From Candidatus Magasanikbacteria bacterium RIFOXYD1_FULL_40_23 (GTDB taxonomy: Bacteria > Patescibacteriota > Patescibacteriia > Magasanikbacterales > GWA2-37-8), in contig MFRA01000008.1 of NCBI GenBank assembly GCA_001783215.1, positions 33,312-97,311 of the forward strand: a DNA stretch of 64,000 nucleotides. The letters are read 5' to 3'. How positions within the stretch are numbered: the first letter of the stretch is position 1; the number at the start of each line of letters is the position of its first letter. Under the pieces are notes generated by a model. That model was given only the letters and a program-made list of their open reading frames with translations. It had not been told where the DNA came from and made no database searches. Made by a program: the position numbers and the translations under genes. Positions 1 through 64,000 of this stretch are shown here, piece by piece.

Positions 1-36
1 TAATTTATTTTTTGGTTATTTTTAATTTAAAAATAT

Positions 37-462
37 ATGGATACCTCTATTTATAAAAAAGTTATATTAGCGGTTAGTTTTTCTGGGTTTTTATTTTCCG
101 GGTATTTAAGCGCGGTAAAATTTTTCACTTCGGCCTGCGCCTTGAGTGAGCCCTGTCCTTATTTTTTAGGCTACCCAGCCTGCTGGTATGGTTTTGTAAT
201 GTTTTCTGTTTTATTTATTTCTGCATTGCTTGGTATTTTAAAGATCTCCAAACTTAAAACTGTAGCGTTGATTCATCTTTTAGTTTCTTCCCTCGGCGTG
301 CTCTTTGCTGGGTATTTCACTGTTCCAGAGATCGGTCGTTTATTATCCGGAGAGGGCCGCTACTTTCTTGGTCTTCCAACCTGTGCTTATGGATTAGTTT
401 TTTATATTATTCTTCTTATTTTGGCTGTCATGTATTTAAAACGTAAGGAAACAGAAGTTTAA
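37..462 (+). CDS. integral membrane protein (about 4 TM) with Cys-containing loop, function unknown
   Basis: ORF track; hydrophobic helices; loop SACALSEPCPYFLGYPAC; no CXXC so VKOR/DsbB assignment not supported. Confidence 0.45.
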   Translation: MDTSIYKKVILAVSFSGFLFSGYLSAVKFFTSACALSEPCPYFLGYPACWYGFVMFSVLFISALLGILKISKLKTVALIHLLVSSLGVLFAGYFTVPEIGRLLSGEGRYFLGLPTCAYGLVFYIILLILAVMYLKRKETEV

Positions 463-473
463 TATTAAAAAAT

Positions 474-668
474 ATGAAATGGTATAAAAAACAATTAGAT
501 CAGCTTAAAGCTTCAAAACCAGAGCTTTTTAATTCTGATAAAGAAGTCGGTGTAAAAAAATCCTCTGGGTATGCCATGGACGAAAGAAAAAAATGGGTTA
601 ATAAAAAGAAATTCCCTGACCCAGTAGCTGCTAGCAAGTTAACTCGCAAGAAGACAGATTTACCTTAA
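474..668 (+). CDS. small basic hypothetical protein
   Basis: 64-aa Lys-rich ORF between two genes; no recognisable motif. Confidence 0.3.
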   Translation: MKWYKKQLDQLKASKPELFNSDKEVGVKKSSGYAMDERKKWVNKKKFPDPVAASKLTRKKTDLP

Positions 669-759
669 AATAGAGTAACCCGCTCTATTTTTTGATTTTA
701 AAATCAACTGGAGTAAACATATTAATTGTGCTAGATTATATCTAGGCAGTGTATTATTT

Positions 760-1317
760 ATGACAATTTTTAGCATATTTCTTATCGCTATTGCCCTGTC
801 TTTGGATGCAGCGGCAGTGGCAGCTGCCAACGGGGCGCACCATCACCGTATGTCGTTTGCCAAAGCATTAAAAATATCCTTTTTCTTTGGTTTTTTTCAG
901 TTTTTTATGCCCTTGGTTGGCTGGGTAATGGGGTCGGGGCTAGAAACAATAATTTCTAAATTTAGTCACTGGGTCGCTTTTTTCTTATTGGGAATTTTGG
1001 GTGTCAAAATGATTTTGGAATCGCTTAAGTCAGTTGATGAAAAAACAATTGATATACATAGTGTTAAAATTCTACTCTTGCTATCGGTAGCTACAAGCAT
1101 AGACGCTCTACTAGTAGTTGGAACAACGCTTGCTTTGATGCCTGTAAATATTTGGCTGGCCTCCGTTATTATCGGTTTAGTAACCTTTGTTTTTTCTTTG
1201 GCTGCCATTTACATTGGTAAAAAATTTGGTGAAAAATGGGGTAAAAAAGCCGAGTTTGTGGGAGGGTTAATACTTATAACGATTGGCCTTAAGATTTTAG
1301 TAGAAAGTTATCTTTAA
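760..1317 (+). CDS. mntP: putative manganese efflux pump MntP (DUF204)
   Basis: Two-repeat membrane protein with ALSLDAAAVA and ATSIDALLV motifs typical of MntP family. Confidence 0.75.
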   Translation: MTIFSIFLIAIALSLDAAAVAAANGAHHHRMSFAKALKISFFFGFFQFFMPLVGWVMGSGLETIISKFSHWVAFFLLGILGVKMILESLKSVDEKTIDIHSVKILLLLSVATSIDALLVVGTTLALMPVNIWLASVIIGLVTFVFSLAAIYIGKKFGEKWGKKAEFVGGLILITIGLKILVESYL

Positions 1318-1326
1318 TAAATAACT

Positions 1327-2460
1327 ATGTTAAAAAAATTTTTATTATTCACTACCGTAATGGCGTTGTTTCCAGCCTTTGTTTTTGCTCAAACAGACAA
1401 AAATTTACAGCGACCAACTGACGACCGTGTTTTTAAAGCTAAAGTAATAAAAATAACAGAGGAAAAAGTTGTGTCTAGAGAAGATGGATCGGCAGCGGTG
1501 CAGCAAAATGTTCTTTTGCTTGGTCTGGAAAAAGAATGGAAAAATAAAGAAATTGCCCACTTGGGAATTTCTGAAATTGACGTGCTTAGTGCTAATACTT
1601 ATAAAGTGGGTGACAAAGTTTTGGTTAGTGAAGTAAAAAGCATTGAAGGTGCAGTTGATTATTATATAGTTGACTTTGTGCGTAGTGGCTATTTATTTTG
1701 GCTAGCGTTTATTTTTGCCGTAGTTATTATAGTAATTGGAAAAAAGAAGGGTGTTAAAGCCCTGGTAAGTTTAATAGTAAGCTTTTTTATTATTATTAAA
1801 TTTATTATTCCTAAAATTATAAGTGGCGGCAATCCATTGGTAGTAGGAGTGTTTGGGTCTTTAATAATCTTGGGCATTATTATATATCTAACAGAAGGAT
1901 GGAAAAGAAAATCTCATATTGCTTTGGTAAGTGTGTTTTTCTCCCTGATTATAACTTTTGTATTATCTTGGATTTTTACTAGTTTAACCAGATTAACCGG
2001 TTTGGCACAGGAAGAAGCCGTATTTCTGCTAGGAGTAAATGGCGGTTCAATTGATTTTAGAGGCTTGTTATTAACCGGTATCCTGGTAGGAACAGTGGGT
2101 GTTTTAGATGATGTGGTAGTTGGCCAGATAGAATCTGTACGGCAAATTAGAAAAGCTAATCCAGAACTTACCAATAAGCAAATTTACAAATCAGCGTACG
2201 AGGTAGGGAATACTCATTTAGGAGCGATAATAAATACATTGTTTTTGACATATGTAGGTGCAAGTTTGCCGCTTTTATTGCTTTTTTATTTAAACCCAAC
2301 TGGGCTTGTTACTTTTAGTCAAATTATTAATAACGAAGCCATTGCTACAGAAATAGTGCGTACTATTGTTGGTAGTATAGGAATAGCTTTATCCATTCCA
2401 ATTTCAACATACTTAGCTACAGTTTGGCTAAAGGGCGGAGCTGTCGAGTGTGTTGAATAA
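1327..2460 (+). CDS. YibE/F-like membrane protein
   Basis: Signal peptide, soluble N-domain, then about 8 TM helices; architecture and size match YibE/F family; not verified by search. Confidence 0.5.
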   Translation: MLKKFLLFTTVMALFPAFVFAQTDKNLQRPTDDRVFKAKVIKITEEKVVSREDGSAAVQQNVLLLGLEKEWKNKEIAHLGISEIDVLSANTYKVGDKVLVSEVKSIEGAVDYYIVDFVRSGYLFWLAFIFAVVIIVIGKKKGVKALVSLIVSFFIIIKFIIPKIISGGNPLVVGVFGSLIILGIIIYLTEGWKRKSHIALVSVFFSLIITFVLSWIFTSLTRLTGLAQEEAVFLLGVNGGSIDFRGLLLTGILVGTVGVLDDVVVGQIESVRQIRKANPELTNKQIYKSAYEVGNTHLGAIINTLFLTYVGASLPLLLLFYLNPTGLVTFSQIINNEAIATEIVRTIVGSIGIALSIPISTYLATVWLKGGAVECVE

Positions 2461-2529
2461 AAGGCGTGGTAATTATGACAAAAGGTTGTATAATACATAT
2501 TAGATAGTTTAATTCATTAATTTAATTTT

Positions 2530-3579
2530 ATGCCATTGGAATTTTTAAAACATCTAAATTTTAAACCATTAAATATATTTAAAGCTGTGGTGTTGGGGAT
2601 TTTCGGGGTGTCTGCTTTGGTATTTGTATTTAGCATGATTAATTCTTCTGTGCGCCCACTTCTAAAAGGTGGTATAGGAGAAGTGTCCTCGCCTATGTCT
2701 TATCCTGCTTACGATAGTGCGGCTGGATTTGCTAGTGAAGGAGCTATGTTTTCCAAAGGCGGTGTAGCTACCAGCCTCTCTTTGAGAAACATGTCGCCAA
2801 TTGTTCCACCAATGCAGCAGGGCACAGTTGGTAATAATGCCGAAGATTTTGAAGTTACAGACTATAGCGCTTTTATAGAGACAAGAGACAAAAAAGAAAC
2901 TTGTTCTCAAATCGCTGATTTAAAATCTCTTAAACATGTAATTTTTGAAGTTTCTAGCGAGTCAGACAGAAGTTGTAATTTTACCTTTAAAGTGGAACAT
3001 GCTCGCGCGGCCGAAATTTTGGCCATAATTAAAAGTTTAAAACCAAAAGATCTTACCGAGAATACCCAAACAATAAAACGTCAATTAGATGACTTTACAA
3101 ACCAAACAGATATTTTGAAAAAGAAGCTAGTTTCTATAGAAGAAACTTTGCAGAATGCTTTAAGTGCTTATGATCAGATTACGGCTTTGGCTGTTAAAAC
3201 CCAAGACGCATCTAGTCTAGCAAAAATTATAGATAGTAAAGTTCAGTTAATAGAACGCCTTACTCAGGAGAGAATAAATATAAATCAGCAGCTAGATTAT
3301 TTGGCAAGAGCCAAAGCCGATCAGATGGATAAGCTAGATTATACATTTTTTAATGTAAATGTTTATGAAAATAAATATGTAGATGTTAAAAATATAAAAG
3401 ATTCTTGGAAGGCGGCAATTAAGGATTTCTTCTATAATGTTAATCAGGCTGTGCAGGATGCTTCCATAAATCTTTTGGCAGTTCTGTTTATTGCAATTCC
3501 ATATATTATTTATTGCTTATTACTTCTAGTTGGCGCCAAATATGGCTGGAGATTGGTAAAATATATTTGGAAGAAATAA
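2530..3579 (+). CDS. hypothetical membrane-anchored coiled-coil protein (DUF4349-like architecture)
   Basis: N-terminal and C-terminal TM helices flanking a long coiled-coil region. Confidence 0.45.
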   Translation: MPLEFLKHLNFKPLNIFKAVVLGIFGVSALVFVFSMINSSVRPLLKGGIGEVSSPMSYPAYDSAAGFASEGAMFSKGGVATSLSLRNMSPIVPPMQQGTVGNNAEDFEVTDYSAFIETRDKKETCSQIADLKSLKHVIFEVSSESDRSCNFTFKVEHARAAEILAIIKSLKPKDLTENTQTIKRQLDDFTNQTDILKKKLVSIEETLQNALSAYDQITALAVKTQDASSLAKIIDSKVQLIERLTQERININQQLDYLARAKADQMDKLDYTFFNVNVYENKYVDVKNIKDSWKAAIKDFFYNVNQAVQDASINLLAVLFIAIPYIIYCLLLLVGAKYGWRLVKYIWKK

Positions 3580-3590
3580 AAAATAAATTA

Positions 3591-3618
3591 GCGCCCATCC
3601 TAAACCTAGGGTGGGCGC
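3591..3618. terminator. bidirectional hairpin terminator between convergent genes
   Basis: gcgcccatcctaaacctagggtgggcgc perfect stem, flanked by A/T runs. Confidence 0.5.
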
Positions 3619-3631
3619 TTTAGCTTTAGGT

Positions 3632-3988
3632 CTATTTTGTGTTTCTTTCCAGTGGAACAAAATATGCAGAAATAGTTTGTCCTTTATGTACCAGCGCTTC
3701 ATCAATGGCCATATCTTTAATCAGTTCACCATCCACATAAAACAGCCAGTATAAGTTGGCGTCTTCCGACACATCATCAATAGATACGGCATAGATTTTT
3801 TCAGTGCCGTTTAGATTACGTTTTACTGTAACAACATTATGTTCTTGGATAAGAGTATCCAGAACCGTAGAGTTTCTATTTGCTACCGCTGTAGCAATAT
3901 GTTCTGGCTCTCCAATAACACAATTTGGCAATATGCCGGCAACAACCATAGTAAATAGAACAGTTTTCATCCATTCTCTTCTGCGCAT
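3632..3988 (-). CDS. small secreted hypothetical protein
   Basis: Signal peptide MKTVLFTMVVAGIL; SD-like GAGGA upstream; slightly higher GC than neighbours. Confidence 0.5.
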   Translation of the reverse strand: MRRREWMKTVLFTMVVAGILPNCVIGEPEHIATAVANRNSTVLDTLIQEHNVVTVKRNLNGTEKIYAVSIDDVSEDANLYWLFYVDGELIKDMAIDEALVHKGQTISAYFVPLERNTK

Positions 3989-4057
3989 TTGGAGTTTCCT
4001 CGTTGATGGGTTGGTCTAAAAACACAAACACCCGCTTGCAGGCGAGTGTCGATCGAT

Positions 4058-4100
4058 AAGCACTTTAGAAATGACTAAAATAATCATGTCTAAAGTGCTT
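4058..4100. repeat. 12-bp perfect inverted repeat (aagcactttaga / tctaaagtgctt) with 19-nt spacer, candidate operator or hairpin
   Basis: Read directly; lies in 300-nt ORF-free region upstream of 3632..3988 (-). Confidence 0.4.
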
Positions 4101-4454
4101 AGAGATAACGATATGCTCCTGCTCGGGAGTATGTAACCTAAAATTTATATGATTCCATAATGAAGACCAGGCTTGTTCCCAAATTTGGGACTTTACTGTT
4201 GCGGCACAGCGAGGGGATTGAACCCTACTTCGACAGTACGGAATATTTTGAAAGGACTAAGTATAAGTTTACCGGGGAGTAAAAATAATAGCAAGAGGAT
4301 TTTTTAACAAAAAACCACTCCAATTGTGTTGGGGTGGTTTTTACTTCATTGGGTACCATTATTTATGATATTCATTGAAATGGGCCAACTGCGTACGGGC
4401 AGTTGGCGGGCTTACGCGTCGCTCTTCTCCGTACAGAAGAGTTGGTGTGGGGCG

Positions 4455-5231
4455 CTAGAGCACGTGGCTCGTGCTCGCGTGCTTGGGGCTCGTGACCTCG
4501 GGCGGCGGGGTGGCGACCGTGGACTCGGCGGCCTCGGTCTGCTGCTCGGTCGGTCGGGTCGTTGGGCGCTGGGACTCGGTCGGGTTGTCGTAGCCGCGGC
4601 CGTCGACGTTACGGAGCAGGTCGTCGAGACCGTGGCCGCCGCCGAGATCGAACTCCATCGTGATGTCGCCGCCGAAGATCTGGCCGAGGAAGTTGCCGAT
4701 GCCGGACTCGGATCCCCGGAGGATCTGCATGTCGATCGGCAGTCGGGTCGCCCGGATCTGCTTGAGCGCCCAGATCGCGTCCATCGGCTTGACCTTGCCG
4801 CTCATCACCAGATCACAGGCGATCTCGATGCCGAACGAGAAGGAGTCGATCGGGTTGAGGAGGCTCTCGAACGGGTCCAGGCCGCGGAACTTGAAGTGGC
4901 CGTGGTTCCCGTTCTTGCACATCACGAAGTTCTCCGTGCTGCGCTGGTAGTCGCGCGGGAGGCGGAACTTGTCCACCTGCCTGGCGACGTCGGCGATGCC
5001 GCTCACGAGGCGCGCGTACTCCGTCTGCTTCTGGATCTTGGCCGCGGTCTCGAACGAGATCTCGCCGGTTGCGGACAGGGTGCCCAGGCACAGGCGGGCG
5101 TCGTCCTGGGTCAGGACGGCGATCTGCTCCTCCATGCCAGCCACGATGATGAGGCCGGAGGGCAGGCGCAGCATGCTGGTGAGGCCGTTGTCGTCGCGGA
5201 GGAAGGTGCCGTTACGCATGATCTTCTTCAT
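4455..5231 (-). CDS. hypothetical protein on a very GC-rich, compositionally foreign insert
   Basis: Coherent 258-aa ORF on - strand; the + strand ORFs across 4326..5324 are antisense artefacts typical of GC-rich DNA; canonical SD GGGAGA 7 nt before ATG; Pro/Thr/Glu-rich C-terminal tail; only weak local resemblance (STENFVMCKNG) to proteasome-beta-type segment, not assigned. Confidence 0.6.
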   Translation of the reverse strand: MKKIMRNGTFLRDDNGLTSMLRLPSGLIIVAGMEEQIAVLTQDDARLCLGTLSATGEISFETAAKIQKQTEYARLVSGIADVARQVDKFRLPRDYQRSTENFVMCKNGNHGHFKFRGLDPFESLLNPIDSFSFGIEIACDLVMSGKVKPMDAIWALKQIRATRLPIDMQILRGSESGIGNFLGQIFGGDITMEFDLGGGHGLDDLLRNVDGRGYDNPTESQRPTTRPTEQQTEAAESTVATPPPEVTSPKHASTSHVL

Positions 5232-5442
5232 CAGATTGTCTCCCGAGTCAGCATCCGTTCTTGCGAACGTCCCCTAGTATGCTGCTCAAATTTGTTGTTA
5301 TGTCGGGGAAGAAGCACTTTTTAAATAAAGTAGCTTTTTTCCATACACAACTTGTATATTTGTCTATAAAAAATAAAAACGTCTTTGCGACGTGTCATTA
5401 TAGTATAAATTTTTTGTTTTGTCAAGAAGTGGGTGTTGGTTT

Positions 5443-5937
5443 TTATTTTATTTTAATTATTTTGTATACAGTTTCGTTGTTAGGGATTTGTATTGAATCG
5501 CCAATTTTATGCCCCAATAAAGCCGCCCCAAGAGGGGACATATGAGAAATAATACCTTTTTGTGGGTCTGTTTCAGAGGACCCAAGAATCAAATATGATT
5601 TTTCAGTTTTTCCATTGCCGATAGTTACAGTGTGTCCAATTCCAACAGTATCCATTTGTTTTTGTGGGTCAATAATTACAGCATGTTTAAGCTGGTTCTC
5701 TATGGTTAAGATACCTTGATTTATACCACGGAGCTTTCCTTTGGCCAGTTGGTATTCTACATTTTCGGAAAAGTCGCCTAGCTCTGCTAGTCTCTTTACT
5801 TCTTCGGCAGCTCTAGGTCGGCTATAATTTTTTAGCCTGTCCAGTTTCTGCTCCAATTCCTTTGCTTTCTCAGCTGTAAGCATTGGATCGGATTTCATCT
5901 GGCTATATTTTCCTGGTTTTCTATAAGGTACTTGCAT
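5443..5937 (-). CDS. greA: transcription elongation factor GreA
   Basis: Coiled-coil N-domain plus FKBP-like C-domain; conserved GreA-like segments; true start probably internal Met near 5898 or 5883. Confidence 0.8.
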   Translation of the reverse strand: MQVPYRKPGKYSQMKSDPMLTAEKAKELEQKLDRLKNYSRPRAAEEVKRLAELGDFSENVEYQLAKGKLRGINQGILTIENQLKHAVIIDPQKQMDTVGIGHTVTIGNGKTEKSYLILGSSETDPQKGIISHMSPLGAALLGHKIGDSIQIPNNETVYKIIKIK

Positions 5938-6054
5938 ACAAGTAGGATAGTATCATTTTTTTCGATTTTGGCAAAGTTTGGCTCGACCCCTTGTTTTTTA
6001 TGGTAAAATATGGTAAGCTTATGCTTTGTAGGTTTAATAACTTAATATAAATAT

Positions 6055-6615
6055 ATGGGAAGCTTTAACCGAGACAATAGGTCTGGTGGAGACAGAGGCG
6101 GAAATAGATTTGGAAAAAGAGATTTTGGTGGCAAGAGTTTTGGTGGAGACCGCAAATTCGGTGGTGGTGGCAGCAGATTTGGCGGTAATAGCGGGCAATT
6201 TGGAAAACCAGAAATGCATGATGCTACTTGCAGCCAATGCGGCAAGCCATGCCAAGTGCCTTTTAGACCAAGTGGTGGCAGAGAAATTTTCTGCAGCAAT
6301 TGTTTTAAAGACAAAAAGCACGACGGTCCAATGAGACCAGCCGGCGGTAACTTTGATAGACCAAGATTTGATAGCCGACCTAGTTTTGATAAAAAACCAG
6401 CGTTTGGTGGCGGAAGCAACAATAACGAACAGTTTAAACAACAGTTTGAAGCGTTGAATTCCAAATTAGATAAGATTTTAAAGGCTTTGTCTCCAGCAGT
6501 AGTTGCTAAAGTAGAGAGTGAAGAAATGCCAGTTCAGGAATCAAAAAAATCTAAAGATGTTTCTTCTAAAGTAAAAACATCTTCTAAAAAAGCAGCTGCA
6601 AAAAAGAAAAAGTAA
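6055..6615 (+). CDS. Gly/Arg-rich protein with C4 zinc ribbon (CSQCGKPC...CSNC) and Lys-rich tail
   Basis: RGG/FGG repeats flanking CxxC-x17-CxxC; the antisense ORFs 6034..6464 and 6086..6334 are artefacts. Confidence 0.55.
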   Translation: MGSFNRDNRSGGDRGGNRFGKRDFGGKSFGGDRKFGGGGSRFGGNSGQFGKPEMHDATCSQCGKPCQVPFRPSGGREIFCSNCFKDKKHDGPMRPAGGNFDRPRFDSRPSFDKKPAFGGGSNNNEQFKQQFEALNSKLDKILKALSPAVVAKVESEEMPVQESKKSKDVSSKVKTSSKKAAAKKKK

Positions 6616-6634
6616 TCTCCTATAAAACAAAAAT

Positions 6635-6656
6635 GACCCACAAAGGGTCTTTTTTG
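6635..6656 (+). terminator. rho-independent terminator
   Basis: gacccacaaagggtc hairpin followed by T-run. Confidence 0.6.
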
Positions 6657-6711
6657 TTTGTTGTAGTATTGGTTCTTTGGTATTATATAAGTAGGAATAA
6701 GATAAATTAGT

Positions 6712-7641
6712 ATGTTAGATAATCTATTTATTTTTGTAGTTTCTATCCTTTTGGTTATAAAAGGAGCTACGTTTGCAACCAAGTATGCCGCCCAATTGGC
6801 AGAGAGCTTTAGGTTGTCCAAATATACAATAGGTTTTATTGTGGTGGCTATTATTTCTATTTTACCGGAAACATTTGTAGCGATTAATTCTTCTTTGATT
6901 GGCATGCCTTCGTTTGGGTTGGGTACGCTATTTGGGTCAAATGTTGCCGACATGACCCTGGTCTTTACTATTATTATTTTATTTGCCGGTCGTGGTATAA
7001 AAATTAAAAGTGGTATTTTAGAAAAAAATAGAGCCTACCCGTTTTTACTTCTTCTCCCATTGGTTTTGGGTATGGACGGTTATTTTTCCAGAGTAGAGGG
7101 TTTGGCCTTGATTATTTTTGGAGCAGCTTTTTACTATACTGCTTTTAGAACTGGAGTAGAAGAATCCGCGGTTTCGCAAAATAAAAACAATCGCTACAAA
7201 AGTTTGTTTATGTTAATTCTGGGTATGGCTATACTGCTGGTTGGTTCTCATTTTACAGTAACATCGGCCGCTGCTTTTGCAAATATATTAAAAATTAATC
7301 CAATTTTGGTAGGTATGTTGGTGGTTGGTTTGGGCACTACGATGCCAGAATTATTTTTTGCCCTAAAATCTGTAAGAGGGCATGATGATGATTTGGCAGT
7401 GGGGGATATACTAGGTACGGTTCTAGCAGACTCTACAGTGGTGGTTGGAATTTTGGCTCTTATAAATCCTTTTTCTTTTCCGCAGAAAATTATATATATA
7501 ACCGGATTTTTTATGGTGATGGCATCCGTTATATTATTTATTTTTATGCGTTCTGGGCGCACGCTTTCCAAGCGAGAGAGCTATGGACTTCTGATTTTTT
7601 GGTTAATCTTTGTGACTGTAGAGTTTTTGGCCAATAAATAA
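6712..7641 (+). CDS. Ca2+:cation antiporter (CaCA family, YrbG-like)
   Basis: Two alpha-repeats with SILPETF and GTTMPELF signature motifs. Confidence 0.75.
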   Translation: MLDNLFIFVVSILLVIKGATFATKYAAQLAESFRLSKYTIGFIVVAIISILPETFVAINSSLIGMPSFGLGTLFGSNVADMTLVFTIIILFAGRGIKIKSGILEKNRAYPFLLLLPLVLGMDGYFSRVEGLALIIFGAAFYYTAFRTGVEESAVSQNKNNRYKSLFMLILGMAILLVGSHFTVTSAAAFANILKINPILVGMLVVGLGTTMPELFFALKSVRGHDDDLAVGDILGTVLADSTVVVGILALINPFSFPQKIIYITGFFMVMASVILFIFMRSGRTLSKRESYGLLIFWLIFVTVEFLANK

Positions 7642-7648
7642 ACACTGC

Positions 7649-9415
7649 TTAAGGCAAGAAGTATAGAGGCACACCCAAGTTTTTAATATCGTTTAGTCTA
7701 AAATCTAAAACTTTACGTCCGACAAAAACAGCTACGACACCATGATCAATTTGTGAAAGTTGTTGAACGTTGTCTTGTAACATTCCTTTACGGGCAATAA
7801 AGTTTAGAGTAAGTTCTGGCAGCTGCTCATCTTTTAGGTTGGTGTTTATATTTCTAATTGTATTTTCCGCATCTTCTTTTATTTGTTTCAATAATTCTGG
7901 GGAGTAGCGGTCTTCTAAGCATAGTAAAATTGTCATTTGTTCGATGTTGTGTTTGCTGGCCCAGTTCGCAGCCAAATCAAGTCGAGGTAAAAATGAGTGT
8001 CCGCGAGTGGCCAGAATAACACACGGTATGCTCCCCAGCTCTATTTTTTTATCATCAGAAATAGGTTCGGCAACTCGTAATTTTTTGGCTACCCAAGGAG
8101 TAAGAATAGGTTCTATGATAAGTGTAAGCAGGATAACCCACATACCAATTGGCACTAGGCCTCTTATATCTCCAATCCCTAAACTGGCAATAGTTACCAT
8201 AAGTACTGCCGGAATGGCACCGGTTTCACGCACAAAAGAGATAAAAAATATTTCTTTCCAAGCAAATTTTTCTTTGCCAAAAAAAGAAAACGGTCCAAGC
8301 GCGAGTATTACAGTAAGAGGGCGGATTAAAAACATGAAAATAAAAGCAGCGGCAATACCAATGCCGGCATAATGGATCAATTCCTGAGTGTCTACCAGTG
8401 CGCCTAGCAAGATAAATATTGTTGGTTTAAAGAAACCATCAATTACATGGTTAAAGAAGCGTTCGGTTTCGTGCAAATGTTTAGTCAGGTTTAGGAGTAA
8501 GCCCGCAATAAAAGCCGATAAATATCCGCTTCCACCCAGCGAAATGGCAATAGTAAATATTATAACCGGGATAAATAAAAAGAAGGCAGAGTCAGCTTCA
8601 AATTCTTTTTCGTGTCCTTTTTTGAAGCGCTGTAGGATTTCTAGACAAACATATCCGATTATACCAAGTAGGACACCGAAAGAAATTTGTCTTAGTAAAA
8701 TTAGTCCGCTTTGAGGAGTAAAGACCATTTTGTACCAATCACCAACGTTATTTGTGGCAACGCCGGTAGCGATAATTCCAAGGAAAGCGATAGTCAAAAG
8801 AGTGCCGGTGACATCTGTAACTGCGCTTTCGGAGATAATAATATCTTTGGTGGAACGGTTATTGAAACGTAATCTTTTTAGTACTGGTATAATGGCTGCC
8901 GGATCCGTGGATGCAAGTATGGCGCCGAGTAGCACAGCTACCATCGTAGGTATGGATAAGCCGAACAGTTTATTTAAAATACCTATGGTTGTAGAAAAAA
9001 GAAAAGCTGTGAGTAGTAATCCGGGAAAAGAAAGGGAAAATATTTTGAGAAATAATTTTTTGAAATTAGTAAATGGAGTTTCTAGTCCGCCGCTAAATAA
9101 AATAAGTGTGGCGCCAAAACCTACTAATGCGCCCAGCACCTCGTGATTTTCTGTGATAGGATACAAAAGTTCGTGACCAGCGATACCAAAAAATATAGCA
9201 ATAACAAACGATGGCAAAGAAGTTACGTGAGATATATAAAAAACTATAAAACTAAGAGCGAATATAGAGCCAACCAGAAAGAATATCATGATTAATCTGT
9301 GTTCGGCGTTTGATTCAAAGAAGTGGTAGAGTTGCGGAGCTAGGTTGGAAATGGTTATTACCGTGGCCAAGCCAAGCAGAGTGCCAAATATTGGCCTAGT
9401 TTTTTTCAGAAACAT
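7649..9415 (-). CDS. cation:proton antiporter (Na+/H+ exchanger type) with C-terminal USP-like domain
   Basis: About 12 TM helices typical of CPA1/NhaP, then soluble C-terminal alpha/beta domain. Confidence 0.7.
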   Translation of the reverse strand: MFLKKTRPIFGTLLGLATVITISNLAPQLYHFFESNAEHRLIMIFFLVGSIFALSFIVFYISHVTSLPSFVIAIFFGIAGHELLYPITENHEVLGALVGFGATLILFSGGLETPFTNFKKLFLKIFSLSFPGLLLTAFLFSTTIGILNKLFGLSIPTMVAVLLGAILASTDPAAIIPVLKRLRFNNRSTKDIIISESAVTDVTGTLLTIAFLGIIATGVATNNVGDWYKMVFTPQSGLILLRQISFGVLLGIIGYVCLEILQRFKKGHEKEFEADSAFFLFIPVIIFTIAISLGGSGYLSAFIAGLLLNLTKHLHETERFFNHVIDGFFKPTIFILLGALVDTQELIHYAGIGIAAAFIFMFLIRPLTVILALGPFSFFGKEKFAWKEIFFISFVRETGAIPAVLMVTIASLGIGDIRGLVPIGMWVILLTLIIEPILTPWVAKKLRVAEPISDDKKIELGSIPCVILATRGHSFLPRLDLAANWASKHNIEQMTILLCLEDRYSPELLKQIKEDAENTIRNINTNLKDEQLPELTLNFIARKGMLQDNVQQLSQIDHGVVAVFVGRKVLDFRLNDIKNLGVPLYFLP

Positions 9416-9584
9416 AAGTTAATTGTTAAATTAAGCGTATGTAATTATACTGCTGTAGTTTATAAACTTCAAGTGTTTTTACAATTTAACAAAAAAGCCA
9501 CCCGTCACCAAACCTTCATATTTGAAAATCTGGTGACGTTAGGGCGGCTTTTCGATCCTCCTTAACGTATAGTTGTGGCCTTGT

Positions 9585-9812
9585 TCAAGCCATTCCCCAA
9601 GAGTATTTTTTCCGGCGCCAGACCAGCCAGATGGTGGTAATAATTACTCCGGAAATAACCCAGGATAATTTAAGGCTCGCGTCCTCGCTAATTTTGATAT
9701 ATTGGTTGCCCTGAACAAACAGGGCGACGAAAGGCCACAGCATGTAGCCCATCACGTAGCCAATAAATAGCACAAACTCTAGGTAGACAATTTTCCAGAT
9801 GGTTTGTTTCAT
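9585..9812 (-). CDS. small 2-TM membrane protein, higher GC, SD-bearing
   Basis: AGGAGA 6 nt upstream of ATG; GC visibly higher than flanks; hairpin downstream at 9485-9545. Confidence 0.4.
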   Translation of the reverse strand: MKQTIWKIVYLEFVLFIGYVMGYMLWPFVALFVQGNQYIKISEDASLKLSWVISGVIITTIWLVWRRKKYSWGMA

Positions 9813-9943
9813 TTTGTTTCTCCTGGCAGAGGTTACCTATATACAGGATATCTTTAATCCGGTTGTTGGTCAATCCAAACACTTGTTAATTTTGTTTTAC
9901 TTGGGTATACTACATCGAGTCTAATTTTATATATTTTTTTAAT

Positions 9944-10027
9944 CTATAGGTGGCTAAAGCCACATATATACTCATTCGTTCGCAATAAGTTAAATACATT
10001 TAATTTATTGGCTCATTCATTTCGCAT
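9944..10027 (+). repeat. leader-repeat family copy 1 (promoter/5' leader element abutting ATG of TerC gene)
   Basis: tataggtggctaaagccacatata + ctcattcgttcg + hairpin + ctcattcatttcgcat then ATG. Confidence 0.7.
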
Positions 10028-10948
10028 ATGGACGCTCAAACAGCCCTTTGGATTGTATTCGGAGTTGTAATTGCAGGGTTTTTAGCTTTGGATTTGGGCT
10101 ATTTTAATCGCCAAGTTCATAAAGTTGAATTAAAATCCGCCGTTAATCAGTCTTTGTTTTGGGTTGCAATTTCTCTTGGGTTTGGTTTTTTGATATTTTT
10201 ATTTTTGAGCAAAGAATTGGCCGCAGAATTCCTTAGCGCGTATGTAACAGAAAAGATGCTTTCGGTAGACAATCTGTTTGTTATCATGCTTATCTTTAGT
10301 TACTTTAAGCTAGAAGAAAAGTATCATCACCGTGTGTTGTTTTGGGGTATTATGGGGGCGATAGTTTTCCGTGCCATATTTATTGGCTTTGGTTCCATTA
10401 TCATTAGTCAGTTTCATTGGGTGTTGTATATATTTGGTGCCCTGCTTCTTTATACAGGTATCAAGCTTTTGCGCGACAAAAAAGAAGAGCATGTTGATTT
10501 TGAAAAAAATCATATTATTAGATTGGCGCGAAGATTTTTGCCATTTTCTCCAAATCACCATGGTGGTAGGTTTTTTGTTAAGGAAGGCGGCAAAGTAGTT
10601 CTAACATCTCTGTTCTTAATCATGTTATTAGTAGAAGGTACAGATATTATCTTTGCTGTAGATTCTATCCCGGCCGTATTTGCTATTTCTCAAAATCCAT
10701 TTATAGTTTTTACTTCTAATATATTTGCTATCATGGGTCTTCGTGCTTTGTTCTTCCTTATCGAAAGTGTGTTGCACAAGTTCCACCATTTACAAAAGGG
10801 TCTAGCCTTTATCCTTCTCTTTATTGGTCTCAAGATGATATCAGGTATATTTGATTTTCATCTTTCTTCCATTATATCTTTTGGTATAATCATGTTTGCC
10901 CTGGCTTCGTCTATTGTTTTATCTATTATTTTTCCTAAAAAAATTTAA
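10028..10948 (+). CDS. TerC family integral membrane protein
   Basis: SVDNLFV motif and TerC-like helices. Confidence 0.75.
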   Translation: MDAQTALWIVFGVVIAGFLALDLGYFNRQVHKVELKSAVNQSLFWVAISLGFGFLIFLFLSKELAAEFLSAYVTEKMLSVDNLFVIMLIFSYFKLEEKYHHRVLFWGIMGAIVFRAIFIGFGSIIISQFHWVLYIFGALLLYTGIKLLRDKKEEHVDFEKNHIIRLARRFLPFSPNHHGGRFFVKEGGKVVLTSLFLIMLLVEGTDIIFAVDSIPAVFAISQNPFIVFTSNIFAIMGLRALFFLIESVLHKFHHLQKGLAFILLFIGLKMISGIFDFHLSSIISFGIIMFALASSIVLSIIFPKKI

Positions 10949-10965
10949 ACTGGGGATTATAATTA

Positions 10966-11442
10966 ATGCATATGTTATTTAAAAAAGCATATCGTTTCGG
11001 TGACAAGCTAGAAGACAAGGTTCGTGGCAAGCTTAGCCATTTTCCTATCATTTATGCGTTCTTCGGTGGGGCTGGTGTAATTATTTTTTGGCGTGGAATT
11101 TGGCATACTGTGGATTATGTCATGGAATACTTTTTTGCCACCCAAGATATTGCTTCAGCTCAAAATATGCCGCATATGGTTTGGTGGGACGGTCCGTTAT
11201 CCATTATGGTAGGGGCGGTTATCTTGTTACTAAGCGGGTTGTTTGTTACTAGCTTTATTGGTAATGAGATTATAATCTCTGGGTTAAAAGGCGAAAAGAA
11301 AATAGCAGAGAAAACAGAAGAGGATATAAAAGTTGATTTAGAGGAGAGCATAAAGATGAAGCAGGAAATGCATGCAATTGATAAAAGATTAGATAGAATA
11401 GAGTCTTTATTAGAAAAAGATAGGCCTAGCAAAGGTGTTTAA
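10966..11442 (+). CDS. hypothetical membrane protein with charged coiled-coil tail
   Basis: ORF with 2-3 TM helices. Confidence 0.45.
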   Translation: MHMLFKKAYRFGDKLEDKVRGKLSHFPIIYAFFGGAGVIIFWRGIWHTVDYVMEYFFATQDIASAQNMPHMVWWDGPLSIMVGAVILLLSGLFVTSFIGNEIIISGLKGEKKIAEKTEEDIKVDLEESIKMKQEMHAIDKRLDRIESLLEKDRPSKGV

Positions 11443-11539
11443 CGGCTAACGTTAGGGCAAACGAGCTTTGCACTATTGACTTTTATTGAAAAATAGAGTA
11501 TACTATTCATAGTTAGTTTAACAAATTAACCTAAATTAT

Positions 11540-11740
11540 ATGCCAGAGAATGCTGGATATAACCCAGACAATGACGCAAAAGCAAAAGCTGCTTTAGAGC
11601 AGGCAGAAAGTCTAGTCGCTCAAGAAGAAGCAGAAAGAGCTAAAGCTCAAGAAACCGGGGATCAAAAGTTAGATTTAGATGATAGTGATCTTGATGGACT
11701 CCTTGAAGGATTCGGTGATGATAAGGGAGAAGATGAGTAG
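11540..11740 (+). CDS. small acidic hypothetical protein
   Basis: 66-aa ORF preceded by near-consensus promoter TTGACT-17-TATACT. Confidence 0.35.
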   Translation: MPENAGYNPDNDAKAKAALEQAESLVAQEEAERAKAQETGDQKLDLDDSDLDGLLEGFGDDKGEDE

Positions 11741-11820
11741 AGCGTTTTAAAAAATAATCACAGGTGGAAAAGTAGTCGATTTCTAGCCGGCGATCAATTT
11801 ATTCACGTATACCAAAAAAT

Positions 11821-12024
11821 ATGACAGGTACAATCAAAAGCCTTATCGTAGAAAAGAATTTTGGATTCATTACTCCTGAAGATGGTTCGAAAGATATTTT
11901 CTTTCACGCATCTGCTTTGAGTGATGGTCTACAATTTTCTGATTTACAAAAAGGAGACAAAGTTTCCTTTGATGTAGAAGAGTCAGAAAAAGGACCTCGC
12001 GCTGCTAATGTAGTTCGCGCTTAA
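11821..12024 (+). CDS. cspA: cold-shock domain protein
   Basis: KNFGFITPEDGSKDIFFH RNP motifs. Confidence 0.85.
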   Translation: MTGTIKSLIVEKNFGFITPEDGSKDIFFHASALSDGLQFSDLQKGDKVSFDVEESEKGPRAANVVRA

Positions 12025-12045
12025 TACCCTTTGACTTACAAAGCA

Positions 12046-12076
12046 AAAATCCACCTTTCGGGGTGGTTTTTTGTTT
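12046..12076 (+). terminator. rho-independent terminator after csp
   Basis: ccacctttcggggtgg hairpin + T-run. Confidence 0.6.
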
Positions 12077-12149
12077 TTCTCTTTCGAGCTAGAAAAACAT
12101 GTCTGGACGAGTTGTAGCGAGCAAAGGCGATTCTTTTCCTATGTAGTTT

Positions 12150-12950
12150 TTATGACTTTTTATTTATGGCTAAACTAATTACAAATAGTATCAAGGCCGA
12201 CATAACTATAGTTGCCCCGGTGGGTAGGTTTAAGTAGAAGGAAGCAAATAATCCGGTGGTGACCGATAGTATAGATATGCCAACACTATAAAAAAATGTT
12301 TTGAGAAAACTCTTTCCAAATTGAGTGGCTGCCAAAACTGGAATTACCATGAGTGCGCCCACAAGCAGTGCGCCCACTATTCGCATGCTAATAGATATTG
12401 TAACTGCTGCCAGTATCATTAGGGTTAAGTTTAAAAATTTTATAGGCAAGCCATTAGCTTGAGCTAGCTCTTCGTCGTAGGCGGTAATAAAAAATCTTTT
12501 AAACAATGTGTAGATAATTATAATTATAACAAAACCAAATCCGCCCATTAGGCGTAAATCGCCGGCAGATACGGTGGTGATGCTTCCAAACAGATAAGTA
12601 AATATATTTACATTCAAACCTCTACTTAAACCAAAGATAATTAAAGATAAGGCCAATCCGCCGGATAAAAATAATGTAAGAATAGATTCTCCAAATATTT
12701 TTTTGGCATGCCTTAGTTTTTCCATGCCGAGGGCGGCTACAACAGATACGCCGATGGCTGTGATAATAGGGTTTATACCTGCCAACAATCCCAGAGCCAC
12801 GCCAACTAGCGATACATGAGATAGGGTGTCTGTAAGTAGAGAGTATCTTTTTACTACCAAAAAAATACCAATAGATGGCGCTAGTATAGATATAATAAAG
12901 CCGGCTACAAAAGCCCGGAGCATGAAATCGTATTGGAAAATTTCTAACAT
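12150..12950 (-). CDS. znuB: zinc/manganese ABC transporter permease
   Basis: ABC-3 family permease topology and length. Confidence 0.8.
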   Translation of the reverse strand: MLEIFQYDFMLRAFVAGFIISILAPSIGIFLVVKRYSLLTDTLSHVSLVGVALGLLAGINPIITAIGVSVVAALGMEKLRHAKKIFGESILTLFLSGGLALSLIIFGLSRGLNVNIFTYLFGSITTVSAGDLRLMGGFGFVIIIIIYTLFKRFFITAYDEELAQANGLPIKFLNLTLMILAAVTISISMRIVGALLVGALMVIPVLAATQFGKSFLKTFFYSVGISILSVTTGLFASFYLNLPTGATIVMSALILFVISLAINKKS

Positions 12951-12951
12951 A

Positions 12952-13704
12952 TTATTTGCCGTGATGGATATGAGTTACGTTTTTTCCATAAAGTTCCTCG
13001 ATCGTATTGCCTTCATGCATAAGTTCTTTGGCACCATAACAAAACAAACCGCGGTTTAGGCACAGCACGGTTTTTATTTCTGTAGTAATAGTATCTATAT
13101 CGTGTGATACAAATAGAATGGTAAGGTGGTTTTTGGTGTTTAGATCTTTGAGGAAAGAATAAAAATCTTTTTGGGACACGATATCTACGCCTGTAAACGG
13201 TTCGTCTAAGATTAGTATTTTTGGGTCGCTAGCCAGAGCTCGGGTTACATAAACCCGCTGTCTTTGTCCGCCAGACAGACTGCTCATTAGTCTGTTTTTT
13301 AGGTTGCTAATGTTAGCCATCTCTAGTGCTTTGTCTATGGCCTGTTTATCTTCTTCGGTTATATCTCCGCTCAGCCCCTTTTTGGCTATTAGGCCACTTT
13401 CTACAATCTCGTAGACCGTAGCTGGGAAGGAAATATTTTCTTGAGCTATGCGTTGAGGTACATAACCAATCTCTGAACGATGTTTTAGTTTTTGCAGGTC
13501 TGTGCCAAAAATTTTGATAGAGCCTGATTGGGGGTTTAGTAGCCCAACCAAGATTTTGAGCAAAGTAGTTTTACCTCCGCCATTGGGACCGATAATGCCT
13601 ACGTAGTCTCCTTTTTGTACGGCAAAAGAAATATTTTCTAGAACAGAAATATTGTTGTAAGAAAAATTTAGATTGTTTACTTCAATAACAGGTTCTACGG
13701 ACAT
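12952..13704 (-). CDS. znuC: zinc/manganese ABC transporter ATP-binding protein
   Basis: Walker A GPNGGGKTT, signature LSGGQRQR, Walker B ILILDEP. Confidence 0.85.
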   Translation of the reverse strand: MSVEPVIEVNNLNFSYNNISVLENISFAVQKGDYVGIIGPNGGGKTTLLKILVGLLNPQSGSIKIFGTDLQKLKHRSEIGYVPQRIAQENISFPATVYEIVESGLIAKKGLSGDITEEDKQAIDKALEMANISNLKNRLMSSLSGGQRQRVYVTRALASDPKILILDEPFTGVDIVSQKDFYSFLKDLNTKNHLTILFVSHDIDTITTEIKTVLCLNRGLFCYGAKELMHEGNTIEELYGKNVTHIHHGK

Positions 13705-14624
13705 ACCAAGGCAGTTTTTAGGTTTTGTAAATTATTTCTCATTACACTTATATAGTTTTGACCATTTTGAATTTCTTCCTTTGTTAATCCTTCTATTGGG
13801 TTCAATACAAGAGTTTGCGCACCAATTTCGTTGGCAATGGTTTGTGATAGTTTTTGATCCACTACTGTTTCAAAAAATATATATTTTATATTTTTTTCTC
13901 TGGCCAGATTGGATATAGCTGCTATTTGTTTAGGAGAAGGTTCTTCTTCTGGCGATAGTCCTAAAATATGAAAGGTAGTTAGGCCATAATGATTAGCCAG
14001 ATAAGCAAAAGCGTCGTGGGTAGTAATAATTTCGCGTGATTTACAGTTTGTTAAACCAAGTTTAATTTCTTGGTCTAGTTGTAAAAGTTTTATTTTGAAT
14101 GTATCTCTATTTTGATTATACTCTTTTGTGTGAGCGCTATCAATTTTTATTAGGGCGTCGGCGACAATGTCTGCCTCTTTGGCGGCATTAGTTGGGTCAA
14201 GCCAGAAATGAGGATCGTATTGTTCGTCGGGTGAGCTCGGATTGTTAATTTTCAAGTTTCCAAGATGGTCGCTCATTTTTATGGTAGCTACGTTGTTGGC
14301 TGTTAATTCGGGTATAATTTTTTCTGCCCAAGCGTCTACACCTTGGCCGTTTAATATAAATAAATCCGCAGTATAAATTTGAGCCATATCTCTGGGAGTT
14401 GGTTCAAACTCGTGCGGTTCGGCGCCTGGGGGAGTGATGTTAATAACGTTTACATGTTCTCCACCAATATTTTGAGCAAAATCCGCCAATGGATAAAAAC
14501 TAGCAACAATGTTTATTTTGTTTGTGGTGTTGTTTGCGGTAGGCGAAGGTTGTCGGCTAATAGCAACAAAAACAGCGATAGTCACAATTAGAGCGGGGAT
14601 AGCTAGTAAGTATTTATTTTTCAT
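13695..14624 (-). CDS. znuA: metal (zinc) ABC transporter substrate-binding protein, TroA/ZnuA-like
   Basis: Signal peptide, DPHFWLDP and HDAFAYL motifs; ATG at 14622-14624 preferred over TTG at 14630. Confidence 0.8.
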   Translation of the reverse strand: MKNKYLLAIPALIVTIAVFVAISRQPSPTANNTTNKINIVASFYPLADFAQNIGGEHVNVINITPPGAEPHEFEPTPRDMAQIYTADLFILNGQGVDAWAEKIIPELTANNVATIKMSDHLGNLKINNPSSPDEQYDPHFWLDPTNAAKEADIVADALIKIDSAHTKEYNQNRDTFKIKLLQLDQEIKLGLTNCKSREIITTHDAFAYLANHYGLTTFHILGLSPEEEPSPKQIAAISNLAREKNIKYIFFETVVDQKLSQTIANEIGAQTLVLNPIEGLTKEEIQNGQNYISVMRNNLQNLKTALVCP

Positions 14625-14706
14625 AATCAAAATGAGTGAGTGAAATAATCAAAATATTTTGATTATTTATGAACGAATGAGATTATATGGACTTTAGCCC
14701 ATATAC
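14625..14706 (-). repeat. leader-repeat family copy 2 (abuts znuA start, reverse orientation)
   Basis: revcomp reads tatgtatatgggctaaagtccatataatc...aaataatcaaaatattttgattattt...ctcactcattttgatt then ATG. Confidence 0.7.
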
Positions 14707-14794
14707 ATAGAATTATGTAAGATTAACTATTATTATACTAGCACAGGTTTTAAATACTTGCAAGTAAGTTGCATTTATGATATAGTCTGGTTGT

Positions 14795-15238
14795 ATGCAA
14801 TGTATTGAACACTCAACTCAATCAAAGGCTGTTTTGCAAGAAGGAAAGCTCAGGGCTACTTCCGCGCGTTTGGCATTGTTAGAGATTTTTAGACATACCC
14901 AAAAACCAATCAGTGTGGGTGATCTTTTTGTGATGCTAAAAAAATTAGGAGTAGACAAGGTTACCCTATATAGAAACGTAGAATCCCTAGAAAAATTGGG
15001 GATAATTAGACAAGTAAGATTAAAGGACAGGCAGGCGTATTATGAGCTTGCTAACCATGGACACCATCATCATGTGGTCTGTACTAGTTGTGGCAAGATA
15101 AAAGACATGTCTGGTTGTGGTATAAATATTGTGAATAAGCGTTTTTTAAAAGTCTCAGGATTTACCAAAATCACCGAACACTCATTGGAGTTTTTTGGTG
15201 TTTGTTCTTCCTGTGCAATTAGCGAGAGTAAAAAATAG
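14795..15238 (+). CDS. zur: Fur-family metalloregulator, probably Zur
   Basis: Fur-like wHTH, HGHHHH and CTSCG metal sites; divergent from znuACB. Confidence 0.75.
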   Translation: MQCIEHSTQSKAVLQEGKLRATSARLALLEIFRHTQKPISVGDLFVMLKKLGVDKVTLYRNVESLEKLGIIRQVRLKDRQAYYELANHGHHHHVVCTSCGKIKDMSGCGINIVNKRFLKVSGFTKITEHSLEFFGVCSSCAISESKK

Positions 15239-15263
15239 GTTAGCTACGTATTGTTTGTGGGCT

Positions 15264-15590
15264 TTATCCGAAGACCAAGACTTTGTCGCTATCTTCTACC
15301 ATTTTTAGTAAGCCTGTCATGGTAGAAACAGGGCATACATTGGATTCTTTTTTGCCACGAATTTCTAAGCAAGTGCCGCAAGCGTATAAATCTCCTTGTA
15401 GTTTTTTGTATTCCACAATTTTATTAGAAATATCAAAATGTTCAGTGTCCGTAATAGTATCAAGCTCAGATCCTTCGCTCATTAAAAAGATTGTGACAGA
15501 ATGGTTGGCTTTGAGTGATGTGATGCCAAAGCGAAAGGTATTCCATATATGTTCGGGGTTATTTGATTGCAATATGATACCAATTTTCAT
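15264..15590 (-). CDS. DsrE/DsrF-like family protein
   Basis: 108-aa alpha/beta protein with conserved Cys (CGTC). Confidence 0.5.
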   Translation of the reverse strand: MKIGIILQSNNPEHIWNTFRFGITSLKANHSVTIFLMSEGSELDTITDTEHFDISNKIVEYKKLQGDLYACGTCLEIRGKKESNVCPVSTMTGLLKMVEDSDKVLVFG

Positions 15591-15621
15591 AGATTATTAG
15601 CTTGTTAATTAGTAAGATTAT

Positions 15622-16209
15622 TTATTTTAAGTTGTCTGTGGGTGTGTTAGTATTATTTTTTGTAAAAAATAATTTTATAAAATATATTACGCCGACAAAA
15701 ATTAAGAATATGACAATAGAGTATAAAGCGATGTTCGGAGATGGGGCGGGTGGGCTAGAGATATCTCTCTCTATTTTAATGTCATACGATATAGAAAAGT
15801 TTTTAAAGCCATCCATACTTTTTGGCTCCCCGGTAAGTTTTACGGTATAAGTTCCTTTATGAGGGAAGGTGTAGGGGATTGCCGGGGCAAAAATACCTCG
15901 GTAGGATGTTTTGCCTGTAGCGAGCGGAGAAGAAAAAACGGTTTCGCCGTTGTCTATAACAGATGCTGTGCAATTACAATCTTCTGCTTTAAACCTTTTT
16001 TCTGTATCATTAATCAAAAAAAGTATTTCGGACGGTTGTCCGGCTACGGGTTTCTCATCCGGATTTATATGAATAAGAGCACTTATTGTGCCCTCTGCTT
16101 TTAGTTCATGCGCCAAAACTTTTGGAGTGGGAAAGTGTGCGCTAGATCCAAACAGTATAATAATGTTGGTAAGTAGAAATCTTGTGAGAAAGGTTGAAAA
16201 TATTTTCAT
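15622..16209 (-). CDS. exported protein with C-terminal membrane anchor, possible metal-binding
   Basis: Signal peptide, His-rich start of mature part (AHFPTP..AHEL), C-terminal TM; in zur neighbourhood. Confidence 0.45.
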   Translation of the reverse strand: MKIFSTFLTRFLLTNIIILFGSSAHFPTPKVLAHELKAEGTISALIHINPDEKPVAGQPSEILFLINDTEKRFKAEDCNCTASVIDNGETVFSSPLATGKTSYRGIFAPAIPYTFPHKGTYTVKLTGEPKSMDGFKNFSISYDIKIERDISSPPAPSPNIALYSIVIFLIFVGVIYFIKLFFTKNNTNTPTDNLK

Positions 16210-16290
16210 ATACGAAATGAGAGAGCGAAATAATGAGCTTGCTCAATTATTTCCGAGCGAATGAGTATATATGCGGCTTTAGCCCCTATA
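16210..16290 (-). repeat. leader-repeat family copy 3 (abuts start of 15622..16209)
   Basis: revcomp: actataggggctaaagccgcatatatactcattcgctcgg + hairpin + ctctctcatttcgtat then ATG. Confidence 0.7.
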
Positions 16291-16418
16291 GTATTGTAAA
16301 ATATACTACATATTGTAGTAGGCTGCACTATAGTTGTCAAAGTTTTTTATCCCCAGTAAGCGTACTATTTGCAATATCGTGTTGAAAAGTTTGAAGCTTA
16401 ATGATAAAATAAATTTGT

Positions 16419-16871
16419 ATGAAAAAAATACTCTTTTCTTTGTTTACAATTTTTGTCTTTGCTTTTTATGTTGTCTATCAACGTTTTACTTGGGATTCTT
16501 CGGGAATAAAATTGCGACCGCCGATGATGAATCAAAGCTATGGCGGTAGTACACAAATTCCTGCTATGGGTATGGGAATGATGCGCGGTTATCGCGATGG
16601 AAAATACCTAGGTGTTAGTGCAGATGCCTACTATGGCCGTGTGCAAGTTGCCGCTATTATAGAAGGTGGTTATATTATCCACATTCAATTTTTGGATTTT
16701 CCACAAGAACAAGACACTTCTAAAGCTATAAACGGTATGGCGGTGCCTATTCTGGAGCAAGAAGCCATAGCCGCTCAAAGTGCTGAAGTAGATATAGTAT
16801 CTGGGGCTACTCAGACTAGCAAAGCATTTAAGCAGTCGCTCGCTTCGGCCTTGATTCAAGCGAAACTATAA
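16419..16871 (+). CDS. FMN-binding domain protein, predicted flavinylation target (DIVSGATQTS)
   Basis: Signal/TM then FMN_bind-type domain with Dxx(S/T)GAT ApbE motif. Confidence 0.65.
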   Translation: MKKILFSLFTIFVFAFYVVYQRFTWDSSGIKLRPPMMNQSYGGSTQIPAMGMGMMRGYRDGKYLGVSADAYYGRVQVAAIIEGGYIIHIQFLDFPQEQDTSKAINGMAVPILEQEAIAAQSAEVDIVSGATQTSKAFKQSLASALIQAKL

Positions 16872-16875
16872 TTTC

Positions 16876-17622
16876 ATGTTGCAGACTAGATTATTAATGG
16901 GCATGCCAATAACTGTAGAGATAGTGGATGTTGGTGTGGAAGAAAGATTTTTTGATGAGGTATTTTCTTATTTTGATTATGTAGATAAAAAATTTAGTAC
17001 ATACAAAGACAATAGCGAGATAAGCAAGATAAATAGAAAAGAAATACAGGAAGTTGATTTTAGTCCGGACATGAAACAGGTTTTTCAATTGTCTGAAGAA
17101 ACAAAAAAAATAACCAAAGGATACTTTGATATAAAATCCAAAGACGGGCAGTATGATCCATCTGGTTTGGTAAAGGGTTGGGCAATACACAACGCAGCGC
17201 AAATTTTAATTAGGCACGGTTTTGTAAATTTTTATGTAGAAGCGGGTGGTGATATACAGGCCCATGGCAAAAATAGCCACGGCGAAAACTGGAGAGTCGG
17301 CATACGCAATCCTTTAAATCAAGAAGAGATAATAAAAGTAATTGGATTAAGCGGAAATGGTATTGCTACTTCCGGCACATATGTGCGAGGGCAGCATATC
17401 TATAATCCGCATGATATAGAAAATAAAATTTTAGATATTTTAAGCCTTACGGTTATTGGCAAAAATGTATACGAAGCGGATCGGTTTGCTACAGCGGCGT
17501 TTGCGATGGGTAAAGATGGTATATATTTTATAGAAGAGTTTCCGGGGTTAGAGGGTTATATGGTAGATAAAAACGGAATTGCTACCATGACTACCGGTTT
17601 TAAAAATAACGTATTGGAATAA
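16876..17622 (+). CDS. apbE: FAD:protein FMN transferase ApbE
   Basis: ApbE-like length and conserved segments. Confidence 0.75.
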   Translation: MLQTRLLMGMPITVEIVDVGVEERFFDEVFSYFDYVDKKFSTYKDNSEISKINRKEIQEVDFSPDMKQVFQLSEETKKITKGYFDIKSKDGQYDPSGLVKGWAIHNAAQILIRHGFVNFYVEAGGDIQAHGKNSHGENWRVGIRNPLNQEEIIKVIGLSGNGIATSGTYVRGQHIYNPHDIENKILDILSLTVIGKNVYEADRFATAAFAMGKDGIYFIEEFPGLEGYMVDKNGIATMTTGFKNNVLE

Positions 17623-17626
17623 TATT

Positions 17627-19141
17627 ATGTTAAAAATTATAGATAATTGGCTTAATCAAATAACAATGTACAGGCTTATACTTTATTATGTATCGGGTCT
17701 TTGGTTTGTGGCGCTTGTATTAAGTATTTTTAAATTGCTTCCATACACCCCTGTAGAGTTTGTGGTATCCGCTGGTTTTATTATGGGTATTTGTTTGGTG
17801 GCCAATACCGTGTTTGCGCGCGTGTTTGGCGCGCCAGCTAACACAGAATCTGTTTATGCCACCGCCCTTATTTTGATTCTTATCGTTTCACCTACGAAAT
17901 CCACCAGTCTCCTGCCGTTTTTGGGTTGGGTTGCTTTTTGGTCTATGGCTTCCAAATATATTTTGGCCATAAACAAAAAACACATTTTTAATCCGGCGGC
18001 TTTTGCTGTGGCGCTTATGGCGCTTACCATAAATAGGTCAGCCAATTGGTGGGTGAGCAGCATTTATTTATTGCCATTTGTTTTGGTGGGTGGTCTGCTT
18101 ATGGTGCGAAAAATCAGAAGATTTGACATGGTTTTGAGTTTTTTTGGCGCAGCTCTATTATCTATAGTCGGTCTTAATGTTTTAAAGGGCAACAATCCAT
18201 TATTTGTTTTGGAAAAAATATTATTCTATTCTCCAATTTTATTTTTTGGTTTTGCTATGCTTACCGAGCCTATGGCAACCCCTCCTACCAGAAAGCTTCG
18301 CATGCTTTATGGGGCGCTAATTGGATTTTTGTTTAATCCAGTGGCGCATATCGGTTCGTTTTATTTTACTCCGGAAATTGTTCTGCTTACGGGTAATATT
18401 TTTTCTTACATTGTTAGTCCAAAAGAAAAATGGGTTTTGCAACTTAAAGAAAAAGTGTTGTCTGCTGCCAGTGTGTACGATTTTTGGTTTAAAACAGATA
18501 AAAAATTAAACTTTAAACCGGGGCAGTATATGGAATGGACTTTGGGGCACGAGTCCCAAGACGTTAGAGGTATGAGACGATATCTAACTATTGCTTCTTC
18601 TCCTACCGAAGAGGGGCTAATGATTGGTGTTAAATTTTATCCAAATTCAAGCAGTTTTAAACAATCAATGCTGTTTTTAAATGAGGGTGACCAGATAATT
18701 GTTTCTCAGTTAGCCGGAGAGTTTGTAATGCCAAAAGATACTTCTAAAAAACTTGTTTTTATCGCCGGCGGCATTGGCATTACGCCGTTTAGAAGCATGA
18801 TAAAATATATGCTAGATAAAAATGAAAAAAGAGATGTTATTTTACTGTATTCAAATAGAGCGCCTAGCGACATTGCTTACAAAGATATTTTTGATCAAGC
18901 CGAAAAGAAACTGGGGATGAAAACTATATATACAGTTACAGATCAGCCATGCCCGAAAGATTGGACGGGTGAGAACTGTTTTATTGATGAGATGATGATA
19001 AAAAAAGCAGCGCCGGATTACAAAGAAAGAATTTTTTATATTTCCGGAACTCATGCAATGGTAGTTGCGTTTGTGGAAGTTTTGCAAAAAATGGGTGTAC
19101 CAAAAAGAAATATCGTTCAAGATTTTTTCCCAGGTTTTTAG
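17627..19141 (+). CDS. membrane oxidoreductase: about 8-TM N-domain fused to ferredoxin-NADP-reductase-type FAD/NAD(P) module
   Basis: RRYLTIAS (RxYS FAD motif), GGIGITPF NAD-binding; N-domain has MLTEPMATP reminiscent of NqrB/RnfD. Confidence 0.65.
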   Translation: MLKIIDNWLNQITMYRLILYYVSGLWFVALVLSIFKLLPYTPVEFVVSAGFIMGICLVANTVFARVFGAPANTESVYATALILILIVSPTKSTSLLPFLGWVAFWSMASKYILAINKKHIFNPAAFAVALMALTINRSANWWVSSIYLLPFVLVGGLLMVRKIRRFDMVLSFFGAALLSIVGLNVLKGNNPLFVLEKILFYSPILFFGFAMLTEPMATPPTRKLRMLYGALIGFLFNPVAHIGSFYFTPEIVLLTGNIFSYIVSPKEKWVLQLKEKVLSAASVYDFWFKTDKKLNFKPGQYMEWTLGHESQDVRGMRRYLTIASSPTEEGLMIGVKFYPNSSSFKQSMLFLNEGDQIIVSQLAGEFVMPKDTSKKLVFIAGGIGITPFRSMIKYMLDKNEKRDVILLYSNRAPSDIAYKDIFDQAEKKLGMKTIYTVTDQPCPKDWTGENCFIDEMMIKKAAPDYKERIFYISGTHAMVVAFVEVLQKMGVPKRNIVQDFFPGF

Positions 19142-19171
19142 GTAGATGTTTTCAAATTGTAAAGTTAGTAA

Positions 19172-19657
19172 TTGTGTATGCAACCCGTTTTACAATCAAT
19201 TATATGCAGGCCGTCATTTAAAGATATTTTTTCTCTGCCCGCTTTGTTTAAACAGGCTGTGGCTACAGATTTTGCTTTTTATAGCGACAAAGTTAAAAAG
19301 AGAATACTACGAAAAAACTCTTTGCGTCGTTTATTTTCTGCCAAGCTGCGCAAGCAGAGAGTGGTGTTTGTTGCCAAAGTAGATGGGAAATGTGTTGGTC
19401 TAATTATTGCCAGCCATAATGCAAATATTGGTATCGTGCATTGGGTCTTTGTTTTAAATGAATATAGAAACAAAAAAATAGGGTCTAATCTTTTGCGCGA
19501 AGTGGAGTTGGAAATGAAAAGACTGGGTTGTCATAAGATAACTCTGACTACGGAAATAGCACCCGAATTTTATAGAAATTTAGGTTATACCGAAGAAGGC
19601 CTCTTAAGGAAACATTGGTGGGGGCAGGATTTTAGTATCATGAGTAAAGTTTTGTAG
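19172..19657 (+). CDS. GNAT family N-acetyltransferase
   Basis: VFVLNEYRNKKIGSNLL acetyl-CoA motif; start may be downstream. Confidence 0.6.
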   Translation: MCMQPVLQSIICRPSFKDIFSLPALFKQAVATDFAFYSDKVKKRILRKNSLRRLFSAKLRKQRVVFVAKVDGKCVGLIIASHNANIGIVHWVFVLNEYRNKKIGSNLLREVELEMKRLGCHKITLTTEIAPEFYRNLGYTEEGLLRKHWWGQDFSIMSKVL

Positions 19658-19773
19658 GTTTTTTTAAAAAAAAGAAGAGCCTATTACCGGGCTCGGGGTC
19701 GGTCCACCCGTTTGTGGCTCTTTGGCCTGTGTTAGACCCAGGCGGGGGTCTTATTTTAGTTTGTTGCGAGATA

Positions 19774-20091
19774 TTACTTTGCCAGTGCCACAATTAGGAT
19801 AATTACATCCAGAAAGAGGTGGGTTTTTATGTATGAGGCTGATGCAGTGTCTTCCTCGGCGTAAATACTCGCCAGAACGAACGAAATGCTGGTCATAAAG
19901 ACGATGACAAGTGTTACGTCTATAACCGTGGACGAGCCTTTCGTTAGTCCTGTAATCAGCAGGATTACATCCAGAAAGAGGTGAAGCTTAACGTAGTTAG
20001 CCAGTCTAACGGCATCTTCCTTGGTTGTGCCTGTCCGAATGGCCAAAAAGCTTGCGATAAAGATGGCAATGAGCGCTATGTTCATCCCCAT
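19774..20091 (-). CDS. small membrane protein with internal 56-aa tandem duplication
   Basis: 22-nt exact direct repeat ggattacatccagaaagaggtg at 19795 and 19963; consensus TTGACA-17-TACTAT promoter and AGGAGA SD upstream; GC higher than flanks. Confidence 0.45.
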   Translation of the reverse strand: MGMNIALIAIFIASFLAIRTGTTKEDAVRLANYVKLHLFLDVILLITGLTKGSSTVIDVTLVIVFMTSISFVLASIYAEEDTASASYIKTHLFLDVIILIVALAK

Positions 20092-20255
20092 GACTGCTTC
20101 TCCTTAGGCCTTGTTCTGTAGGGTACAGAAAGCAAGGTTTTGGTACGATTTTTCCCCTCAGGATACCGTTAAATAGTATCATTTTTAGGCCTTTTTGTCA
20201 ATTTGAACCACCCGCAAATTGCGGCTTTTGTATAGGTGTGATATACTTTGTTTTA

Positions 20256-20403
20256 TATATGGGCTTGGCCGCATATATTCTCGTTCGTAAATAACTAAAC
20301 AAGTTTAGTTATTTAACTCACTCATTTCGATTATATTAAAATATATTCTCATTCGTTCGGAAGCAACCAAGCAAGCTTGTTATTTCGCTCACTCATTTCG
20401 ATT
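20256..20403 (+). repeat. leader-repeat family, two tandem copies (second lacks GC palindrome) ending at ATG 20404
   Basis: tatatgggcttggccgcatatattctcgttcg..ctcactcatttcgattat + atatattctcattcgttcgg..ctcactcatttcgatt then ATG. Confidence 0.7.
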
Positions 20404-20739
20404 ATGAAAAAAGTACTTCCGCTTGATGAAAAATTGGTGGTCAGAATGATGAACAAGTTTGATGCTCAGGTCATTGCCTCTGATTCCAAAGAAAAGCTGG
20501 CCAAACCAGAGGTAAGAGCTAGTATGATTGAGCAGGCGGTAGATGAAATATTGGCTACTAAAAATAGCATCCATTTAGTAAATCGTGAAGCGTATATACA
20601 AGCTGTGAGCAGTCGTTTATTTAGAGAAGAAAAAATAGTAGAAATGGGTGAGGGTGCCTATTTGGAAATGATGAAAGGTGCAAGAGCGGCCGAGCTCAGG
20701 GCTCCGCAGGAAGGTGAAGGTTATCTAAAGAATAAATAA
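20404..20739 (+). CDS. hypothetical soluble protein
   Basis: ORF starting at ATG that abuts leader repeat; ORF-track start 20377 lies inside the repeat. Confidence 0.45.
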   Translation: MKKVLPLDEKLVVRMMNKFDAQVIASDSKEKLAKPEVRASMIEQAVDEILATKNSIHLVNREAYIQAVSSRLFREEKIVEMGEGAYLEMMKGARAAELRAPQEGEGYLKNK

Positions 20740-20763
20740 CTTTTAATCAATCTTGAAAATTAT

Positions 20764-21282
20764 ATGCCAACAGTTTCAAAAAAACAGATATATATAGCCA
20801 TAGCCGCTGCTTTGTTTATAATAGTTTTATACTTTGTTTTTAGAAACAAAGATGGCGCTTCCGAAAATCAGACCGGAAATTTACCTGGTATGGAAAGTCA
20901 GGATTCTTTTGCTACTTCTACCAGCTCAACTTCTCCAGCCACTACTGCACCGAAGAAAAGCATAACACCTACAAAAACAACACAGCCACCGCTCTCTGCT
21001 ACCCAAAGATATTTGGATGCAATTAGAATGTACAAAAATGTTGGTTATTATTTCCAATTCGTAGACTGTCATGGTTTGCCTGGCACCATTACTCTAAAAA
21101 AGGGCAAGAAATTTATGTTGGACAATCGAGACCCGGAATCCCATAAGATTGCGATTGTGGGTGGTCAGAGCTTTACCATTGGCGCTTACAACTTCGCTAT
21201 TGCTACCGCGCCTTCTACTGCTGGCACTCATTATATAACTTGTGATGGGGGTGGAGCCGCTGCTATTGTGGTGCAACAGTAG
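20764..21282 (+). CDS. membrane-anchored hypothetical protein with Thr/Ser/Pro-rich linker
   Basis: N-terminal TM, low-complexity linker, C-terminal globular part. Confidence 0.45.
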   Translation: MPTVSKKQIYIAIAAALFIIVLYFVFRNKDGASENQTGNLPGMESQDSFATSTSSTSPATTAPKKSITPTKTTQPPLSATQRYLDAIRMYKNVGYYFQFVDCHGLPGTITLKKGKKFMLDNRDPESHKIAIVGGQSFTIGAYNFAIATAPSTAGTHYITCDGGGAAAIVVQQ

Positions 21283-21386
21283 GTTTTATTCCAAACTATT
21301 TATATCAAAAACAGCTTTGAATAAGAGCTGTTTTTGATTATAGAGCATTTGCCAAGCTGGTATATTTTTAGTAGAATATTACCTAT

Positions 21387-21689
21387 ATGTCTTTATCAAT
21401 TGAAGAAGTAAAAAAGATTGCTCAGCTTTCTAGAATTAAATTAACTTCGGAAGAAGAGCAAAGACACGCCGTTACCATTTCGGCTGTTTTAGATTACATG
21501 AAAATTTTAAATGAAGTTGATATAAATGGTGTAGATCCTACTTTTCAGGTAACTGGTTTAGAAGACGTGATTCGAGTGGATGAATCAAGGGATTGTAATA
21601 TTATAAAAGAATTAATGGCGCAAATGCCAGAAATAGAAAGCAACGAGCTGGTTGTGCCAGGCGTGTTTGCCGAAGTTATTGAAGAATAG
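21387..21689 (+). CDS. gatC: Asp/Glu-tRNA amidotransferase subunit C
   Basis: GatC-like N-terminus; immediately upstream of gatA. Confidence 0.8.
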   Translation: MSLSIEEVKKIAQLSRIKLTSEEEQRHAVTISAVLDYMKILNEVDINGVDPTFQVTGLEDVIRVDESRDCNIIKELMAQMPEIESNELVVPGVFAEVIEE

Positions 21690-21712
21690 GAATTAAAGTC
21701 CATAAAATCTTT

Positions 21713-23143
21713 ATGCAATTAAACGAACTTACAATCAAAGAAGCACAAGAAGGCTTGAGAAGCAAAAAATTTACGTCTGTAGAATTGACTAAAGTGTGTT
21801 TGGATAGAATAAAGGCAAGAAACAAAGATGTTAATGCTTTTATTACTGTTTGCGAAGAATCTGCATTAGAAGAAGCGCGCGTAGCCGATGGTTTGTTAAG
21901 TTCCGGCCAAGATAGTCCGCTTACTGGTATTCCTTTTTCTGTAAAAGACGCTATTTGTACCGCCGGCGTGCGCTCCACCGGCTCTGCCAAAATTTTGGAT
22001 AATTATACACCGCCTTACGACGCAACTGTAATTGGTAAAATTAGAAAACAAGGTGGGGTTTTAGTTGGAAAAAATAACTGTGATGCGTTTGGTCATGGTG
22101 CTAGCAATGAAAATAGTATGTATGGTCCGGTAAGTAATCCGCATGATTTGTCTAAAGTTGCTGGCGGCTCATCCGGAGGTTCGGCAGCAGCCGTGGCCGA
22201 CAATATGTGTATTTATTCTATTGCCGAAGATACAGGCGGTTCTATTCGCCAGCCGGCTAGTTTTTGTGGAGCATCCGGTTTTCGTCCAAGCTATGGTCGT
22301 AATTCTCGTTTTGGAATTATGCCAATGGCTTCTTCTCTAGATACTGTTGGTCCAATCACCAAAACAACTTATGATGCCGCCTTGGTAATGAGCCAGATTG
22401 CCGGACAAGATATCTTGGATGGCACAACACTTCATGATTCTGTACCAAATTATTTGGAGAAAATAAATGAAGACTTATCTGGTTTGCGTGTAGGAATTCC
22501 AAAAGAATACTTTGAATTAGAAGGACTAGATAGCGAAGTAAAAGAAATTACTGCCAAACAAATTGATAAATTAAAAGAATTAGGATGTAAGGTAGAAGAA
22601 GTAAGTTTACCGCATACGAAATACGCTATTGCTGTGTATTATATTTTGGTACCTTGCGAGGATAGTTCCAATTTGGGCAGGCTAGACGGTATACGATATG
22701 GTGTCAGGCAAAAAGGCAAAGACCTTTACGACTTGTATGCAGGGTCTCGTGCAACCGGTTTTCCAGAAGAAGTGAAACGCCGTATTCTTATTGGTACGTA
22801 TGCTTTGTCAGCCGGTTATTACGACGCATATTACAAAAAAGCCCAGACCGTACGTACTTTAATCAAAAGGGATTTTGATGAAGTTTTCAAAAAAGTTGAT
22901 TTACTTATTACTCCAACTTCTCCATTTCCTGCTTTTGGAGTGGGAGAAAAAAAGGACGATCCACTTGCGTTATATATGGCCGACGTTATGGTATCTCCAG
23001 CAGCTATCGCGGGTGTGCCAGCCTTGTCTGTGCCTTCGGGCAAAAATTCAGCTGGTTTACCGGTAGGTGTACAGATTATCGGTTCTAGATACGGAGAAGA
23101 GAAAATTTTTAGAGTAGGTTCTAAATTAGAAATAATTAATTAA
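21713..23143 (+). CDS. gatA: Asp/Glu-tRNA amidotransferase subunit A (amidase signature)
   Basis: GGSSGGSAAAVA amidase signature. Confidence 0.9.
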   Translation: MQLNELTIKEAQEGLRSKKFTSVELTKVCLDRIKARNKDVNAFITVCEESALEEARVADGLLSSGQDSPLTGIPFSVKDAICTAGVRSTGSAKILDNYTPPYDATVIGKIRKQGGVLVGKNNCDAFGHGASNENSMYGPVSNPHDLSKVAGGSSGGSAAAVADNMCIYSIAEDTGGSIRQPASFCGASGFRPSYGRNSRFGIMPMASSLDTVGPITKTTYDAALVMSQIAGQDILDGTTLHDSVPNYLEKINEDLSGLRVGIPKEYFELEGLDSEVKEITAKQIDKLKELGCKVEEVSLPHTKYAIAVYYILVPCEDSSNLGRLDGIRYGVRQKGKDLYDLYAGSRATGFPEEVKRRILIGTYALSAGYYDAYYKKAQTVRTLIKRDFDEVFKKVDLLITPTSPFPAFGVGEKKDDPLALYMADVMVSPAAIAGVPALSVPSGKNSAGLPVGVQIIGSRYGEEKIFRVGSKLEIIN

Positions 23144-23146
23144 TTT

Positions 23147-24502
23147 ATGCCTAAGTCTTCTAAAAATATTTCTGTTTCCGAAGAGTCGGTAACAGAAAAA
23201 AGAATGGGTCCTATTTTGGCCGGTGAAGTGGTTAACTATAGGGATAGTTGGAGAATCTTTAGGATTATTACCGAATTCGTAGAAGGGTTCCAATTTTTGA
23301 GTGAATTAAAAAGAGAAGTTACTATCATGGGTTCGGCTCGTCTTCCGGTAAATAATAAATATTATAAAATCGCCGAGGATTTGGGTAATTTGCTTGGAAA
23401 ACATGGCTTTACCACTATTACTGGTGGCGGTCCTGGTATTATGGAAGCGGCCAATAAAGGGGCATTTGAGGCCGGGGGCGAATCTGTGGGGTTAAATATC
23501 CAGCTTCCGTTTGAGCAGCGCATGAATCCATATGTCAAAAAATCAGCCGCCTTTTTTTATTTTTTTAGTCGCAAGGTAATGCTTACTGGTCCGGCCAACG
23601 CCTTTGTGTTTTTTCCTGGTGGCTTTGGTACCCTGGATGAATTTTTTGAAGTTGTAGACAATATGGAAATGGGGAATATGCAGAAAGTGCCGGTGATTTT
23701 GGTTGGAAAAGAGTTTTGGGAGCCGGTCGTTAGTTTTTTAAAAGCAAAATCAGCCCGCGAAGCGCATTCAGTAGATGAGACAGAGGTAGATAGATGGCAT
23801 ATCGTAGATAATGCCGAGGATGCTTTTGATTTAATTAAAAATATTTCGGATGTACCTGCCTGCGATATAGATCCGAATAATTTATTTTGCCAAGGGGGAA
23901 GAGATTGGAGTATTTTTAGAATCATGGCCGAGCTAGTAGATGGGTTTGAATTTTTAACCAAGATTTCTAACGCTGTAACCGTTTTGGGTACAAAAAGCTT
24001 ATTGCCTGGAACAGCATATTATAATTCCGCTTATGAAATGGGTCAGGTATTGGCTCAAAATCAATTTGCCACAGTTACTGGCGGTGGGCCCGGTATTATG
24101 GAAGCAGCTAACAAAGGTGCTTTTGAAAAAGGTGGTGTAAGTATTGGAATAAATATGCGTGTAGATAGGGGAGAAAGAGTAAATAATTATATTACCAAAT
24201 CAATCGGTTTCTTTTTTCCTTTTGTGCGCAAACTTATTATCACCACGCCTTCCGAAGCCTTTGTATATTTTCCAGGCGGGTTTGGCACGCTGCATCAGCT
24301 TTTTGAACTGCTTACTCTACAAGAAACCGGCAAAATTAAGCCTATACCCACATTGCTTTACGGGCGCGAATTTTGGCAGCCACTTCTCGATATAATCCAC
24401 AATTTGTATTACGAATTCAAAACTATCAACCAGCTGGATGAAGATTTTTTGAAAGTCATAGATGATCCAAAAGATGTTCTTCAATATTTAAATAAACCAT
24501 GA
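23147..24502 (+). CDS. tandem-duplicated LOG/TIGR00730 family Rossmann-fold protein
   Basis: Two repeats each with TGGGPGIMEAANKGA and PGGFGTL motifs. Confidence 0.7.
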   Translation: MPKSSKNISVSEESVTEKRMGPILAGEVVNYRDSWRIFRIITEFVEGFQFLSELKREVTIMGSARLPVNNKYYKIAEDLGNLLGKHGFTTITGGGPGIMEAANKGAFEAGGESVGLNIQLPFEQRMNPYVKKSAAFFYFFSRKVMLTGPANAFVFFPGGFGTLDEFFEVVDNMEMGNMQKVPVILVGKEFWEPVVSFLKAKSAREAHSVDETEVDRWHIVDNAEDAFDLIKNISDVPACDIDPNNLFCQGGRDWSIFRIMAELVDGFEFLTKISNAVTVLGTKSLLPGTAYYNSAYEMGQVLAQNQFATVTGGGPGIMEAANKGAFEKGGVSIGINMRVDRGERVNNYITKSIGFFFPFVRKLIITTPSEAFVYFPGGFGTLHQLFELLTLQETGKIKPIPTLLYGREFWQPLLDIIHNLYYEFKTINQLDEDFLKVIDDPKDVLQYLNKP

Positions 24503-25299
24503 TTCCATTTTTTCAGGCAGACAGTTTTAGTATTGGGCCAGTCGTGTTTCAGGTCTGGGGTCTTTTTGTGGCCTTGGGGCTGTCATTCGCCATAACCTTT
24601 GCATATTTTTTGTGTAAAAAATATTTATTTTCCGGAGAAGTTATTCTTGATATTGCGATTTGGGTTTTGGTTGGAGCGTTTATTATGGCCAGAGTATTTC
24701 ATGTTATATTTTATAACCCTGTTTATTTTATTGACAATCCAAGCGAGGTCATTAAACTTTGGCATGGCGGGGCTTCGTCTTTGGGAGGGTTTGTGGGGGC
24801 AGGCTTAAGTTTGTGGCTTTTTGCCAAAAAAAGAAAGTTTAGTTTTAAAGAGTTGTTACCGTATATAGATATAGGTGTTTTGGGATTGTGGTTGGGCTGG
24901 GGAGTTGGTAGGTTGGGTTGCTTTTTAATTCACGATCATCCGGGCACTCTTACCAGTTTTGTTTTGGGTGTAAATTATCCCGGCGGCGCTAGATTTGATC
25001 TTGGGCTCATGGAATCAATTTTGGGGTTTGTCTTGTTTATAGTTTTTTATCTTTTATTTAAAAGATTAATCAAAATTCGTTGGGGTTTGGTAGCTGGGTT
25101 ATCTATTGGTACTTATGCGGTTGCCAGATTTTTCTTGGATTTTTTGCGAATCCCCGCTAATTTGCCCGGGGGTGATGCTCGGTATGGAAGTCTTACTCCA
25201 GCTCAGTGGGGAATGTTATTTGTGTTAGCCTCATTGACTTTGTATTTTATTTTAAGTAAAATGAAGCGAACAAAAGTTAAGAACGGAGAGGTCGCATAG
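24499..25299 (+). CDS. lgt: prolipoprotein diacylglyceryl transferase
   Basis: LWHGGASSLGGFVGAG signature. Confidence 0.8.
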   Translation: MIPFFQADSFSIGPVVFQVWGLFVALGLSFAITFAYFLCKKYLFSGEVILDIAIWVLVGAFIMARVFHVIFYNPVYFIDNPSEVIKLWHGGASSLGGFVGAGLSLWLFAKKRKFSFKELLPYIDIGVLGLWLGWGVGRLGCFLIHDHPGTLTSFVLGVNYPGGARFDLGLMESILGFVLFIVFYLLFKRLIKIRWGLVAGLSIGTYAVARFFLDFLRIPANLPGGDARYGSLTPAQWGMLFVLASLTLYFILSKMKRTKVKNGEVA

Positions 25300-25369
25300 T
25301 GGCCTAGTGCGCCGCCTTGGAAAGGCGGTATACCGCAAGGTATCGAGGGTTCAACTCCCTCCCTCTCCG
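25285..25369 (+). tRNA. tRNA-Ser(GGA)
   Basis: Acceptor ggagagg/cctctcc, anticodon loop cttGGAaa, long variable arm, T-loop ttcaact; the ORFs 25203..25535(-) and 25304..25561(-) over it are spurious. Confidence 0.8.
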
Positions 25370-25374
25370 CAGCA

Positions 25375-25397
25375 AAAACCCGAAAGGGTTTTTTTGG
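25375..25397 (+). terminator. rho-independent terminator
   Basis: aaacccgaaagggttt + T-run. Confidence 0.6.
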
Positions 25398-25672
25398 TAA
25401 GCGGAGAGGAGTGACCAAACTGCTTTGGTCACGTGAGGAGTTGAACGCCGGAGCGATGTTGTGTGACGCAGGTGGGCGAACACAACCGCGAGGCGGCCCG
25501 CCCGGATGAATCCGTTCGGACGGGTGGCTAGACAAAATTTTCGGAAGAAAATTTTAGTCAAAGCTAACTCCTTTCGTGCGCTTCTATAATTAAGCCCCCT
25601 ATAAATGTAACGTAGCCCTACTATTAAAGGATATGGTATACTTAGAGTATCTTTGTATATTATTTTTTAATT

Positions 25673-26065
25673 ATGTCTCTTATCCAAGAATTTAAATCGT
25701 TTGCCATAAAAGGAAATGTTACCGATCTAGCTGTAGGTGTTGTAATTGGTGGCGCTTTTGGAAAAATCGTCACTTCCTTGGTAAACGATATTATAATGCC
25801 ACCAGTTGGTTTTTTGCTTGGTGGTATAGACTTTAAAAATTTAAAGTTTTTATTATCAAGTACGGCTAACGGAGGGGCGGGCATAACTTTCGCTTATGGT
25901 AATTTTATTCAAATTATTATTGAATTTGTAATTATCGCGTTTGCAGTATTTATGATGGTAAAAGTTTTAAATAAGCTTAAGAAAAAAGAGGCTGAACAGC
26001 CAACTTCGCCTCCTAGTCAAGAAGTTGCATTGCTTACTGAGATTAGGGATTTACTGAAAAAATAA
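25673..26065 (+). CDS. mscL: large-conductance mechanosensitive channel
   Basis: MscL N-terminus [24 protein letters not shown]. Confidence 0.85.
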
Positions 26066-26108
26066 AAGCCTTCTATCTAAGTTGTTTTTGTGGTAGAATG
26101 TATGTGCT

Positions 26109-26684
26109 ATGCTAGAACCAATAAAGATAACCTTTGCCGATAAGATCTTAGCGAAGGTTTTTCTGCCTCTTTTTCCGATGTGGATAAGGCCAAACCATCT
26201 TACGGCCTTGCGTTTATTTTTGACCCCTTTAGTAATTTGGTTGTTTTGGAATGAGCGCTATCTAGGTGGGGGGATATTATTTATACTTACTGCTTTTACC
26301 GACGCGCTAGACGGCGCTATGGCCAGAACTAGAAATCAAGTAACTAGTTTTGGTAAAATGTTTGACCCTTTGGCCGACAAAATCCTTATTTGTACGGTTG
26401 TTTATATTTTGGTTTTAAAGTATGTAAATGTTTATGCTGCTTGGATTATTATTGTTTTAGAAGCAGTAATTATTTTGGCTGCTCTGATTAAGAGAGGCAA
26501 CGGCAGTACCCACATACAATCCAATATTTGGGGGAAGATAAAAATGAACTTACAGGTTTGGGGAGTAGTTATCCTTTTATTATCTATTGTTTTTAATATA
26601 GAGCAATTGTTGGCTGTGTCGCAAGGCACTTTCTATCTGGCGATTGCCTTCGCTACCATGAGTCTTTTTACATACGGTATATAA
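26109..26684 (+). CDS. CDP-alcohol phosphatidyltransferase family protein
   Basis: DALDGAMAR...G...DPLADK signature. Confidence 0.7.
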   Translation: MLEPIKITFADKILAKVFLPLFPMWIRPNHLTALRLFLTPLVIWLFWNERYLGGGILFILTAFTDALDGAMARTRNQVTSFGKMFDPLADKILICTVVYILVLKYVNVYAAWIIIVLEAVIILAALIKRGNGSTHIQSNIWGKIKMNLQVWGVVILLLSIVFNIEQLLAVSQGTFYLAIAFATMSLFTYGI

Positions 26685-26717
26685 TAAAATATAGTTTAAT
26701 TTATTAATTTAAGTAGT

Positions 26718-27194
26718 ATGTCAAAACTACAAAGCGCATCACTGTTTGTTCTGCGGGTAATCATGGGCTGGTTTTTTTTCTACGCTGGCATTACCAAAGT
26801 TCTTAACCCGGCTTGGTCTTCTGCCGGTTATATAAAAGGCGCTAGCACCGCTGCTGGGCTTTATCAGATGTTTTTGAATCCACAAATTTTGGTGGTAGTA
26901 GACTTTATGGTGAAGTGGGGGCTTGTATTACTAGGAGTATCTTTAGTGTTGGGTGTATGTGTTCGTCTTAGTTCTTATCTAGGAGCCTTGCTTATGTTTT
27001 TGTTGTATTTGCCAATTCTCAAATTCCCTATGGCAGGCGCACATTCTTATATAGTAGATGAGCATATTATTTATATTGTCGTATTATTTGTATTGGCGCA
27101 TTTCCAAGCTGGTTATGTTTGGGGGTTAGGACGTTGGTTTTCCAATTTACATATTTTTACAAAATATCCGAAGTTAGGAGCTTGGTTAAGGTAA
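26718..27194 (+). CDS. DoxX family membrane protein
   Basis: 4-TM protein with DoxX-like N-terminus. Confidence 0.55.
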   Translation: MSKLQSASLFVLRVIMGWFFFYAGITKVLNPAWSSAGYIKGASTAAGLYQMFLNPQILVVVDFMVKWGLVLLGVSLVLGVCVRLSSYLGALLMFLLYLPILKFPMAGAHSYIVDEHIIYIVVLFVLAHFQAGYVWGLGRWFSNLHIFTKYPKLGAWLR

Positions 27195-27239
27195 AACTTA
27201 GTTAAATAACAAAAAACCCTGGATAACCAGGGTTTTTTG

Positions 27240-27689
27240 TTATGATATAGTAATTTTTCTTTGGTTGGAATCTTGGGAGTGTTCTATGTTAATTATCTTC
27301 ATCTTCTCTTTATTAAGAGCTTTGTTCTTTAATATATTTATAATTTTTTCGGGCCATTCTACAAGGCAGACAGTGTTGTCTTTTCCCAAGTAGTCTTCCA
27401 CGCCTATTTCTAGTAGCTCTTTTTCGTGTTTTAGGCGGTAGGTATCAATATGAACCATTGTTTCTATTTTTCTCTTTTTATCTTTTATATCGTAAATATT
27501 CATTAGGGTAAAAGTAGGGCTGGTGATTTCGTTTTGTATACCAAGTCCTTTGGCGATGCCCTTTACCAAGGCTGTTTTGCCAGCGCCCAAATCTCCCGAG
27601 AGTAATAAGATATCACCGCCTGTAAGTTTTTGTGATAATTTAATACCGAACTTTTCGGTTTCTTGGGGAGAGTTAGTGGTTATTGTCAT
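27240..27689 (-). CDS. tsaE: tRNA threonylcarbamoyladenosine biosynthesis ATPase TsaE
   Basis: P-loop SGDLGAGKT and TsaE-like length. Confidence 0.8.
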
Positions 27690-27804
27690 ATTATGTTAGT
27701 CAGTTATATGAGCACAATTGTATCACTTGGTATATAAAAATCAACTTTTAAACTTGAAGCCGGCACTTGGAGTGCCGGCGGGTAGCGGAGATACTTCTTC
27801 ATAA

Positions 27805-28014
27805 TTATTCCTCCTTTTTAGGGGAGAAAAAAATTGCATAAACAATCAAGAAGTGAACAACACCTATCAGAATAAGTGCAGAAGACCAAAGAAACTCTTC
27901 TTTTGCCAGTAGCGCAGTTGCTGCAGCTAAGTAGACTAGGCAAAAGCATAAGGTAACTTTGTGTGAACTTCTAATTTTTTTCATGCCACATCTCCATTTC
28001 TCGGGTTGAAGCAA
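27805..28014 (-). CDS. small hypothetical membrane protein
   Basis: 69-aa ORF with 2 TM; weak. Confidence 0.3.
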   Translation of the reverse strand: MLQPEKWRCGMKKIRSSHKVTLCFCLVYLAAATALLAKEEFLWSSALILIGVVHFLIVYAIFFSPKKEE

Positions 28015-28150
28015 CCCGCATGTTGGTGCGGACTATTTCAGCCGAAATATACTATGTATGTAATAGTATATTTTACAGACTGTCAATTAATTTTTTGATA
28101 GAAAACAAAGACCGCTTGGGTTATCAAGCGGTCTTTGTTTTTATGAAGAT

Positions 28151-28327
28151 TTTAGGCCATTTTCTTTACCATTGTGCGGCGGCAGCTGGAGCAAGCTTTT
28201 ACGCTTTTTCCTTCTACTTTTACCAATTGTAAATTTGGGTTTTGTCTGCGGGGTACTTTTACATTGGAGTGGCTCACATGATTGGCGCGAACGGCTGATT
28301 TTTCACAAACATCGCATGCTCTGGACA
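28151..28327 (-). CDS. rpmB: 50S ribosomal protein L28 (Zn-ribbon variant), missed by ORF track
   Basis: Hand translation: MSRACDVCEKSAVRANHVSHSNVKVPRRQNPNLQLVKVEGKSVKACSSCRRTMVKKMA; matches L28 pattern MSR.C.V..K....N.VSHSN.K..R...PNLQ. Confidence 0.6.
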
Positions 28328-28367
28328 TATTTGAAAGTTTAGGGGTTTTTAAGTATACTTAAAAGTA

Positions 28368-29015
28368 ATGTTTAGAGTATACTTTAATTTTGAAGATTTG
28401 TCAAGAATATATAAGTTAAATATGGATTTCATTTTTTACTTCTTGGTCATTGTCCCTTCAGCCATTATTCACGAATATGCCCATGGTTGGGTGGCCGATA
28501 TGTTGGGTGATCCTACCGCTCGCTATGCTGGCAGGCTTACAGTAAATCCAGTGCCCCATATAGATCTTTGGGGTACCATACTTATGCCTATCGTGCTGGC
28601 TGTTCTTACAGGGGGAAAGTTCCTTTTTGCTTATGCAAAGCCAGTGCCGTACAACCCGTATAATTTGAAAGACCAAAAATGGGGTCCGGTAATGGTGGCT
28701 TTGGCCGGACCAGCAGCCAATTTCTTGCTAGCTGTGGCTTTTGCTTTGGTAATACGCATAATGCCAGTTTCTAACTTCTCTTCTATTTTGGCCACTATAG
28801 TTTATGCCAATGTAATGCTTATGATTTTTAACTTGGTGCCAATTCCTCCGCTAGATGGTTCCAAGGTTTTGTATGCAATTTTGCCAAACTCCGCCCACGA
28901 GATTAAGAATTTTCTAGACAGATATGGGTTTATGGTTCTGTTATTTTTTGTCTTCTTTTTGTTCGAACTTATTTCACCGCTTATAGACGGATTATTTAGA
29001 TTGTTAGTTGGTTAA
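28368..29015 (+). CDS. site-2 protease (peptidase M50) family membrane protein
   Basis: HEYAHGW zinc motif and PIPPLDGSKV; start probably at Met near 28420. Confidence 0.65.
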   Translation: MFRVYFNFEDLSRIYKLNMDFIFYFLVIVPSAIIHEYAHGWVADMLGDPTARYAGRLTVNPVPHIDLWGTILMPIVLAVLTGGKFLFAYAKPVPYNPYNLKDQKWGPVMVALAGPAANFLLAVAFALVIRIMPVSNFSSILATIVYANVMLMIFNLVPIPPLDGSKVLYAILPNSAHEIKNFLDRYGFMVLLFFVFFLFELISPLIDGLFRLLVG

Positions 29016-29039
29016 ATTAATTCTTAATCACATACCTAT

Positions 29040-29381
29040 ATGAAGTTAATCCTTCGTTGGCTAGTTAGCGCCGTTACATTGATGTTGGTCGCTTATTATA
29101 TCCCAGGCATTGTGGTAGAGAATTTTTATTCAGCCGCCATTGCCGCCCTTATATTAGGCTTAATCAATGCGCTTATCCGCCCACTTCTTATTTTGCTTAC
29201 TTTACCAATTAATATTTTGACTTTGGGTTTGTTTACTTTGGTAATAAACGCCCTTATGTTCTGGCTGGCATCTTCTATTGTAAAAGGCTTTTACGTCGTT
29301 GGTTTTTGGCCAGCTTTTTGGGGCGCCCTTATTATGTGGCTCGCTAGTTGGTTGGTTAGTTCATTATTTAAAAAAGACTAA
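29040..29381 (+). CDS. small 4-TM membrane protein (phage-holin-4-like family)
   Basis: Topology and length; degenerate leader-repeat palindrome gtaggggctaaagccgcatat follows at 29385. Confidence 0.45.
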   Translation: MKLILRWLVSAVTLMLVAYYIPGIVVENFYSAAIAALILGLINALIRPLLILLTLPINILTLGLFTLVINALMFWLASSIVKGFYVVGFWPAFWGALIMWLASWLVSSLFKKD

Positions 29382-29542
29382 CTTGTAGGGGCTAAAGCCG
29401 CATATGAAAAACTATTCGTCTAATAGAGCACAAAAAGGAAAGACTGCCTACCGCACACCCAGTTTGTTTAAAGCAAATAAAGCAATTTTTGTAGCCAATA
29501 AGAAAGCTAGAATAGATAATCCAAAAATTACTAAGAATTTTT

Positions 29543-30226
29543 ATGAGCAAGTTTAAAATAATCTCTATAGGTGGTTCTATTATTATCCCTCCCACAGGTT
29601 TTGATATTGAGTTTTTAAAAAAGCTAAGAGATTTAATTATTACTCGTGTTAAAAAAGGCGAGAAGTTTATTTTGGTAATCGGTGGGGGAGCGACCTGTCG
29701 TAATTACCAAAACGCAGCTAGTCAGGTTGTGCAGATGGGTAGTGTAGATTTGGATTGGCTTGGAATAAAAGCCACTGTGTTTAACGCCGAGTTTGTAAAG
29801 TTTTTGTTTAAGGATTATGCGCATAATCAGATAATTTCTGACCCTACAAAAAAAGTTAAGACCAGTAAGCCAATCGTTTTGGCGGCGGGTTGGAAACCGG
29901 GTTGCTCTACCGACAATGATGCAGTGTTGCTTGCCAAAACTTATGGAGCCAAAGAAGTTATCAATGCCTCAAATATAAATTATGTATATACAGCGGATCC
30001 AAAAAAAGACCCAAGCGCTAAACCGCTTCCAGAATTAACCTGGAAAGAAATGAGAAGTATTATTGGTGATAAGTGGTCGCCGGGGGCCAACTTTCCATTT
30101 GATCCTATTGCTGCCAAGACTGCTCAAAAATTGGGTTTGACTGTAAAGTTTGTAAAAGGTACTGACCTATCTGTTTTAGCAAAGGCTCTAGATGGAGTGA
30201 AATTCGATGGTACAGTTATAAATTAA
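29543..30226 (+). CDS. pyrH: archaeal-type UMP kinase (amino-acid kinase fold)
   Basis: VIGGGATCR glycine loop and VYTADPKKDPSAK motif matching short-form UMP kinases. Confidence 0.65.
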   Translation: MSKFKIISIGGSIIIPPTGFDIEFLKKLRDLIITRVKKGEKFILVIGGGATCRNYQNAASQVVQMGSVDLDWLGIKATVFNAEFVKFLFKDYAHNQIISDPTKKVKTSKPIVLAAGWKPGCSTDNDAVLLAKTYGAKEVINASNINYVYTADPKKDPSAKPLPELTWKEMRSIIGDKWSPGANFPFDPIAAKTAQKLGLTVKFVKGTDLSVLAKALDGVKFDGTVIN

Positions 30227-30243
30227 TAGTGTAATTATTTTGT

Positions 30244-30639
30244 ATGGCTAAAAAATTTGGTGCTCCAGGCAATTTAGAAACGTTTGGATTAAGACAGGAA
30301 GAGACAATGAGTAAGGCAGAAAAAGCAATGGTAACAGAAAAGGCTGTAGAAGCTTTACTCGGAAATGCAGAAGAAAGAGATAGTGCTAAAAAACAAATGG
30401 TTGATTTTTTTGGCACGGATCAAAATAAGCAGGATTTATTAAAGTGGGCCTCAATGGATAGCCATTTTAAAGGCATTGTTTCTTTGTGTGAAAAGTATGC
30501 GGGCAAAGATGATAAATCTGATTTGGTGCGTAATTTATCGGTATTGGGCATTAAAGACCAGGAGGTGTTAGATAATCTTTTTAGTGTTGTTTTCGAAAAT
30601 AAAGAATTAGGTGTGTCAAAACAGAAGATAAAAAAATAA
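30244..30639 (+). CDS. hypothetical soluble protein
   Basis: 131-aa ORF, charged. Confidence 0.4.
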   Translation: MAKKFGAPGNLETFGLRQEETMSKAEKAMVTEKAVEALLGNAEERDSAKKQMVDFFGTDQNKQDLLKWASMDSHFKGIVSLCEKYAGKDDKSDLVRNLSVLGIKDQEVLDNLFSVVFENKELGVSKQKIKK

Positions 30640-30666
30640 CCACCTTATATTATTTAGTAATTAAAA

Positions 30667-30712
30667 AACTCGTCATATGCGCCTTGCGCAATTGCAAGGT
30701 ATATGACGAGTT
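30667..30712. terminator. nested perfect hairpin (aactcgtcatat ... atatgacgagtt with inner ccttgcgcaattgcaagg) at edge of GC-rich insert
   Basis: Read directly; bidirectional terminator-like. Confidence 0.55.
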
Positions 30713-30732
30713 GACGAAAGAGCGTTGTGGTT

Positions 30733-31236
30733 TTAGCGGTCGTTGCGCTGCTGGTGTTGCAGTGCTCCGAGTTTGGCCAAGCGCTTGGTCTGACGACGCT
30801 TGGTCGTGGGGCGGCTCCAGAGCTCGGTATTGCCGCGCTTGACGCCGGCGCGGTGGCCGTGGCGTCCATGCGTGTCGTAGCCCCGGTTCTTGTTCTTGCC
30901 GATGTCCAGCCGGCTCTCCCAGAGCTCGAGGGCTTCGTCGAAGCGGTTGGTTGCTTCAGTGTCGGTGTGGTCTTCGGCCACGTCCCAGAAGCGCTCATCG
31001 TCCTCTTCGGACTGGCGGCGCTGGCTCATGTCCGCGTACGCTCGTCCGAGCAGGTACTCGCCATACTCCGTCCAGGTTTCACCCCAGTTGAAGTTGGTGA
31101 GATGCGTGTGGATCTCCTTCTTGATGGTAGCGCTCAGATACTTCTTGGGCGTTTGCAGTAGGAGCTTGAGCTGGTTGTAGATGCCGTCCCGGAAGGCCTC
31201 CATCTCATCTTCCATTCGGGCACGTAGTGAAAGAGA
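30733..31236 (-). CDS. hypothetical charged protein on second GC-rich foreign insert
   Basis: Coherent - strand ORF; GGAGAAG SD-like before ATG at 31236; ORF track extends to 31338 through AT-rich native DNA, so start uncertain; + strand ORFs 30727..31161 and 30890..31180 are GC artefacts. Confidence 0.5.
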   Translation of the reverse strand, partial: SLSLRARMEDEMEAFRDGIYNQLKLLLQTPKKYLSATIKKEIHTHLTNFNWGETWTEYGEYLLGRAYADMSQRRQSEEDDERFWDVAEDHTDTEATNRFDEALELWESRLDIGKNKNRGYDTHGRHGHRAGVKRGNTELWSRPTTKRRQTKRLAKLGALQHQQRNDR

Positions 31237-31344
31237 CATCTTTCTTCTCCAGCGTTCGTTGTTGGGCGCCAATACAAGCGTGTTGTAATGGGTCATAAAT
31301 CGACTGGTAATAATAGCACAAAATAGGTGTTTTGTCAACAGGTC

Positions 31345-31552
31345 TTGACAGCGGTCTTTAAGCAGTGTATTATGTCTCTAACCATAGACAGCAGGTGTCC
31401 CACTAGGGATCTAATTAGCCAGCTACGCCACAATTCGTGGTTTAAGCCAGGTAGGCCTGCCGAGGTACAAATAAGGGCGCTTAAGCCTGTTCAGGTCGAT
31501 TTGTACTAGTTGTTAGTCTGTGGAATACACAGATTTTTTGTTTTAAAAAAAT
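31345..31552 (+). promoter_or_regulatory. rplJ promoter (TTGACA-17-TATTAT) and structured L10 leader
   Basis: Consensus -35/-10 at 31345-31373; 180-nt GC-richer structured leader typical of L10(L12)4 autoregulation; ORF 31327..31509 inside is spurious. Confidence 0.5.
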
Positions 31553-32077
31553 ATGCCTAAATCAAAACTGCAAAAACAAGAAACAATCAAATCTTTAGAA
31601 GATGGTCTAAAATCAGCCAAAGCGGTAGTATTTGCCAACTTCCAAGGTTTAAAAGTTTCTGAAGCAGAAGAATTACGCCGAGAATGTCGCAAAAACGACA
31701 TCAAAGTAGTAGCTGCCAAAAAGACATTGGTTAAGCGCGCTTGCCAAGAGATGGGTCTAACAGACGTTGATCCAAAAGTTTTCTCTGGTGGCGTGGCTAC
31801 CTTTATGGCGCTAGGTGACGAAGTATCTGCTGCAAGAATTGTAAATAACTTCTCTAAAACTCACGAAATTCTACAAGTGTTTGGTGGTGTTTTGGAAGGT
31901 AAATTTATTTCTGTTGCCATGGTAAAGAGCTTAGCTAACTTGCCAAGCAAACAAGAATTGCTTGCAAAATTGGTTGGTTCTATTAACGCTCCAGTCTCCG
32001 GATTTGTTAATGTACTTGCCGGAAATTTGCGCGGCTTAGTAGGCGTACTAAATAATATCGCCAAGTCAAAAGTTTAA
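31553..32077 (+). CDS. rplJ: 50S ribosomal protein L10
   Basis: L10-like sequence, upstream of rplL. Confidence 0.9.
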
Positions 32078-32096
32078 TAAAATTAATTTAAGAAAT

Positions 32097-32501
32097 ATGT
32101 CAGAAGAAACTAAAGTTGAAGTTCCTGCCAAGTTCAAAGATTTGGTAGCAGAGATCGAAAAGATGTCCGTACTAGACCTTTCCGAATTGGTAAAGGTTCT
32201 AGAAGAAAAGTTCGGTGTTTCCGCTGCTGCTCCAGCTATGATGATGGCTGCTGCTCCAGCTGCTGGTGGCGCTGCTGCCGCTGAAGAGAAGACTGAATTT
32301 AACGTTGAACTTACCGATGCAGGTGCTAGCAAAATCAATGTTATCAAAGCAGTTAAAGAATTGACTGGCCTAGGATTGGCTGATGCCAAAGCTATCGTAG
32401 ATGGCGCTCCTAAGGTTATCAAAGAGAACGTAAAGAAAGAGGAAGCTGAAACCATGAAGAAAAAGATCGAAGAAGCTGGTGGTAAAGTGACTCTAAAATA
32501 A
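32097..32501 (+). CDS. rplL: 50S ribosomal protein L7/L12
   Basis: Ala-rich hinge and conserved C-terminal domain. Confidence 0.9.
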
Positions 32502-32510
32502 ATAAAAAAA

Positions 32511-32538
32511 GAAAAGCCCGAAAGGGCTTCTTTTTTTT
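32511..32538 (+). terminator. rho-independent terminator after rplL
   Basis: gaaaagcccgaaagggcttc + T8. Confidence 0.65.
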
Positions 32539-32623
32539 ATTTATTTTAGAGTCATCCTGAGGTTAATGTCGAAGGATCTATCGTCGCCGCTAGGCTCGCT
32601 CGGGATGACAGTTGTTAAAGTTA

Positions 32624-34909
32624 TTACAAATTAATTTGGTATAGTTTGTTGTTGTCTAGTATATAAGCCATGCCTTTTAGTTCATCTACTACCATGCCCA
32701 CAGGTTGGGTAAATTCATCAGCCATAATCTGTGTTTTAAAGCTGCCTGTTTTGTCTAGGACAACTATTCTTTTTTCTGAAGTATCTAAAATATAGATATA
32801 GTTTAAGTCGTTGTATGTCCAGATTTTATCTGCAGATGCAAGAGGTGGCTCAAGATTGGAAACTACGAAATTTTGTTTTTGCCCCTTAGTGAATTTGGAG
32901 ATGCTTCCATCTTTGTTTAGGATAAATACATCTCCGTCTATAGAAATATCGATGCCAGATTTAATATCGCCAACATCTCCTTGTGTCCATTCTCTGCCTG
33001 TAGAGAAGCCGGTTTTTATACTGTCATGTCTGTATATTTTATTGTTTGCCGTGTCCAAAGAATAAAGTTTGCGGTTGTAGACTGCCAAACTTGTAATATT
33101 AATATTTTGGTTAGGGTAGGTGATATCTATTTTTTTCCAAGAATTATCTGTTGGTTGGAATTGAGCAATGTTTTGGTTGTCGTATAGCAATACAACATAG
33201 TCGTTTTCTTTTGGTACGGAAGCTGTTATAAAGTTTTTTATAGATAGGCCGGGTGTGATAACCTGCGATTCTTTTGTTAGCGCGTCGTAAGTTACGATAT
33301 CTGCGTTGGCTGTGCCAAAACCATAAACTTTGTTGTTTAGTAAAAATATATTACTTAGTGGATTGTTTTGAGATAGACTGCTCCAGTCTGCTAATAATTT
33401 AGGAGTGGCTAGGGTGATTTTACGTGCCTTCATTTGCAGGCTGGTAAGTTGTGCTTGTAAATTTTGACAGTTGGATTTTTCTGCTACAGTTTCGCATGGG
33501 AGTTGTTTAATAATTTCTCCGGCTGCTTTTAGGCTGGCCAAGGCTGCGTCTATATCTCCGTACACAAGAGAACTTTCGGCTTCGTCTTCTTTGGTTTGTA
33601 TATCCTGAGCTATCTTGTTGTATGCTTGTATGCGAGCCTGTTTCTTTTGTTGGTTTCGAGCGTAGGCGATTCCGATACTAAACAATAGCGCCAGAATTAT
33701 AGATATAGTAAGTAAAACCTTTGTAATTAGAGGCAGCTGTTTAAGGCTATCTTTGAGGTGCCTCCACCAAGCAGCCCACTCTGTAAGAATGTTGTGGCGT
33801 CTATTTTGATAGTTCGTTGCCACAAAAAATAGTAGCATTAGATTTCTGCCAAGTGAGGATATAATACTGCCAATGAAGAGAAGAAGGATGACAAGTAGTC
33901 TGGCTGTATATTTAAGCGCTCGCCAGGTAAAGGTGAGTATTTTTTTGAATAGTTCTTGGTAGTCTACTCCGGAGGATGTTTTTATTTTTTCGTGTCGAGC
34001 GCGTAGGTGTGAAGATGTTATTTCTGTGTTTGCGCGAAGACCAGTTGGGTTTTCGCCCATCATTTCCGGTTCTTCATCTTCAGCCAAACTGTTATTTAAT
34101 TTTTCTTGGAATTTCGGCAAGAAAGAGGGTGATAGAATGCTGGCAGTATTTTTTTCTGTGCTAAATAAGGTTTTTAGGGACCTGGCCGAGTCACCCTTCT
34201 TTGGGGTAGAAATTTTGGTGGTAGATACGGCTTCCGTTCCTTTTTGTAAGTTAATAATAATGCCACCGAAAGACAGGCTGTTTCTTAATTCTGATAAAGC
34301 TCTTTGTAAGTGTTCGGAACTTTGTCGCGGTGGTCTGGTAGTAATAATCTTTTGTAATCTGTCGTGGTTAAAGTAGTTGATTATGTTTGGTGTTCCGGCA
34401 AAGAAGAAATCGTTTTGGCCTATTTTACCCTGAACAATCTGGGAGAATAGTTGAGCCCCTTCTGCCTGTTCGTTGGATTTATTTTCTTCTACTAAATCCA
34501 TTTTTTTATAAAAGTTATCTTTGGTTTTATAGAATAAAACCATCTGCGGGTGTCCGTAGAAGCTAAAGATAATATCATTTTCGCGAATAGCGCCAACTAT
34601 GCAGTGCAGAGGAGTGTCCGGCTGGATCATGGACATGTTTTCTTGGTTTACCTTGTTTAGCACTATTTCTAGAGCTGACTGAGTTTCTTGGTCTGGGATT
34701 TCGTAGTAGCTATTTTCTATTTCATCTATAATATTTTGCATTTTGGCAATGTATTTTGTATCGCCATTATTTATTTCGCAAATAACAAAAAAGTAGCCTT
34801 TGCTTTTTTCGGCCGAAGTAGATGGTTCGGTAATGTTTAGTAGCACGTGTGATTCTTCGGGGTTATTTCCTTCTACAAAGAATTCGTGCAGATGTAAGGT
34901 TTTATCCAT
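32624..34909 (-). CDS. large membrane protein: cytoplasmic N-domain, TM segments, C-terminal beta-propeller-like repeat domain
   Basis: 761-aa ORF; repeated KLYSLD/NKIYR-type blades at C-terminus. Confidence 0.55.
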   Translation of the reverse strand: MDKTLHLHEFFVEGNNPEESHVLLNITEPSTSAEKSKGYFFVICEINNGDTKYIAKMQNIIDEIENSYYEIPDQETQSALEIVLNKVNQENMSMIQPDTPLHCIVGAIRENDIIFSFYGHPQMVLFYKTKDNFYKKMDLVEENKSNEQAEGAQLFSQIVQGKIGQNDFFFAGTPNIINYFNHDRLQKIITTRPPRQSSEHLQRALSELRNSLSFGGIIINLQKGTEAVSTTKISTPKKGDSARSLKTLFSTEKNTASILSPSFLPKFQEKLNNSLAEDEEPEMMGENPTGLRANTEITSSHLRARHEKIKTSSGVDYQELFKKILTFTWRALKYTARLLVILLLFIGSIISSLGRNLMLLFFVATNYQNRRHNILTEWAAWWRHLKDSLKQLPLITKVLLTISIILALLFSIGIAYARNQQKKQARIQAYNKIAQDIQTKEDEAESSLVYGDIDAALASLKAAGEIIKQLPCETVAEKSNCQNLQAQLTSLQMKARKITLATPKLLADWSSLSQNNPLSNIFLLNNKVYGFGTANADIVTYDALTKESQVITPGLSIKNFITASVPKENDYVVLLYDNQNIAQFQPTDNSWKKIDITYPNQNINITSLAVYNRKLYSLDTANNKIYRHDSIKTGFSTGREWTQGDVGDIKSGIDISIDGDVFILNKDGSISKFTKGQKQNFVVSNLEPPLASADKIWTYNDLNYIYILDTSEKRIVVLDKTGSFKTQIMADEFTQPVGMVVDELKGMAYILDNNKLYQINL

Positions 34910-35030
34910 AGGCTAAGGGTCGATTTTTGACTTTTTCCTCCTTAATAATTATACTACACACCAAAGTAAGGAGTAAAGCTTTCTCCGCTAAGCGGAGCGC
35001 TTCTAGAAACACTATTTTTTTACTAAAAGT

Positions 35031-35633
35031 ATGCTTGAACAACTTTTTGGTTCAAAGACCAGAATTAAACTTTTACACATTTTCTTTCATTCCCCCGAAA
35101 GGCCTTTTTATGTCCGTGAGTTAGCCAGACTTGCAGAGTCTCAACTAAATGCCGTACGACGTGAATTGAGTAATCTAGAAAAAGTTGGCTTGATTATGCC
35201 CACAGTAGTAGATGCAGAGGATGTCTCCGAGGGGACCGGTACAGGACGTTCCAAGTATTATAAATTGGACGCAGGCTGCTTGTTGCATTTTGAGCTTAAA
35301 GCCCTTCTGTTTAAGGCTCAAATATTATACGAACGAGAGCTTATTGAAATTTTAAAGACCAAGGCTGGCAAAGTAAAAATGCTGTTGTTTACAGGCTGTT
35401 TTACCGATGCCAAAAATGCCGAGACAGATATATTGCTTGTAGGAGAAGTCCGTCCTACATTGGTATCCAAGCTGGTGGGAGATTTCGAAAAGAAATTAAA
35501 CAAGTCTTTGCGCTATACTATAATGTCCGAGAAGGAGTTAAACGACCGTAGAGAGATAGGGGACAAGTTTTTGTATAGTATCTTTGAAGGTAAGCATATT
35601 GTGGTTGTAGACGAAATTAATAAAGTGTCATAG
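35031..35633 (+). CDS. winged-HTH transcriptional regulator with uncharacterised C-domain
   Basis: ArsR/MarR-like wHTH (RELARLAESQLNAVRRELSNLEKVGLI). Confidence 0.5.
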   Translation: MLEQLFGSKTRIKLLHIFFHSPERPFYVRELARLAESQLNAVRRELSNLEKVGLIMPTVVDAEDVSEGTGTGRSKYYKLDAGCLLHFELKALLFKAQILYERELIEILKTKAGKVKMLLFTGCFTDAKNAETDILLVGEVRPTLVSKLVGDFEKKLNKSLRYTIMSEKELNDRREIGDKFLYSIFEGKHIVVVDEINKVS

Positions 35634-35639
35634 CTGTCT

Positions 35640-36032
35640 ATGCTTCTAATCATAGACAACACAGAAGATGACAAAACCGTATTGAGTTTTTGGTTAAACA
35701 AAAAATTTGTTCAACAAACTTTCAAGAAGATTCCTTCATCTCGCAACAACGACAGCCTGCTTATCTGTTTGGATAAATTTTTGTCTAAATTAAAAATTTC
35801 TCTCAAAGATATAAAGTGTTTGGGTGTGGTGGTAGGATCAGGTCGGTTTACATCAACCAGGCTGGCCGTGACTATGGCAAACACTTTGGCGTACGGTTTG
35901 CATATTCCGGTTATAAAACTACTCAAAAACTTTGACCAAAATTTGGCTTTAGAAGCTGCTAGAGAATCTGTGGCGGGCAAATACATAATGCCGGAGTATA
36001 GCGCCGAAGCACACATCCAAAATAAAAATTAA
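35640..36032 (+). CDS. tsaB: short TsaB/YeaZ-like protein (N-terminal ASKHA domain only)
   Basis: LLIIDNT...GVVVGSGRFTSTRLAVTMANTLAYGL matches TsaB N-domain. Confidence 0.55.
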   Translation: MLLIIDNTEDDKTVLSFWLNKKFVQQTFKKIPSSRNNDSLLICLDKFLSKLKISLKDIKCLGVVVGSGRFTSTRLAVTMANTLAYGLHIPVIKLLKNFDQNLALEAARESVAGKYIMPEYSAEAHIQNKN

Positions 36033-36035
36033 AGT

Positions 36036-37520
36036 ATGTTTTCCGATTACCACCGTTATCGTTTTTATGAAATTTTACCAGGGCTAACTATTTGGCTCTC
36101 TATTTTTTTAAGTATATTTTTGTCTTTTGTTAGGCCGCTTTGGATGATATATTTTATTTTGGTTTTTGATGTGTACTGGGTACTACGGGTAGTATACTTT
36201 TCTTTTTATTTGTTTTTGTCTTGGAGACGTTTTCGCAAAGCAATAAAACAAAATTGGTTTGAAAAATTAAAGGCAGAATTTCTAAATTGGGAAAAAAGGA
36301 AGAATATTGTTTTCTTGCCTGTCTATAATGAAAGTTGGGAAGTGGTAAAACCAACGCTAGACAGCTTTTTAAATTCCAGCTTTCCGGCTAGCAAAACATA
36401 TTTGGTTGTATCCGGAGAAGAAAGAAAAATAGAGCATTGGCAAGGTATACAAAAACTTATTTTAGAAAACTATTCCGGATTATTTGCCGATATTGTTTTT
36501 TGTACTCATCCGGCTGATTTACAAGATGAAATACCTGGCAAAGGCTCCAATATACACTGGGCGGAATGGGAATTCAAAAAGTATGCAGACGCACGCGGTT
36601 GGGATTATGTAGATATGATTACGTCTGTTTTCGATATAGACACCATTGTGCATCCCGAGTATTTTGCTCATTTGGCTTATTTATACAACAGTCACCCAAG
36701 ACCAGATCGCAGTTCATTTCAACCTCTCACTCTGTATAACAACAATTTGTGGCAATCACCGGCTATCATTCGTATCATGGCGTTTGGTACCAGTTTCTGG
36801 ATGCTTTTTAGTTTAGCTAGATTAGATAGTTTGATTACTTTTTCTTCTCACAGTATGAGCTTCAAGGCTATTATGGATTGTGGCGGCCACAGCAAAGACA
36901 TTGTAAGTGAAGATTCGCGCATTTTTTATCAGTGTTGGCTTAGATATGGAGGAGATTACGAAGTAACCCCTCTTTATATTCCTGTATCAATGGACACTGT
37001 GCGCGATGATTCGTGGTGGCGCAGTCTAAAGAATTTATACTTGCAGCAGCGCCGCTGGGCTTGGGGCACAGAGCATATCCCGTATCTGTTGTGGCAGTTT
37101 CATAAAAACAAAACTATTCCTTGGACAAAAAAAGTGGCCATTCTTTTTCATGAGTGGGAAGGTAAGTGGAGTTGGGCAGTAGTAGCGATTCTAATTACTA
37201 TAGTTGGTCGCCTACCTTTGTGGGTAGCTGGCAACGAAGTAAGGCAGAGTGCTTTATTCTTTAATGCCCCAAATATTTTGGAAGTACTTATGACTCTGGC
37301 AATGCTTGGGCTTCTAGTCTCGGCAGTCATGAGTATGCTAATATTACCTGGAAGACCGGGTACTCATCCGCGACACCATTATTTATTTATGTTGTTGCAG
37401 TGGCTCTTGTTGCCGATTTCACTTATATTTTTCTCATCACTTCCTTGTTTAGATGCTGTTACACATCTAATGTTTGGTAAATACCTTGGCTTTAATGTGT
37501 CAGTTAAAAAAAGAAGCTAA
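36036..37520 (+). CDS. family-2 processive glycosyltransferase (membrane-embedded)
   Basis: QQRRW motif, D-x-D region, multiple TM helices. Confidence 0.7.
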   Translation: MFSDYHRYRFYEILPGLTIWLSIFLSIFLSFVRPLWMIYFILVFDVYWVLRVVYFSFYLFLSWRRFRKAIKQNWFEKLKAEFLNWEKRKNIVFLPVYNESWEVVKPTLDSFLNSSFPASKTYLVVSGEERKIEHWQGIQKLILENYSGLFADIVFCTHPADLQDEIPGKGSNIHWAEWEFKKYADARGWDYVDMITSVFDIDTIVHPEYFAHLAYLYNSHPRPDRSSFQPLTLYNNNLWQSPAIIRIMAFGTSFWMLFSLARLDSLITFSSHSMSFKAIMDCGGHSKDIVSEDSRIFYQCWLRYGGDYEVTPLYIPVSMDTVRDDSWWRSLKNLYLQQRRWAWGTEHIPYLLWQFHKNKTIPWTKKVAILFHEWEGKWSWAVVAILITIVGRLPLWVAGNEVRQSALFFNAPNILEVLMTLAMLGLLVSAVMSMLILPGRPGTHPRHHYLFMLLQWLLLPISLIFFSSLPCLDAVTHLMFGKYLGFNVSVKKRS

Positions 37521-37574
37521 TTAATTAAGCGTCGTGTTTCAAAGGACGTTACACGACGTGATTTCGTTAAATCA

Positions 37575-39005
37575 ATGCGTAAATATATTTTTATTTTTTT
37601 AGTAACTGTTTTTGGGGTGGGCGCCCTGCTTTTTTGGAAATGGTCCAAAGCCGAAGGTGGATTAAAATCCGTCGTTGTGCAAAAAGTAGTCGAGAAGATT
37701 GCTTCTAATCAAGTTAGTGACGGTGTAATTTCTAAACTGTTGGGCTTTGAAACGCCAGCCACTTATTTGATTTTATTTTTAAACAATACCGAGATTCGTC
37801 CGGGCGGGGGTTTTATCGGCGCCTATAGCGTGGTGCGAATGGACAAAGGCATTCCTCAAATTTTAAAAGTAGAAGGTACCGAAATATTAGACAATTTAAG
37901 TATTCAAGATTTTGAATCTGTTCCACCCGAACCATTGCAAAAATATTTATTTATAAAACGATGGAATTTCCGCGACAGTAATTGGTCGCCAGATTTTGCT
38001 GTTTCATCCGCCAAGTCTTTGGATTTGTTCAAAAAAGAAAGAGGCGTGGCAGCAAACGAGATTACGGGAGTTATCGGCATTACTCCAACTTTACTGGAAG
38101 AAATATTAAAGATAAGCGGTCCGATTACGGTAAATGGCCAAGAATTTAACGCCAGTAACTTTACCGAAAAATTAGAATACGAAGTAGAATTTGGTTTTGC
38201 TGAAAAAGGTTTGGATTTTGATGAGCGTAAGAAAATCCTGTCCGATATGAGCCATGCATTTATGGCTCGTCTGCGCGCAGATGCCTTCAAGCACTGGTCT
38301 AGTTATTTTGCTTTGGTGCAAAGACTATTATCAGAAAAACATATTTTGGCATACTCTACCAATCCGGAAGTGCAGAAAATTTTGTTAGCAAAAGATTGGG
38401 CGGGAGAAATGAAAAACCCGTCGGGCGATTTCTTGCTTTGGGTAGATGCCAATATGGCTGCACTCAAAACAGACAAAGTAATGGAAAGAGAATTGGTTTA
38501 TTCTTTTGCCCCCACAAGCAGTGATAAATATATGGCTACTGCCAAAATGAAATATGCCAATAAAGGAAGCTTTACAAAATTTACCAGTCGTTATCGTACC
38601 TATGCGCGTGTTTATGTGCCGCAAGGCAGTCAGTTTATTTCTGTGGTTGGAAGTATGAAGGCAGATCGCTCTGCCGAACCTGGCTTGGTAGATCAAGGAG
38701 TAGAAAATGGCAGACAGTGGTTTGGAACATTTATTTCTATTGAGCCGGGCAAAACTGGCGAGCTTGTCTGGCAGTTTTATTTGGCTCCATCGGTTGTAGA
38801 TAATATAAAAAATAATAATTATAATTTACTTGTACAAAAACAGTTGGGAACTATTGCCGATAAATTGACGCTAGACCTTAATTTTGGTAAAAATACTGTA
38901 GAAACTACACCGAACGAAACATTGGACGATGTGTTTAATCAAAAATATATTTATAAAACAGATTTAACGGTTGATAGGGCTGTAGAGGTAAAATTGACTA
39001 ACTAA
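37575..39005 (+). CDS. DUF4012-like membrane-anchored extracytoplasmic protein
   Basis: N-terminal TM; YLILFLNNTEIRPGGGFIGAY resembles DUF4012 signature; next to GT2. Confidence 0.5.
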   Translation: MRKYIFIFLVTVFGVGALLFWKWSKAEGGLKSVVVQKVVEKIASNQVSDGVISKLLGFETPATYLILFLNNTEIRPGGGFIGAYSVVRMDKGIPQILKVEGTEILDNLSIQDFESVPPEPLQKYLFIKRWNFRDSNWSPDFAVSSAKSLDLFKKERGVAANEITGVIGITPTLLEEILKISGPITVNGQEFNASNFTEKLEYEVEFGFAEKGLDFDERKKILSDMSHAFMARLRADAFKHWSSYFALVQRLLSEKHILAYSTNPEVQKILLAKDWAGEMKNPSGDFLLWVDANMAALKTDKVMERELVYSFAPTSSDKYMATAKMKYANKGSFTKFTSRYRTYARVYVPQGSQFISVVGSMKADRSAEPGLVDQGVENGRQWFGTFISIEPGKTGELVWQFYLAPSVVDNIKNNNYNLLVQKQLGTIADKLTLDLNFGKNTVETTPNETLDDVFNQKYIYKTDLTVDRAVEVKLTN

Positions 39006-39018
39006 TATTCAGTATGTT

Positions 39019-39094
39019 TATAGGGGCTAAAGCCGCATATAAACACACTTCGCTCGAAAATATTTTAGCAAGCTAAATATTTTGCTCACTCAGT
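39019..39094 (+). repeat. leader-repeat family copy 6 (abuts mreB ATG)
   Basis: tataggggctaaagccgcatataaac..cttcgctcg + hairpin + ctcactcagt then ATG. Confidence 0.7.
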
Positions 39095-48312: not shown

Positions 48313-49695
48313 ATGCCAGACAGTAATGACAAAATGGATAAGATTATTTCCCTAGCCAAAAGGCGTGGTTTTGTGTTTCCAGGCAGCGAAATTTATGGTG
48401 GTTTAGCCAATAGTTGGGACTACGGACCACTCGGACATATGCTCAAACAAAACATCAAAGCCGCTTGGTGGAAATTTTTTGTGCAAGAAAGAGCCGATAT
48501 GGTGCCGCTAGATACTGCTATTATTATGAACCCAAAGGTTTGGGAAGCATCCGGCCATTTGCAAAACTTTAGTGACGAGCTGGTAGAATGTAAAAAATGC
48601 CACCACCGTTTCCGCAGTGACCATTTGCTAGAAGCTGCTAGCGCTAAGCCAGGATACGACAAAGAAAATCCAAAAACTATTTCCGAAGTTAAATGCCCAG
48701 ACTGCGAAGGTCCGCTTACAGATCCGAAAGCGTTTAACTTAATGTTCAAAACTTTTCTTGGTGTAAACGAAGATACTTCCACCACTGCATATTTGCGCCC
48801 AGAGACTGCTGCCGGCATGTTTGTAAACTTCAAAAATATTTTAAATGTTACTCGTCGCCGTTTGCCATTTGGTTTGGCGCAAATCGGCAAGAATTTCCGC
48901 AACGAAATTACTCCAGGTAATTTTATTTTCCGCACTCGCGAATTTGAAATAGGTGAATTTGAATATTTTATTAATCCAAAAGATTGGGAAAAAGTATTTG
49001 AAATGTGGTTGGGAGAAATCAAGCGCTGGTGGCAAGATGTTATGCAAGTAAATATGGATAACCTTGTCTGGCATGAAATCCCAGATGGTGAACGTGCCCA
49101 CTACAGCAAGCGCACCGTAGACATAGAATACAAATTTCCGTTTGGTGTGAAAGAATTACACGGTATTGCTTATCGCACAGATTTTGATTTGAGCAGACAT
49201 GAAACTGTAAGTGGTCAAGATTTGCATTATACCGACCAAGAAACAAATGAAAAGTTTATCCCTCATGTTATAGAGCCAACCTTTGGTATAGATCGCATGT
49301 TGCTTGTATTGTTGCTCGAATCTTATCACGAAGAAGAGGCTCCAACTTCTACAGAAGGTGAAACTGAAGCACGCATAGTAATGAAATTTCCAAAACACTT
49401 AGCTCCAGTTCAGGTTGCAGTATTGCCATTATCCAAAAAAGAAGAGCTTTCTAGCGTGGCCAAAGATTTGGCTGCCGATTTGCGTAAAGATTTTGCTGTA
49501 GAGTACGACGAAACCCAAAGCATTGGTAAACGTTATCGTCGCCAAGATGAAATCGGCACACCATATTGCGTTACTTTGGACTTTGATTCTTTGGAAGACA
49601 AAAAAGTAACTGTAAGAGACAGAGATACAATGGTTCAAGAAAGAATAAATATCACAGACCTAAAAAATTACCTCAAAGAAAAATTTGGCCGATAA
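48313..49695 (+). CDS. glyQS: glycine--tRNA ligase (dimeric class II type)
   Basis: Class II motifs and GlyRS-like N-terminus. Confidence 0.9.
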   Translation: MPDSNDKMDKIISLAKRRGFVFPGSEIYGGLANSWDYGPLGHMLKQNIKAAWWKFFVQERADMVPLDTAIIMNPKVWEASGHLQNFSDELVECKKCHHRFRSDHLLEAASAKPGYDKENPKTISEVKCPDCEGPLTDPKAFNLMFKTFLGVNEDTSTTAYLRPETAAGMFVNFKNILNVTRRRLPFGLAQIGKNFRNEITPGNFIFRTREFEIGEFEYFINPKDWEKVFEMWLGEIKRWWQDVMQVNMDNLVWHEIPDGERAHYSKRTVDIEYKFPFGVKELHGIAYRTDFDLSRHETVSGQDLHYTDQETNEKFIPHVIEPTFGIDRMLLVLLLESYHEEEAPTSTEGETEARIVMKFPKHLAPVQVAVLPLSKKEELSSVAKDLAADLRKDFAVEYDETQSIGKRYRRQDEIGTPYCVTLDFDSLEDKKVTVRDRDTMVQERINITDLKNYLKEKFGR

Positions 49696-49719
49696 TTCAT
49701 CGTTATTGCTTGTCTGTAT

Positions 49720-51003
49720 ATGTACAAAATTTCCAAACTAAAAAATGGTATTACTCTTATGAAAGTGCCGGTAAAAGGCACCAAGGCCCTTACGATTATG
49801 GCCATGTTTCCGGTTGGTTCACGCTATGAAATAAAAAGAATGTCTGGCTCTTCACACTTTGTAGAGCATATGATGTTTAAGGGTACCAAGAAACGCCCAA
49901 CTCATTTGGAAATTTCTCGCGAGCTCGATGCTTTTGGCGCAGAGTACAATGCATTTACCTCCAAAGATTATACCGGTTATTATATAAAAACTGGTGAAGT
50001 AAATATGGACAAGGCCTTTGATTGGTTGGCCGACATAATTTTTAATTCCAAATTTGAAGCCGAAGAGGTGGAAAAAGAAAAAGGTGTAATCGTAGAAGAA
50101 GTCCGCATGTACGAAGATAATCCAATAATGGCTGTAGAAAACCTATCCGAAAGAGCTATGTTTGGCGATGGTCATCCGTTGGGTTGGGATGTGGGCGGCA
50201 CTCCAGAGAGTGTTCGTGGCGTAAGTAGAGAAGATTTGTGGAAATATTATAAAGATTATTATTTTCCTGGCAATATGGTGCTAGTAGTAGCTGGCAACAT
50301 AAACGAAAAGAAATTAAAAAAATCTTTAAATTATTTTAATGTTCCAGCTGTAAAAGGCGAAAAAGGATTAAAAGATAAATTTGAAAAATTTGTTTGGGAT
50401 AAAAAAGTTTTACCAATGAAGGATAGACTGCTTGTTTCTGAAAGAAAAATAGATCAAACCCAAGTTGTAATTGGTTTCCCCGGTCTTCATTCCAACGATA
50501 AAGACAAATATGCTCTTTCTGTACTCCTAAATATTTTGGGAGGCGGCATGAGTTCCAGATTGTTTGTAGAGGTTCGTGAAAAGCGAGGCTTGGCATATAT
50601 GGTCCGTACAGATGCCGGCTCATTTAGAGATGTGGGTGTGGCCAGTGTGCAAGCCGGTTTGGATTCTGCCAGATTAGGCGATGCATTCAAAGTAATAAAA
50701 AGCGAACTCCAAAAAATCCAAAAAGAAACAGTTTCTGCCAAAGAATTAGCAGATTCTAAAAATAACATTGCCGGACGCACCGAATTGGCTATGGAAAATT
50801 CTAGCGCTCAGGCACAGTGGTTTGCCAAGCAATTTTTATTTGCCGACAAAATCCAAACATACGAACAAATAACCAAAAAGATAAAAGCAGTCACAGCGGC
50901 AGATGTAAAAAAAGTAGCAAATAGAATATTTGATTTTAATCAAGCCAGAATAGCGGTTATCGGTCCAATTAGCAAAGAAAAAGTTTTAGGTTTGTTAAAC
51001 TGA
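49720..51003 (+). CDS. M16 family zinc peptidase (insulinase-like)
   Basis: HFVEHMMFKGT inverted zinc motif. Confidence 0.8.
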   Translation: MYKISKLKNGITLMKVPVKGTKALTIMAMFPVGSRYEIKRMSGSSHFVEHMMFKGTKKRPTHLEISRELDAFGAEYNAFTSKDYTGYYIKTGEVNMDKAFDWLADIIFNSKFEAEEVEKEKGVIVEEVRMYEDNPIMAVENLSERAMFGDGHPLGWDVGGTPESVRGVSREDLWKYYKDYYFPGNMVLVVAGNINEKKLKKSLNYFNVPAVKGEKGLKDKFEKFVWDKKVLPMKDRLLVSERKIDQTQVVIGFPGLHSNDKDKYALSVLLNILGGGMSSRLFVEVREKRGLAYMVRTDAGSFRDVGVASVQAGLDSARLGDAFKVIKSELQKIQKETVSAKELADSKNNIAGRTELAMENSSAQAQWFAKQFLFADKIQTYEQITKKIKAVTAADVKKVANRIFDFNQARIAVIGPISKEKVLGLLN

Positions 51004-51062
51004 CAGTTATTTCAATAACTGTCATCCTGAGATTTTAAATCGAAGGATCCCTCTTAAATTGT

Positions 51063-51809
51063 ATGAACAAAAAATACGTATTTGCCAACTGGAAAATGTA
51101 TTTGGATAATGACGAAAGCTTATCTTTGGCTGCAGAGTTTGCAAACGAGTTCAAAAATTTACCAGAAAATATAAAAATGGCTGTATTTCCAAGCGCATTG
51201 TCTTTTTTGTCTGTAATTAAGCCTTTACAAGACGCTCAGATAAGCGTTGGCGCCCAAAACGTTCATTGGGTAGAAAAAGGCGGCTATACCGGCGAAGTGT
51301 CGGCCCATATGTACAAATCAGCTGGTGCCGAATATGTTTTGGTTGGTCACTCAGAAAGACGCCACTTGTTTCATGAAACAAATCATCAAGTGCGCGAAAA
51401 AGTAGAAGCTATTTTGTCTGTAGGATTAACTCCGGTAGTTTGCGTAGGAGAAACTGGCAAAGAAAGGGAAGAAAACAAAGCCGAAGAAGTAATAGAAATT
51501 CAGATTAAATCTGCATATCACAATATCGTTTGGCCAGAAGGTAGAGATATTTTTGTTGCCTACGAACCTGTTTGGGCTGTGGGAACTGGCACTCCGTGCG
51601 ATCCGGTAGAAGCCGAGCGTATGCATAACTTAATAAAAAAACAAGTTGTAGCCCTTACAGGAATTACACCGGTAATTTTATACGGAGGAAGCGTGCGCCC
51701 AGATAATGCGCAAAAATATTTAAATAATCCAGACATCAACGGCGTGTTGGTGGGCGGAGCATCGGCAAATTTTCAACACTGGAAAGAAATAGTAGAGTCT
51801 ATTGAATAG
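51063..51809 (+). CDS. tpiA: triosephosphate isomerase
   Basis: VGHSERR and AYEPVWAVGTG motifs. Confidence 0.9.
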   Translation: MNKKYVFANWKMYLDNDESLSLAAEFANEFKNLPENIKMAVFPSALSFLSVIKPLQDAQISVGAQNVHWVEKGGYTGEVSAHMYKSAGAEYVLVGHSERRHLFHETNHQVREKVEAILSVGLTPVVCVGETGKEREENKAEEVIEIQIKSAYHNIVWPEGRDIFVAYEPVWAVGTGTPCDPVEAERMHNLIKKQVVALTGITPVILYGGSVRPDNAQKYLNNPDINGVLVGGASANFQHWKEIVESIE

Positions 51810-52722
51810 CTATATGCTGACAGCAATTTTCTTAATCATTACTATAGGTTCTTTGGGGGTAGTTCTGTTTGTTGTTATCCACAAATTTCCTCAGTTAGCA
51901 AATTTGGATATCAAAAATTTGCAAGAAGAGAAAATTTTTCAGAAGAAAAAAGAAATTATAAACAAGCGCATAGAAGAAAATAGTAATTTACTCAAAAAAA
52001 GAATTGTTGGCGCTCTTACTCCACTGCGAAAAATATGGGGCAAACTGCAGCTTCAATTTAGAATTTATGTAGGCAAGATAGAAAGACTTTTGCACCACGA
52101 GCAAGTTTTGAAAATAAAACAAAAAAATGAAGTGGTTAGTCGAGAAGATGTAGAAGAGAAGTTAACGCAATTAATAAGTGACGGTGAACAAGCTCTAAAG
52201 TCTGGTAATTTTGATCAAGCAGAAGAAAGGTTTATTACCGCCATAAAAAACGACTCCAAATCCACCAGCGCTTACAGGGGTTTGGGAGATACATATTTAG
52301 CCAAAAATTCTATAGAAGAAGCCAGGCAGACTTATCAGTTCCTTATAAAAATGGAACCGGATGATGATAGCGTATTGGTAAAGTTGGCCGAGATAGCCGA
52401 AAGCCAGGGCGACCTAGAAGAGGCGATACAGTATTATCAACAGGCGGTTTTGGTTAACGATTCGTTTTCCCCCCGTTTTTATCACCTGGCCGAGCTGCTT
52501 CTAAAGGTGGCCCAGCCCCAGGTAGCCAAGGAAGCCATACTACAAGCTGTAGAGTTAGAACCACAAAATCCAAAGTACCTTGACTTCTTAATAGAAATTG
52601 CTATAATATGCGGCGACAAGACATTGGCTATAAAAGCTTATGGCGATTTAAGATTAGTCAATCCAGAGAACCAAAAATTGCATAGTTTAAAAGATAGAAT
52701 ATACAAAATAGGTATAGCGTAA
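51802..52722 (+). CDS. TPR-repeat protein with N-terminal membrane anchor
   Basis: TM helix then TPR-like repeats. Confidence 0.6.
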   Translation: MNSYMLTAIFLIITIGSLGVVLFVVIHKFPQLANLDIKNLQEEKIFQKKKEIINKRIEENSNLLKKRIVGALTPLRKIWGKLQLQFRIYVGKIERLLHHEQVLKIKQKNEVVSREDVEEKLTQLISDGEQALKSGNFDQAEERFITAIKNDSKSTSAYRGLGDTYLAKNSIEEARQTYQFLIKMEPDDDSVLVKLAEIAESQGDLEEAIQYYQQAVLVNDSFSPRFYHLAELLLKVAQPQVAKEAILQAVELEPQNPKYLDFLIEIAIICGDKTLAIKAYGDLRLVNPENQKLHSLKDRIYKIGIA

Positions 52723-52747
52723 ACCACACGTTAGCCTAGTAAATAGT

Positions 52748-52820
52748 GCCGTCTTAGCTCAGCTGGTAGAGCAACAGTTTTGTAAACTGTAGGTCCAGGG
52801 TTCGAACCCCTGAGACGGCT
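52748..52820 (+). tRNA. tRNA-Thr(UGU)
   Basis: Cloverleaf folded by hand: acceptor gccgtct/agacggc, anticodon loop ttTGTaa, T-loop ttcgaac. Confidence 0.85.
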
Positions 52821-52875
52821 CAGGAGAAAATTTTAGTAGAGTCGAACCCATCAAACGTCTCCAGATTGGTTCAAC

Positions 52876-52957
52876 GGGTGGATTCCCGAGCGGTCAAAGG
52901 GGGCAGACTGTAAATCTGCTGGCTCCGCCTTCGTAGGTTCGATTCCTACTCCACCCA
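52876..52957 (+). tRNA. tRNA-Tyr(GUA)
   Basis: Acceptor gggtgga/tccaccc, anticodon loop ctGTAaa, long variable arm; close to E. coli tRNA-Tyr. Confidence 0.85.
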
Positions 52958-53031
52958 CCGGTTATTTGACAACCACATTACCTGTATGGAAGAGCTTTAC
53001 TAGTAGTATATTTATATGTTAGTATATAAAT

Positions 53032-53640
53032 ATGATTACTTCTATCCCATCAAAGAAAATATTAGTAAAACTTTATTTAGGGCAAAAGAAATCGGCTCAG
53101 GATATTGCTGATATTTTTAAATGCTCTCTAAATAAGATTTGGTACTGGATGGGGAAGTATAAAATAAAATCAAGAACAATTAGCGAGGCAATTTATAGAC
53201 AGAAAAATCCAAAAGGAGATCCGTTCAAAATAAAATATCCAAGTACACTGAAAGAAGCCATGTTATTCGGTTTTGGTTTGGGCTTATATTGGGGCGAGGG
53301 AACAAAAGCCAATAAATATGCGGTAAGACTGGGAAATACTGATTATAGATTAATAAAAAAATTTATTAAGTTTTTAATAAAAGTATTCACCATTAAAAAG
53401 AAAGATCTGAAATTTAGTTTACAGCTATTTACCGATATTAATCCAAAAACAGCACTTAACTTTTGGGTGAATAGTCTGAACGTGACTAGGGATCAATTTT
53501 ATAAGAGTACCATTACGAAGTCAGTCAGAAAAGGAACATATGGAAAGAAAAGTGAATATGGAGTTTTAACAGTTTATTATCATAATAAGAAAATGAGAGA
53601 TGTATTAGTAAGTCTTTTGGATAAAGAAAAAAGTAAGTAA
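53032..53640 (+). CDS. LAGLIDADG-family homing-endonuclease-like protein with N-terminal HTH
   Basis: Single MLFGFGLGLYWGEGT motif (LAGLIDADG variant with GEG) followed by KFIKFL helix; stop codon abuts intron-containing tRNA. Confidence 0.5.
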   Translation: MITSIPSKKILVKLYLGQKKSAQDIADIFKCSLNKIWYWMGKYKIKSRTISEAIYRQKNPKGDPFKIKYPSTLKEAMLFGFGLGLYWGEGTKANKYAVRLGNTDYRLIKKFIKFLIKVFTIKKKDLKFSLQLFTDINPKTALNFWVNSLNVTRDQFYKSTITKSVRKGTYGKKSEYGVLTVYYHNKKMRDVLVSLLDKEKSK

Positions 53641-53901
53641 TGCCGTTGTAGCTCAGATGGTAGAGCATTTCCATGGTGGGTCGCCAATGACTCCTGCCCA
53701 TTGTGAGGGAAATCTTGCAATGTTACCCGAATTACGGTTAATAGCCATTACAATGGCCAAGACCGTGGCGTGAGTACGCCCGAACGACTGACAAGGGGAG
53801 CTAAGCTCGAAAGAGTATGCTCAAGATACAGTCTAGCCCTCTAATTAAAAGTAGAGGTGTAAGCGAAGGAAAAGGTCTCGGGTTCAATTCCCGACAACGG
53901 C
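53641..53901 (+). tRNA. tRNA-Thr(GGU) interrupted by about 188-nt intron between positions 36 and 37
   Basis: Exon 1 gccgttgtagctcagatggtagagcatttccatggt; exon 2 aaggaaaaggtctcgggttcaattcccgacaacggct; stems pair canonically once 53677-53864 is removed. Confidence 0.7.
53677..53864 (+). ncRNA. small group I intron in tRNA-Thr anticodon loop
   Basis: 5' exon ends in U; P1 can form between exon catggt and intron gccaatg; R-like element gaACGACUgAcAAGg, S-like element AAGAUAcAGUCu, terminal G before 3' exon. Confidence 0.6.
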
Positions 53902-54054
53902 TCAAGCTCTGAACTATGATATAAGGAACATTTTTCGTGAGCGTTAATATAAAAATAAGCGCTGTACCAGCGCTTGAAATTACGTCGTTCGTCCTAGATG
54001 AAGGCAAGTCTTCGCCTAGGAACTTACTAGAAATTATAAATTAAAATAAAAAAT

Positions 54055-54210
54055 ATGTCGCAAGATAACATGGCGAAAATGGAGTGCCAGGAATGTAAGC
54101 GCACAAACTACTTTCCAAACAGAAACAACAAAACTCTAAAAAACCGTTTAGAGTTATCCAAACATTGTAAGTTCTGCGGTAAGCACACTCCTCACAAACA
54201 AACTAAGTAA
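54055..54210 (+). CDS. rpmG: 50S ribosomal protein L33 (Zn-ribbon variant), missed by ORF track
   Basis: Hand translation MSQDNMAKMECQECKRTNYFPNRNNKTLKNRLELSKHCKFCGKHTPHKQTK; L33 pattern C..C..NY...N.KN.P.RLEL.K.C..C..HT.H.E.K. Confidence 0.6.
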   Translation: MSQDNMAKMECQECKRTNYFPNRNNKTLKNRLELSKHCKFCGKHTPHKQTK

Positions 54211-54220
54211 AACAAAAAAA

Positions 54221-54256
54221 CAAGCCCCGCTCTGAAATTTCTCCGGGCGGGGTTTG
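54221..54256 (+). terminator. rho-independent terminator after rpmG
   Basis: caagccccgc...gggcggggtttg hairpin. Confidence 0.6.
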
Positions 54257-54337
54257 TTCAATAAGCGAAGCTTGAAATTACTTTAGGCTTCACAAATAAT
54301 ATGCTAACATATTATTTGATTCAGCCTTAGTAATTAT

Positions 54338-54408
54338 AGGCCTGTAGTTTCAATGGTAAAACATCGGTCTCCAAAACCGAGGTTCTCGGTTCGAATCCGA
54401 GCGGGCCT
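54338..54408 (+). tRNA. tRNA-Trp(CCA)
   Basis: Acceptor aggcctg/cgggcct, anticodon loop ctCCAaa, T-loop ttcgaat. Confidence 0.85.
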
Positions 54409-55837
54409 GCACAGACCGAAATAGGGCGATTTCCGGTACAATTCGGTAGCCCCCTTTCGCTAAACAATCAAATTTTTTGCCTTTCACCGTAAAGTTCGAG
54501 CCTATTTTTTTAAGAAATGTTCGAATTTGGAGAAAATCGCCGTCCGCGGCGATTTTTTTGGCTTGGCAACTGGATAAAATGAATTCCCTCATCGGTTCGA
54601 GCCAATCGTTGCCCTTGTTCTTAACTTCCTTAATTTTGGCTTCCAGATCAAGTTTGTCGTTGAGGAGTTTTTCTTTTTTGTTTATGTATTCTGGTTTATC
54701 AATAATGCCATCCAAATGAGAATCAAGGAGTTTATCTAGCTTTGTCTTAATAGGCATTATTTGTCCTTCTACGGCCTGAACAAGGGCGTCGGACGACTGG
54801 ATTGCGGATGCTTGCTCCTCGTTGAGTTTAGCAAGCAATTTTTCGGTCCAGTCGTCTGACAAAGAAACTTTTTGCAGAGTATCTTTAAACTGGCTCACCA
54901 ATTCTTCTTCGCGGATATATTTTTCATCACAGTTAGTTCGCTTTTTAGTACAGCGGTAATAAATATGTCCTTTGTGCTTTTCGGCGGTAATGGCTCGTCC
55001 GCAAGATCCACAGCTCATTAGGCCGGTAAAAATATATCCGTGGCTGCTTTTTTTTCGGCGCTTGCCCCGCAAGAGCATTACCGCTTGCGCATCGTCAAAA
55101 AGTTTCTTGGTGATTATCGGTTTATGCGTACCCTGGTGTAGTTCGTCGTTAAAACGAAACACGCCAGTGTAAAAAGGATTTTTGAGAATATGCTGCATGT
55201 CGCCCGGCATCATTATTTTGTTTGTCTTAGTGCGAATATCAAATTTTTGTATTAGTTGTTCAAAAGTATATTCGCCGGTCGCATACAATTCAAAAATCCT
55301 TTTTACAAGTTTATGCTTTTCGGGGTCGGGGAGTATGGTATGGTGGCGCAGGTCGTTATTATATCCAAATGGGGCTTTTCCCGGCCAAATTCCTTTGCGG
55401 AGTTTTTGTCTTATTCCACGCTTTACATTTTCGCTTAGGTTATCTACATAATATTTGCTTTGGCCGAAAGAAATATTAAGCATAAACTTTCCTTGCGGTG
55501 TGTTGTCAAACCAAAACGTTGGAAATTTGAGGGAATTTATTTTACCAGTGTCCAACATGTAAATAACCCGACCGCCATCCACACTGTTGCGGGCTAGGCG
55601 GTCGGGATGCCAAGCCAAAATGCCGTCGGCCTCGCCGGCATCAATTCGCGATAACATTTCGCCGAACAAAGTTCGGCCAGGTTGTTTGGCAGTTTTTGCC
55701 TCGCAAAGCGAGGCGACGATTTCAAGTTTTTCTTTGACGGCAAATTCTTTTAACTCGTCGATTTGAGCGTCGATTGACATTACTTGACGCTCTTCCGATT
55801 CGCTAGACTTGCGAGCGTATAAAAAATATTTGGCCAT
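54350..55837 (-). CDS. large serine recombinase (resolvase domain + recombinase domain + zinc ribbon + coiled coil)
   Basis: YARKSS catalytic Ser region, CGSCG...C..C zinc ribbon, long coiled coil; last about 35 codons are encoded by inverted repeat A and the frame runs antisense through tRNA-Trp, so true stop uncertain. Confidence 0.8.
   Translation of the reverse strand: MAKYFLYARKSSESEERQVMSIDAQIDELKEFAVKEKLEIVASLCEAKTAKQPGRTLFGEMLSRIDAGEADGILAWHPDRLARNSVDGGRVIYMLDTGKINSLKFPTFWFDNTPQGKFMLNISFGQSKYYVDNLSENVKRGIRQKLRKGIWPGKAPFGYNNDLRHHTILPDPEKHKLVKRIFELYATGEYTFEQLIQKFDIRTKTNKIMMPGDMQHILKNPFYTGVFRFNDELHQGTHKPIITKKLFDDAQAVMLLRGKRRKKSSHGYIFTGLMSCGSCGRAITAEKHKGHIYYRCTKKRTNCDEKYIREEELVSQFKDTLQKVSLSDDWTEKLLAKLNEEQASAIQSSDALVQAVEGQIMPIKTKLDKLLDSHLDGIIDKPEYINKKEKLLNDKLDLEAKIKEVKNKGNDWLEPMREFILSSCQAKKIAADGDFLQIRTFLKKIGSNFTVKGKKFDCLAKGGYRIVPEIALFRSVQARSDSNREPRFWRPMFYH
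54406..54510. repeat. inverted-repeat A (blocks X 54406-54480 and Y 54481-54510), starts at 3' end of tRNA-Trp
   Basis: Exact reverse complements found at 55892-55966 (X') and 56094-56120 (Y'). Confidence 0.85.
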
Positions 55838-55891
55838 ACAATTTTATTTATTATAGAAAAGTTTGCTTTTGGTGTCCGCCGAGCGGACAAA

Positions 55892-55966
55892 GGCAAAAAA
55901 TTTGATTGTTTAGCGAAAGGGGGCTACCGAATTGTACCGGAAATCGCCCTATTTCGGTCTGTGCAG
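55892..55966. repeat. X' = reverse complement of block X
   Basis: ggcaaaaaatttgattgtttagcgaaagggggctaccgaattgtaccggaaatcgccctatttcggtctgtgcag. Confidence 0.85.
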
Positions 55967-56070
55967 CGGGGATACGAAAAATTACGAGGGGAATTTATGG
56001 GGGCCCAATAACGGGACGGGCGGAAGGAGGGGTTGGGGGAGGAATTCCGCCCGCCCACCGGCGCGCTTTT
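55964..56070. repeat. inverted-repeat B, left copy (about 107 bp, G-rich, GC-rich)
   Basis: Reverse complement present at 59826-59933 with about one mismatch; many G3-G5 runs. Confidence 0.85.
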
Positions 56071-56093
56071 TAAAAACTGCCAAACAACCTGTT

Positions 56094-56120
56094 AAAAAAA
56101 TAGGCTCGAACTTTACGGTG
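56094..56120. repeat. Y' = reverse complement of block Y (duplicate of recombinase codons KKIGSNFTV)
   Basis: aaaaaaataggctcgaactttacggtg; flanked with X'-B1 by a 12-bp inverted repeat gtttgcttttgg (55861) / ccaaaagcaaac (56122). Confidence 0.8.
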
Positions 56121-56248
56121 GCCAAAAGCAAACTTTTTTTATTATACCATATTAATAATTATCTTAGGTGGACAACTTATCTCTAAATATACTTGTAATC
56201 AAAGGGATAGTATGGTAAAATGTCCCTATCATAACTAATAAAAATATT

Positions 56249-56464
56249 ATGGAAGATCTTAAAATATTAAAAAACATTGATAAAAAACTATCAGCTTTAT
56301 TAGCACTTTCCATAGCTTCATGGTTCGGAAGCGCCGACGAAAAATTGAAGACTAAGCCGGAGACAATCCTTTCAACTGTTGGGATTGAAACAAGCGAAAT
56401 AGCTCTGATTTTAGGAAAAAAACTTGACGCTGTTAGAAAATCTATTCAAAGATCTAAAAAATAA
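56249..56464 (+). CDS. mini-HTH protein, paralogue 1 of 4
   Basis: 71 aa; KKLSALLALS...G....IALILG pattern shared with 56467, 56672, 57805 genes; TTGTAA-17-TAAAAT promoter upstream. Confidence 0.55.
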   Translation: MEDLKILKNIDKKLSALLALSIASWFGSADEKLKTKPETILSTVGIETSEIALILGKKLDAVRKSIQRSKK

Positions 56465-56466
56465 AT

Positions 56467-56670
56467 ATGGATAAAGAATTATTACAAACACAAAAAGAAA
56501 TCGTAATGTTATTAGCTATTTTGGTTAGACGGGGAGTTATGCAATCTAGTATCATTGCTGAAATGGATGCGGTGGGACTATCTCCGAAAAGGATTGCTGA
56601 ACTTTTGGGTACCAGCTCTAACACAGTAAGTGTCGCGCTTTCAAACGCACGTAAGAAAAAAAATAAATAA
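56467..56670 (+). CDS. mini-HTH protein, paralogue 2 (clearest HTH: LSPKRIAELLGTSSNTVSVALSNARKK)
   Basis: 67 aa; sigma-r4/resolvase-like HTH. Confidence 0.6.
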   Translation: MDKELLQTQKEIVMLLAILVRRGVMQSSIIAEMDAVGLSPKRIAELLGTSSNTVSVALSNARKKKNK

Positions 56671-56671
56671 T

Positions 56672-56863
56672 ATGTCAGGAAAAAAGCTAGAAGAAAAAAT
56701 GGATAATTTAGAAGCGATAAAACGTCTATTAGTTTTGTTATTAATCAAGCAGGGGGTTGGAATAGACGCGGTAGCCGATGTTTTAGAGGTAGGAGTAGCA
56801 ACGGTTAGCAGGATGGTGCCGCAAAAAAAGTTAAAAAAAGGGAATAAAATTACTATAGACTAA
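56672..56863 (+). CDS. mini-HTH protein, paralogue 3
   Basis: Start at ATG 56672 one nt after stop of previous gene; ORF-track 56630 start overlaps upstream gene. Confidence 0.5.
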   Translation: MSGKKLEEKMDNLEAIKRLLVLLLIKQGVGIDAVADVLEVGVATVSRMVPQKKLKKGNKITID

Positions 56864-56885
56864 GAATGGTTTTGAACAATTTTTT

Positions 56886-57791
56886 ATGACTCTGAACGTG
56901 TCCGATGTTAGATCGAATGGGCCTGAGCAGATACAACATGCCGCCCAATCCTTAGGAAGATCACCGCAGAGAATTGCGGTTTTTGAAGCCATATACAAAG
57001 GTGGTAGTACGCCTAAATCTGTAAAAATTTTAGCTAATTTATGTTTGGCAGAAATTAAGGATGGGAATCATCGAGAAATAAGAATTGCGCAAGAAGCAGC
57101 CTACTTGTTTAATCATGGAATGGTCGAAAAGTACGTTGATGAAAAAACACACAAATTATGTTATAAAAAAGTTGATTTTTATAAATCACACAAAAAACAA
57201 ATAGTTGAATTCGCGAGAGATCCTAAGAAAATGAAAAAAATGATCAGCAAACGCACGCCTATTGTTCGTGAAGTTAAATCAAGAACAGTTGTATATAAAA
57301 GCCCGATAAATGCAAAACAAATTTCAATTGATGATATTGATAATTTTCTTAAAGTAAAAAAAACGGGCGGTAGTAGCGCCTCGGCCAAAACAATTTTAGA
57401 AAAAAACATAAAGAATGGCTTTAAAAAAATTATTGGCGAAACCGGTAAATTTACAGATTGGGGTGGTGAGAGAAATGATTTATTTACAACACGGGTGAGG
57501 TTAGATAAAAAAAGAATTTCAGCTGCGATAGCATTTAAGGGCCGTGCGACGCAAGGAATATTAACGCCTAAAAAGCTTGGGAAGAATGGAGATCAGATTA
57601 ATAGGCTTTTTACTAGCCCAGCCCAATTATTCCTAGTTGTTTATCATAGCGAAATTGATCAGTCGGTGCTAGAACAAATGAAAGCCTTTGCTGTTGCTGT
57701 AGGACAGGCAGGTCAAAAGATTTACTACGGAATCGTTGATGGTAAGGACTTAAATGCAATAATTACAGCTTATCCTAATTTTTTTAAATAA
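56886..57791 (+). CDS. paralogue-type HTH N-domain fused to Mrr-like (PD-(D/E)xK) restriction-nuclease-like C-domain
   Basis: SPQRIAVFEAIYKGGSTPKSV resembles mini-HTH paralogues; C-part TDWGGERNDL...ISAAIAFKGR resembles Mrr catalytic GDGGID...QAK core (tentative). Confidence 0.5.
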   Translation: MTLNVSDVRSNGPEQIQHAAQSLGRSPQRIAVFEAIYKGGSTPKSVKILANLCLAEIKDGNHREIRIAQEAAYLFNHGMVEKYVDEKTHKLCYKKVDFYKSHKKQIVEFARDPKKMKKMISKRTPIVREVKSRTVVYKSPINAKQISIDDIDNFLKVKKTGGSSASAKTILEKNIKNGFKKIIGETGKFTDWGGERNDLFTTRVRLDKKRISAAIAFKGRATQGILTPKKLGKNGDQINRLFTSPAQLFLVVYHSEIDQSVLEQMKAFAVAVGQAGQKIYYGIVDGKDLNAIITAYPNFFK

Positions 57792-57804
57792 TTAGTAGTT
57801 ACTT

Positions 57805-57996
57805 ATGGACAATAATAAAGAGCTCAATAAAAAATTGGATGCGTTAGTTGATCTTTCCTTGCATTCCCTGGTTTTTTCCATGTATATGTCTGGAAACACA
57901 ATGGATCAGATATGTAAAAATTTACACATACACAAGACACGAGTTGTAGAATTGTTGAAAGGTTTGGAAAAGAATCGACAAACAAATAATAAATAA
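57805..57996 (+). CDS. mini-HTH protein, paralogue 4
   Basis: 63 aa; KKLDALVDLSLHSLV...TRVVELLKGLEK. Confidence 0.5.
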   Translation: MDNNKELNKKLDALVDLSLHSLVFSMYMSGNTMDQICKNLHIHKTRVVELLKGLEKNRQTNNK

Positions 57997-58009
57997 TAAT
58001 CCAAACAAA

Positions 58010-58936
58010 ATGAAAAGCTACTATCGCATAATGCTTGGAAGAGGGAGTGTTTACGCTAAAGAGGCGCATGACGGTAATTATATCGGCGCTGGCTGGTTTG
58101 AGAATGTAGACTTAAGCAACGATCTTCCAGAAAATCGTAGGGATTTTAACAAAAAATTTATACCGTTATACTTGGAAAAAAATCCTGGTAAATCAAAAAT
58201 CGCCGCGGGATTGGCCTGTGGTATGTTATACACAGTGGCCAAAGGTATCTCTGCTGGTGATATTGTTTTATGCCCGGACGGGCAGCGAAATTATTGGATA
58301 GGAGAAGTTCTGGGAGATTATCAGTTTCAACCTGGCACGAACTTGCCACATAGACGCACAATTCGCTGGTTTCCCAAAGCCATACCAAGAGATGAAATGA
58401 GCGAAGCGTTGCAGTACGCAACGGGATCTATAGGTGCTGGCGCAAATGTATCTGGCTTTGCAGACGAAATTGAAAATTTTATTTCAGGAACTCGTCCAGC
58501 AACAATTATTTCAACGGATGAAACTGTTGAGGATGCGGGTATTTTTGCGCTTGAAAAACATCTAGAAGATTTCCTAGTACAAAATTGGAAATCTACAGAG
58601 CTTGGAAAGAAGTATGATATTTATGAGGAGGGTGGAGAATCTGTTGGCCAACAATATCCAAGTGATACAGGGCCTATTGATATTCTAGCGATAAGTAAAG
58701 ATAAAAAAGAGATTCTTGTGGTAGAATTAAAAAAGGGAAGGATTGGCGATGTCGTAGTTGGTCAAATACAACGTTATATGGGTTTTGTTAAAGATGAGTT
58801 AGTCGAAGACGACCAGATAGTTCGTGGTGTAATTATTGCTTTTGAAGACGATATTAAAGTGCGCCGAGCTCTTTCGGTCGCGCAAAATATTGATTTCTAC
58901 ACATACAAAGTTAGTTTTAAACTTGAGAAAAAATAA
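58010..58936 (+). CDS. PUA/EVE-like N-domain fused to NucS/RecB-type PD-(D/E)xK nuclease; candidate modification-dependent restriction enzyme
   Basis: N-part YYRIMLGRGSVYAKEA..NYIGAGW...AGDIVLCPDG...YWIGEV (PUA-like pattern); C-part GPIDILAISKDKKEILVVELKKGRIGDVVVGQIQRYMGFV (D..E.K, QxxxY). Confidence 0.55.
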   Translation: MKSYYRIMLGRGSVYAKEAHDGNYIGAGWFENVDLSNDLPENRRDFNKKFIPLYLEKNPGKSKIAAGLACGMLYTVAKGISAGDIVLCPDGQRNYWIGEVLGDYQFQPGTNLPHRRTIRWFPKAIPRDEMSEALQYATGSIGAGANVSGFADEIENFISGTRPATIISTDETVEDAGIFALEKHLEDFLVQNWKSTELGKKYDIYEEGGESVGQQYPSDTGPIDILAISKDKKEILVVELKKGRIGDVVVGQIQRYMGFVKDELVEDDQIVRGVIIAFEDDIKVRRALSVAQNIDFYTYKVSFKLEKK

Positions 58937-58937
58937 T

Positions 58938-59750
58938 ATGAACAACAAAGACGATCAAAAATTAGTCGATGATTTTCTTTTTAATTATTATACAAAGGGT
59001 GTCTCTCTTAATTTGGATGAAAGTGACTTTATTGAGCTGAAAGGAAGCCATCCTTTTCTTAATTTGTTTAATATAGATGCAGTTAAAAAAGCCATAGCAG
59101 GAAGAAATAAAATTGAGGCTGAAAATTATGAAAAAAGCAGGAATAATGTAGAAGAGCTACAAAATGTTAGCCAATATTTTAAGGATAAGGCAATCGAAGA
59201 TTTATTAGAAAAACATTTTAAAAAGGCAGGCAAAAAGGAAAAGGAGTATATTAAAAATGAGCTTGAGAGTGAATTATATAAACACAGGACTTCCGATACA
59301 TTTGATGGGGAGCTTTACATGGATTTAATAAAAGGTGTCGATGGATTTAAAACCAAGTTTTTTTGGTCAAAAATAAAAAAAGTATTAGATTATGCCTGGT
59401 TTTTATTAATAAAATTTTCAACCTTGGCTGTAGTATTGGCAATTTATGATGTAGTTTACAAAGATTTTGAAGTGGTAGTGGCAAGCATATCTATTTTAAT
59501 ATATGTTTCTTTAACGGGGTTTATACAGTTATATACATTTTATACTGATTTGCATAGGATTGAGTATCTGAACGAGTTTAATGAGCTAAAAAAGATGATT
59601 AAACCGAACTATGCGTACGAAATAAAAGAGAAGGAATTATTAACTAGTATCAATAAAATAAATAAAGGGAATGTAAAAATTTTAATAAATTTAATATTTA
59701 ACTCCATTATTTATTTAATAGCAATTTTTCATTTGCTCAGCTTACTGTGA
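58938..59750 (+). CDS. coiled-coil protein with C-terminal 2-3 TM helices (possible membrane effector)
   Basis: ATG at 58938 directly after upstream stop; ORF-track 58836 start overlaps the previous gene. Confidence 0.45.
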   Translation: MNNKDDQKLVDDFLFNYYTKGVSLNLDESDFIELKGSHPFLNLFNIDAVKKAIAGRNKIEAENYEKSRNNVEELQNVSQYFKDKAIEDLLEKHFKKAGKKEKEYIKNELESELYKHRTSDTFDGELYMDLIKGVDGFKTKFFWSKIKKVLDYAWFLLIKFSTLAVVLAIYDVVYKDFEVVVASISILIYVSLTGFIQLYTFYTDLHRIEYLNEFNELKKMIKPNYAYEIKEKELLTSINKINKGNVKILINLIFNSIIYLIAIFHLLSLL

Positions 59751-59825
59751 GTTCTAAAGAGGTTCGAGGTGTACGTATAGATACGCAATAAAAGAATTTG
59801 CCGTCAAAGAAAAACTTGAAATCGT

Positions 59826-59933
59826 CAAAAAGCGCACCGGTGGGCGGGCGGAATTCCTCCCCCAACCCCTCCTTCCGCCCGTCCCGTTATTGGGCCCCCA
59901 TAAATTCCCCTCGTAATTTTTCGTATCCCCGCT
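59826..59933. repeat. inverted-repeat B, right copy
   Basis: Reverse complement of 55964-56070; ORF 59754..60371(-) and ORF 55932..56186(+) share peptides only because they read through the repeats and are spurious. Confidence 0.85.
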
Positions 59934-60026
59934 GCGATATCCTAAATGGCTATAATAGCCATTTTTTGGTTCTAATATTGACAGGTATTCAGAATTACAG
60001 TATAACTTGCCCCAAGGAGACGCACC

Positions 60027-60464
60027 ATGTCTGAGCCAGAAAAAAACACTGCAAAATATTGCTATTGCGGAAGGCGCCATGAAACGGATGAACAGGTTCA
60101 ATCCTGTCAGTTGCTGGGCATACCTACTCCGCGGTATTTGAAGGGGGAGCAGATCCAATTCTGGGGAGGTGAGCTCATGCACAAGGCTACTATCCTTGAG
60201 CTTCAAGCGGTACGAGATCCAGACTCGGATTATGATCCTCATAATGATCCGATTTACTATTTGGTCGAAGTGCATGATGGGCACAGACCATACTGCGTTG
60301 TAAGTGAAGACGATCCGTCCCGCCCTATCACAGAGTATGATGTTGATGGTATTGTCGGAAAAATTGGTCAAGACGACCTACTGGTCAAACCACCGCAGGT
60401 GGAACGGGTGTGTTCCTTCGAGGAGCGCAACAATATTTTCGATACTGTGGTGCGCGCTGCTTAA
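60027..60464 (+). CDS. Cys-containing hypothetical protein in monocistronic cassette
   Basis: TTGACA-17-TATAAC promoter, AGGAGA SD, hairpin terminator at 60484-60505; GC higher than native genes. Confidence 0.5.
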   Translation: MSEPEKNTAKYCYCGRRHETDEQVQSCQLLGIPTPRYLKGEQIQFWGGELMHKATILELQAVRDPDSDYDPHNDPIYYLVEVHDGHRPYCVVSEDDPSRPITEYDVDGIVGKIGQDDLLVKPPQVERVCSFEERNNIFDTVVRAA

Positions 60465-60625
60465 AACACGTTGCGTCGCATTCAAAGAGCTCACTTAGGT
60501 GAGCTCGCTTTATTATATGGAGTAAATTGCAAACACTGTTTTTTCGGTGTTTTTGTTTTTAGTATTGACTTTTTATAATTATTATATTAATATCTTGTGG
60601 CCAAATAGGAAAGGGAGAACAGCCA

Positions 60626-61320
60626 TGTCAACAGGCGTTGGATTTTCTCTGCTTGATTTTCAGTTCGGCCATCTCTATGAGCATAATCATGAGAACAAAA
60701 CGACCAGAGTTTATGGGTTTACCCCAGAAACTTTCCTGCTGTTACCAGGTGGTCACACGCACTTTGGGTTTGTCCTTAGTGGGCATATTGTTTTGGGCTA
60801 TGCTAATGGTAGCAAAATGCCGCTTCCTAAAGGTTGCCATTTCTGTGTAAAAGAGGTTGCTACTGTCGAAAGTTATGGCACGGGGATTGTCAGCTCTGCG
60901 GAAGGCTTTGCTGGCATGAATCAGTTTGGTGGTCCGTTGGAAAACGAGGGCAGATTCCGGTATGTGGACGGTTGTTCCAATAGTTTGCTTGTTCACCCAT
61001 TGCGTAAGGGTGATCCTTGTTTTCATCATCTGCATTTGGATCCTCATGTCAAGGAGATGCCACATACGCACCCATCATTACGCACGCTGGTTGTGTATCG
61101 AGGGGAGGGCGAGGCAATTGTGCCTGGTTTGGATACGGTTCATATCAAAAGAGGTGACGCTTTCGTTATAGAGCCAGACTGTGTTCACAGCTTCAACACT
61201 GGAGAGGCGGGTATGAGTTTGGTTACTTACCATCCCGATAGTGTGGTTGGGTATACCGACGACAACAACCCGATGCTTAACAATACGATCTCAGGCGGTA
61301 AAAGTGCCAGACGAGATTAA
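60626..61320 (+). CDS. bicupin-fold protein
   Basis: Start at ATG 60626 preceded by AAGGGAGA and TTGACT-17-TAATAT; cupin motifs HHLHLDPH...MPHTHP and GDAFVIEPDCVHSFN; terminator gcccacttatctgcctaaagcaggtaggtgggc after stop. Confidence 0.6.
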
Positions 61321-61494
61321 GGGATGTAAAGCACCCACTGTGCCCACTTATCTGCCTAAAGCAGGTAGGTGGGCTTTTTAATTTAAATGTATTTTGAGAT
61401 GTAAATTATAACCCCTCCTGGAATACTCTTTATAGACAAAAATAATCCAAAAAGATATAATTCAAATAATAATATTTGAACCTAACTTTAACAT

Positions 61495-61803
61495 ATGCCA
61501 GAAAAAGAAGTGCCGTTAGCCATAATAATTGAAGCGTCTACAACCGTAGTCGAATTGCTATACAATATTGAGCGAGCGGGTGGAATTAAAAAAAGCAATG
61601 GAAAATTCCAAAATTTAGATGAATTACGAAATGAAATTATTCTTCCGCCAAATACAGATTTATATACAGTAAAAATTATGATAAACATTTTGCCTAGAAT
61701 TATGTCTGGAGTAACCAACACCGACGGTTTTAGAAAAAAATTATCAGAACTTTTATTGAAAGAACTGGAAGCAAAAAAATTAGAACTAGGTGGATCAAAT
61801 TAA
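61495..61803 (+). CDS. hypothetical protein (native AT-rich composition, no SD)
   Basis: 102-aa ORF. Confidence 0.4.
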   Translation: MPEKEVPLAIIIEASTTVVELLYNIERAGGIKKSNGKFQNLDELRNEIILPPNTDLYTVKIMINILPRIMSGVTNTDGFRKKLSELLLKELEAKKLELGGSN

Positions 61804-61928
61804 AATTTTACGATACGCATAAAAAGATAGCTAGCTTGGCTGTCTTTTTTAGTATAGACAAACCATATTCTTCTTGTTAAGCTCTTGTTATTCTGCAGTA
61901 CCAATCCCCGAAAGGGAAGGAGTCGACA

Positions 61929-62129
61929 ATGACCAGCGATTACGAGAGGACTGTAATTAACCCCGGTGACCTTGTTTCCAAGATGGGGTATAAAGCATGC
62001 GTGGGGAGCTATGGCAATTCGCGGGCCGTATTGATTACCCCTCAGCCCGAGGGTAAGTTTCGTGGTTTGGTTGGCCACAGGTGGAACGATCATGTTTCTG
62101 CGTGCCATGCTAGACAAGCGGGTTGTTGA
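61929..62129 (+). pseudogene. possible N-terminal fragment of the PurM-like gene (frame 0) with strong SD
   Basis: GGGAAGGAG SD then ATG 61929; frame differs by +1 from 62062 ORF and overlaps it by 68 nt. Confidence 0.3.
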
Positions 62130-63129
62130 AACAACCCAGAATGATGGCGCTGGCGGCAAGCCGCAGTTCTTTACTTTGGTGGGAACCCCAGAGGCATTTC
62201 GTATGCTGGGTTGGGAGGTTATTGTCATGTGCAATGATGATGTTGCTTGTGGCGGCGGTTTGCCCGTCGTCTTCTCGAGCAATCTAGATATCAAAGAGAT
62301 TACGGCCGAGAACCTGCACTTGTGTGAAGCGTTGATGAGTGGATTTGCCAAGGCGCTTGCCGCCTCTGGTACGGTGCTGATCACTGGTGAGACGGCCGTG
62401 ATGCGACACAGCATTACCGCCTTCTGCGATCGCAGTAATCCTGCGCAGCTCATCGTGAACTGGGCAGGAACGTGTTTGGGCCTTATGCGAACGGATAGAC
62501 CGCCGAACGGTTCTACCATTCGTCCTGGTATGGCGGTTGTTGGTTTGGGTGAAGATGGTTATCGTTGCAATGGCGGTACCGCTCTCACCAACCTGCTTTT
62601 GCAGACTTGGGGACCGCGTATTGAAGACGTGCTGGCAAGCCAAGAAGCGATGGAGTTTGCGAATCAGCTTGTGATTCCTTCACGAAGCTATGCAAGAATG
62701 CTTTCGTATCTTACCGGTTGGCAAAACAATGGCATTCCCGGCGATCCGGTTGCGCGCATTCACGGAATGGCGCACATAACGGGTGGTGGCGTGTGGAACA
62801 AGTTTCGTGAACTGCTTCCGGTGGGAGTGGGTGCGAATTTGCACAACATGCTAAATCCTCCCGAGGTTCTGCTTCGTGCTCAAGAGCTAAGTTATCGACT
62901 TGGTGGCGAGAAAGTTATTACCGACAAGCAGTGCTATGGCACATTCCACGGTGGGTGTGGTGCGTTGTTGGTAGTGGATCCGCAAGATGCAGATTTGGTT
63001 TGTTGGGAAGCGTCTAATTTTGGCCATAGAGCCACGGTTGTGGGCGAGACCACAGAATCTATCGGTAATGAGGTTGTGATTCAATCTCGTTTCCTTCGAG
63101 GCAAATTGCTTTCTTCTCTTCACGAGTAG
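62062..63129 (+). CDS. PurM-like (AIR synthase related) protein
   Basis: Aligns by eye to E. coli PurM: VIVMCNDDVACGG vs VAMCVNDLVVQGA, TGETAVM vs GGETAEM, AHITGGG vs AHLTGGG; GTG start in ORF track. Confidence 0.65.
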   Translation: MVWLATGGTIMFLRAMLDKRVVETTQNDGAGGKPQFFTLVGTPEAFRMLGWEVIVMCNDDVACGGGLPVVFSSNLDIKEITAENLHLCEALMSGFAKALAASGTVLITGETAVMRHSITAFCDRSNPAQLIVNWAGTCLGLMRTDRPPNGSTIRPGMAVVGLGEDGYRCNGGTALTNLLLQTWGPRIEDVLASQEAMEFANQLVIPSRSYARMLSYLTGWQNNGIPGDPVARIHGMAHITGGGVWNKFRELLPVGVGANLHNMLNPPEVLLRAQELSYRLGGEKVITDKQCYGTFHGGCGALLVVDPQDADLVCWEASNFGHRATVVGETTESIGNEVVIQSRFLRGKLLSSLHE

Positions 63130-63264
63130 AACAGCAGTTAAACTAGTATATTTTCTGTAAAACAAAAGGAGAAAAAGGAGGGCAATTAAAAAATCATCAA
63201 GCAGTTGGTGATTTTTTAATTTTAAAATATAGACACCGCCAATCTAAACCGCTACAATAGCTTA

Positions 63265-63684
63265 ATGATAAAACAAAAATATACTTTATATTTAGCAGCT
63301 TTTCTATTTGGAGGAGTTTTTGGTTGGGTGTTAGACACCACTTTCAGATCCCTAAGTGTTGGTTATTATACTTCCGGTACGCTTATCCCATTTTTTTCTC
63401 TTATTTTTGGCACGGGGTCGGTAATGCTCTACGGGCTCTTTCAATATCGCAATATTTCGTTTTTCTTAAGCGTTATTATCGGAACTGCACTGTCTGTATT
63501 GCTAGAACTTGGTGGGGGATCTGTTTCGCGAATGTTACTCAACTATCGTTTGTGGGACTACAGCGCCAACCCATTTAATTTTTATGGGCTTATAGATTTG
63601 GAGCATGCTTTTTACTGGTTTTTATTATCTGTTGCATATAAATTTTCTATGGATCACTCTAGCGGGCTAAAATCACGAGTGTAA
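63265..63684 (+). CDS. hypothetical 4-TM membrane protein
   Basis: ORF with hydrophobic helices. Confidence 0.45.
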   Translation: MIKQKYTLYLAAFLFGGVFGWVLDTTFRSLSVGYYTSGTLIPFFSLIFGTGSVMLYGLFQYRNISFFLSVIIGTALSVLLELGGGSVSRMLLNYRLWDYSANPFNFYGLIDLEHAFYWFLLSVAYKFSMDHSSGLKSRV

Positions 63685-63775
63685 TAACTGTAGTTTGAAG
63701 TTTAAATAGCTGTATAGACAGAAATTTGCTGTTTAGGTAGACTATCTATATTGTTTTTATCTATTTTTATTGGTA

Positions 63776-64000
63776 TGTCAGTCGGTGCGTATAAGCTTTA
63801 TAAAAAAAACAAAGGAGAAATAAAAATTACCTGGGAAGATGTGGAGCGCGACACGCTTCATATTGTGCATGCCATGGCAAAAAGTAATTTTAAGCCGGAT
63901 GTTATTATTTCTCTGGCTCGTTCCGGGCTTATTCCGGCTGCTATGATTTCGTATTGTTTGGGCAACAAACAACTATACGTTATAAAAGCTGATTTTTCTA
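63776..64000 (+). CDS. type I phosphoribosyltransferase (Gpt/Hpt-like), truncated by window end
   Basis: MSVGAYKLYKKNKGEIKITWEDVERDTLHIVHAMAKSNFKPDVIISLARSGLIPAAMISYCL resembles xanthine-guanine PRTase N-terminus; runs off the window. Confidence 0.5.

Follow-up and report, generated by a model that had tools for sequence, protein, structure and literature searches.

A GC-rich orphan gene beside rplJ, probably native to a small Parcubacteria clade, keeps its deviant codon choice among diverged orthologues

The window, by which we mean the whole 64,000-nt stretch of DNA analysed here, has a mean GC content of 38.9% and rises above 60% GC at just two places, 4401-5200 and ~30720-31250. The second of these lies between an AA-kinase gene and rplJ and is the subject of this report. 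It carries a single ORF of 168 aa, beginning MSLSLRARMEDEME, on the strand opposite to rplJ, and 300-nt intervals spanning 30650-31249 reach 56-64% GC. The coordinates of this gene (hereafter the GC-rich gene) and of the signals around it are collected in Table 1. An initial annotation of the same DNA had described a ~60% GC gene for a 168-aa protein on the - strand, equipped with a GGAG-type Shine-Dalgarno sequence and forming a single-gene unit with a nested hairpin terminator on one side and the rplJ promoter on the other, and we recovered all of these elements, with a GC content of 60.6% for the gene itself. The hairpin, called perfect in that annotation (30667-30712), is indeed nested and its outer arms (30667-30678 and 30701-30712) are 12 nt long and 100% complementary, pairing at 12 of 12 positions; an inner 6-bp stem pairs 30682-30687 with 30694-30699. 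It is not strictly perfect, as it contains a small internal loop.

Table 1. Features of the GC-rich gene and of its immediate context, in window coordinates.
Feature	Position	Strand	Basis
Predicted promoter of the GC-rich gene: TTGACA, 17 nt, TG-n-TATTAT (extended -10)	31310..31338	-	11/12 consensus match plus TG
5' leader with two stem-loops, SL1 (31292-31304) and SL2 (31269-31291)	31269..31304	-	Covariation
Shine-Dalgarno GGAG, 7 nt 5' of the ATG	31247..31250	-	Sequence; GGAG or GAGG at the same place in orthologues
CDS, 168 aa plus stop	30733..31239	-	GC3 0.79, orthologue-conserved amino-acid motifs, omega 0.2 (L009/L033)
Predicted intrinsic terminator: nested hairpin and U6	30661..30712	-	Folding; analogous hairpin and T run in all orthologues
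Context, outside the unit: rplJ promoter (31345-31373) and L10 leader (31364-31548)	31345..31548	+	Consensus; Rfam

The predicted promoters of the GC-rich gene and of rplJ stand back to back, each of the sigma-70 type and each matching the consensus at 11 of 12 positions. SL1 begins at about +1 of the predicted transcript, and the leader is ~65 nt long. When the 12 leader pairs were followed through 7 orthologous leaders, 94.8% of cells were paired, compared with 23-53% when the partners were slid; both sides had changed in 6 of the 12 pairs, and none of 500 shuffles attained the observed covariation score, which with 7 sequences amounts to moderate support. At the other end, the terminator RNA folds at -25.2 kcal/mol (z = -6.0) and is followed by a U6 run on the - strand. 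The predicted signals, with hexamers 17 nt apart (16-18 nt being usual) and a GC-rich hairpin with U run, are those of a sigma-70 unit with intrinsic terminator. The layout is uniform among orthologues (TTGACA-17-TATnAT, a leader of ~60 nt, GGAG or GAGG, a protein start reading M-S-(L/M/F)-S, the GC-rich CDS and a nested hairpin with T run), and the stem sequences of the terminator vary between species. Public gene calls place the start at an in-frame upstream ATG (31296), which would give a 187-aa version. This ATG lies within SL1, has no ribosome-binding site and is absent from L007, L010, L033 and L034, so that MSLSL is taken as the start. Rfam returned nothing at the locus besides the neighbouring L10 leader (RF00557), which, at 42.1 bits (E 3e-5), falls just below its gathering score of 44. 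Judged from its predicted promoter, leader, Shine-Dalgarno sequence and terminator, the GC-rich gene appears to be a complete and separate transcription unit.

The GC excess is concentrated in the CDS. The jump in GC coincides with the stop codon and the drop-off falls within the first ~15 codons, and the untranslated regions of the unit are mildly enriched (0.43-0.48, against 0.36 in non-ORF DNA). Positions 1, 2 and 3 of the codons stand at 0.62, 0.41 and 0.79 GC, and three-base periodicity is strong solely in the 168-aa frame, in which GC3 exceeds GC1 and GC1 exceeds GC2. GC3 is reduced in the first 15 codons in most family members; such a reduction is expected of a translated gene and commonly marks selection that keeps the initiation region open (PMC3964316). 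Against the 46 long host ORFs of the window, whose GC3 is 0.346 +/- 0.056, the gene deviates significantly (z = +8.0), contrary to the lack of deviation that the initial annotation named as refuting its reading, and its relative synonymous codon usage (RSCU) correlates negatively with that of the host (r = -0.46). It prefers CTC/CTG, CGC, GGC, AAG and GAG and has no AGA codon; its Arg:Lys ratio is 19:11, compared with 4:28, 3:19 and 6:20 in neighbouring genes, and its message contains 13% U. In composition and codon usage the gene thus departs from the host as a foreign gene would. Expressed as log-odds of GC3 relative to host genes, the bias amounts to 1.4-2.0, which corresponds to a population-scaled selection or conversion coefficient of equal size. 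The adjoining ribosomal protein genes have GC3 of 0.31-0.35 and carry no such bias, which argues against general translational selection; as the bias also runs opposite to that of the genome, it cannot be ordinary tRNA-adaptation selection. We also considered avoidance of specific RNase or restriction motifs and dropped it, since word usage showed merely a generic depletion of TA-containing words, with GATC and TCGA enriched.

The predicted product has two parts: residues 1-113 form an acidic, helical N-domain (pI 4.6), and residues 114-168 form a basic tail (pI 12), which is modelled at low confidence, is likely disordered and carries the motif HRAGVKRGNTELWSRPTTKRRQTKR. AlphaFold2, run on a 7-sequence alignment, gave a mean pLDDT of 66, with residues 11-80 helical at 72-89. 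A Foldseek search of the PDB with the model of the GC-rich gene product returned nothing below E 0.8, and Pfam, NCBIfam, PHROGs and PADLOC assigned no domain to the product of either GC-rich gene of the window. The tail motif, HRxGxKRxKTxLWxRPxPTRR, is found in 6 of 8 family members (L009 reads HRNGIKRDKT) and is absent from 2 of 8. L005 dispenses with the tail, in P0006 and P0010 another sequence takes its place, and no concealed frameshifted tails were found in L005 or L034.

When a profile of the tail was searched against the PDB, all 13 matches at E < 1 were chains of the ribosomal protein eL29, at E 0.23-0.8 for single-copy chains, scores that are not significant, and at 0.014 for a tandem-fusion chain; the Pfam profile Ribosomal_L29e (PF01779) had no match at E <= 10 in any of the 8 members. 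The likeness lies in the H-R-x-G-x-K-R/K-x-K-T pattern (HRNGIKKPKT in eL29), in a very basic region modelled at low confidence, and the gene adjoins rplJ-rplL. The match spans only ~10-19 residues, however, and is not significant, the acidic N-domain has no eL29 counterpart, and the motif stands here at the C terminus of a 160-200-aa protein with an acidic domain, whereas the eL29 signature belongs to a short, very basic protein. To our knowledge eL29 is known only from eukaryotes. We take the resemblance as a lead for RNA or ribosome binding and not as a sign of membership in the eL29 family. A resemblance of the tail to bS21, seen by eye, was dropped, as bS21 was not among the Pfam and PDB profile matches. 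On the strength of the HRxGxKRxKT motif and of the position beside rplJ, we propose nucleic acid, and possibly rRNA, as the probable ligand of the product, in which an acidic domain with four predicted helices is joined to a very basic tail.

Relatives were sought by a protein search among 5.8 billion proteins and by HMMER profile searches among 1.84 billion cluster representatives. The former matched the gene itself and one relative, 64% identical; a first HMMER profile yielded 6 real members and a second profile search 2 more, so that fewer than 10 members of the family are known. At least five other genomes (L005, L007, L009, L010 and L033) carry the gene in the same slot, between the AA-kinase gene and rplJ and on the strand opposite to rplJ. 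The members in L034 and L035 stand on contigs of ~1 kb: that of L034 is too short for gene context, and that of L035 has rplJ-leader sequence directly upstream of the gene. The source organism belongs to the Parcubacteria group (Patescibacteria): RplJ of the window is 85-94% identical to that of metagenome-assembled genomes (MAGs) of that group. The gene is missing in L008 and in L011-L016, where the AA-kinase gene and rplJ are 250-620 bp apart. In a tree of concatenated AAk, RplJ and RplL, carriers fall in both major sub-clades, which makes the distribution patchy, either ancestral with losses or due to spread within the clade. No relatives were found outside the Parcubacteria clade in either protein collection, no phage, plasmid (tblastn) or IMG/VR relatives were found for either GC-rich gene, and scans of JGI metagenomes found nothing. 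The same protein occurs on 12 contigs, of which the 4 inspected, from different samples, assemblies and assemblers, are 99.9-100% identical to the window.

The slot itself is variable, as it also holds unrelated small ORFs, such as a 131-aa ORF in the window. In L009 it contains, beside the GC-rich copy, an ORF of 97 aa that hhalign recognises as a paralogue of the N-terminal domain (probability 96.5%, E 8e-10) and whose composition is host-like (38% GC, GC3 0.43). Apart from the terminator hairpin there are no flanking direct or inverted repeats, and there are no mobility genes at the locus; the neighbours are housekeeping genes and no tRNA gene lies within 5 kb. The term insert used in the initial annotation suits the gene as an addition to a variable slot, one that outgroups lack, and finds no support in the sense of a recent arrival. 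Protein identity among members is 25-63%. Gene relationships agree with the species tree for the pairs (L009, L033) and (window, L005). The copies of the sister species window and L007, whose housekeeping proteins are 87% identical, share only 25% (33% pairwise), a divergence at odds with the species tree that may reflect allele replacement.

The GC-rich codon choice persists across this divergence. GC3 is 0.68-0.84 in 8 of 8 members, in loci whose surroundings are at 38-45% GC, and 44-67% of 4-fold sites differ between distant members, which indicates synonymous saturation. Between L009 and L033, whose copies have GC3 of 0.72 and 0.75, the GC-rich gene shows dS 1.34 and dN 0.28 (omega ~0.2), compared with dS 1.47 and dN 0.09 for AAk and dS 0.59 and 0.41 for rplJ and rplL, each with dN 0.03. 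At the protein level the GC-rich gene evolves 3-9 times faster than its neighbours, and omega reaches 0.6 between the window and L005. These comparisons show the GC-rich gene to be protein-coding and under purifying selection. In a simple decay estimate, each lineage has had ~0.67 substitutions per synonymous site since the split of L009 and L033 and, by AAk dN scaling, about twice as many since the root of the clade. With such turnover, GC3 of ~0.5 or less would be expected across the clade even from a start at 100%, against the observed 0.68-0.84.

The direction of change was then read from the window/L005 pair, polarised with 4 outgroups: 13 changes were AT-to-GC, 10 GC-to-AT and 6 GC-to-GC, all small counts. 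Mutation in bacteria is generally biased from GC to AT (PMC2936529). A sequence relaxing to 35% should show an excess of GC-to-AT changes, so that 13 against 10 is the opposite of decay. Neither sign of amelioration, a GC-to-AT excess or a GC3 falling with divergence, was seen at these small substitution counts. Recent horizontal transfer would be marked by absence or near-identity in close relatives and by homologues in a plausible donor lineage; what we found are diverged orthologues at the same site. The GC-rich codon choice is a stationary, gene-specific property of the family. Of the foreign composition proposed in the initial annotation, the deviation stands; recent import is unsupported, given the host-type promoter and orthologues that remain GC3-rich in spite of saturation.

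The other GC-rich place in the window (the first insert, 4385-5262) holds an ORF at 4455-5231 on the - strand that encodes 258 aa at 66% GC, with GC3 of 0.95, 10.9 SD from the host; its AlphaFold2 model has a pLDDT of 37. It has a single homologue, of 62% identity and with GC3 of 0.97, which stands beside greA as in the window; the sample that yielded it belongs to the sequencing series of L005. Between the two copies just 1 of 71 two-fold sites is different, compared with 34-37% in flanking genes, and C<->G changes (8) are almost as numerous as all changes to A or T (11), so that A and T are strongly disfavoured at third positions. By NG86, dS is 0.20 and dN 0.22 (omega 1.1), against dS 1.07 and dN 0.06 for GreA; the untranslated regions are ~90-95% conserved, substitutions are clustered, and the log-odds bias is 3.7-4.2. 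The phenomenon thus recurs, in more extreme form, in the gene at 4455-5231. The similarity of style noted in the initial annotation is borne out, as both units combine high-GC codon usage (RSCU r = 0.78 between the two, about -0.5 for each against the host) with a structured leader and hairpin terminators. The suggestion of a shared donor, which we checked by codon usage and by homology, found no support: the two proteins are unrelated, and the codon usages correlate because both genes are GC3-rich under the same GC pressure, so that no donor can be inferred for either.

We consider it probable that the GC-rich segment is an accessory gene native to a small Parcubacteria (Patescibacteria) clade, retained there by vertical descent, and not a fresh import, because related species keep a GC-rich copy at the same site beyond the expected decay. 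A recent import from a high-GC donor, perhaps one common to 4385-5262, that has yet to ameliorate would account for codon usage like that of a high-GC organism (CTC/CTG, CGC, GGC, AAG, GAG, no AGA, Arg above Lys), for the patchy occurrence in the clade and absence from outgroups, and for the RSCU correlation of the two inserts. We nevertheless regard it as improbable: the orthologues in this slot have the host-type promoter, the leader and the terminator in common, and at 25-63% amino-acid identity and with saturated synonymous sites all of them are still GC3-rich; a GC-to-AT excess is lacking; neither the 5.8 billion nor the 1.84 billion proteins include homologues outside the clade; L009 has an AT-rich paralogue; the two insert proteins are unrelated; and the locus has no mobility genes or flanking repeats. 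The abrupt switch of composition in a metagenome-derived sequence could also be the mark of an assembly chimera or of contamination by a fragment of a GC-rich organism, which is scarcely credible, as the junctions recur in 12 contigs, including the 4 near-identical ones that were inspected, and orthologous GC-rich genes occupy the same slot in MAGs of other species. Long ORFs in several frames (for example an antisense ORF of 144 aa at 30727-31161) and a product to which no domain, fold or function could be assigned would suit a GC-rich element that acts as a structured RNA or as DNA, for instance as a barrier or insulator beside the rplJ operon, with the ORF as a by-product of its GC richness. 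This reading is very unlikely in view of the periodicity in the 168-aa frame alone, the amino-acid motifs conserved despite synonymous saturation at omega ~0.2, and the conserved ribosome-binding site and start codon. The antisense ORF, moreover, is unconserved (only 57 aa in L010), and we rejected it as a gene and attribute it to the missing A-ending codons; a structured RNA was rejected likewise, at folding z-scores of -1.0 (sense) and -1.6 (antisense).

The main rival is a cassette exchanged frequently by recombination between related Parcubacteria via conserved flanks, in which GC-biased gene conversion (gBGC) during repair of mismatched heteroduplex, or another local process of AT-to-GC mutation, would raise GC and speed up protein evolution alike, without any benefit of GC as such. 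The gene tree of L007 and the window, incongruent with the species tree, the highly conserved flanks around a divergent CDS, the raised dN (omega 0.6 for window/L005 and 1.1 for the first insert), the shift of amino-acid usage to GC-rich codons and the clustered substitutions of the first insert all speak for such a process, and gBGC hot spots likewise combine a local GC3 excess with faster amino-acid change and hints of allele exchange. They differ in that the excess here is bounded by the CDS and far larger than any known to us in bacteria. The bias needed is 1.4-4.2 in log-odds, and we know of no report of a gBGC effect near that size in bacteria; the excess tracks the CDS borders and spares the first ~15 codons; the pairs (L009, L033) and (window, L005) group as the species tree has them; and purifying selection of an ordinary kind, at omega ~0.2, is seen between L009 and L033. 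On balance we think this exchange unlikely, and still a more serious contender than import, chimera or a non-coding element.

Orphan genes that deviate in composition and occupy a variable slot are of a familiar kind; the protein family and its leader are previously undescribed. The 'alien' ORFan genes or islets attributed to horizontal transfer share with this locus a single gene of deviant GC and unassigned function, patchy in occurrence and placed in a variable slot. The GC-rich gene differs from them in that its deviation outlasts synonymous saturation, with no decay, donor, mobility genes or repeats, and in having a host-type promoter and, in one genome, an AT-rich paralogue. A closer parallel in some respects is codon bias maintained by selection under mutation-selection-drift, which likewise is stationary, does not extend beyond the CDS and weakens at the gene start, and we judge log-odds of 1.4-2.0 (3.7-4.2 for the first insert) to lie within or above the range for strong codon selection. 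Unlike the bias of highly expressed genes, that of the GC-rich gene runs against the bias of the genome, and amino-acid usage is shifted as well (Arg above Lys). We found no pertinent description of persistent GC-rich genes in AT-rich or CPR genomes in the searchable literature, which is weak evidence of absence.

The GC bias is probably kept by selection on the coding part of the message, since it does not reach past the CDS and is weaker in the first ~15 codons. In the mechanism that we prefer, the 5' stem-loops, the U-poor and GC-rich body and the strong 3' hairpin would together give an abundant message, and the GC-rich message may resist A/U-preferring RNases or an RNase toxin acting on the AU-rich transcriptome, so that a nuclease-resistant or specially handled mRNA would be the favoured target of selection. 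Several observations count against this reading: the sense mRNA is no more structured than shuffled controls (z = -1.0), GC enrichment of the untranslated regions is mild, the adjoining ribosomal protein genes lack the bias, the copies of the window and L007 are incongruent with the species tree, and the polarised counts are small. The leaders of ompA, ermC and aprE are 5'-terminal stem-loop stabilisers of mRNA, and the present leader resembles them in its short hairpin at about +1, its compensatory changes and the accompanying strong 3' hairpin; it differs in that its start is a promoter prediction and its sequence is unrelated to theirs. A broader and more speculative view, to which we would give little weight at present, is that in this Parcubacteria clade a class of unrelated, fast-evolving orphan genes, at least the GC-rich gene and that at 4455-5231, is kept at extreme GC3 by selection on the messages themselves. 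Composition would then be a functional signal, with mRNAs that are perhaps immune to an A/U-directed RNase or toxin, or that are translated or persist during a shutdown of AU-rich messages (dormancy, phage attack or host contact), and the product of the GC-rich gene might in addition be an accessory protein that has an eL29-like tail and binds ribosomes or RNA.

It is routine to take deviant GC as a sign that a gene was acquired horizontally not long ago. For the GC-rich gene composition alone misleads, as the deviation outlasts synonymous saturation in orthologues. The unusual point is that deviant composition persists in orthologues, and that two unrelated genes, with GC3 of 0.79 and 0.95, stand in one 39% GC genome. 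In practical terms, the locus defines a protein family that is new and has fewer than 10 members, along with a small, conserved RNA leader beside the L10 leader. Should a gene-specific force of 1.4-4.2 in log-odds be real, these genes would offer a tractable natural case for the role of synonymous composition, be it in RNase resistance, special translation or biased conversion. Such a force would operate in a small-genome episymbiont lineage, and would point to a class of conflict-type accessory genes that has so far been hidden in CPR bacteria.

The N-terminal domain shared by the family of the flagged GC-rich gene (window 30733-31239, minus strand) also occurs as a short paralogue in the related Parcubacteria locus L009, where it directly adjoins the GC-rich copy and has its own promoter and terminator. 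Since the paralogue is host-like in composition (38% GC, GC3 0.43), it shows that the fold of this domain does not itself require GC-rich coding.

Coordinates of features in the window and in related loci
Feature	Location	Strand	Remarks
First GC-rich insert	window 4455-5231, flanks 4385-5330	-	homologue at L006 1705-2445
rplJ L10 leader	window 31364-31548	+	Rfam, 42.1 bits
Paralogue of the family's N-terminal domain, 97 aa	L009 4374-4667	-

GC3 reaches 0.95 in the first GC-rich insert and 0.97 in its homologue, both exceeding that of the flagged gene. This homologue, the sole known relative of the first insert, adjoins greA as in the window. Between the two copies, 1 of 71 two-fold sites differed, omega was about 1.1 with substitutions lying in patches, and both the 5' and 3' UTRs, which contain hairpins, were approximately 90-95% conserved. 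Domain searches with the first insert protein returned no domain, and its AlphaFold2 model (pLDDT 37) was not usable. Directly after greA, at window ~5365-5425 (minus strand), we noted a perfect TTGACA-17-TATAAT promoter match immediately followed by a hairpin with a GCAAA loop and a T run, an arrangement kept in L006; here either the terminator of greA overlaps a promoter, or the transcript of the first insert begins with an attenuator-like element.

The two GC-rich proteins are unrelated; their C-terminal tails (window 30733-30900 and 4455-4650, both minus strand) have the short words RGYD, HGH and RPTT[KR] in common, and similar DNA strings occur in both regions (GGCTACGAC; CGCCCnACGACC). 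BLASTP gave an E-value of 0.13, and the likeness may be chance in low-complexity tails.

Across L005-L016, L033 and the window, the slot that separates the AA-kinase gene from rplJ is a hot spot of small, lineage-specific genes. In the window it also holds a 131-aa ORF (30244-30639, plus strand) with counterparts 28-33% identical in L005 and L007; other genomes carry unrelated ORFs of 129, 63, 174, 180 and 94 aa, and four have an empty slot. The L10 leader scored slightly below the Rfam gathering score of 44, so that the default scan overlooked it; at its end lies a hairpin resembling a terminator (31515-31535), with a T run after it. Several MAG records (L007, L008, L010-L012, L016-L018, L020 and L025) bear the title "uncultured Gammaproteobacteria bacterium" or "Candidatus Udaeobacter sp.", although their RplJ shares 48-94% identity with that of the window, a Parcubacteria protein; these titles look like mislabelled or placeholder taxonomy.

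Elsewhere in the window, GC3 is moderately raised in two ORFs: 62092-63129 (plus strand, 0.52), an AIR-synthase-related protein (PF00586, PF02769) that looks like a conventional transfer candidate, and 59754-60275 (minus strand, 0.53), without Pfam match. A four-transmembrane 113-aa protein (29040-29381, plus strand) matches Phage_holin_4_2 (E-value 3.5e-37); it lies among housekeeping genes and is kept in relatives.

Two members of the flagged gene's family, P0006 (L034 458-934) and P0010, carry another conserved C-terminus (...GLPGxNNFGxPNKIEQKMFxAELxxxVEDGHRQRQLRDWT) in place of the HRxG tail. As no frameshift explains this swap, the family's tail is modular. In the flagged protein, residues 131-155 (window 30775-30850, minus strand) read KR-x10-KRRQTKR and fit the classical bipartite nuclear-localisation pattern. 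Probably the stretch is no more than a basic tail that binds RNA; its likeness to a nuclear-localisation signal would become noteworthy should these bacteria live in association with eukaryotes.

Follow-up and report, generated by a model that had tools for sequence, protein, structure and literature searches.

Group I introns inserted between positions 36 and 37 of the tRNA-Thr(GGU) gene were reported from three complete Patescibacteria genomes (GCA_001029635.1, GCA_016700375.1 and GCA_030583745.1) and described there as "divergent group I introns" (Nakagawa et al. 2026, mSystems, PMC13011429), a term credited to Castelle et al. 2018. These introns were found with tFind (Williams 2020, bioRxiv 10.1101/2020.01.27.920355); they were missed by the Rfam model RF00028 and called as Arg(GCG) with an interruption at 34/35 by ARAGORN (PMC13011429). 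In the published phylogeny, the Thr introns stand on a long branch within subgroup IA, and no Patescibacteria tRNA intron is assigned to IC. The shortest tRNA intron of that study measures 184 nt, splicing was assayed for the Asn and Asp introns only, no helix-level structure is given for the Thr introns and endonuclease genes were sought only inside introns (PMC13011429).

We investigated a 64-kb stretch of DNA (the window) from a Candidatus Magasanikbacteria metagenome bin, which lies outside these three complete genomes. The tRNA-Thr(GGU) gene of the window carries an insert that matches the published Thr introns by description, with the same host gene, anticodon, 36/37 site, phylum, size class and software behaviour, and the kind of intron is thus already known. 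Judged by its sequence, the window intron is a further member of the reported Patescibacteria tRNA-Thr(GGU) 36/37 family. Other Patescibacteria tRNA group I introns, from the same phylum and of similar size and architecture, differ in that they occupy other host tRNAs, are inserted at site 35/36 and are recognised by RF00028; some of them contain an HNH endonuclease gene, whereas the window intron has no ORF. An earlier reading of this DNA (the sequence-only reading) had regarded tRNA introns of this class as rare outside cyanobacteria and some proteobacteria, a view that is outdated, since they are frequent in Patescibacteria and Thr(GGU) 36/37 introns are already published. The locus is very probably a functional tRNA-Thr(GGU) gene with a minimal group I intron of the reported family, 188 nt long, between U36 and A37.

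The Azoarcus tRNA-Ile intron is inserted after the third base of the anticodon, as is the window intron. Both are anticodon-loop introns of about 200 nt with a 3-bp P1 formed from the anticodon and without ORF. In Azoarcus, docking of a GNRA L2 into P8 is established (PMC4333387), whereas in the window it is suggested by co-variation of L2 and P8. The Azoarcus L9-P5 clamp is not evident in the window, where P9 ends in a 10-nt loop (AAUUAAAAGU) and not in a GNRA tetraloop. Moreover, unlike in Azoarcus, P3 is only 3 bp long, the RF00028 threshold is not reached and the Thr introns group with IA and not with IC introns in the published phylogeny. The resemblance to Azoarcus in size and insertion site that had been proposed from the letters stands, and a probable L2-to-P8 docking can be added to it, but the published subgroup analysis places the Thr introns with IA and not with IC3.

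The coordinates of the gene and of its elements are collected in Table 1. The 5' exon ends in AUGGU, with the anticodon GGU at 53675-53677 and U36 (53677) as the -1 U at the 5' splice site. The discriminator U is at 53902, and CCA is not encoded at the 3' end of the gene. The two exon halves are complementary in 7/7 acceptor pairs and 5/5 anticodon stem pairs, and joining of 53677 to 53866 yielded a 74-nt tRNA-Thr(GGU) when ARAGORN was run on the spliced sequence. When junctions up to 2 nt away on either side were tried as well, only those at 53677/53678 and 53865/53866 combined an exon-final U with an intron-final G. Both of these bases had been pointed out in the sequence-only reading and are found in 34/34 family members. 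That reading was also right about a tRNA-Thr(GGU) split after position 36 by a group I intron of about 188 nt, as supported by the family alignment and by strong covariation of the core helices, but every coordinate of its interval, 53677-53864, was one base too low. Indeed, removal of 53677-53864 creates the anticodon GGG (Pro), whereas the predicted cloverleaf is obtained as tRNA-Thr(GGU) with 53678-53865 removed. The spliced tRNA is identical at 63/73 positions to an uninterrupted Patescibacteria tRNA-Thr(GGU) (L014), with which it has the acceptor stem and the CCAUGGUAAGG anticodon region in common.

The gene was not called by ARAGORN without intron mode, nor was it detected by the Rfam tRNA model. 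In intron mode, ARAGORN found the 188-nt interruption, put it at 34/35 and called the gene Arg(GCG). We rejected this call, since the exon would then end in G instead of U and the product would be unlike Thr tRNAs. The gene order around the locus is tRNA-Thr(UGU), tRNA-Tyr, tRNA-Thr(GGU), rpmG and tRNA-Trp, a usual cluster, and a promoter and terminator scan around the locus gave counts at chance level.

Using a search pattern made of tRNA exon sequence only, we observed 33 further species genomes in which tRNA-Thr(GGU) is interrupted at the position known from the window, with inserts of 175-202 nt. The hosts are all Patescibacteria where named, and all 33 loci have U36, the terminal G, A37-A38 and an anticodon stem of 5/5 bp. 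Thus, the split in the window is not due to chance. The remaining 87 pattern matches were tandem tRNA arrays and served as control loci. The 34 introns (window plus 33 others) were aligned (alignment A1), and RNAalifold independently recovered P2, P4, P5, P6, P7, P8 and P9. With P3 and P9.0 added, the structure comprises 45 pairs, and 95.0% of the cells are paired, compared to 25-42% with slid partners. The covariation score was 0.499, versus at most 0.10 in controls, with compensatory changes in 30 pairs, and 0 of 500 shuffles reached the observed value. Such change of the stems by compensatory substitution across 34 species indicates selection on the RNA fold. The window intron keeps 48/48 invariant family positions. 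A covariance model built from the introns of the 33 other species matched it end to end at 53678-53865 (158.6 bits, E = 4e-59) and gave no other match in the window and 0/87 in the control loci. The tRNA-Tyr intron of a relative (L127) scored 39 bits with the Thr-intron model and shows the same pairing of an L2 GAAA with a P8 receptor.

Within the family, the L1/P1 extension is variable, and some members have an A/U-rich loop in its place. As P1, P4 and most of P7 are invariant, covariation cannot test them. In the putative P1, the guide G19-C20-C21 would pair with exon G34 G35 U36, with U36·G19 as the wobble pair of the 5' splice site; exon and guide are constant throughout the family. The guide had been sought at the very start of the intron; it is present, but further inside, after bases 1-18, which form the P1 loop and extension. 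In P3, 99% of the cells are paired, and C-G is replaced by U-A in L015, L063 and L060. J7/3 of the window intron exceeds the 2-3 nt of Tetrahymena. With a P3 of 3 bp only and a longer J7/3, the core is thus atypical. The 5' strand of P7 pairs with 53829-53834 (CAGUCU); its core is invariant, the outer pair A107-U157 is changed to G-C in L085, and the guanosine-binding G-C pair presumably lies within this 5' strand element. The R-like (53782-53796) and S-like (53823-53834) boxes are present as described in the sequence-only reading and form P7. In P9.0, formed by J7/9 and the two bases that precede the terminal G, pair 159-187 is G-C in 18 introns, A-U in 14 and G·U in 2, and pair 160-186 is C-G in 21 and U-A in 11. 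The L9 loops of the family range from 8 to 30 nt; their 3' side is A-rich and conserved, and a tetraloop is not evident.

The minimum free energy (MFE) fold of the window intron has a z of -3.2, and neither a long ORF nor terminal repeats occur in the insert. P7.1/P7.2 helices, typical of IA, are absent between P7 and P3' or P8, and inspection of alignment A1 revealed no consistent pairing or covariation of the guide region with the 3' exon (P10). L2 is a GNRA loop in 33/34 family members, and the asymmetric internal loop of P8 (GCUAAG/UAUGC) is like an 11-nt tetraloop receptor. The L2 type tracks the P8 architecture in 34/34 introns: a long P8 with a GCUAAG/UAUGC-type loop accompanies GAAA (one UAAA) in 14/14 introns, and a short regular P8 accompanies GCAA, GCGA or GUAA in 20/20. 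This co-variation suggests that the L2 GAAA probably docks into the receptor-like P8 loop.

Table 1. Features of the tRNA-Thr(GGU) locus (positions within the window)
Feature	Position	Strand	Description
tRNA-Thr(UGU)	52748-52821		900 bp upstream of tRNA-Thr(GGU)
202-aa ORF	53032-53640	+	N-terminal helix-turn-helix and conserved GLGLYWGEGTK domain, fold unclassified
tRNA-Thr(GGU) gene	53642-53902	+	intron-split; host Candidatus Magasanikbacteria genome
5' exon	53642-53677	+	acceptor 5' strand, D arm, anticodon stem 5' strand UUUCC, loop A32 U33 G34 G35 U36
Group I intron	53678-53865	+	188 nt, tRNA position 36/37; sequence GGGUCGCC...GUAAGCG
L1/P1 extension hairpin (GGGUC...GACUCC)	53678-53695	+	alignment A1, MFE fold
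Internal guide sequence G19 C20 C21	53696-53698	+	invariant in 34/34 introns
P2 hairpin, GAAA tetraloop L2 (53709-53712)	53699-53722	+	compensatory changes in 8/9 pairs
P3 5' strand CCC	53726-53728	+	pairs with 53795-53797; pseudoknot with P7
P4	53734-53739 with 53761-53766	+	invariant; within P4-P5 domain 53734-53766
P5 hairpin, flanked by A-rich J4/5 and J5/4	53744-53757	+	4/4 pairs covary
P6 hairpin	53767-53780	+	4/5 pairs covary
P7 5' strand A107, bulged C108, G109 A110 C111 U112 G113 (ACGACUG)	53784-53790	+	part of R box
P3 3' strand GGG	53795-53797	+	pairs with 53726-53728
P8 hairpin, GAAA cap	53798-53822	+	4/4 counted pairs covary
S box: J8/7 (AAGAUA) and P7 3' strand (CAGUCU)	53823-53834	+	invariant in family
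P9.0 5' strand G159 C160	53836-53837	+	pairs with G186 C187 (53863-53864), just before terminal G
P9 hairpin	53838-53857	+	5/6 pairs covary
Terminal guanosine (omega-G), G188	53865	+	G in 34/34
3' exon	53866-53901	+	A37 A38, anticodon stem 3' strand GGAAA, variable loop AGGUC, T arm, acceptor 3' strand

At the gathering threshold (50 bits for RF00028, Intron_gpI), Rfam gave no group I match over the window. In E-value mode, RF00028 matched the window intron partially with 15.2 bits, below threshold, and listed 1 of 11 homologues (L013, 23.9 bits). L013 aligned over its full length to the Rfam group I model in a local search (E = 2.4e-4), also below threshold, and in this alignment the positions of J3/4, P4, J4/5, P5, P6, R, S and P9 coincide with those of the family model. 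The S box of the window aligns to the Rfam consensus AAGAUAUAGUCu and the R element to AaAGACUA, P9 also matches the consensus, and Intron_gpI was the only Rfam family with a sub-threshold full-length alignment. A covariance model without group I match had been named beforehand as evidence against an intron of this class; this outcome was formally obtained with RF00028. We did not take the sub-threshold score as a refutation, since failure of RF00028 to detect introns of this family is on record (PMC13011429). It is the comparative sequence evidence, and not the Rfam score, that settles the group I assignment.

We infer that the intron is catalytic and is spliced in vivo, by a mechanism that would follow standard group I chemistry. 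In the precursor, P1 would form between exon G34-G35-U36 and intron G19-C20-C21, with the U·G wobble at the cleavage site, and the anticodon stem of the tRNA would keep the two exons together. P3-P8 and P4-P6 would fold around P7, probably braced by the L2 GAAA docked in the receptor-like P8 loop. A free guanosine at the G-C pair of P7, beside the bulged C108, would then attack after U36, P9.0 (G159-C160 with G186-C187) would bring the terminal G188 into the same pocket, and exon ligation would produce the loop AUGGUAA.

The stop codon of the upstream ORF lies 1 nt before the 5' end of tRNA-Thr(GGU). Its protein record carries the name Candidatus Magasanikbacteria bacterium RIFOXYD2_FULL_39, and the family to which it belongs has at least 1,116 proteins. 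This family adjoins tRNA-Thr(GGU) in 8/8 lineages looked up, with tRNA bases 8-10 (U8-A9-G10) often serving as its stop codon, and the adjacency is possibly a new point. A close homologue of the ORF is located directly upstream at 17/33 intron-bearing loci, the ORF is frameshifted or truncated at three more (L114, L037 and L017), and 12/33 have no homologue in the vicinity. Among the ORF lineages, the intron is present in 5/8. In the other 3/8 (L129, L134 and L136), the ORF adjoins an intact intronless tRNA-Thr(GGU), and we thus rejected the notion that it strictly marks intron-bearing alleles.

Pfam gave no match for the window ORF at E <= 0.1, nor for four distant members of the family when the limit was E <= 1, and a PDB sequence search gave no match outside the helix-turn-helix. 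A LAGLIDADG protein, suspected from the GLGLYWGEG motif, was unsupported by Pfam, NCBIfam, PDB sequence search and Foldseek, and this identity is a weak possibility. In the confident AlphaFold models of the family (pLDDT 89 and 87), an invariant GEG stands at the end of the motif helix, before a beta hairpin, and the order of elements is alpha-beta-alpha-beta-alpha-beta-beta-alpha, versus alpha-beta-beta-alpha-beta-beta-alpha in LAGLIDADG. Foldseek found nothing at E < 0.001 with these models. Its weak recurrent matches were to proteins named intein-containing or homing endonuclease, namely 7qss (probability 0.99 at E 0.099), an intein-containing helicase/endonuclease of a phage and a homing endonuclease of a giant virus. 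The ORF may be a free-standing homing endonuclease.

We tentatively consider, as a possible but not the expected reading, that this "YWGEG" family is an unrecognised free-standing homing endonuclease or endonuclease/maturase at the 5' edge of tRNA-Thr(GGU), which would travel as a single mobile unit with the ORF-less intron located 36 nt downstream. In collaborative homing, a free-standing endonuclease acts with an ORF-less intron and cleaves alleles that lack the intron or the ORF, in or close to the insertion site; in the window, an ORF with a DNA-binding domain likewise lies beside the interrupted gene, and all states of the collaborative homing life cycle are seen across genomes (both elements present, a degraded ORF, the intron alone, the ORF alone and neither element). 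However, the host of that system is a phage, whereas the window is part of a cellular chromosome, and the ORF is a candidate known from sequence that is tied to the tRNA 5' end with or without the intron.

The same association could be explained differently, with a group I-derived intron that is not self-sufficient and an upstream ORF (53032-53640) that acts as a maturase, binding and folding the minimal ribozyme. Some intron-encoded endonuclease-type proteins act as maturases. The reduced core (3-bp P3, 188 nt in total), too divergent for RF00028, would fit such a dependence, as would the close linkage of the ORF family to the intron. We nevertheless regard it as unlikely, because the intron core is equally conserved at the loci with no ORF homologue nearby and at those with a frameshifted or truncated ORF. 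Moreover, three of the eight ORF lineages adjoin an intronless gene, the recognisable module of the ORF is a helix-turn-helix of the DNA type, and related Patescibacteria tRNA introns self-splice in vitro.

As tRNA-Thr(UGU) lies nearby and might read all ACN codons, selection on tRNA-Thr(GGU) cannot be assumed from the window alone. The gene could then be decaying, inactivated by a non-splicing insertion that Rfam does not recognise and that is tolerated thanks to the other tRNA. This is very improbable given that the insert keeps every invariant position of the family and matches the other-species model from end to end, that both exons are intact with perfect stems and that the stems show compensatory substitutions across 34 species. 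An insert of another kind (protein-spliced bulge-helix-bulge intron, transposon remnant or two adjacent partial tRNA pseudogenes), for which the lack of an above-threshold Rfam match is the only support, is effectively refuted already by the exact complementarity of the halves, by the group I helix order with R/S boxes, P3/P7 pseudoknot, P9.0, terminal G and covariation, by Intron_gpI as the sole family aligning full-length below threshold and by the lack of a long ORF or terminal repeats.

The value of the intron itself is mainly practical. Standard annotation misses the gene or calls the wrong amino acid, so that genomes of this phylum appear to be without tRNA-Thr(GGU), and this apparent loss affects completeness scores and codon-usage inference. 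From the alignment comes the first model of these very small group I introns (175-218 nt) at the level of helices, including P9.0 and the probable L2-P8 clamp, and the family covariance model finds the Thr introns cleanly; splicing assays and work on minimal ribozymes could draw on both. The overlap of the ORF with the 5' end of the tRNA, where RNase P would cut, is an unusual arrangement for gene expression. If the ORF is a nuclease, its family would count as a new mobile-element partner of tRNA introns in bacteria. If ORF and intron indeed move together, this would explain how an intron without internal endonuclease occupies the same site across many Patescibacteria lineages, and the low mobility that has been concluded for these tRNA introns in the literature would have to be revised.

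Joining 53677 to 53866 gave a canonical 74-nt tRNA-Thr(GGU) when the spliced sequence was analyzed with ARAGORN; its acceptor stem has 7 bp (G1-C72 and C2-G71 among them), its anticodon stem has 5 bp, and the anticodon loop reads AUGGUAA. The locus reads GCCGUUGUAGCUCAGAUGGUAGAGCAUUUCCAUGGU in the 5' exon, GGGUCGCC...GUAAGCG in the intron and AAGGAAAAGGUCUCGGGUUCAAUUCCCGACAACGGCU in the 3' exon. When junctions shifted by -2 to +2 were compared, an intron that both follows a U and ends in G, as noted in an earlier sequence-only reading, resulted only from 53677/53678 and 53865/53866. The split tRNA-Thr(GGU) gene proposed in that reading was confirmed, but its interval of 53677-53864 was one base too low, and exact removal of that interval would leave the anticodon GGG. 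ARAGORN in intron mode instead called a tRNA-Arg(GCG) with a 188-nt intron at 34/35, a call that we rejected since the 5' exon would then end in G instead of U and the spliced product would differ from threonine tRNAs. ARAGORN in default mode and the Rfam tRNA model missed the split tRNA, and four other tRNAs were found in the window. The spliced tRNA was identical at 63 of 73 positions to an uninterrupted Patescibacteria tRNA-Thr(GGU) (locus L014), with no difference in the acceptor stem or in the anticodon region CCAUGGUAAGG.

Recurrence of the split gene was investigated across GTDB species, each represented by a single genome, using a pattern made of tRNA-Thr(GGU) exon sequence only, flanking a gap of 180-210 nt. 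At least 120 loci matched; among the matches listed, 33 were true split genes and 87 were ordinary tandem arrays, in which an intact Thr(GGU) is followed by another tRNA and which served as controls. In all 33 split genes, an insert of 175-202 nt follows U36, ends in G and precedes A37-A38, and the anticodon stem around it is fully paired over 5 bp. The named hosts are all Patescibacteria (Saccharibacteria, Kaiser-, Komeili-, Wolfe-, Yanofsky-, Nomura-, Ryan-, Uhr-, Jorgensen- and Magasanikbacteria, Paceibacteria). Five introns (L084, L054, L120, L064, L015) measure just 175-178 nt with every core element kept; they may rank with the shortest group I introns in nature and could be used as minimal-ribozyme candidates.

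The sequence-only reading had held that the lack of a covariance-model match would count against a group I intron. Rfam Intron_gpI gave nothing at the gathering score over the window, and a permissive local search reached 15.2 bits on the S box and P9 only; independent evidence was therefore sought. An alignment of 34 inserts showed invariant blocks with variable stems between them, from which RNAalifold, run without a prior, recovered P2, P4, P5, P6, P7, P8 and P9. To this structure we added the P3 pseudoknot and the A107-U157 pair beside the bulged C108, and P9.0 was found afterwards. The CCC/GGG pairing of P3 becomes CUC/GAG, CUC/GAG and UCC/GGA in three species, and A107-U157 becomes G-C in L085. 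P9.0, which positions the terminal G in the active site, pairs the two bases preceding that G with the two following P7 (G-C 18, A-U 14 and G·U 2 for one pair; C-G 21 and U-A 11 for the other). Of 45 pairs in the complete structure, 30 have compensatory changes. Standard pairs were formed in 95.0% of cells, compared to 25-42% in slid controls, and the covariation score was 0.499, compared to 0.10 or less; none of 500 shuffles equalled the observed values. P1 (G34-G35-U36 with C21-C20-G19), P4 and most of P7 are invariant, hence compatible with the model and beyond the reach of covariation. Folded by itself, the window intron showed the same hairpins in its minimum-free-energy structure (z = -3.2).

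Intron_gpI aligned one homologue, L013, end to end in a local search (23.9 bits, E = 2.4e-4), placing J3/4, P4, J4/5, P5, P6, the R and S elements and P9 on exactly the same named elements; for ten other homologues no match was listed. The R-like and S-like boxes of the earlier reading were both found in the window intron. We then built a covariance model from the 33 foreign introns, leaving the window out. Its single match in the 64 kb window was 53678-53865, covered end to end (158.6 bits, E = 4e-59), and it gave no matches in the 87 control loci. Alignment, covariation and covariance model thus support a 188-nt group I intron after position 36. By standard group I splicing, guanosine would attack after U36, and exon ligation would follow with G188 in the guanosine site, as the anatomy suggests.

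Coordinates of intron elements (intron numbering, 1 = 53678 and 188 = 53865) and of the inverted repeats downstream (window numbering)
Feature	Position	Partner	Remark
L1 / P1 extension	1-18
Guide sequence	19-21
P2	22-45		GAAA loop at 32-35
P3	49-51	118-120
J3/4	52-56		GAAUU
P4	57-62	84-89
J4/5 and J5/4	63-66 and 81-83		A-rich
P5	67-80
P6	90-103
J6/7	104-106		CGA
P7	107, 109-113	152-157	C108 bulged
J7/3	114-117		ACAA
P8	121-145
J8/7	146-151		AAGAUA
P9.0	159-160	186-187
P9	161-180
Terminal G	188
Inverted repeat	54407-54489	55884-55966	83 nt, 98%
Inverted repeat	55963-56071	59827-59935	109 nt, 99%
Inverted repeat	55715-55752	59789-59826
Inverted repeat	54485-54513	56092-56120

L2 is GAAA (one UAAA) in 14 introns, all 14 with a long P8 in which an asymmetric GCUAAG/UAUGC-type loop resembles the 11-nt GAAA receptor; it is GCAA, GCGA or GUAA in 20, all 20 with a short, regular P8. 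This co-occurrence suggests an L2-P8 tertiary contact, the same clamp as that of the Azoarcus tRNA-Ile intron (PMC4333387). The proposed likeness to the Azoarcus class holds for size, site and, probably, L2-P8, but the L9-P5 clamp is not evident in the window intron. In L127, a relative with an ORF 71% identical to that of the window (described below), a group I intron of 202 nt, closer to the canonical sequence (GUAGAGACUAGA / AAGAUAUAGUCC), interrupts the neighbouring tRNA-Tyr(GUA) at 2135-2419; its L2 is GAAA, its P8 receptor is CCUAAA/UAUGG, and the Thr-intron model scored it at 39.4 bits. The window tRNA-Tyr (52876-52959) is intact.

Directly upstream of the split tRNA lies an ORF of 202 aa (53032-53640, + strand), ending one base short of the tRNA (stop TAA 53638-53640). 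It had no match in Pfam; the family to which it belongs has at least 1,116 members, every one annotated as hypothetical. In 17 of the 33 intron-bearing loci, a close homologue (45-59% identity) occupies the position directly upstream on the same strand, being frameshifted or truncated in L114, L037 and L017 and cut by the locus end in L117; 4 further loci have a distant homologue (27-31%) nearby. None was found in the 87 control loci, nearly all of which are from other phyla. In eight ORF lineages chosen by protein, tRNA-Thr(GGU) adjoins the ORF in all eight, and the intron is present in five (window, L127, L131, L133, L135) and absent in L129, L134 and L136; the published base rate of Thr introns is 3/95 complete genomes. 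The nearly identical introns of L101 (labelled Saccharibacteria) and L103 (labelled Ryanbacteria) have similar upstream ORFs, and the window ORF shares ~51-54% identity with each; transfer or imprecise taxon labels may explain this likeness across candidate phyla.

In most family members the frame enters the tRNA and stops at a TAG formed by tRNA bases U8-A9-G10, an overlap of 10 nt (L129:3184-3193, L131:3085-3094; same stop in L133, L134, L135, L136, L046, L038, L091 and L106). This ending was found in 77 of the 120 homologues listed from the family. Acceptor stem G1-C2-C3 thus encodes the Leu-Pro-x conserved at the C terminus, and RNase P, cutting at tRNA +1, would strip the ORF stop codon from any overlapping co-transcript.

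AlphaFold models of the ORF family were confident (pLDDT 89 and 87) and placed an alpha/beta domain, with an invariant GEG at the end of its first helix, after a helix-turn-helix module. Phage proteins annotated as HNH endonucleases have a matching helix-turn-helix (E = 1.7e-6). The second domain had no significant structural neighbour and gave weak, recurrent matches to proteins named intein-containing or homing endonucleases. In L120, a canonical two-motif LAGLIDADG_3 homing endonuclease gene (~150-950, 267 aa, Pfam E = 5.4e-15) ends 64 nt upstream of the split tRNA-Thr(GGU), the position taken by the ORF elsewhere, and a distant member of the ORF family, here termed YWGEG, lies downstream (1512-2189); two different endonuclease-like genes thus flank this intron-bearing tRNA. 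Across genomes we observed ORF with intron, decayed ORF with intron, intron alone, ORF alone, and neither. This spread fits the life cycle of collaborative homing, in which a homing element is linked to an ORF-less intron (PMC3984707), with the ORF as the putative homing element, a reading that we consider possible though rather doubtful.

Further downstream, a large serine recombinase gene (54350-55837, - strand; Resolvase, Recombinase and Zn_ribbon_recom domains) overlaps the 3' part of tRNA-Trp (54338-54410), with nested inverted repeats around it. After tRNA-Trp, strain variants of this contig (L003, L005) carry another gene, and 54338-59935 has the appearance of an integrated or invertible element that varies between strains.

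Introns at 36/37 of tRNA-Thr(GGU) have been reported in three complete Patescibacteria genomes (Nakagawa et al. 2026, PMC13011429), under the name "divergent group I introns", credited there to Castelle et al. 2018. They were undetected by RF00028 and recovered by tFind (Williams 2020), and ARAGORN called two of the three Arg(GCG) 34/35. The Thr introns fell on a long branch among subgroup IA, no Patescibacteria tRNA intron was put in IC, splicing was assayed for Asn and Asp introns only, and limited mobility was concluded, most tRNA introns being without an internal endonuclease gene (PMC13011429). Since the window intron, from a Candidatus Magasanikbacteria bin of the Rifle groundwater series, behaves identically to the published Thr introns, it is a further member of this family. 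The family is already described and the window intron adds one member; what deserves to be passed on is the model of the structure, the covariance model of the family and the link with the ORF.

Follow-up and report, generated by a model that had tools for sequence, protein, structure and literature searches.

The window analysed here, a stretch of 64,000 nucleotides from Candidatus Magasanikbacteria bacterium RIFOXYD1_FULL_40_23 (contig MFRA01000008.1), carries at positions 54407-59935 an integrated bipartite large serine recombinase (LSR) element of about 5.5 kb at the 3' end of tRNA-Trp (Table 1). Its long inverted repeats (a with a', B with B') represent the arms of attP, both of which occur in two copies, and this assignment is based on CTGC junctions and on a rebuilt attB that is identical to the site of a relative (L021). 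The complete reading, in which the element also holds an inverted internal attP and an invertible cargo module, is in our view quite probable. The same architecture was found in about 60 of the 67 evaluable loci, in CPR bacteria as well as in other phyla, with variable restriction-modification and defence cargo.

Table 1. Features of the element and of its flanks (positions of the window; a slash marks a junction)
Feature	Position	Strand	Evidence or remark
tRNA-Trp (CCA)	54338..54410	+	ARAGORN; Rfam 61.5 bits; host half of attL
LSR gene, 495 aa	54350..55837	-	Pfam Resolvase, Recombinase, Zn_ribbon_recom
attL junction GGGCCTGC/ACAGACC (tRNA end/P' arm)	54403..54417	+	sequence reading
Repeat a, P' arm of attP	54407..54484	+	inverted-repeat search; conserved LSR C-terminal coding
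Repeat b, LSR 3' coding piece with family-wide DNA motif GGCTCGAAC	54485..54513	+	motif in all clades
Hairpin h2, LSR coding region, flanks c	55661..55677	-	terminator-like match; covariation
Repeat c, LSR codons ~47-53	55678..55697	+	inverted-repeat search; alignment
Hairpin h, GCCTCGC TTT GCGAGGC, LSR coding region, exactly between d and c	55698..55714	-	fold z=-2.0
Repeat d, LSR codons ~29-41	55715..55752	+	inverted-repeat search
Repeat e, just upstream of LSR promoter	55857..55872	+	inverted-repeat search, fold
Palindrome hp, GTCCGC CGA GCGGAC, between e and a'	55873..55888	+	fold z=-3.5
Repeat a', inverted P' arm copy	55889..55966	+	inverted-repeat search
Internal inverted attP core, minus strand CCCGCTGC/ACAGACC (B'/a)	55956..55972	-	sequence reading
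Repeat B, inverted P arm copy	55963..56071	+	inverted-repeat search; P-arm tips conserved
c'-b'-e' block, proximal end of cargo module (c' 56072-56091, b' 56092-56120, e' 56122-56137)	56072..56137	+	inverted-repeat search
Cargo operon, same strand	56249..59750	+	ORFs, domain searches
Small HTH proteins	56249-56464, 56467-56670, 56672-56863, 57805-57996	+	domain search
301-aa unknown protein	56886-57791	+	ORF, domain search
308-aa DUF8426/NucS_C PD-(D/E)XK nuclease, PADLOC PDC-S02	58010-58936	+	domain and PADLOC search
270-aa membrane protein	58938-59750	+	ORF, domain search
Repeat d', distal end of cargo module	59789..59826	+	inverted-repeat search; locus census
Repeat B', attP P arm, part of attR	59827..59935	+	inverted-repeat search
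attR junction CCCGCTGC/GATATCC (P arm/host)	59925..59942	+	sequence reading
Host terminator hairpin, expected directly after tRNA-Trp in the empty site	59944..59964	+	terminator prediction

Recombinase gene and inverted repeats

The LSR gene is convergent with tRNA-Trp and its reading frame extends into the antisense strand of the tRNA. The catalytic domain (PF00239, residues 5-150, E=3.5e-19) is a resolvase domain of the catalytic-serine type with a YARKSSESEE motif, and it matched the PDB entries 3guv and 3g13. It is accompanied by two C-terminal domains, Recombinase (PF07508, E=2.4e-13) and a zinc ribbon (PF13408, E=6.5e-11). These data confirm the enzyme of roughly 500 residues that an earlier note on this DNA had proposed; the same note had allowed for a truncated remnant, but the reading frame is intact and involves all three domains. 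We counted 7939 homologues of the enzyme. Among the small HTH proteins no candidate RDF was recognised.

When the repeats were re-examined, the three inverted pairs reported in the earlier note (X, Y and B) were all reproduced with slightly shifted limits. X, which corresponds to a with a', spans 54407-54489 and 55884-55966 (83 nt, 98% identity) and contains the exact stretch listed in Table 1. Y (b with b') is identical over 29 nt, and B matches B' over 109 nt at 99%, with a chance expectation of 0 matches. Repeat a begins, as had been noted, at the end of the tRNA, in its final 4 bases; read on the minus strand, it codes for residues ~452-477 of the LSR. The list of pairs was incomplete, since two perfect ones, d with d' (38 nt) and c with c' (20 nt), whose first arms lie inside the recombinase gene, had been missed. 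The repeat that was said to enclose X', B and Y' does exist (e with e') but measures 16 nt instead of 12, and the enclosed part is not one block; it is made up of the internal attP followed by vestigial fragments of the recombinase gene. Each repeat pair has its own sequence and occurs in exactly two copies.

Short inverted fragments in a patchwork with microhomology at the borders resemble template-switch chimeras, and several contigs end at the B arm, as might be seen if an assembler had joined inverted fragments chimerically or if MDA-type chimeras had been sequenced. This artefact explanation is already refuted. The sequence is identical in at least four independent assemblies made with three assemblers, and megahit k141 contigs, built with a k longer than any repeat, show the same structure as the IDBA scaffolds and the NCBI record. 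Moreover, the same ordered patchwork is found in dozens of unrelated genomes from different studies.

Attachment sites and integration

Three junctions have the core CTGC in common, namely attL (tRNA/a), attR (B'/host) and the internal attP (a'/B), and the final bases of tRNA-Trp (CTGCA) include this crossover core. The tip of B bears a T-loop-like TTCGTATCC motif. Joining the sequence left of attL to that right of attR rebuilt attB as GGGCCTGC/GATATC, which is identical to the native site of the LSR-free relative L021, so that the empty tRNA-Trp site anticipated for related genomes does exist. For the window copy we infer mobility rather than observe it, since neither an excised circle nor, in the JGI metagenomes, the empty attB of the window species (0 matches) was found. 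A B'/a junction was detected in L010, and this junction is also expected from the flipped integrated state.

These junctions indicate that the LSR recombined a host attB, made up of tRNA end, core and terminator region, with an attP in which the core CTGC separates P arm B' from P' arm a; the products are attL (tRNA/a) and attR (B'/host). A second complete attP is kept, in inverted orientation, between the two modules. Because each attP arm is present twice in opposed directions, the LSR module (54485-55888) lies between a and a' and the cargo module (56072-59826) between B and B'. Repeated inversion or duplication, which the earlier note had considered necessary for long repeats, is not needed, as each arm sits once in attL or attR and once in the internal attP. 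Excision by attL x attR recombination would yield a circle with two inverted attP sites. If such circles used both attP copies equally, the LSR should point away from the tRNA in half of the insertions, but this was the case in 0 of 29; thus, the internal attP is not used for integration, or it arises or acts differently.

We also considered repeat a as native host DNA; this is only partly true, since a encodes the conserved LSR C-terminus in all clades. The tRNA-proximal ~50 nt of a resemble the native downstream region of L021 and L022.

Serial insertion of two units, each with a perfectly palindromic attachment site, predicts a formally identical set of junctions (tRNA/a, a'/B, B'/host), and the internal attP would then be a seam. 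An LSR unit (circle junction a'/a, centre TGCA) would enter the tRNA end, and a non-autonomous cassette (circle junction B'/B, centre CTGCAG) would subsequently enter the a'/host junction. Both circle junctions would indeed be perfect palindromes around the core, the resident tRNA/a junction can be re-used as target, as indicated by tandem arrays of complete composite elements at tRNA-Ser, and the cargo modules of close relatives with 93% identical LSRs are entirely different. However, we found no LSR unit without a neighbouring cargo unit and no chains in which several cargo units share one LSR; what is repeated in the L036 and L047 arrays is the complete pair of cargo and LSR. In addition, the tips of a and B are unlike, so that a single LSR would need to recognise palindromes of two kinds. 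We consider serial insertion unlikely and prefer the bipartite element with an inverted internal attP.

Orientation of the modules

The cargo module is present in both orientations in natural populations, as had been suspected for the 3.7-kb segment between B and B'. In the window species it is flipped in L006, L008 and L010 and unflipped in L001, L004, L007 and L009, and it is flipped in one other genome (L046). The window orientation is backed by k141 contigs. For the flipped contigs the assembler k was possibly below 109 nt, and mis-resolution of the repeat is therefore possible in any single case. As an explanation for all of them it is unlikely, since three independent assemblies, L046 and the strain variant L008 agree. 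The lone mismatch between B and B' lies 9 nt from the inner end, so that the crossover position of the inversion cannot be read from it. The recombinase segment (54511-55891), which had also been proposed to be invertible, was never found inverted (29 of 29 loci convergent with the tRNA). The junction expected from a flipped LSR module had 0 matches in the JGI metagenomes, and no LSR cluster variants with a different tail were found.

The cargo may be flipped by recombination between the internal attP and attR, which have the whole B arm and the core in common, so that the exchange would restore the same two sites. The flip might be catalysed by the LSR at the cores, or it might result from homologous recombination of the host within the 109-nt arms. 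Orientation may affect expression. In the common orientation the cargo operon diverges from the LSR gene, and the LSR-gene strand holds antisense copies of b and c ~250-300 nt upstream, of which the c copy matches the linker between two conserved hairpins of the LSR coding region. When flipped, the operon points into the LSR gene.

A recombinase outside an inverted-repeat-bounded segment that occurs in both orientations would also fit a system dedicated to phase variation, like the Gin/Hin/Pin switches or a shufflon. The earlier note had pointed to this layout. In such a switch the recombinase would serve to invert the cassette at specific sites, and the element would not be mobile. However, inversion sites of this kind are lacking: the P and P' arms of attP account for the long repeats, whose ends fall at the core that the tRNA end also contains, and a relative has the empty site. 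With 495 aa and with Recombinase and Zn-ribbon domains, the enzyme is an LSR rather than an invertase of ~190 aa. The family occurs at five tRNA types in many phyla with unrelated cargo, which means that it moves, and the cargo has the same orientation in 24 of 25 genomes. A mere switch is thus very unlikely.

Hairpins and inverted gene fragments

At its two ends the cargo module carries vestigial pieces of the LSR gene in inverted orientation, the c'-b'-e' block and d'. The block was present in all loci of the Ser/Trp clade (10 of 10), and the cargo-module copies of c and b track the LSR gene of their own locus. No crossover dinucleotide is common to the inner junctions (a/b, e/b, e/hp-a', c/h/d, B/c', d'/B'), and thus they are not simple LSR products. 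On the same grounds we rejected b'/e' as attP with a/b and e/hp-a' as attL and attR. We also discarded an inverted-dimer origin, for which the fragments would have to be arranged in mirror-image order, and they are not.

In the LSR coding region the hairpins h and h2 covary, and for h compensatory changes were seen in 3 of 7 pairs with 99.5% pairing; according to the alignment, c is the single-stranded linker between them. Repeat e, which is similar to the end of a, is a possible operator; a promoter-like site for the LSR was located at 55878-55850 on the minus strand. Palindromes analogous to hp were found in L036, L030 and L042. In Rfam no family besides tRNAs was matched.

The inverted attP and the ordered inverted LSR-gene fragments might be functional parts of a single-strand-competent element or of an orientation-gating RNA, a proposal that we regard as doubtful. 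In a single strand, B' plus a would pair with a' plus B, which would rebuild a duplex attP and join the element ends, and the pairs b with b', e with e' (hairpin hp), c with c' and d with d' (hairpin h) would close two multi-helix junctions at the stem ends. CPR bacteria rely on competence-type DNA uptake, and with such a fold, incoming single-stranded DNA might circularise or present attP with no need of an excisionase. As RNA, the fold might instead make recombinase expression depend on cassette orientation. A simple nested fold of all repeats was rejected, since the pair order is pseudoknotted and a 187-bp stem and a 49-bp b+c helix cannot both bridge the same two junctions as straight helices. 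If the proposal is true, serine-recombinase elements would offer a new principle, in which a self-templating attachment site is tied to a defence cassette that can be inverted.

Cargo and distribution of the family

The cargo had been described as a same-strand operon with a composition unlike the backbone, and we found a GC content of 0.27-0.38 as compared with ~0.40 in the surroundings. Its nuclease matched the PADLOC model PDLC04799 (PDC-S02) over residues 1-307 of 308 (E=2.9e-151), and this match makes the cargo a candidate for a variable anti-phage defence cassette. Across 27 modules the cargo included restriction-modification, HNH, AbiEii and mad2 genes. The earlier proposal of a mobile, defence-carrying system with a large serine recombinase beside tRNA-Trp is supported.

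Long inverted repeats were detected at the same positions in ~60 of 80 genome loci; almost all of the loci that lack them are on truncated contigs. The triple of attL, inverted attP and attR with the core at the tRNA 3' end was present in 15 of 15 divergent loci. Ser, Gln, Trp, Arg and Gly tRNAs serve as targets, and almost every scanned locus has a convergent tRNA directly at the LSR 3' end. The LSRs are 50-60% identical across CPR, Bacteroidota, Nitrospirota and Proteobacteria; in viral contigs there was a single distant match only. A literature search retrieved no published description of this architecture, and the family, which is large with thousands of LSR homologues, is apparently undescribed.

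Discussion

The mobile-element biology of CPR bacteria is poorly known, and the elements described here shuttle restriction-modification and other defence cassettes among hosts that include these bacteria. The architecture is conserved family-wide, which is more than the window sequence alone could show. For dozens of orthologues, attP, attB and the crossover core are directly readable from genome sequence, which should help in developing integrase tools. The conserved inverted attP inside the element, the cassette that can flip and the covarying LSR-gene hairpins point to a control or transfer mechanism that, to our knowledge, has not been described for serine integrases.

Prophages of the phiC31, Bxb1 and A118 type, SCCmec Ccr, Tn4451 TnpX and PLE Int employ the same enzyme type (Resolvase, Recombinase, Zn ribbon). 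They share with our element the conservative attP x attB exchange at a short common core to give attL and attR, a recombinase gene at one element end and mutually related half-sites. In contrast, the present element keeps a complete inverted attP inside, its modules are bracketed by perfect inverted repeats of 80-400 nt and it is strictly bipartite (LSR module plus cassette). Its target is the last tRNA bases, the LSR reading frame crosses the attachment arm into the tRNA antisense strand, and it lacks phage or conjugation genes.

Gin, Hin, Pin and Cin also act beside an inverted-repeat-bounded segment with two orientations, but these are small invertases (~190 aa, C-terminal HTH) with 26-bp gix/hix sites, a Fis enhancer and a non-mobile segment, whereas here an LSR is combined with att arms of 78-109 nt and the whole unit is an integrative element. 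The shufflon (Rci) involves a tyrosine recombinase and many copies of one short sfx site that separate several segments; here, the recombinase is of the serine type and the repeat pairs are distinct, with exactly two copies each.

Tandem integration of temperate elements (attL-element-attP-element-attR) likewise places an attP between attL and attR. In tandem lysogens this attP is direct and lies between identical copies, whereas here it is inverted and lies between two different modules. The folded attP of CTXphi (XerCD) and integron attC resemble our element in having two inverted attachment copies per strand that, when single-stranded, would pair into one duplex site. The resemblance is no more than an analogy, as CTXphi and integrons rely on tyrosine recombinases and exchange single strands, whereas the present element is known from integrated DNA. 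Finally, tRNA-linked defence islands and tycheposon-like elements are also small, cargo-variable islands at tRNA genes with defence genes, but their boundaries are direct repeats of the 3' portion of the tRNA, their integrases are mostly of the tyrosine type, and they have neither an internal inverted attP nor an invertible cassette.

Structure of the element and its attachment sites

The earlier note had described long inverted repeats around a large serine recombinase (LSR) gene next to tRNA-Trp. On self-comparison of the window sequence all of these repeats were recovered, and two further perfect pairs (c/c' and d/d'), each with one arm inside the recombinase gene, had been overlooked. The possibility that the recombinase is a truncated remnant did not hold, as the 495-aa protein retains all three of its domains. 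Its reading frame extends across b and a and on into the tRNA gene, where it runs antisense. On the plus strand, the order is tRNA, a, b, LSR body, c, hairpin h, d, LSR start, e, palindrome hp, a', B, c', b', e', cargo, d', B' and host DNA, with junctions behind the tRNA, a' and B'.

Features of the element (window coordinates)
Feature	Coordinates	Strand	Remarks
tRNA-Trp	54338-54410		
Recombinase ORF	54350-55837	-	495 aa; Resolvase, Recombinase and Zn_ribbon_recom domains
a/a'	54407-54484 / 55889-55966		exact; 83 nt at 98% when extended
b/b'	54485-54513 / 56092-56120		29 nt
c/c'	55678-55697 / 56072-56091		20 nt, perfect
d/d'	55715-55752 / 59789-59826		38 nt, perfect
e/e'	55857-55872 / 56122-56137		16 nt
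B/B'	55963-56071 / 59827-59935		109 nt, one mismatch; zero expected by chance
attL		 	tRNA-a junction; left GGGCCTGC, right ACAGACC
Internal attP		-	B'-a junction; left CCCGCTGC, right ACAGACC
attR			B'-host junction; left CCCGCTGC, right GATATCC
Reconstructed attB			left of attL plus right of attR; left GGGCCTGC, right GATATC

Arms a and B share a 4-nt overlap, and both terminate at one common core. The sequence around the B'-a core is CCCGCTGCACAGACC, and the reconstructed site of tRNA-Trp and terminator reads GGGCCTGCGATATCC. In L021, a related organism from Hainich groundwater, the tRNA-Trp gene has no recombinase next to it and is followed by a sequence identical to the reconstructed attB, so that the empty site sought in related genomes was found. 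The common core and this identity mark the three junctions as attL, a complete but inverted attP, and attR. The long inverted repeats are the arms of attP, P' (a) and P (B'), present in two copies each, and the element (5.5 kb) extends from 54407 to 59935; a host terminator hairpin (59944-59964) follows directly after attR. As judged from these sequences, integration took place by conservative exchange at CTGC between B'-a and the end of tRNA-Trp, and an inverted attP is kept inside the element.

Orientation of the cargo cassette

Exact-protein look-up recovered the same locus from several independent Rifle groundwater metagenome assemblies and from GCA_001783315.1. When these sequences were mapped onto the window, its arrangement was seen in megahit k141 contigs (k exceeds the length of every repeat), in one IDBA scaffold and in the NCBI contig, so that it is no artefact of assembly. 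The segment 56072-59826 was reversed relative to its flanks in three independent contigs of this element (L006, L008, L010). In L006 and L008, downstream host DNA in reverse complement is joined via B to c'-b'-e'-cargo, and in L010 cargo-d'-B' is joined to a-hp-e'-LSR. Several contigs terminate at or within B. We also took an orientation census, in which the d, c and b pieces of each locus served to probe the upstream region of that locus. Here, we found the window orientation in about 24 genomes of the Ser/Trp clade and the flipped one in a single genome (L046), where the cargo ORF lies on the LSR strand. Thus, the cassette inverts naturally. Of the two inversions proposed in the earlier note, that of the cargo segment is borne out by L006, L008, L010 and L046; that of the LSR segment is not, since every scanned tRNA was convergent, the 90% cluster held only 495-aa members and a search for the diagnostic junction of a flipped LSR module gave zero matches.

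The flip would proceed by exchange between the internal attP and attR. Since these sites have the core and the entire B arm in common, such an exchange would regenerate both. Either the LSR, acting at the cores, or RecA, acting within the arms, might catalyze it, and the sole B/B' mismatch is too near the inner end to tell the two crossovers apart. The orientation of the cassette is likely to affect expression. In the common state the cassette points away from the LSR gene, and upstream on the LSR strand lie LSR segments copied in antisense; when flipped, the cassette is transcribed towards the LSR.

A strain variant of the same element with a flipped cassette (L008/L014, ERZ4902888 NODE_3010) carries, beyond window position 58957, a 201-aa HTH_24/C2185-like_N gene and a 165-aa ORF in place of the 270-aa membrane protein gene.

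Occurrence of the architecture in other genomes

A search at E<1e-20 found 7939 homologues of the LSR. Genome loci whose LSRs are 49-93% identical to it came from many CPR lineages, Schleiferia, Thermodesulfovibrio, Gammaproteobacteria, Kiritimatiellia and others. Self-comparison of 80 loci revealed a matching inverted-repeat set at matching positions in about 60, and nearly all exceptions were contigs cut off at the LSR. Contig breaks are frequent 200-300 nt upstream of the LSR, that is, at the arms. At nearly all scanned loci, the LSR gene meets a convergent tRNA gene (Ser, Gln, Trp, Arg or Gly), 3' end to 3' end. Base-by-base inspection of 15 divergent loci yielded the triple of attL, inverted attP and attR in every case, with the core within the last tRNA bases (e.g., CCGCCA for tRNA-Ser).

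Serial insertion of two units with palindromic att sites would be a formally equivalent reading of this layout. We disfavour it because cargo and LSR units were always found as pairs. Two loci, L036 (9441-16163) and L047 (9423-13710), hold tandem arrays of two complete cargo-LSR composites ending at tRNA-Ser; of the two second LSRs, that of L036 (509 aa) is intact and that of L047 has decayed. It follows from these arrays that the composite of cargo and LSR is the mobile unit and that an attL already in place can serve as a target again.

Towards the LSR 3' end, at 54485-54513 and in all related loci, the motif ATCGGCTCGAAC, which resembles the tRNA T-loop (GGTTCGAA), is conserved at the nucleotide level even between LSRs of about 50% identity.

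Inner repeats and hairpins

Throughout the Ser/Trp clade, the cargo module carries d in antisense beside the distal B arm and e-b-c beside the proximal one; the Gln and Gly clades are without these pieces. The similarity of e to the beginning of a' marks the c'-b'-e' block as a vestigial, internally deleted and inverted LSR-gene fragment. The inner junctions have no common crossover dinucleotide and are therefore not simple LSR products. The cassette breaks between d and c exactly where the intact gene has the 17-nt hairpin h.

Hairpins h and h2 (55661-55714, LSR codons ~42-59) lie on either side of c, and the 20-nt segment that they flank is the one duplicated in the cassette. Over 26 distinct sequences they covary, with 98% of cells paired and 32 double-change cells; 0 of 500 shuffles scored as high, and slid controls were 20-45% paired. 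Most compensatory changes in the Ser/Trp clade are synonymous. The end of a, hp and e form a single extended hairpin fold (z=-3.5).

The cassette copy was best or tied-best matched to the LSR gene of its own element at 15 of 19 loci for c, at 12 of 19 for b and at only 2 of 18 for d. This pattern points to concerted evolution or selection for identity. On one less probable reading, the paired att copies and the junction-forming fragments act in single-stranded or RNA form.

Cargo genes

The genes of the window cassette code for four small HTH proteins, a 301-aa protein of unknown kind, a 308-aa DUF8426/NucS_C PD-(D/E)XK nuclease and a 270-aa membrane protein. Along its full length, the nuclease matches PDC-S02, a candidate defence family of PADLOC (E=2.9e-151). 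Among 53 larger ORFs in 27 other cassettes, components of type I, II and III restriction-modification systems predominate, accompanied by HNH nucleases, AbiEii, RadC, LexA-like peptidases and mad2. L023, the closest relative, shares the patchwork and has an LSR of 93% identity, but wholly different cargo. Many cassettes carry a conserved XRE-type HTH gene (~70 aa) at the e-proximal end, whose product is a plausible regulator of the element; the e/e' repeats, upstream of both divergent promoters, are consistent with an operator.

Genomic surroundings

At 53639-53903, a tRNA-Thr(GGT) gene is apparently interrupted by 188 nt of intervening sequence (53678-53865). Both halves are 100% identical to the uninterrupted tRNA-Thr of L023; the gene was missed by ARAGORN, and Rfam gave a weak group I intron match (53592-53856, E=0.045). 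Between tRNA-Tyr and the split gene lies a 202-aa ORF (53032-53640) with no Pfam match, which is missing from L023, where only about 70 nt occupy that place. Its LGLYWGEGTK motif is reminiscent of LAGLIDADG homing endonucleases.

A dispersed MITE-like repeat of about 70-90 nt occurs at 9942-10030, 14617-14709, 16205-16290, 20341-20408 and 39017-39062, and in L023 one copy (7670-7737) interrupts piece b of the related element. Downstream of the element (60000-63200), patches with a GC content of 0.47-0.54, compared with about 0.40 in the backbone, span a 145-aa ORF, a cupin-like ORF and an AIRS (purM-like) gene; they may have been acquired separately.

Comparison with known LSR elements

The conserved tip of the P arm bears a T-loop-like motif, TTCGAA. 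Its distance from the core is about 5-6 nt there and about 11 nt in the tRNA half-site. The 5-bp offset recalls the known difference in half-site spacing of LSR att sites. Neither an LSR element with an internal inverted attP nor this tRNA-targeting family with defence cassettes was described in the literature recovered by full-text search. The element is a variant of the LSR integrative elements.

Follow-up and report, generated by a model that had tools for sequence, protein, structure and literature searches.

A GC-rich inverted repeat as the probable cargo-side attachment-site arm of a serine-integrase island at tRNA-Trp

The locus discussed here raises the question of what a long, GC-rich inverted repeat does on either side of a set of cargo genes. 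In the 64,000 nucleotides of DNA that were analysed (the window), one copy, arm B, lies on the plus strand at 55963..56071 and its partner, arm B', on the minus strand at 59827..59935. A first-pass annotation had described a 107-bp inverted repeat whose arms differ by about one base. The repeat is real and its arms do carry a single mismatch (56062 C versus the complement of 59836), but the coordinates were 1-2 nt off, the true length being 109 nt. A search of the 64-kb window found no copy besides B and B', in keeping with the impression that the repeat is unlike any other there. Two explanations had been offered, a site for recombination or inversion of the cargo and the terminal inverted repeats of a non-autonomous transposon. 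Our analysis points to recombination: B is probably one arm of an attachment site, the 'P' arm facing the cargo, in a 5.5-kb island that the large serine recombinase (LSR) encoded beside it inserted at the 3' end of tRNA-Trp.

The GC content of B is high (61.5% versus 38.9% for the window, with only 1.6% of 109-nt windows being equally GC-rich), and this had been read as alien to the host. The contrast with the window stands, but the foreign origin does not: across the element family the arms have 41-64% GC against 36-56% for their loci, and, as far as sequence comparison can tell, the high GC of B reflects the structural stems that are typical of the arm rather than a separate foreign origin. 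When 53.5-60.5 kb was compared with Rfam (gathering threshold and E<=1), B matched only sub-threshold, a chance similarity to a retroviral packaging signal. The ORFs that run across B or B' (55906-56073, 55932-56186 and 59754-60371) were judged spurious, and a coding role for B was rejected.

Anatomy of the island

Read along the plus strand, the order is tRNA, a, LSR (reverse), a'B, cargo, B' and flank. The island spans about 54411-59935 and the tRNA at its left end, tRNA-Trp(CCA) (54338..54410, plus strand; ARAGORN and Rfam), is the integration target. The LSR gene (54350..55837, minus strand) is a 495-aa ORF which runs antisense into this tRNA. Its product matches the Pfam families Resolvase, Recombinase and Zn_ribbon_recom (PF00239, 3.5e-19; PF07508, 2.4e-13; PF13408, 6.5e-11) and carries an N-terminal YARKSS motif whose R9, K10 and S11 are invariant in the alignment. 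Catalysis is predicted for this enzyme, which would integrate the island through attP x attB recombination. The cargo (56249..59750, plus strand) is found between the internal B and B'. It encodes four small helix-turn-helix proteins, a 301-aa uncharacterised protein, a 308-aa protein of the NucS_C/PD-(D/E)xK type, matched by PADLOC to its defence candidate PDC-S02 (E = 2.9e-151), and a protein of 270 aa that is putatively a membrane protein, to judge by eye from its hydrophobic C-terminal half, and that matches nothing in Pfam or PADLOC. In these annotations no gene for replication was noticed. A recombination directionality factor was not recognised in the island, and the small helix-turn-helix proteins are candidates for this role, and candidates only.

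What adjoins the left arm B on its outer side is no target DNA but the 3' end of the recombinase gene, copied in inverted orientation. This copy, arm a' (55889..55966, plus strand), forms with arm a (54407..54484) an inverted repeat that is 100% identical over 78 nt. Arm a comprises the last 78 nt of conserved LSR coding sequence (residues 452-477) and makes up the half of attL on the element side. The overlap between arms a' and B is GCAG; its complement, CTGC, stands at the end of both tRNA-Trp and B'. The attachment sites are therefore read as attL at the junction of tRNA and a (54407-54410, the last 4 nt of tRNA-Trp) and attR at the junction of B' and flank (59932-59935), with the complement of the same core at 55963-55966 in the internal site. 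A core shared by attL, attR and the internal attP-like site is also found in 15 related loci, with a length of 3-10 nt. The LSR would integrate the island at this 4-nt core in the extreme 3' end of tRNA-Trp.

Because the internal junction a'-B (55889-56071) is identical in sequence to the joined ends of an excised circle, it is an intact attP-like site with a' as its left half, and because it matches the joined island ends, B/B' and a/a' are the two halves of one duplicated attP. This site sits inverted between the divergent LSR and cargo genes. The first-pass annotation saw B/B' alone, which is half of the picture; the abutting a/a' pair completes the attP-like site. Since the junction of a circle would be identical to the internal site, a contig that carried it would not be recognisable as such. 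A search of metagenome contigs for the predicted junction of tRNA and flank, the empty attB, gave 10 matches, all of them chance matches in unrelated high-GC DNA, and in all the same-species contigs examined for it the tRNA-Trp site is occupied by the island. The window was also searched for additional remnants of an LSR or of tRNA-Trp, which would point to the ends of older islands, and contains none.

The outer and inner parts of the arm

Arm B consists of the core (GCAG, 55963-55966), an outer half-site (approximately 55967-55992) and an inner hairpin module (56013-56056); in B' the core is CTGC at 59932-59935 and the hairpin module lies at 59842-59885. The outer part can be compared with the tRNA itself. 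In all 13 related loci in which both motifs could be placed, the distance between the core and a CGAAC-like motif is exactly 5 nt greater for the B arm than for the tRNA arm, changing from 14 to 19, from 12 to 17 or from 13 to 18; the motif of the tRNA is the T-loop TTCGAAC. In the window, CGAAC of tRNA-Trp is at 14 and CGAGG of B at 19. In serine integrases, the zinc-ribbon motif of attB is positioned 5 bp closer to the centre than that of attP (PMC3783163). As the 5-nt offset matches this rule, the outer ~25 nt of B is regarded as a P-type LSR half-site, and outer B would mimic the tRNA T-arm with the 5-bp offset typical of attP versus attB.

A sister element on the same contig, outside the window, separates the two parts of the arm. 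It lies at tRNA-Asn, encodes an LSR that is 70% identical, carries restriction-modification cargo and has the same architecture; its arms are the only other B copies in the rest of the contig. The inner 82 nt of the sister B arm are 97.6% identical to the B of the window and the outer ~27 nt are unrelated. Since only the inner 82 nt are shared, the outer part of B tracks the target while the inner part is a shared module.

Within this module, the internal hairpin that had been spotted as cgggcgg...ccgcccg is present, with a 12-bp GC stem (56013-56025 and 56045-56056) and a 19-nt G-rich loop (56026-56044) of the sequence GGAGGGGTTGGGGGAGG. Folded as DNA it reaches -12.9 kcal/mol (z = -3.2). The RNA fold of the entire B is no better than that of shuffled sequences (z = 0.18 and -0.79), and the local hairpin alone stands out. 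Members of the Trp, Ser, Gln and Gly subfamilies have the hairpin too, its conserved loop having the consensus GGAGGGG-N1-4-GGGGAGGAA. The stems differ in sequence yet stay paired (GGGCGGGCGG/CCGCCCGCCC, CCCGCCCGC/GCGGGCGGG, GGCGTGCCAAA/TTTGGGCGCGCC and GGACGCGCC/GGCGCGTCC). Over 22 distinct hairpin sequences, 83.8% of the cells are paired versus 64.5% after shuffling, and 11 of the 12 stem pairs show changes on both sides; none of 500 shuffles reaches the observed value and slid controls stay at or below 53%. We take the inner ~80 nt of B to be an accessory module that has been conserved, consisting of a hairpin with GC stems whose loop is rich in G.

In a strict scan of the relatives for the stem motif, the hairpin was located at LSR-element arms only. 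A looser scan for paired G-tracts picked up one extra hairpin in one relative (L043), ~5.4 kb from the arms. Viral contigs scanned for the loop motif gave one match, which is unrelated. Two conventional roles for the hairpin were considered and rejected. An intrinsic terminator is unconvincing, since the loop has 19 nt and no T-run adjoins the hairpin whichever way it is read, and Shine-Dalgarno or anti-Shine-Dalgarno pairing by the loop was dismissed as the G-loop is not on the same strand, relative to the LSR gene, in every subfamily.

Related loci, gene-fragment copies and inversion

The arrangement is not peculiar to this genome. Among 8,000 candidates scored, 7,939 proteins are LSR homologues at E <= 1e-20, and many of them share the C-terminal tail that is antisense to a tRNA. 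A scan of species-representative genomes confirmed 468 loci, 80 of which were fetched, and the architecture was tallied over 82 related loci. The family is found mostly in Patescibacteria (CPR) and also in Bacteroidota, Nitrospirota and Proteobacteria, with members that include Thermodesulfovibrio, Schleiferia thermophila DSM 21410 and Gammaproteobacteria and Kiritimatiellia MAGs. An antisense tRNA (Ser, Gln, Trp and others) stands at the LSR 3' end in 60 of 68 related loci. The a-type repeat occurs in 31 of 38 loci, the B-type repeat in 28 of 40, and both in 22 of the 29 with full context; loci with both pairs are found at tRNA-Ser, -Gln, -Trp and -Asn. In most related loci the two repeat pairs overlap by 3-9 nt, their arms often being 100% identical, and in 14 other loci the internal site is composed, base for base, of the LSR's own 3' end and the distal end of the element. 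Many contigs end at the repeat, 150-350 nt upstream of the LSR.

Cargo varies between close relatives. A locus whose LSR is 79% identical to that of the window (L001) carries a methyltransferase, a Schlafen/AlbA_2 protein and a helicase, and one with a 93% identical LSR (L003) has cargo genes that differ from those of the window. In these same two loci the identity between the internal a copy and the 3' end of the resident LSR gene is only 70-90%, so the 'spare attP' is not always an exact copy. Diverged a copies are also found ahead of the distal B (L001, L003 and L025), and in tandem arrays (L016 and L027) neighbouring elements meet with an LSR 3' end directly against the following element's B arm, giving a1'-B2 junctions. 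Such arrays and diverged copies are signs of accretion at the tRNA.

A further layer of repetition involves the LSR gene itself. It contains a perfect 17-nt palindrome (7-3-7; 55698..55714, gene nt 124-140; fold z = -3.6), and the segments on either side of it, c (55678-55697) and e (55715-55752), are copied beside the B arms. Next to the internal B stands c' (56072-56091, plus strand), an exact copy of gene nt 141-160, followed by d' (56092-56120, plus strand), an exact copy of 29 nt near the 3' end of the gene, and f' (56122-56137, plus strand), an exact inverted copy of the promoter-region segment f (55857-55872). Directly inside B' lies e' (59789..59826, plus strand), a 38-nt copy of gene nt 86-123. 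As the fusion of c' and d' is in frame in the window and out of frame in Schleiferia (L010), no conserved peptide is encoded there. A small hairpin, h (55873-55888; z = -3.9), sits at the inner edge of a', and most relatives have a hairpin of unrelated or variable sequence at this position.

The layout of fragment copies is also found in the Ser and Trp subfamilies, where each copy carries the synonymous variants found in the LSR gene of its own locus. Of 84 family genes, 43 have the palindrome in perfect form, and compensated variants of it occur, some of them non-synonymous (GCCTCGC/GCGAGGC, GCTTCGC/GCGAAGC, GCTTCCT/AGGAAGC and GCCTCGT/ACGAGGC). Most other clades lack it, such as those in which the gene encodes ETFIES or QEFVES, and the copies are likewise missing from the 6 loci of this kind that were checked. 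In its topology, the cargo segment looks like a circular permutation of the skeleton of the LSR gene unit, opened at the palindrome. Single-event origins of the copies (nested insertion, LSR-mediated inversion and fold-back) were tried and rejected, as the junctions of B with c', e' with B' and d' with f' were not reproduced.

Does the cargo invert, as had been suggested? The arrangement of the window is present in at least eight same-species contigs from several samples. Three independent contigs from the same species, 100% identical to the window, are flipped: L116 (ERZ28563792) and L085/L093 (ERZ4902888) read reverse-flank, B, c' d' f' and cargo, and L095 (JGI 3300003358) reads cargo, e', B', a, h', f' and LSR 5' end. 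Together they rebuild an isomer in which only the cargo segment is inverted. The flipped contigs cross the 109-nt repeat, of which the outer 99 nt are the same in both arms, so that assembler mis-resolution could have produced them, and one contig has 3x coverage. The single mismatch between the arms, 10 nt from their inner end, keeps its association with the cargo ends in these contigs, which would place any exchange within the outer 99 nt of B. The LSR module may flip as well, since two loci (L076 and L082) have it in the other orientation, with a sense tRNA just upstream of the LSR, versus the 60 loci with an antisense tRNA. The short gene-fragment copies have the same orientation in 13 of the 13 loci checked (the window and 12 relatives), which indicates that inversion, if it occurs, is rare or selected against. 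On balance, we consider a real inversion of the cargo between B and B' fairly likely, and the inversion proposed by the first-pass annotation is plausibly right, as is its view of the repeat as a recombination-related element around the cargo, although the three contigs may be mis-assembled.

Inversion would follow from the layout of the sites. Arm a is common to attL and the internal site, and arm B to the internal site and attR, in each case in inverted orientation; because the arms are so shared, an exchange within a pair would flip the LSR or the cargo module and leave the junctions unchanged. Canonical serine integrases recombine attP with attB and support no other pairings (PMC3783163). 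An attP x attR exchange being outside the repertoire of canonical LSRs, the conservative mechanism is homologous recombination between the copies of the 78-nt or 109-nt arms; a non-canonical activity of the LSR might be an alternative one.

Competing readings and known systems

It is possible, though we put this forward only tentatively, that the islands form a distinct and widespread class built of two modules, in which an obligatory internal inverted attP with its conserved G-loop hairpin would allow the recombinase and cargo modules to flip, separate or be exchanged, each as a unit bearing an attP, without a separate directionality factor, and in which the palindrome of the LSR gene and the fragment copies are part of the mechanism. 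Under such a scheme the palindrome and copies may guide the docking of cargo cassettes by hairpin formation or homology, and the loop of the hairpin may be what the recombinase or a host factor recognises, perhaps when the DNA is single-stranded or in a cruciform.

Another view is that the a'-B junction and the fragment copies are functionless fossils of nested or tandem sister insertions, followed by inversions and deletions, which persist by chance or through gene conversion. The tandem arrays and the junctions of B with diverged a copies (L001, L003, L016, L025 and L027) are what such a history would leave, and the three a copies in L003 resemble the 3' ends of three different LSR genes. 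However, the layout recurs with LSRs that are only 50-60% identical, at other tRNAs and in other phyla, and the arms are in most cases 100% identical; synonymous changes in an LSR gene reappear in the short fragments that belong to it; and the hairpin has compensated stems around a conserved loop. Such persistence would not be expected of a neutral fossil. We therefore regard this history as unlikely to account for the repeats.

Also improbable is that B is mainly a G-quadruplex-forming element whose quadruplex drives recombination or regulation. The first-pass annotation had counted at least eight G-runs in the repeat and inferred a strong quadruplex potential. Our count gives seven runs of G>=3. 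When prediction was run, the G4Hunter score (25-nt window) peaked at 2.24 at 56013-56044, the highest in the window, with B and B' the sole regions above 2.0 in the 64 kb, and the loop consensus keeps two long G-tracts (G4-7 N1-4 G4-7) across subfamilies. The canonical motif (four tracts of G>=3 with loops of 1-7 nt) is nevertheless absent from B and appears only when loops of up to 12 nt are allowed. The G-rich stretch is the same DNA that makes up the 5' stem strand and the loop of the hairpin, so that hairpin and quadruplex would be in competition; two of the four G-tracts sit in the compensated stem, which favours the hairpin as the selected fold, and the strand of the G-rich loop relative to the core differs between subfamilies.

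B and B' are almost certainly not the terminal inverted repeats of a MITE-like, non-autonomous transposon mobilised in trans with the cargo inside it. The cargo, 3.7 kb without a recombinase of its own, does lie between long and nearly identical inverted arms, as it would in such an element, but the unit is autonomous, with the LSR gene adjoining it, and the flanks directly outside the arms, TCTGT on the left and GATAT on the right, have no direct repeat and show no target-site duplication; the outermost 4 nt, GCAG/CTGC, belong to the repeat itself. Nor are there dispersed copies in the window; in relatives the B motif is confined to LSR-element arms, the left arm is fused at the shared core to the copy of the LSR 3' end, and the outer B co-varies with the tRNA target. 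Finally, an assembly or amplification artefact (a chimeric fold-back) can practically be set aside, for although many contigs break at the edges of the repeat, independent assemblies gave the same arrangement in at least eight contigs from different samples and assemblers, in NCBI, JGI and ENA records, and the architecture of the family extends to an isolate genome, that of Schleiferia thermophila DSM 21410 (L010).

The reading of B as an attachment-site arm places the island in familiar company. A serine-integrase island at a tRNA is a known kind of element, while for the recurrent spare-attP architecture no published description was found: our literature searches returned no account of an LSR island with a spare inverted attP and hairpin. 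LSR elements and prophages such as phiC31, Bxb1, A118/LI, SPbeta SprA and SCCmec Ccr have the same Resolvase-Recombinase-Zn-ribbon enzyme and a short shared core, their attP and attB half-sites carry the same motif with a 5-bp offset as here (PMC3783163), and SCC elements accrete in tandem at one site like the members of this family. They differ in several respects. Here the target is the extreme 3' end of a tRNA and the recombinase ORF spans the crossover point, a second intact and inverted attP-like copy lies between recombinase and cargo, the arms are 80-400 nt long, as opposed to ~25 nt in the known elements, and contain a conserved hairpin, and no recombination directionality factor is recognised.

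Other systems share single traits with the island. The serine invertases (Hin, Gin, Cin, Pin and PinQ) likewise have inverted sites beside or around the recombinase gene, and both orientations of their segments occur in nature, as may be the case for the island. They are, however, enzymes of ~190 aa with a C-terminal helix-turn-helix, 26-bp sites and a Fis-bound enhancer, in contrast to a 495-aa LSR with att-like sites and repeats of 78-109 nt, and unlike in their switches one orientation strongly predominates in the island. The circle of the island would resemble the 2-micron plasmid (FLP/FRT, 599-bp inverted repeats) in having two unique segments, site-bearing inverted repeats and flip isomers, but FLP is a tyrosine recombinase with a known role in replicative amplification and no such role is indicated for the island. 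Tyrosine-integrase islands at tRNAs (Islander-type, tycheposons) also place cargo at the tRNA 3' end, with variable defence or adaptive genes and tandem arrays. Whereas tyrosine integrases leave direct repeats of the 3' part of the tRNA, the serine enzyme here leaves a core of 3-9 nt and internal inverted repeats. In engineered RMCE, two inverted P-type sites flank a cassette, an arrangement which the cargo of the island resembles; RMCE is an engineered tool, and a natural counterpart with two inverted attB sites is not evident here.

LSRs are prized tools of genome engineering and are viewed as simple two-site enzymes. The present family stands out by its targeting of tRNA 3' ends, its defence cargo, a usually present spare inverted attP with long arms and a structured hairpin with a conserved loop and, in one clade, by a hairpin of the LSR gene that is mirrored at the cargo borders. 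The layout provides a rule by which att sites can be read directly from the integrated sequence, and the repeat architecture explains the frequent contig breaks near these recombinase genes. If the spare site and the hairpins are functional, they would constitute a new form of control over directionality, inversion or cargo exchange in serine-integrase elements, and a route by which defence cargo may move among CPR bacteria.

The palindrome in the recombinase gene and its short copies

Within the coding sequence of the large serine recombinase (LSR) lies a perfect palindrome of 17 nt (55698-55714), in which compensatory changes preserve pairing across the family, part of them being non-synonymous. 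Next to the arms of the inverted repeat B/B', the stretches 56072-56137 and 59789-59826 hold exact short copies of both sequences that flank it in the gene (55678-55697 and 55715-55752), and the LSR 3' end and the LSR promoter are also represented among these adjoining copies. In two related loci, L001 and L003, one of the copies beside the internal B arm, d', is interrupted at differing points by members of a family of MITE/REP-like palindromic repeats of about 70 nt (about 9690-9760 in L001 and about 9670-9740 in L003). This family, which carries …CATATATTCTCATTCGTTCGG…CTCACTCATTTCGATTAT…, is scattered through the window (9952-9994, 14604-14709, 16251-16290, 20281-20412, 39019-39108 and 46185-46281).

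Cargo and a sister element

The cargo includes four small proteins of 63-77 aa (56249-56863 and 57805-57996), most of which match a helix-turn-helix or sigma-70 region 4 domain weakly; the four could be regulators or directionality factors. A second sister element, L131, is found at tRNA-Asn(GTT) on the same contig beyond the window (about 129.7-147.2 kb of the record); its LSR has an identity of 70% and its cargo consists of restriction-modification genes. Both repeat pairs of the window island are present there too. The B arm of L131 is 97.6% identical to that of the window over the inner 82 nt and differs in the outer ~27 nt.

Other features of the window

A tRNA gene at 53639-53906 is split by about 188 nt. 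Comparison with L001 and L003 points to a tRNA-Thr GGU, whose two exon halves directly adjoin each other in L003. The split gene gives a sub-threshold Rfam match to a group I intron (E = 0.032), and ARAGORN made no call for it. Elsewhere, a 258-aa ORF on the minus strand (4455-5231) lies within a stretch of very high GC (56% in the 4-5 kb bin vs about 37% in the surroundings) and looks like a foreign gene of recent acquisition. GC is also well above that of the genome in the right flank (45-53% over 59936-63129), which encodes a cupin and an AIR-synthase-like protein of 355 aa, along with a 102-aa protein and one of 145 aa that has no known function. This flank may be an older island; neither a recombinase nor an att remnant was found in that stretch.

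The recombinase tail across the crossover core

The LSR reading frame crosses the crossover core and then runs antisense through tRNA-Trp (54350-54410), which gives the encoded protein the tail …QARSDSNREPRFWRP…. Upon excision, this tRNA-antisense tail would be replaced by the B-encoded …QRGYEKLRGEFMGAQ, so that the integrated and excised states would produce slightly different LSR proteins.

Follow-up and report, generated by a model that had tools for sequence, protein, structure and literature searches.

Why does a small mobile element carry, as its only cargo, seven tightly packed genes in which four short helix-turn-helix (HTH) proteins are interleaved with two nuclease-like proteins? The window, a 64,000-nt stretch of the genome of an uncultured Candidatus Magasanikbacteria (CPR) bacterium, contains one such operon. 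On balance, we think that this operon probably stacks nuclease-based conflict or defence modules, in which an array of mini-HTH genes with a swappable nuclease is joined by a type-IV-like enzyme.

The host element is 5.5 kb long, is inserted at the 3′ end of a tRNA-Trp gene and consists of the operon and a large serine recombinase gene, in agreement with the first-pass annotation, which had called the operon cargo. The 3′ end of the recombinase ORF extends into the tRNA gene, and the chromosome starts again at about 59936, past the right end of the element. Outside the seven genes, the following features were located.

54338–54410, + strand: tRNA-Trp (CCA), the chromosomal attachment site (ARAGORN; Rfam tRNA, 61.5 bits; sequence reading)
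54350–55837, − strand: large serine recombinase, 495 aa (Pfam Resolvase 3.5e-19, Recombinase 2.4e-13, Zn_ribbon_recom 6.5e-11; PHROG integrase 7.8e-81)
~54411: attL, the start of the element at the tRNA-Trp 3′ end
55884–56071: attP-like inverted copy, within the element, of its two ends joined together (repeat search and sequence reading)
56072–56120, + strand: recombinase gene remnants, codons about 47–53 and about 442–451, just inside the left end of the invertible segment (repeats, 100% identity)
56193–56221, + strand: promoter-like site TTGTAA-17-TGnTAAAAT within the invertible segment, 28 nt ahead of HTH1 (consensus scan; consensus match only)
59789–59826, + strand: recombinase gene fragment, codons 29–41 in sense orientation, just inside the right end of the invertible segment (repeat, 100% identity)
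59827–59935: attR, the right end of the element, and right 109-nt inverted repeat (repeat search, 99%; sequence reading)
59944–59964, + strand: terminator-like hairpin with a T run

The hairpin is probably the original tRNA-Trp terminator, displaced by the insertion. The repeat search showed that 55884–55966 is the reverse complement of 54407–54489; 55963–56071 is the reverse complement of 59827–59935 and serves as the left of the two 109-nt inverted repeats around the operon segment. The 109-nt repeats enclose the whole operon, and both orientations are present in public assemblies; the recombinase fragment at 59789–59826 also occurs in L001, the nearest relative of the locus. Among known systems, large-serine-recombinase integrative elements and invertible DNA segments (Hin/Gin-type switches, shufflons) come close: the likeness lies in the 495-aa recombinase and its Resolvase, Recombinase and Zn-ribbon domains, in the use of a tRNA gene 3′ end as insertion point and in cargo found in both orientations between 109-nt inverted repeats. 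They differ in that the inverted repeat here copies the joined ends of the element itself, and in that the segment which flips includes the promoter-like site, so that no on/off switch is evident. Promoter-consensus sites in the region were no more numerous than the shuffled expectation in the consensus scan.

The operon itself comprises seven + strand ORFs at 56249–59750 separated by spacers of 1–22 nt, as tightly packed as the first-pass annotation had described. Relative to L001, which is 77% identical, the dN/dS values of 0.05 for P301, 0.10 for HTH4 and 0.04 for P308 indicated that these three are genes rather than chance ORFs. The operon is thus real, tightly packed and under purifying selection.

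56249–56464, + strand: HTH1, mini-HTH 1, 71 aa; HTH1-type subfamily, usually distal in arrays
56467–56670, + strand: HTH2, mini-HTH 2, 67 aa; HTH2-type subfamily, sigma-70 region-4-like (Pfam Sigma70_r4_2, 2.4e-7)
56672–56863, + strand: HTH3, mini-HTH 3, 63 aa from ATG; HTH3-type subfamily, usually directly upstream of the effector (Pfam HTH_23, 1e-4, below cut-off)
56886–57791, + strand: P301, 301 aa; winged-helix N-domain, linker and PD-(D/E)xK-fold C-domain (family unannotated)
57805–57996, + strand: HTH4, mini-HTH 4, 63 aa; HTH4-type subfamily
58010–58936, + strand: P308, 308 aa; DUF8426 N-domain and NucS-type PD-(D/E)xK nuclease (PADLOC candidate PDC-S02)
58938–59750, + strand: TM protein, 270 aa from ATG; three C-terminal hydrophobic segments

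Whichever of the four mini-HTHs a hidden Markov model was iterated from, it recovered one common set of about 240 small ORFs. Judged from their sequences, the four are true paralogues drawn from four old subfamilies, as had been proposed, and not fragments of one degraded gene. The HTH claimed for the second was borne out by a Sigma70_r4_2 score of 30.7 bits (cut-off 25.7), and HTH3 has 614 homologues. The subfamilies have positional preferences, each paralogue in the window belonging to a different one; members of the HTH3-type subfamily lie directly upstream of P301 in 40 of 58 cases. Of 87 bacterial and archaeal loci with a P301 homologue, 82 have mini-HTHs (55–80 aa) adjoining it on the same strand, in 1–6 copies with a mode of 3, so that the neighbourhood is conserved elsewhere. 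Mini-HTH matches near P301 numbered 217, and 34 fell outside the same-strand adjacent zone, most of these belonging to second arrays or to arrays in divergent orientation. Within 10 kb on either side, no further family of proteins of 110 aa or more was conserved, and the direct neighbours of the cassette were mostly ordinary genes, with integrases, methyltransferases and defence genes in the minority. The hosts include Planctomycetota, Acidobacteriota, Nitrospirota, Proteobacteria, Actinomycetota and CPR among bacteria, and Thaum-, Bathy-, Woese- and Haloarchaea among archaea; the spread is patchy and the subfamily order loosely conserved. The array had been described as surrounding both nucleases, which held for the P301 side; no mini-HTHs were seen beside P308 homologues in three sampled loci. 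The array is tied to the P301 family and is not a joint feature of both nucleases.

The same arrays, built from the same mini-HTH subfamilies, also precede three types of HEPN protein: PADLOC PDC-M34B, Ymh and HEPN_Swt1, the last between hsdM and hsdS. HEPN abortive-infection and conflict modules (Swt1/Abi2-like, Ymh, PDC-M34B) thereby occupy the effector slot filled by P301, and at least one HEPN family in this slot keeps the R-x4-H motif (RNIVAH). HEPN genes co-occur with P301 cassettes; one is present in L001 and absent from the window. In the text of the 2013 HEPN survey, Ymh and Swt1-like proteins are HEPN families of restriction-modification contexts, sigma-HTH is reported only in fusion with HEPN proteins of the DUF4145 family, and a term search returned no mention of small-HTH gene arrays (PMC3710099). 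The mini-HTH rows are part of an undescribed cassette with interchangeable nucleases alongside, found across bacteria and archaea.

In the explanation that we favour, module 1 would consist of HTH1–HTH3 and P301 and belong to this unannotated cassette family, whose design appears to be 1–6 mini-HTH genes of four old subfamilies followed by a terminal effector, either P301, with its winged helix and FokI/Mrr-like PD-(D/E)xK domain, or one of the three HEPN types. The array would act as regulator, neutraliser or sensor. Through an N-terminal amphipathic helix and the HTH that follows it, its proteins may contact DNA and/or one another, and they would hold a toxic effector in check, by repression or neutralisation, until the cell is infected or the element is lost; P301 would then bind DNA by its winged helix and, like FokI and Mrr, oligomerise before cutting. 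Of these steps, the role as regulator or antitoxin is the weakest, since 3–6 regulators far exceed the needs of simple repression. Small HTH genes directly upstream of a toxic nuclease gene, often translationally coupled, also characterise C proteins of restriction-modification and type II toxin-antitoxin systems. Such systems rely on a single Xre-type C protein or RHH/HTH antitoxin, whereas here there are 1–6 sigma-region-4/HTH_23-like paralogues of four fixed subfamilies and no methyltransferase.

It is possible, though unlikely, that the cassette mainly stabilises its mobile element, with the mini-HTHs as labile antitoxins or autorepressors, the nuclease as toxin and no dedicated anti-phage role. 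Restriction-endonuclease and HEPN effectors are classic toxin domains in the survey text (PMC3710099), the small DNA-binding genes lie directly upstream of the nuclease gene and often overlap it, and the cassette is cargo of a recombinase element here, with recombinases also near L003, L005, L036 and L103. However, most of the 80 genome loci have no integrase or recombinase nearby, toxin-antitoxin pairs normally have one antitoxin rather than 3–6 paralogues from fixed subfamilies, proteins of mini-HTH size leave little room for a separate toxin-binding domain, and neighbouring type I and type IV restriction genes fit defence islands. This addiction model and the favoured one overlap mechanistically.

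The first-pass annotation had offered specificity or regulation as the role of the array, and the specificity half fared worse. Exchangeable DNA-recognition subunits that direct a nuclease to different targets, like HsdS in type I systems, would be consistent with several distinct DNA-binding paralogues per locus of conserved subfamily identity, with gene overlaps that suggest a stoichiometric complex, and with the resemblance of the P301 C-domain to the cleavage domain of FokI, for which separate domains do the recognition. Yet the arrays precede HEPN proteins, predicted RNases with no need for double-stranded DNA targeting, which argues for a regulatory, neutralising or sensing role instead. 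In addition, P301 already has a winged helix of its own, no cognate methyltransferase shields host DNA from a sequence-directed nuclease, and the subfamilies are conserved across phyla, whereas specificity subunits tend to be hypervariable. We regard this reading as doubtful.

P301 has a winged helix at about aa 12–95 and a PD-(D/E)xK fold at about aa 170–300 (AF2 pLDDT 85 overall, 92.6 for the C-domain). It is a predicted restriction-endonuclease fold with an Mrr-like layout, in keeping with the Mrr-like label of the first-pass annotation; the further claim that its N-terminus is of the mini-HTH type failed, with no match to the mini-HTH HMM and a profile-profile probability of 0.9%. None of its 785 homologues is annotated, and it had no sequence match in Pfam (including Mrr_cat), NCBIfam, PADLOC or PDB. 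The second acidic residue of the motif is absent family-wide, the position two before K218 being A, G or S in every member. Either catalysis would depend on an acid relocated as in Cfr10I, or the domain may bind DNA instead of cutting it. Type IV enzymes such as Mrr differ in having an acidic residue or Q at this (D/E/Q)xK position, and the type IIS enzyme FokI, whose cleavage domain is 12% identical in sequence, in its D467, which is A, G or S at the equivalent P301 position, its recognition domains and its methyltransferase partner.

An inactivated P301 that only binds, leaving P308 as the sole nuclease of the operon, would fit the missing acid, the absence of a significant Foldseek match and the existence of inactive restriction-endonuclease domains, one DUF8426 protein itself matching Pfam NA-iREase1. 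We consider this very unlikely. W192 and G194 are among the residues invariant in the family, as are E172, D191, E195, D198, K218, Q237 and R240; the strong conservation of the latter seven, together with the dN/dS of P301, indicates a functional site; the Cfr10I and NgoMIV-like families cut with a relocated acid, and P301 fills the slot held elsewhere by HEPN proteins. Least probable of all is that mini-HTHs and P301 are regulatory, excision or replication genes of the mobile element (repressors, recombination directionality factors, an initiator) rather than a conflict system: a large serine recombinase adjoins the cassette in four CPR-type loci, recombination-site-like inverted repeats flank the flipping operon and excisionases and repressors are typically small HTH proteins, but most loci, in very different genomes including archaea, have no recombinase, P301 relatives were absent from 2.9 million viral contigs, exchange of the terminal gene for HEPN nucleases makes no sense for an initiator or excision factor, and profile searches found no similarity of P301 to known Rep or Xis families.

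Module 2 of the favoured explanation would be HTH4 and P308; HTH4 lies directly upstream of P308 both here and in L001. The PADLOC match of P308 to PDC-S02 spans the entire protein (E 2.9e-151), with the same two-domain layout, and the proposed NucS-type nuclease is supported by Pfam NucS_C (E 4.8e-9), by alignment to P. abyssi NucS (PDB 2vld) across IDIL..ELK..Q..Y and by an intact D..ExK..QxxxY motif. It has more than 8000 homologues, and among the matches listed 120 of 120 carried precomputed DUF8426 (PF28530) and NucS_C (PF01939) assignments. In relatives, DUF8426 is fused to McrB-type AAA_5, GmrSD, Mrr_cat and HSDR_N nucleases. The PUA/EVE-like N-domain once suggested found no support, Pfam and PDB sequence searches detecting no link of DUF8426 to EVE, PUA, ASCH or SRA. 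The comparison to type IV enzymes (Mrr, MspJI/AspBHI, McrBC, GmrSD) stands: McrB-like, GmrSD and Mrr_cat proteins have the same N-domain, in P308 this domain is fused to a PD-(D/E)xK nuclease and the operon has no methyltransferase, although none of those enzymes has small-HTH gene arrays. By its sequence, P308 is supported as type-IV-restriction-like with putative modified-base recognition; as in type IV enzymes, a swappable DUF8426 domain resembling a DNA reader would select the DNA that the NucS-type domain cuts.

PDC-S02 is itself a computational candidate, mentioned one to four times per paper in the papers listed and in none of their titles or abstracts, and we found no paper characterising it. 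The relatives sampled have restriction and defence genes as neighbours: three P308 homologues adjoin DNA methyltransferases, one also lying beside a GmrSD/HNH gene and another beside an MmeI-like enzyme. Structurally the window copy differs in nothing; it is preceded by HTH4 within a larger operon. The last gene, annotated as a membrane protein in keeping with its hydrophobic segments, had no family match in Pfam, PADLOC, PHROG and other profile searches. The three-TM protein fills a variable last slot, which holds an aminotransferase gene in L001 and an HTH_24 gene in L091.

The operon at 56249–59750 was filled by seven + strand open reading frames separated by spacers of 1–22 nt, and its genes were assigned as follows.

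Genes of the operon
56249–56464, + strand, HTH1, mini-HTH protein of 71 aa
56467–56670, + strand, HTH2, mini-HTH protein of 67 aa
56672–56863, + strand, HTH3, mini-HTH protein of 63 aa counted from ATG
56886–57791, + strand, P301, 301-aa protein with a winged-helix N-domain and a predicted nuclease-fold C-domain
57805–57996, + strand, HTH4, mini-HTH protein of 63 aa
58010–58936, + strand, P308, 308-aa protein with a DUF8426 N-domain and a NucS-type nuclease domain
58938–59750, + strand, TM protein, 270 aa

No terminator-like sites were found between these genes on the coding strand, and a promoter-like sequence (TTGTAA-17-TGnTAAAAT) was located 28 nt 5′ of HTH1. The low dN/dS values obtained against a relative with 77% identical DNA (L001), which were 0.045 for P301, 0.096 for HTH4 and 0.038 for P308, indicated that these are genes under selection. 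The seven genes are real. The TM protein contained three hydrophobic segments (residues ~149–175, 172–200 and 245–270), and its position was a variable slot, occupied by an aminotransferase gene in L001 and by an HTH_24 gene in L091, a public assembly with an identical P308 whose contig has 3x coverage and may be chimeric. At L091 5643–6923, the TM gene broke off after 21 nt and gave way to the HTH_24 gene, which was followed by an open reading frame whose N-terminus, read by eye, resembled a Rossmann-type NAD-binding dehydrogenase; this stretch is either another cargo variant or a chimeric assembly. An identical copy of P308 was also recorded in Candidatus Magasanikbacteria bacterium RIFOXYD2_FULL_39 (CPR/Patescibacteria).

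HMMs iterated from each of HTH1–HTH4 reached the same ~240 small ORFs, and this convergence identified the four proteins as true paralogues, as the first-pass annotation had proposed. Every one had an amphipathic N-terminal helix, together with an HTH and a basic tail; HTH2 scored above the Sigma70_r4_2 threshold, and HTH1, HTH3 and HTH4 gave sub-threshold matches to HTH_23, GerE or HTH_7. The concern that they might be pieces of one degraded gene was dispelled by the separate start codon of each, by their distribution over four different subfamilies kept as separate 55–80-aa genes across phyla, and by the HTH4 dN/dS of 0.10. The N-domain of P301, which had been taken for another copy of the same HTH type, was unrelated to the mini-HTHs.

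The neighbourhood proved to be conserved in other genomes, with 1–6 mini-HTH members (mode 3) present at 82 of 87 P301-homologue loci (80 loci from GTDB species genomes, six from metagenome assemblies and that of the window). The mini-HTH genes were packed directly 5′ of P301 on the same strand, sometimes with one or two just downstream. Over whole loci, 217 matches were adjacent and 34 lay beyond the same-strand adjacent zone, most of the latter being divergent or second arrays, and no further conserved family with proteins of 110 aa or more was present within 10 kb of the cassettes, each composed of an array and its terminal effector. The hosts included Planctomycetota, Acidobacteriota, Nitrospirota, Proteobacteria, Actinomycetota and CPR among Bacteria, and Thaum-, Bathy-, Woese- and Haloarchaea among Archaea. 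Clustering of the mini-HTHs gave four subfamilies with positional bias, each represented by one of the four proteins of the window, and a profile of the HTH3 type retrieved 614 small proteins, approximately the number of P301 homologues.

Mini-HTH subfamilies and their positions relative to P301
HTH3-type: 58 members at 51 loci; directly 5′ of P301 in 40 of 58
HTH4-type: 54 members at 39 loci; first to third upstream
HTH2-type: 86 members at 52 loci; mostly second to sixth upstream, often in several copies
HTH1-type: 15 members at 14 loci; distal

The comparison of loci showed that the cassette is conserved and its effector swappable: arrays drawn from the same subfamilies ended in four effector types, besides the HTH4–P308 pairing.

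Effectors at the end of mini-HTH arrays
1. HEPN-like protein of 171–175 aa with an RNIVAH motif and a PADLOC PDC-M34B match (L001, L005, L014, L017, L020, L032)
2. Ymh protein of 241 aa (L100/L101); Ymh is a HEPN family of restriction-modification contexts (PMC3710099)
3. HEPN_Swt1 protein of 264 aa, between hsdM and hsdS (L104)
4. P301

At L104 3048–4468, and also in L105, an array of HTH2, HTH2 and HTH3 types together with the HEPN_Swt1 gene lay inside a type I restriction-modification operon, a placement between hsdM and hsdS that recalls that of the PrrC anticodon nuclease. The complete 676-kb CPR genome of Candidatus Nealsonbacteria (CP179890, L005) carried a compact defence island at 3750–11379, comprising a recombinase, two mini-HTH genes with a P301 homologue, an N6_N4 methyltransferase together with a nuclease resembling IceA, and another mini-HTH array accompanied by a HEPN gene of the PDC-M34B type.

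P301 had no Pfam, NCBIfam, PADLOC (E up to 1) or PHROG match, it had no PDB match by sequence with either a single query or a 31-sequence profile, and none of its 785 homologues bore a name beyond ‘hypothetical protein’. AlphaFold2 with alignments gave a pLDDT of 85 for the full-length protein and 92.6 for the C-domain. The matches of the C-domain model were nearly all restriction-type nucleases, scoring 8.2 for FokI, 7.9 for AF1548, 6.8 for LlaBIII, 6.6 for MspJI, 6.6 and 6.5 for BspD6I, 6.5 for AspBHI, 6.3 for Hna, 6.1 for Avs4 and 5.7 for both HamA and NucS; a Foldseek search of the C-domain against PDB returned nothing significant. E172, D191, W192, G194, E195, D198, K218, Q237 and R240 were invariant in the family. 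The spacing of D198 and K218 was that of the FokI catalytic pair, and the residue two before K218 was A, G or S in 31 of 31 family sequences. The absent acid could be made up for by E172, D191, E195 and Q237, all of them invariant. In Cfr10I-type enzymes the catalytic acid is relocated; P301 may have moved its acid in the same way, or its domain may be non-cutting. P301 has a layout in common with the Mrr family, an N-terminal winged helix followed by a predicted C-terminal PD-(D/E/Q)xK fold, but gave no Mrr_cat sequence match in Pfam, NCBIfam, PADLOC or PDB. Relatives of P301 were absent from 2.9 million viral contigs, and partial matches to the core domain came from two actinobacterial plasmids and one phage contig (GenBank phages). 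A phage-borne cassette thus found no support.

P308 matched the PADLOC candidate family PDC-S02 over residues 1–307 of 308 (PDLC04799, E 2.9e-151; PDLC04824, E 1.4e-150), and its sequence places it in that family. It also matched Pfam NucS_C (36.7 bits, cut-off 24), and its alignment to P. abyssi NucS (2vld) covered the catalytic D..ExK and QxxxY motifs (ID-IL, E-L-K and Q..rY). The possibility that P308 is the NucS mismatch-repair enzyme proper was rejected, as the NCBIfam equivalogs matched the C-terminal part only, with 41.7 and 25.2 bits where the cut-offs are 216 and 252. P308 and NucS/EndoMS have the nuclease type of the C-domain in common, whereas the N-domain of P308 is DUF8426 rather than the NucS N-terminal DNA-binding domain. 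P308 had more than 8000 homologues, and PF28530 (DUF8426) and NucS_C occurred together in all 120 among the matches listed. Residues 1–185 alone retrieved 1016 proteins among 1.84 billion representatives. In relatives, DUF8426 was fused to AAA_5/McrB-like, MrcB_N, GmrSD_N/C, Mrr_cat and HSDR_N domains; methyltransferases adjoined three of three sampled P308 homologues, one of which lay near a GmrSD/HNH gene and another 3′ of an MmeI-like enzyme. Judged from these fusions and neighbourhoods, DUF8426 behaves as a reader domain would in type IV restriction enzymes, being of the kind shuffled among such nucleases, and this argues for the type-IV-restriction-like function that the first-pass annotation had ascribed to P308. 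The EVE/PUA fold ascribed to its N-domain found no backing at the sequence level: EVE, PUA, ASCH and SRA were all absent from the 25 commonest Pfam families of 49 DUF8426 members (E up to 1), and a sequence profile of the N-domain had no PDB match.

These results are consistent with an operon in which conflict or defence modules would be stacked and the mini-HTH array may act as a regulator, neutraliser or sensor gating a toxic nuclease. The position and coupling of the mini-HTHs upstream of the nuclease gene agree with a type II toxin-antitoxin operon; the latter, however, has one antitoxin gene, whereas the mini-HTHs come in 1–6 copies from fixed subfamilies. An addiction role overlaps mechanistically with the gating of a nuclease and is inseparable from it here. 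The proposal of the first-pass annotation that the mini-HTHs supply DNA specificity to the nucleases is disfavoured, since HEPN effectors sit behind the same arrays. Classical restriction-modification with a methyltransferase was rejected, as the operon of the window contained none and none was consistently nearby (N6_N4 methyltransferases were two of 133 nearest neighbours of the cassettes); the lack of a cognate methyltransferase also distinguishes the operon from C-protein-controlled restriction-modification. That the cassettes do housekeeping for the mobile element is improbable, as no recombinase lay near most of them.

Returning to the gating of nucleases, the chance that the array represents a new type of module is a real one. 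The broader proposal, that the arrays are a new multi-subunit sensor or gatekeeper for interchangeable nucleases and define a new, widespread defence family in Bacteria and Archaea, is tentative, and we regard it as rather doubtful. Such a gatekeeper would be built from sigma-region-4/HTH_23-like helix bundles of 55–80 aa, in four ancient subfamilies with a preferred gene order, and would serve the P301 REase-fold protein, PDC-M34B HEPN, HEPN_Swt1 and Ymh HEPN as effectors. The data would also permit the sigma-region-4-like mini-HTHs to be decoys for phage proteins hijacking host transcription. Should the arrays detect infection or gate the toxicity, prokaryotic immunity would gain a new kind of control module.

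P308 is already catalogued, as the candidate family PDC-S02 only, which is mentioned one to four times in each of the papers found and never in a title or abstract. P301 and most mini-HTHs were missed by Pfam, NCBIfam and PADLOC v2, which did not flag the modular nuclease pairing either. Literature searches found no description of P301, of mini-HTH arrays or of their modular pairing with nucleases, and nothing on PDC-M34, DUF8426 or small-HTH arrays. The general kind of the cassette, nuclease effectors controlled by small DNA-binding proteins, is already known; this compact, unannotated, putative example of it is overlooked by current defence-finding tools and is common, with ~800 P301 homologues and ~600 HTH3-type homologues in many bacterial and archaeal phyla. 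The clear modular logic, one small-protein array with differing nuclease effectors, makes direct experiments possible, and the carriers include the cultivable Chryseolinea serpens DSM 24574 (L045) and Afipia sp. OHSU_II-C1 (L077).

The operon was the sole cargo of an element of ~5.5 kb, bounded by a tRNA-Trp gene on one side and by the chromosome, which resumed at ~59936 with an apparent displaced tRNA terminator, on the other.

Features at the left end of the element
54338–54410, tRNA-Trp gene
54350–55837, − strand, large serine recombinase of 495 aa with Resolvase, Recombinase and Zn_ribbon_recom domains

The three recombinase domains and the defined junctions at the tRNA gene (54411 and 59935) identified an integrative element of the large-serine-recombinase type. 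Internally, between the recombinase gene and the operon, the element carried its joined ends once more as an inverted copy: 55884–55966 was the reverse complement of 54407–54489, and 55963–56071 that of 59827–59935 (109 nt, 99%). The operon was therefore bracketed by 109-nt inverted repeats, with all seven genes in the intervening segment 56072–59826. Both orientations of this segment were present in independent public assemblies carrying an identical P308. The orientation of the window was found in L087–L090 and L092. Inversion predicts two junctions, and both were seen: in L091 the repeat links the HTH1 end to the chromosome on the right, and in L093 it links the TM end with the 5′ end of the recombinase gene. 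This is a minimal recombinase element, in a CPR bacterium, with a cargo that inverts as a whole. The promoter-like site lies within the flipping segment, so no on/off switch was evident.

The recombinase gene was bracketed by inverted repeats as well (83 nt, 98%; 54407–54489 and 55884–55966), so the element consists of two potentially invertible halves, parted by the inverted copy of its joined ends; no assembly turned up in which the recombinase half is inverted, and no empty tRNA-Trp attachment site was found in metagenome contigs. The recombinase reading frame overlapped the oppositely oriented tRNA-Trp gene by ~20 codons (54350–54410), and its C-terminus consequently differs between the integrated and joined-ends forms. 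Short, 100%-identical pieces of a recombinase gene just inside both ends of the invertible segment (56072–56120 and 59789–59826) suggest a past rearrangement. Together with 55698–55714, they involve the palindrome GCCTCGCTTTGCGAGGC, the 17 nt that part two of the pieces in the intact gene, and may record a past pseudo-site rearrangement.

The 109-nt GC-rich repeat was rejected as a structured RNA, as it had no credible Rfam family and folded no better than shuffles (z 0.88); the single overlapping match, to a viral packaging signal, was a sub-threshold chance match (26.9 bits, cut-off 54). Elsewhere in the window, a weak sub-threshold Rfam group I intron match (21.8 bits, gathering score 50, E 0.032) lay at 53592–53856, 5′ of the L33 gene, and GC reached 0.45–0.50 at 3000–6000 and 61000–64000 against a background of ~0.38.
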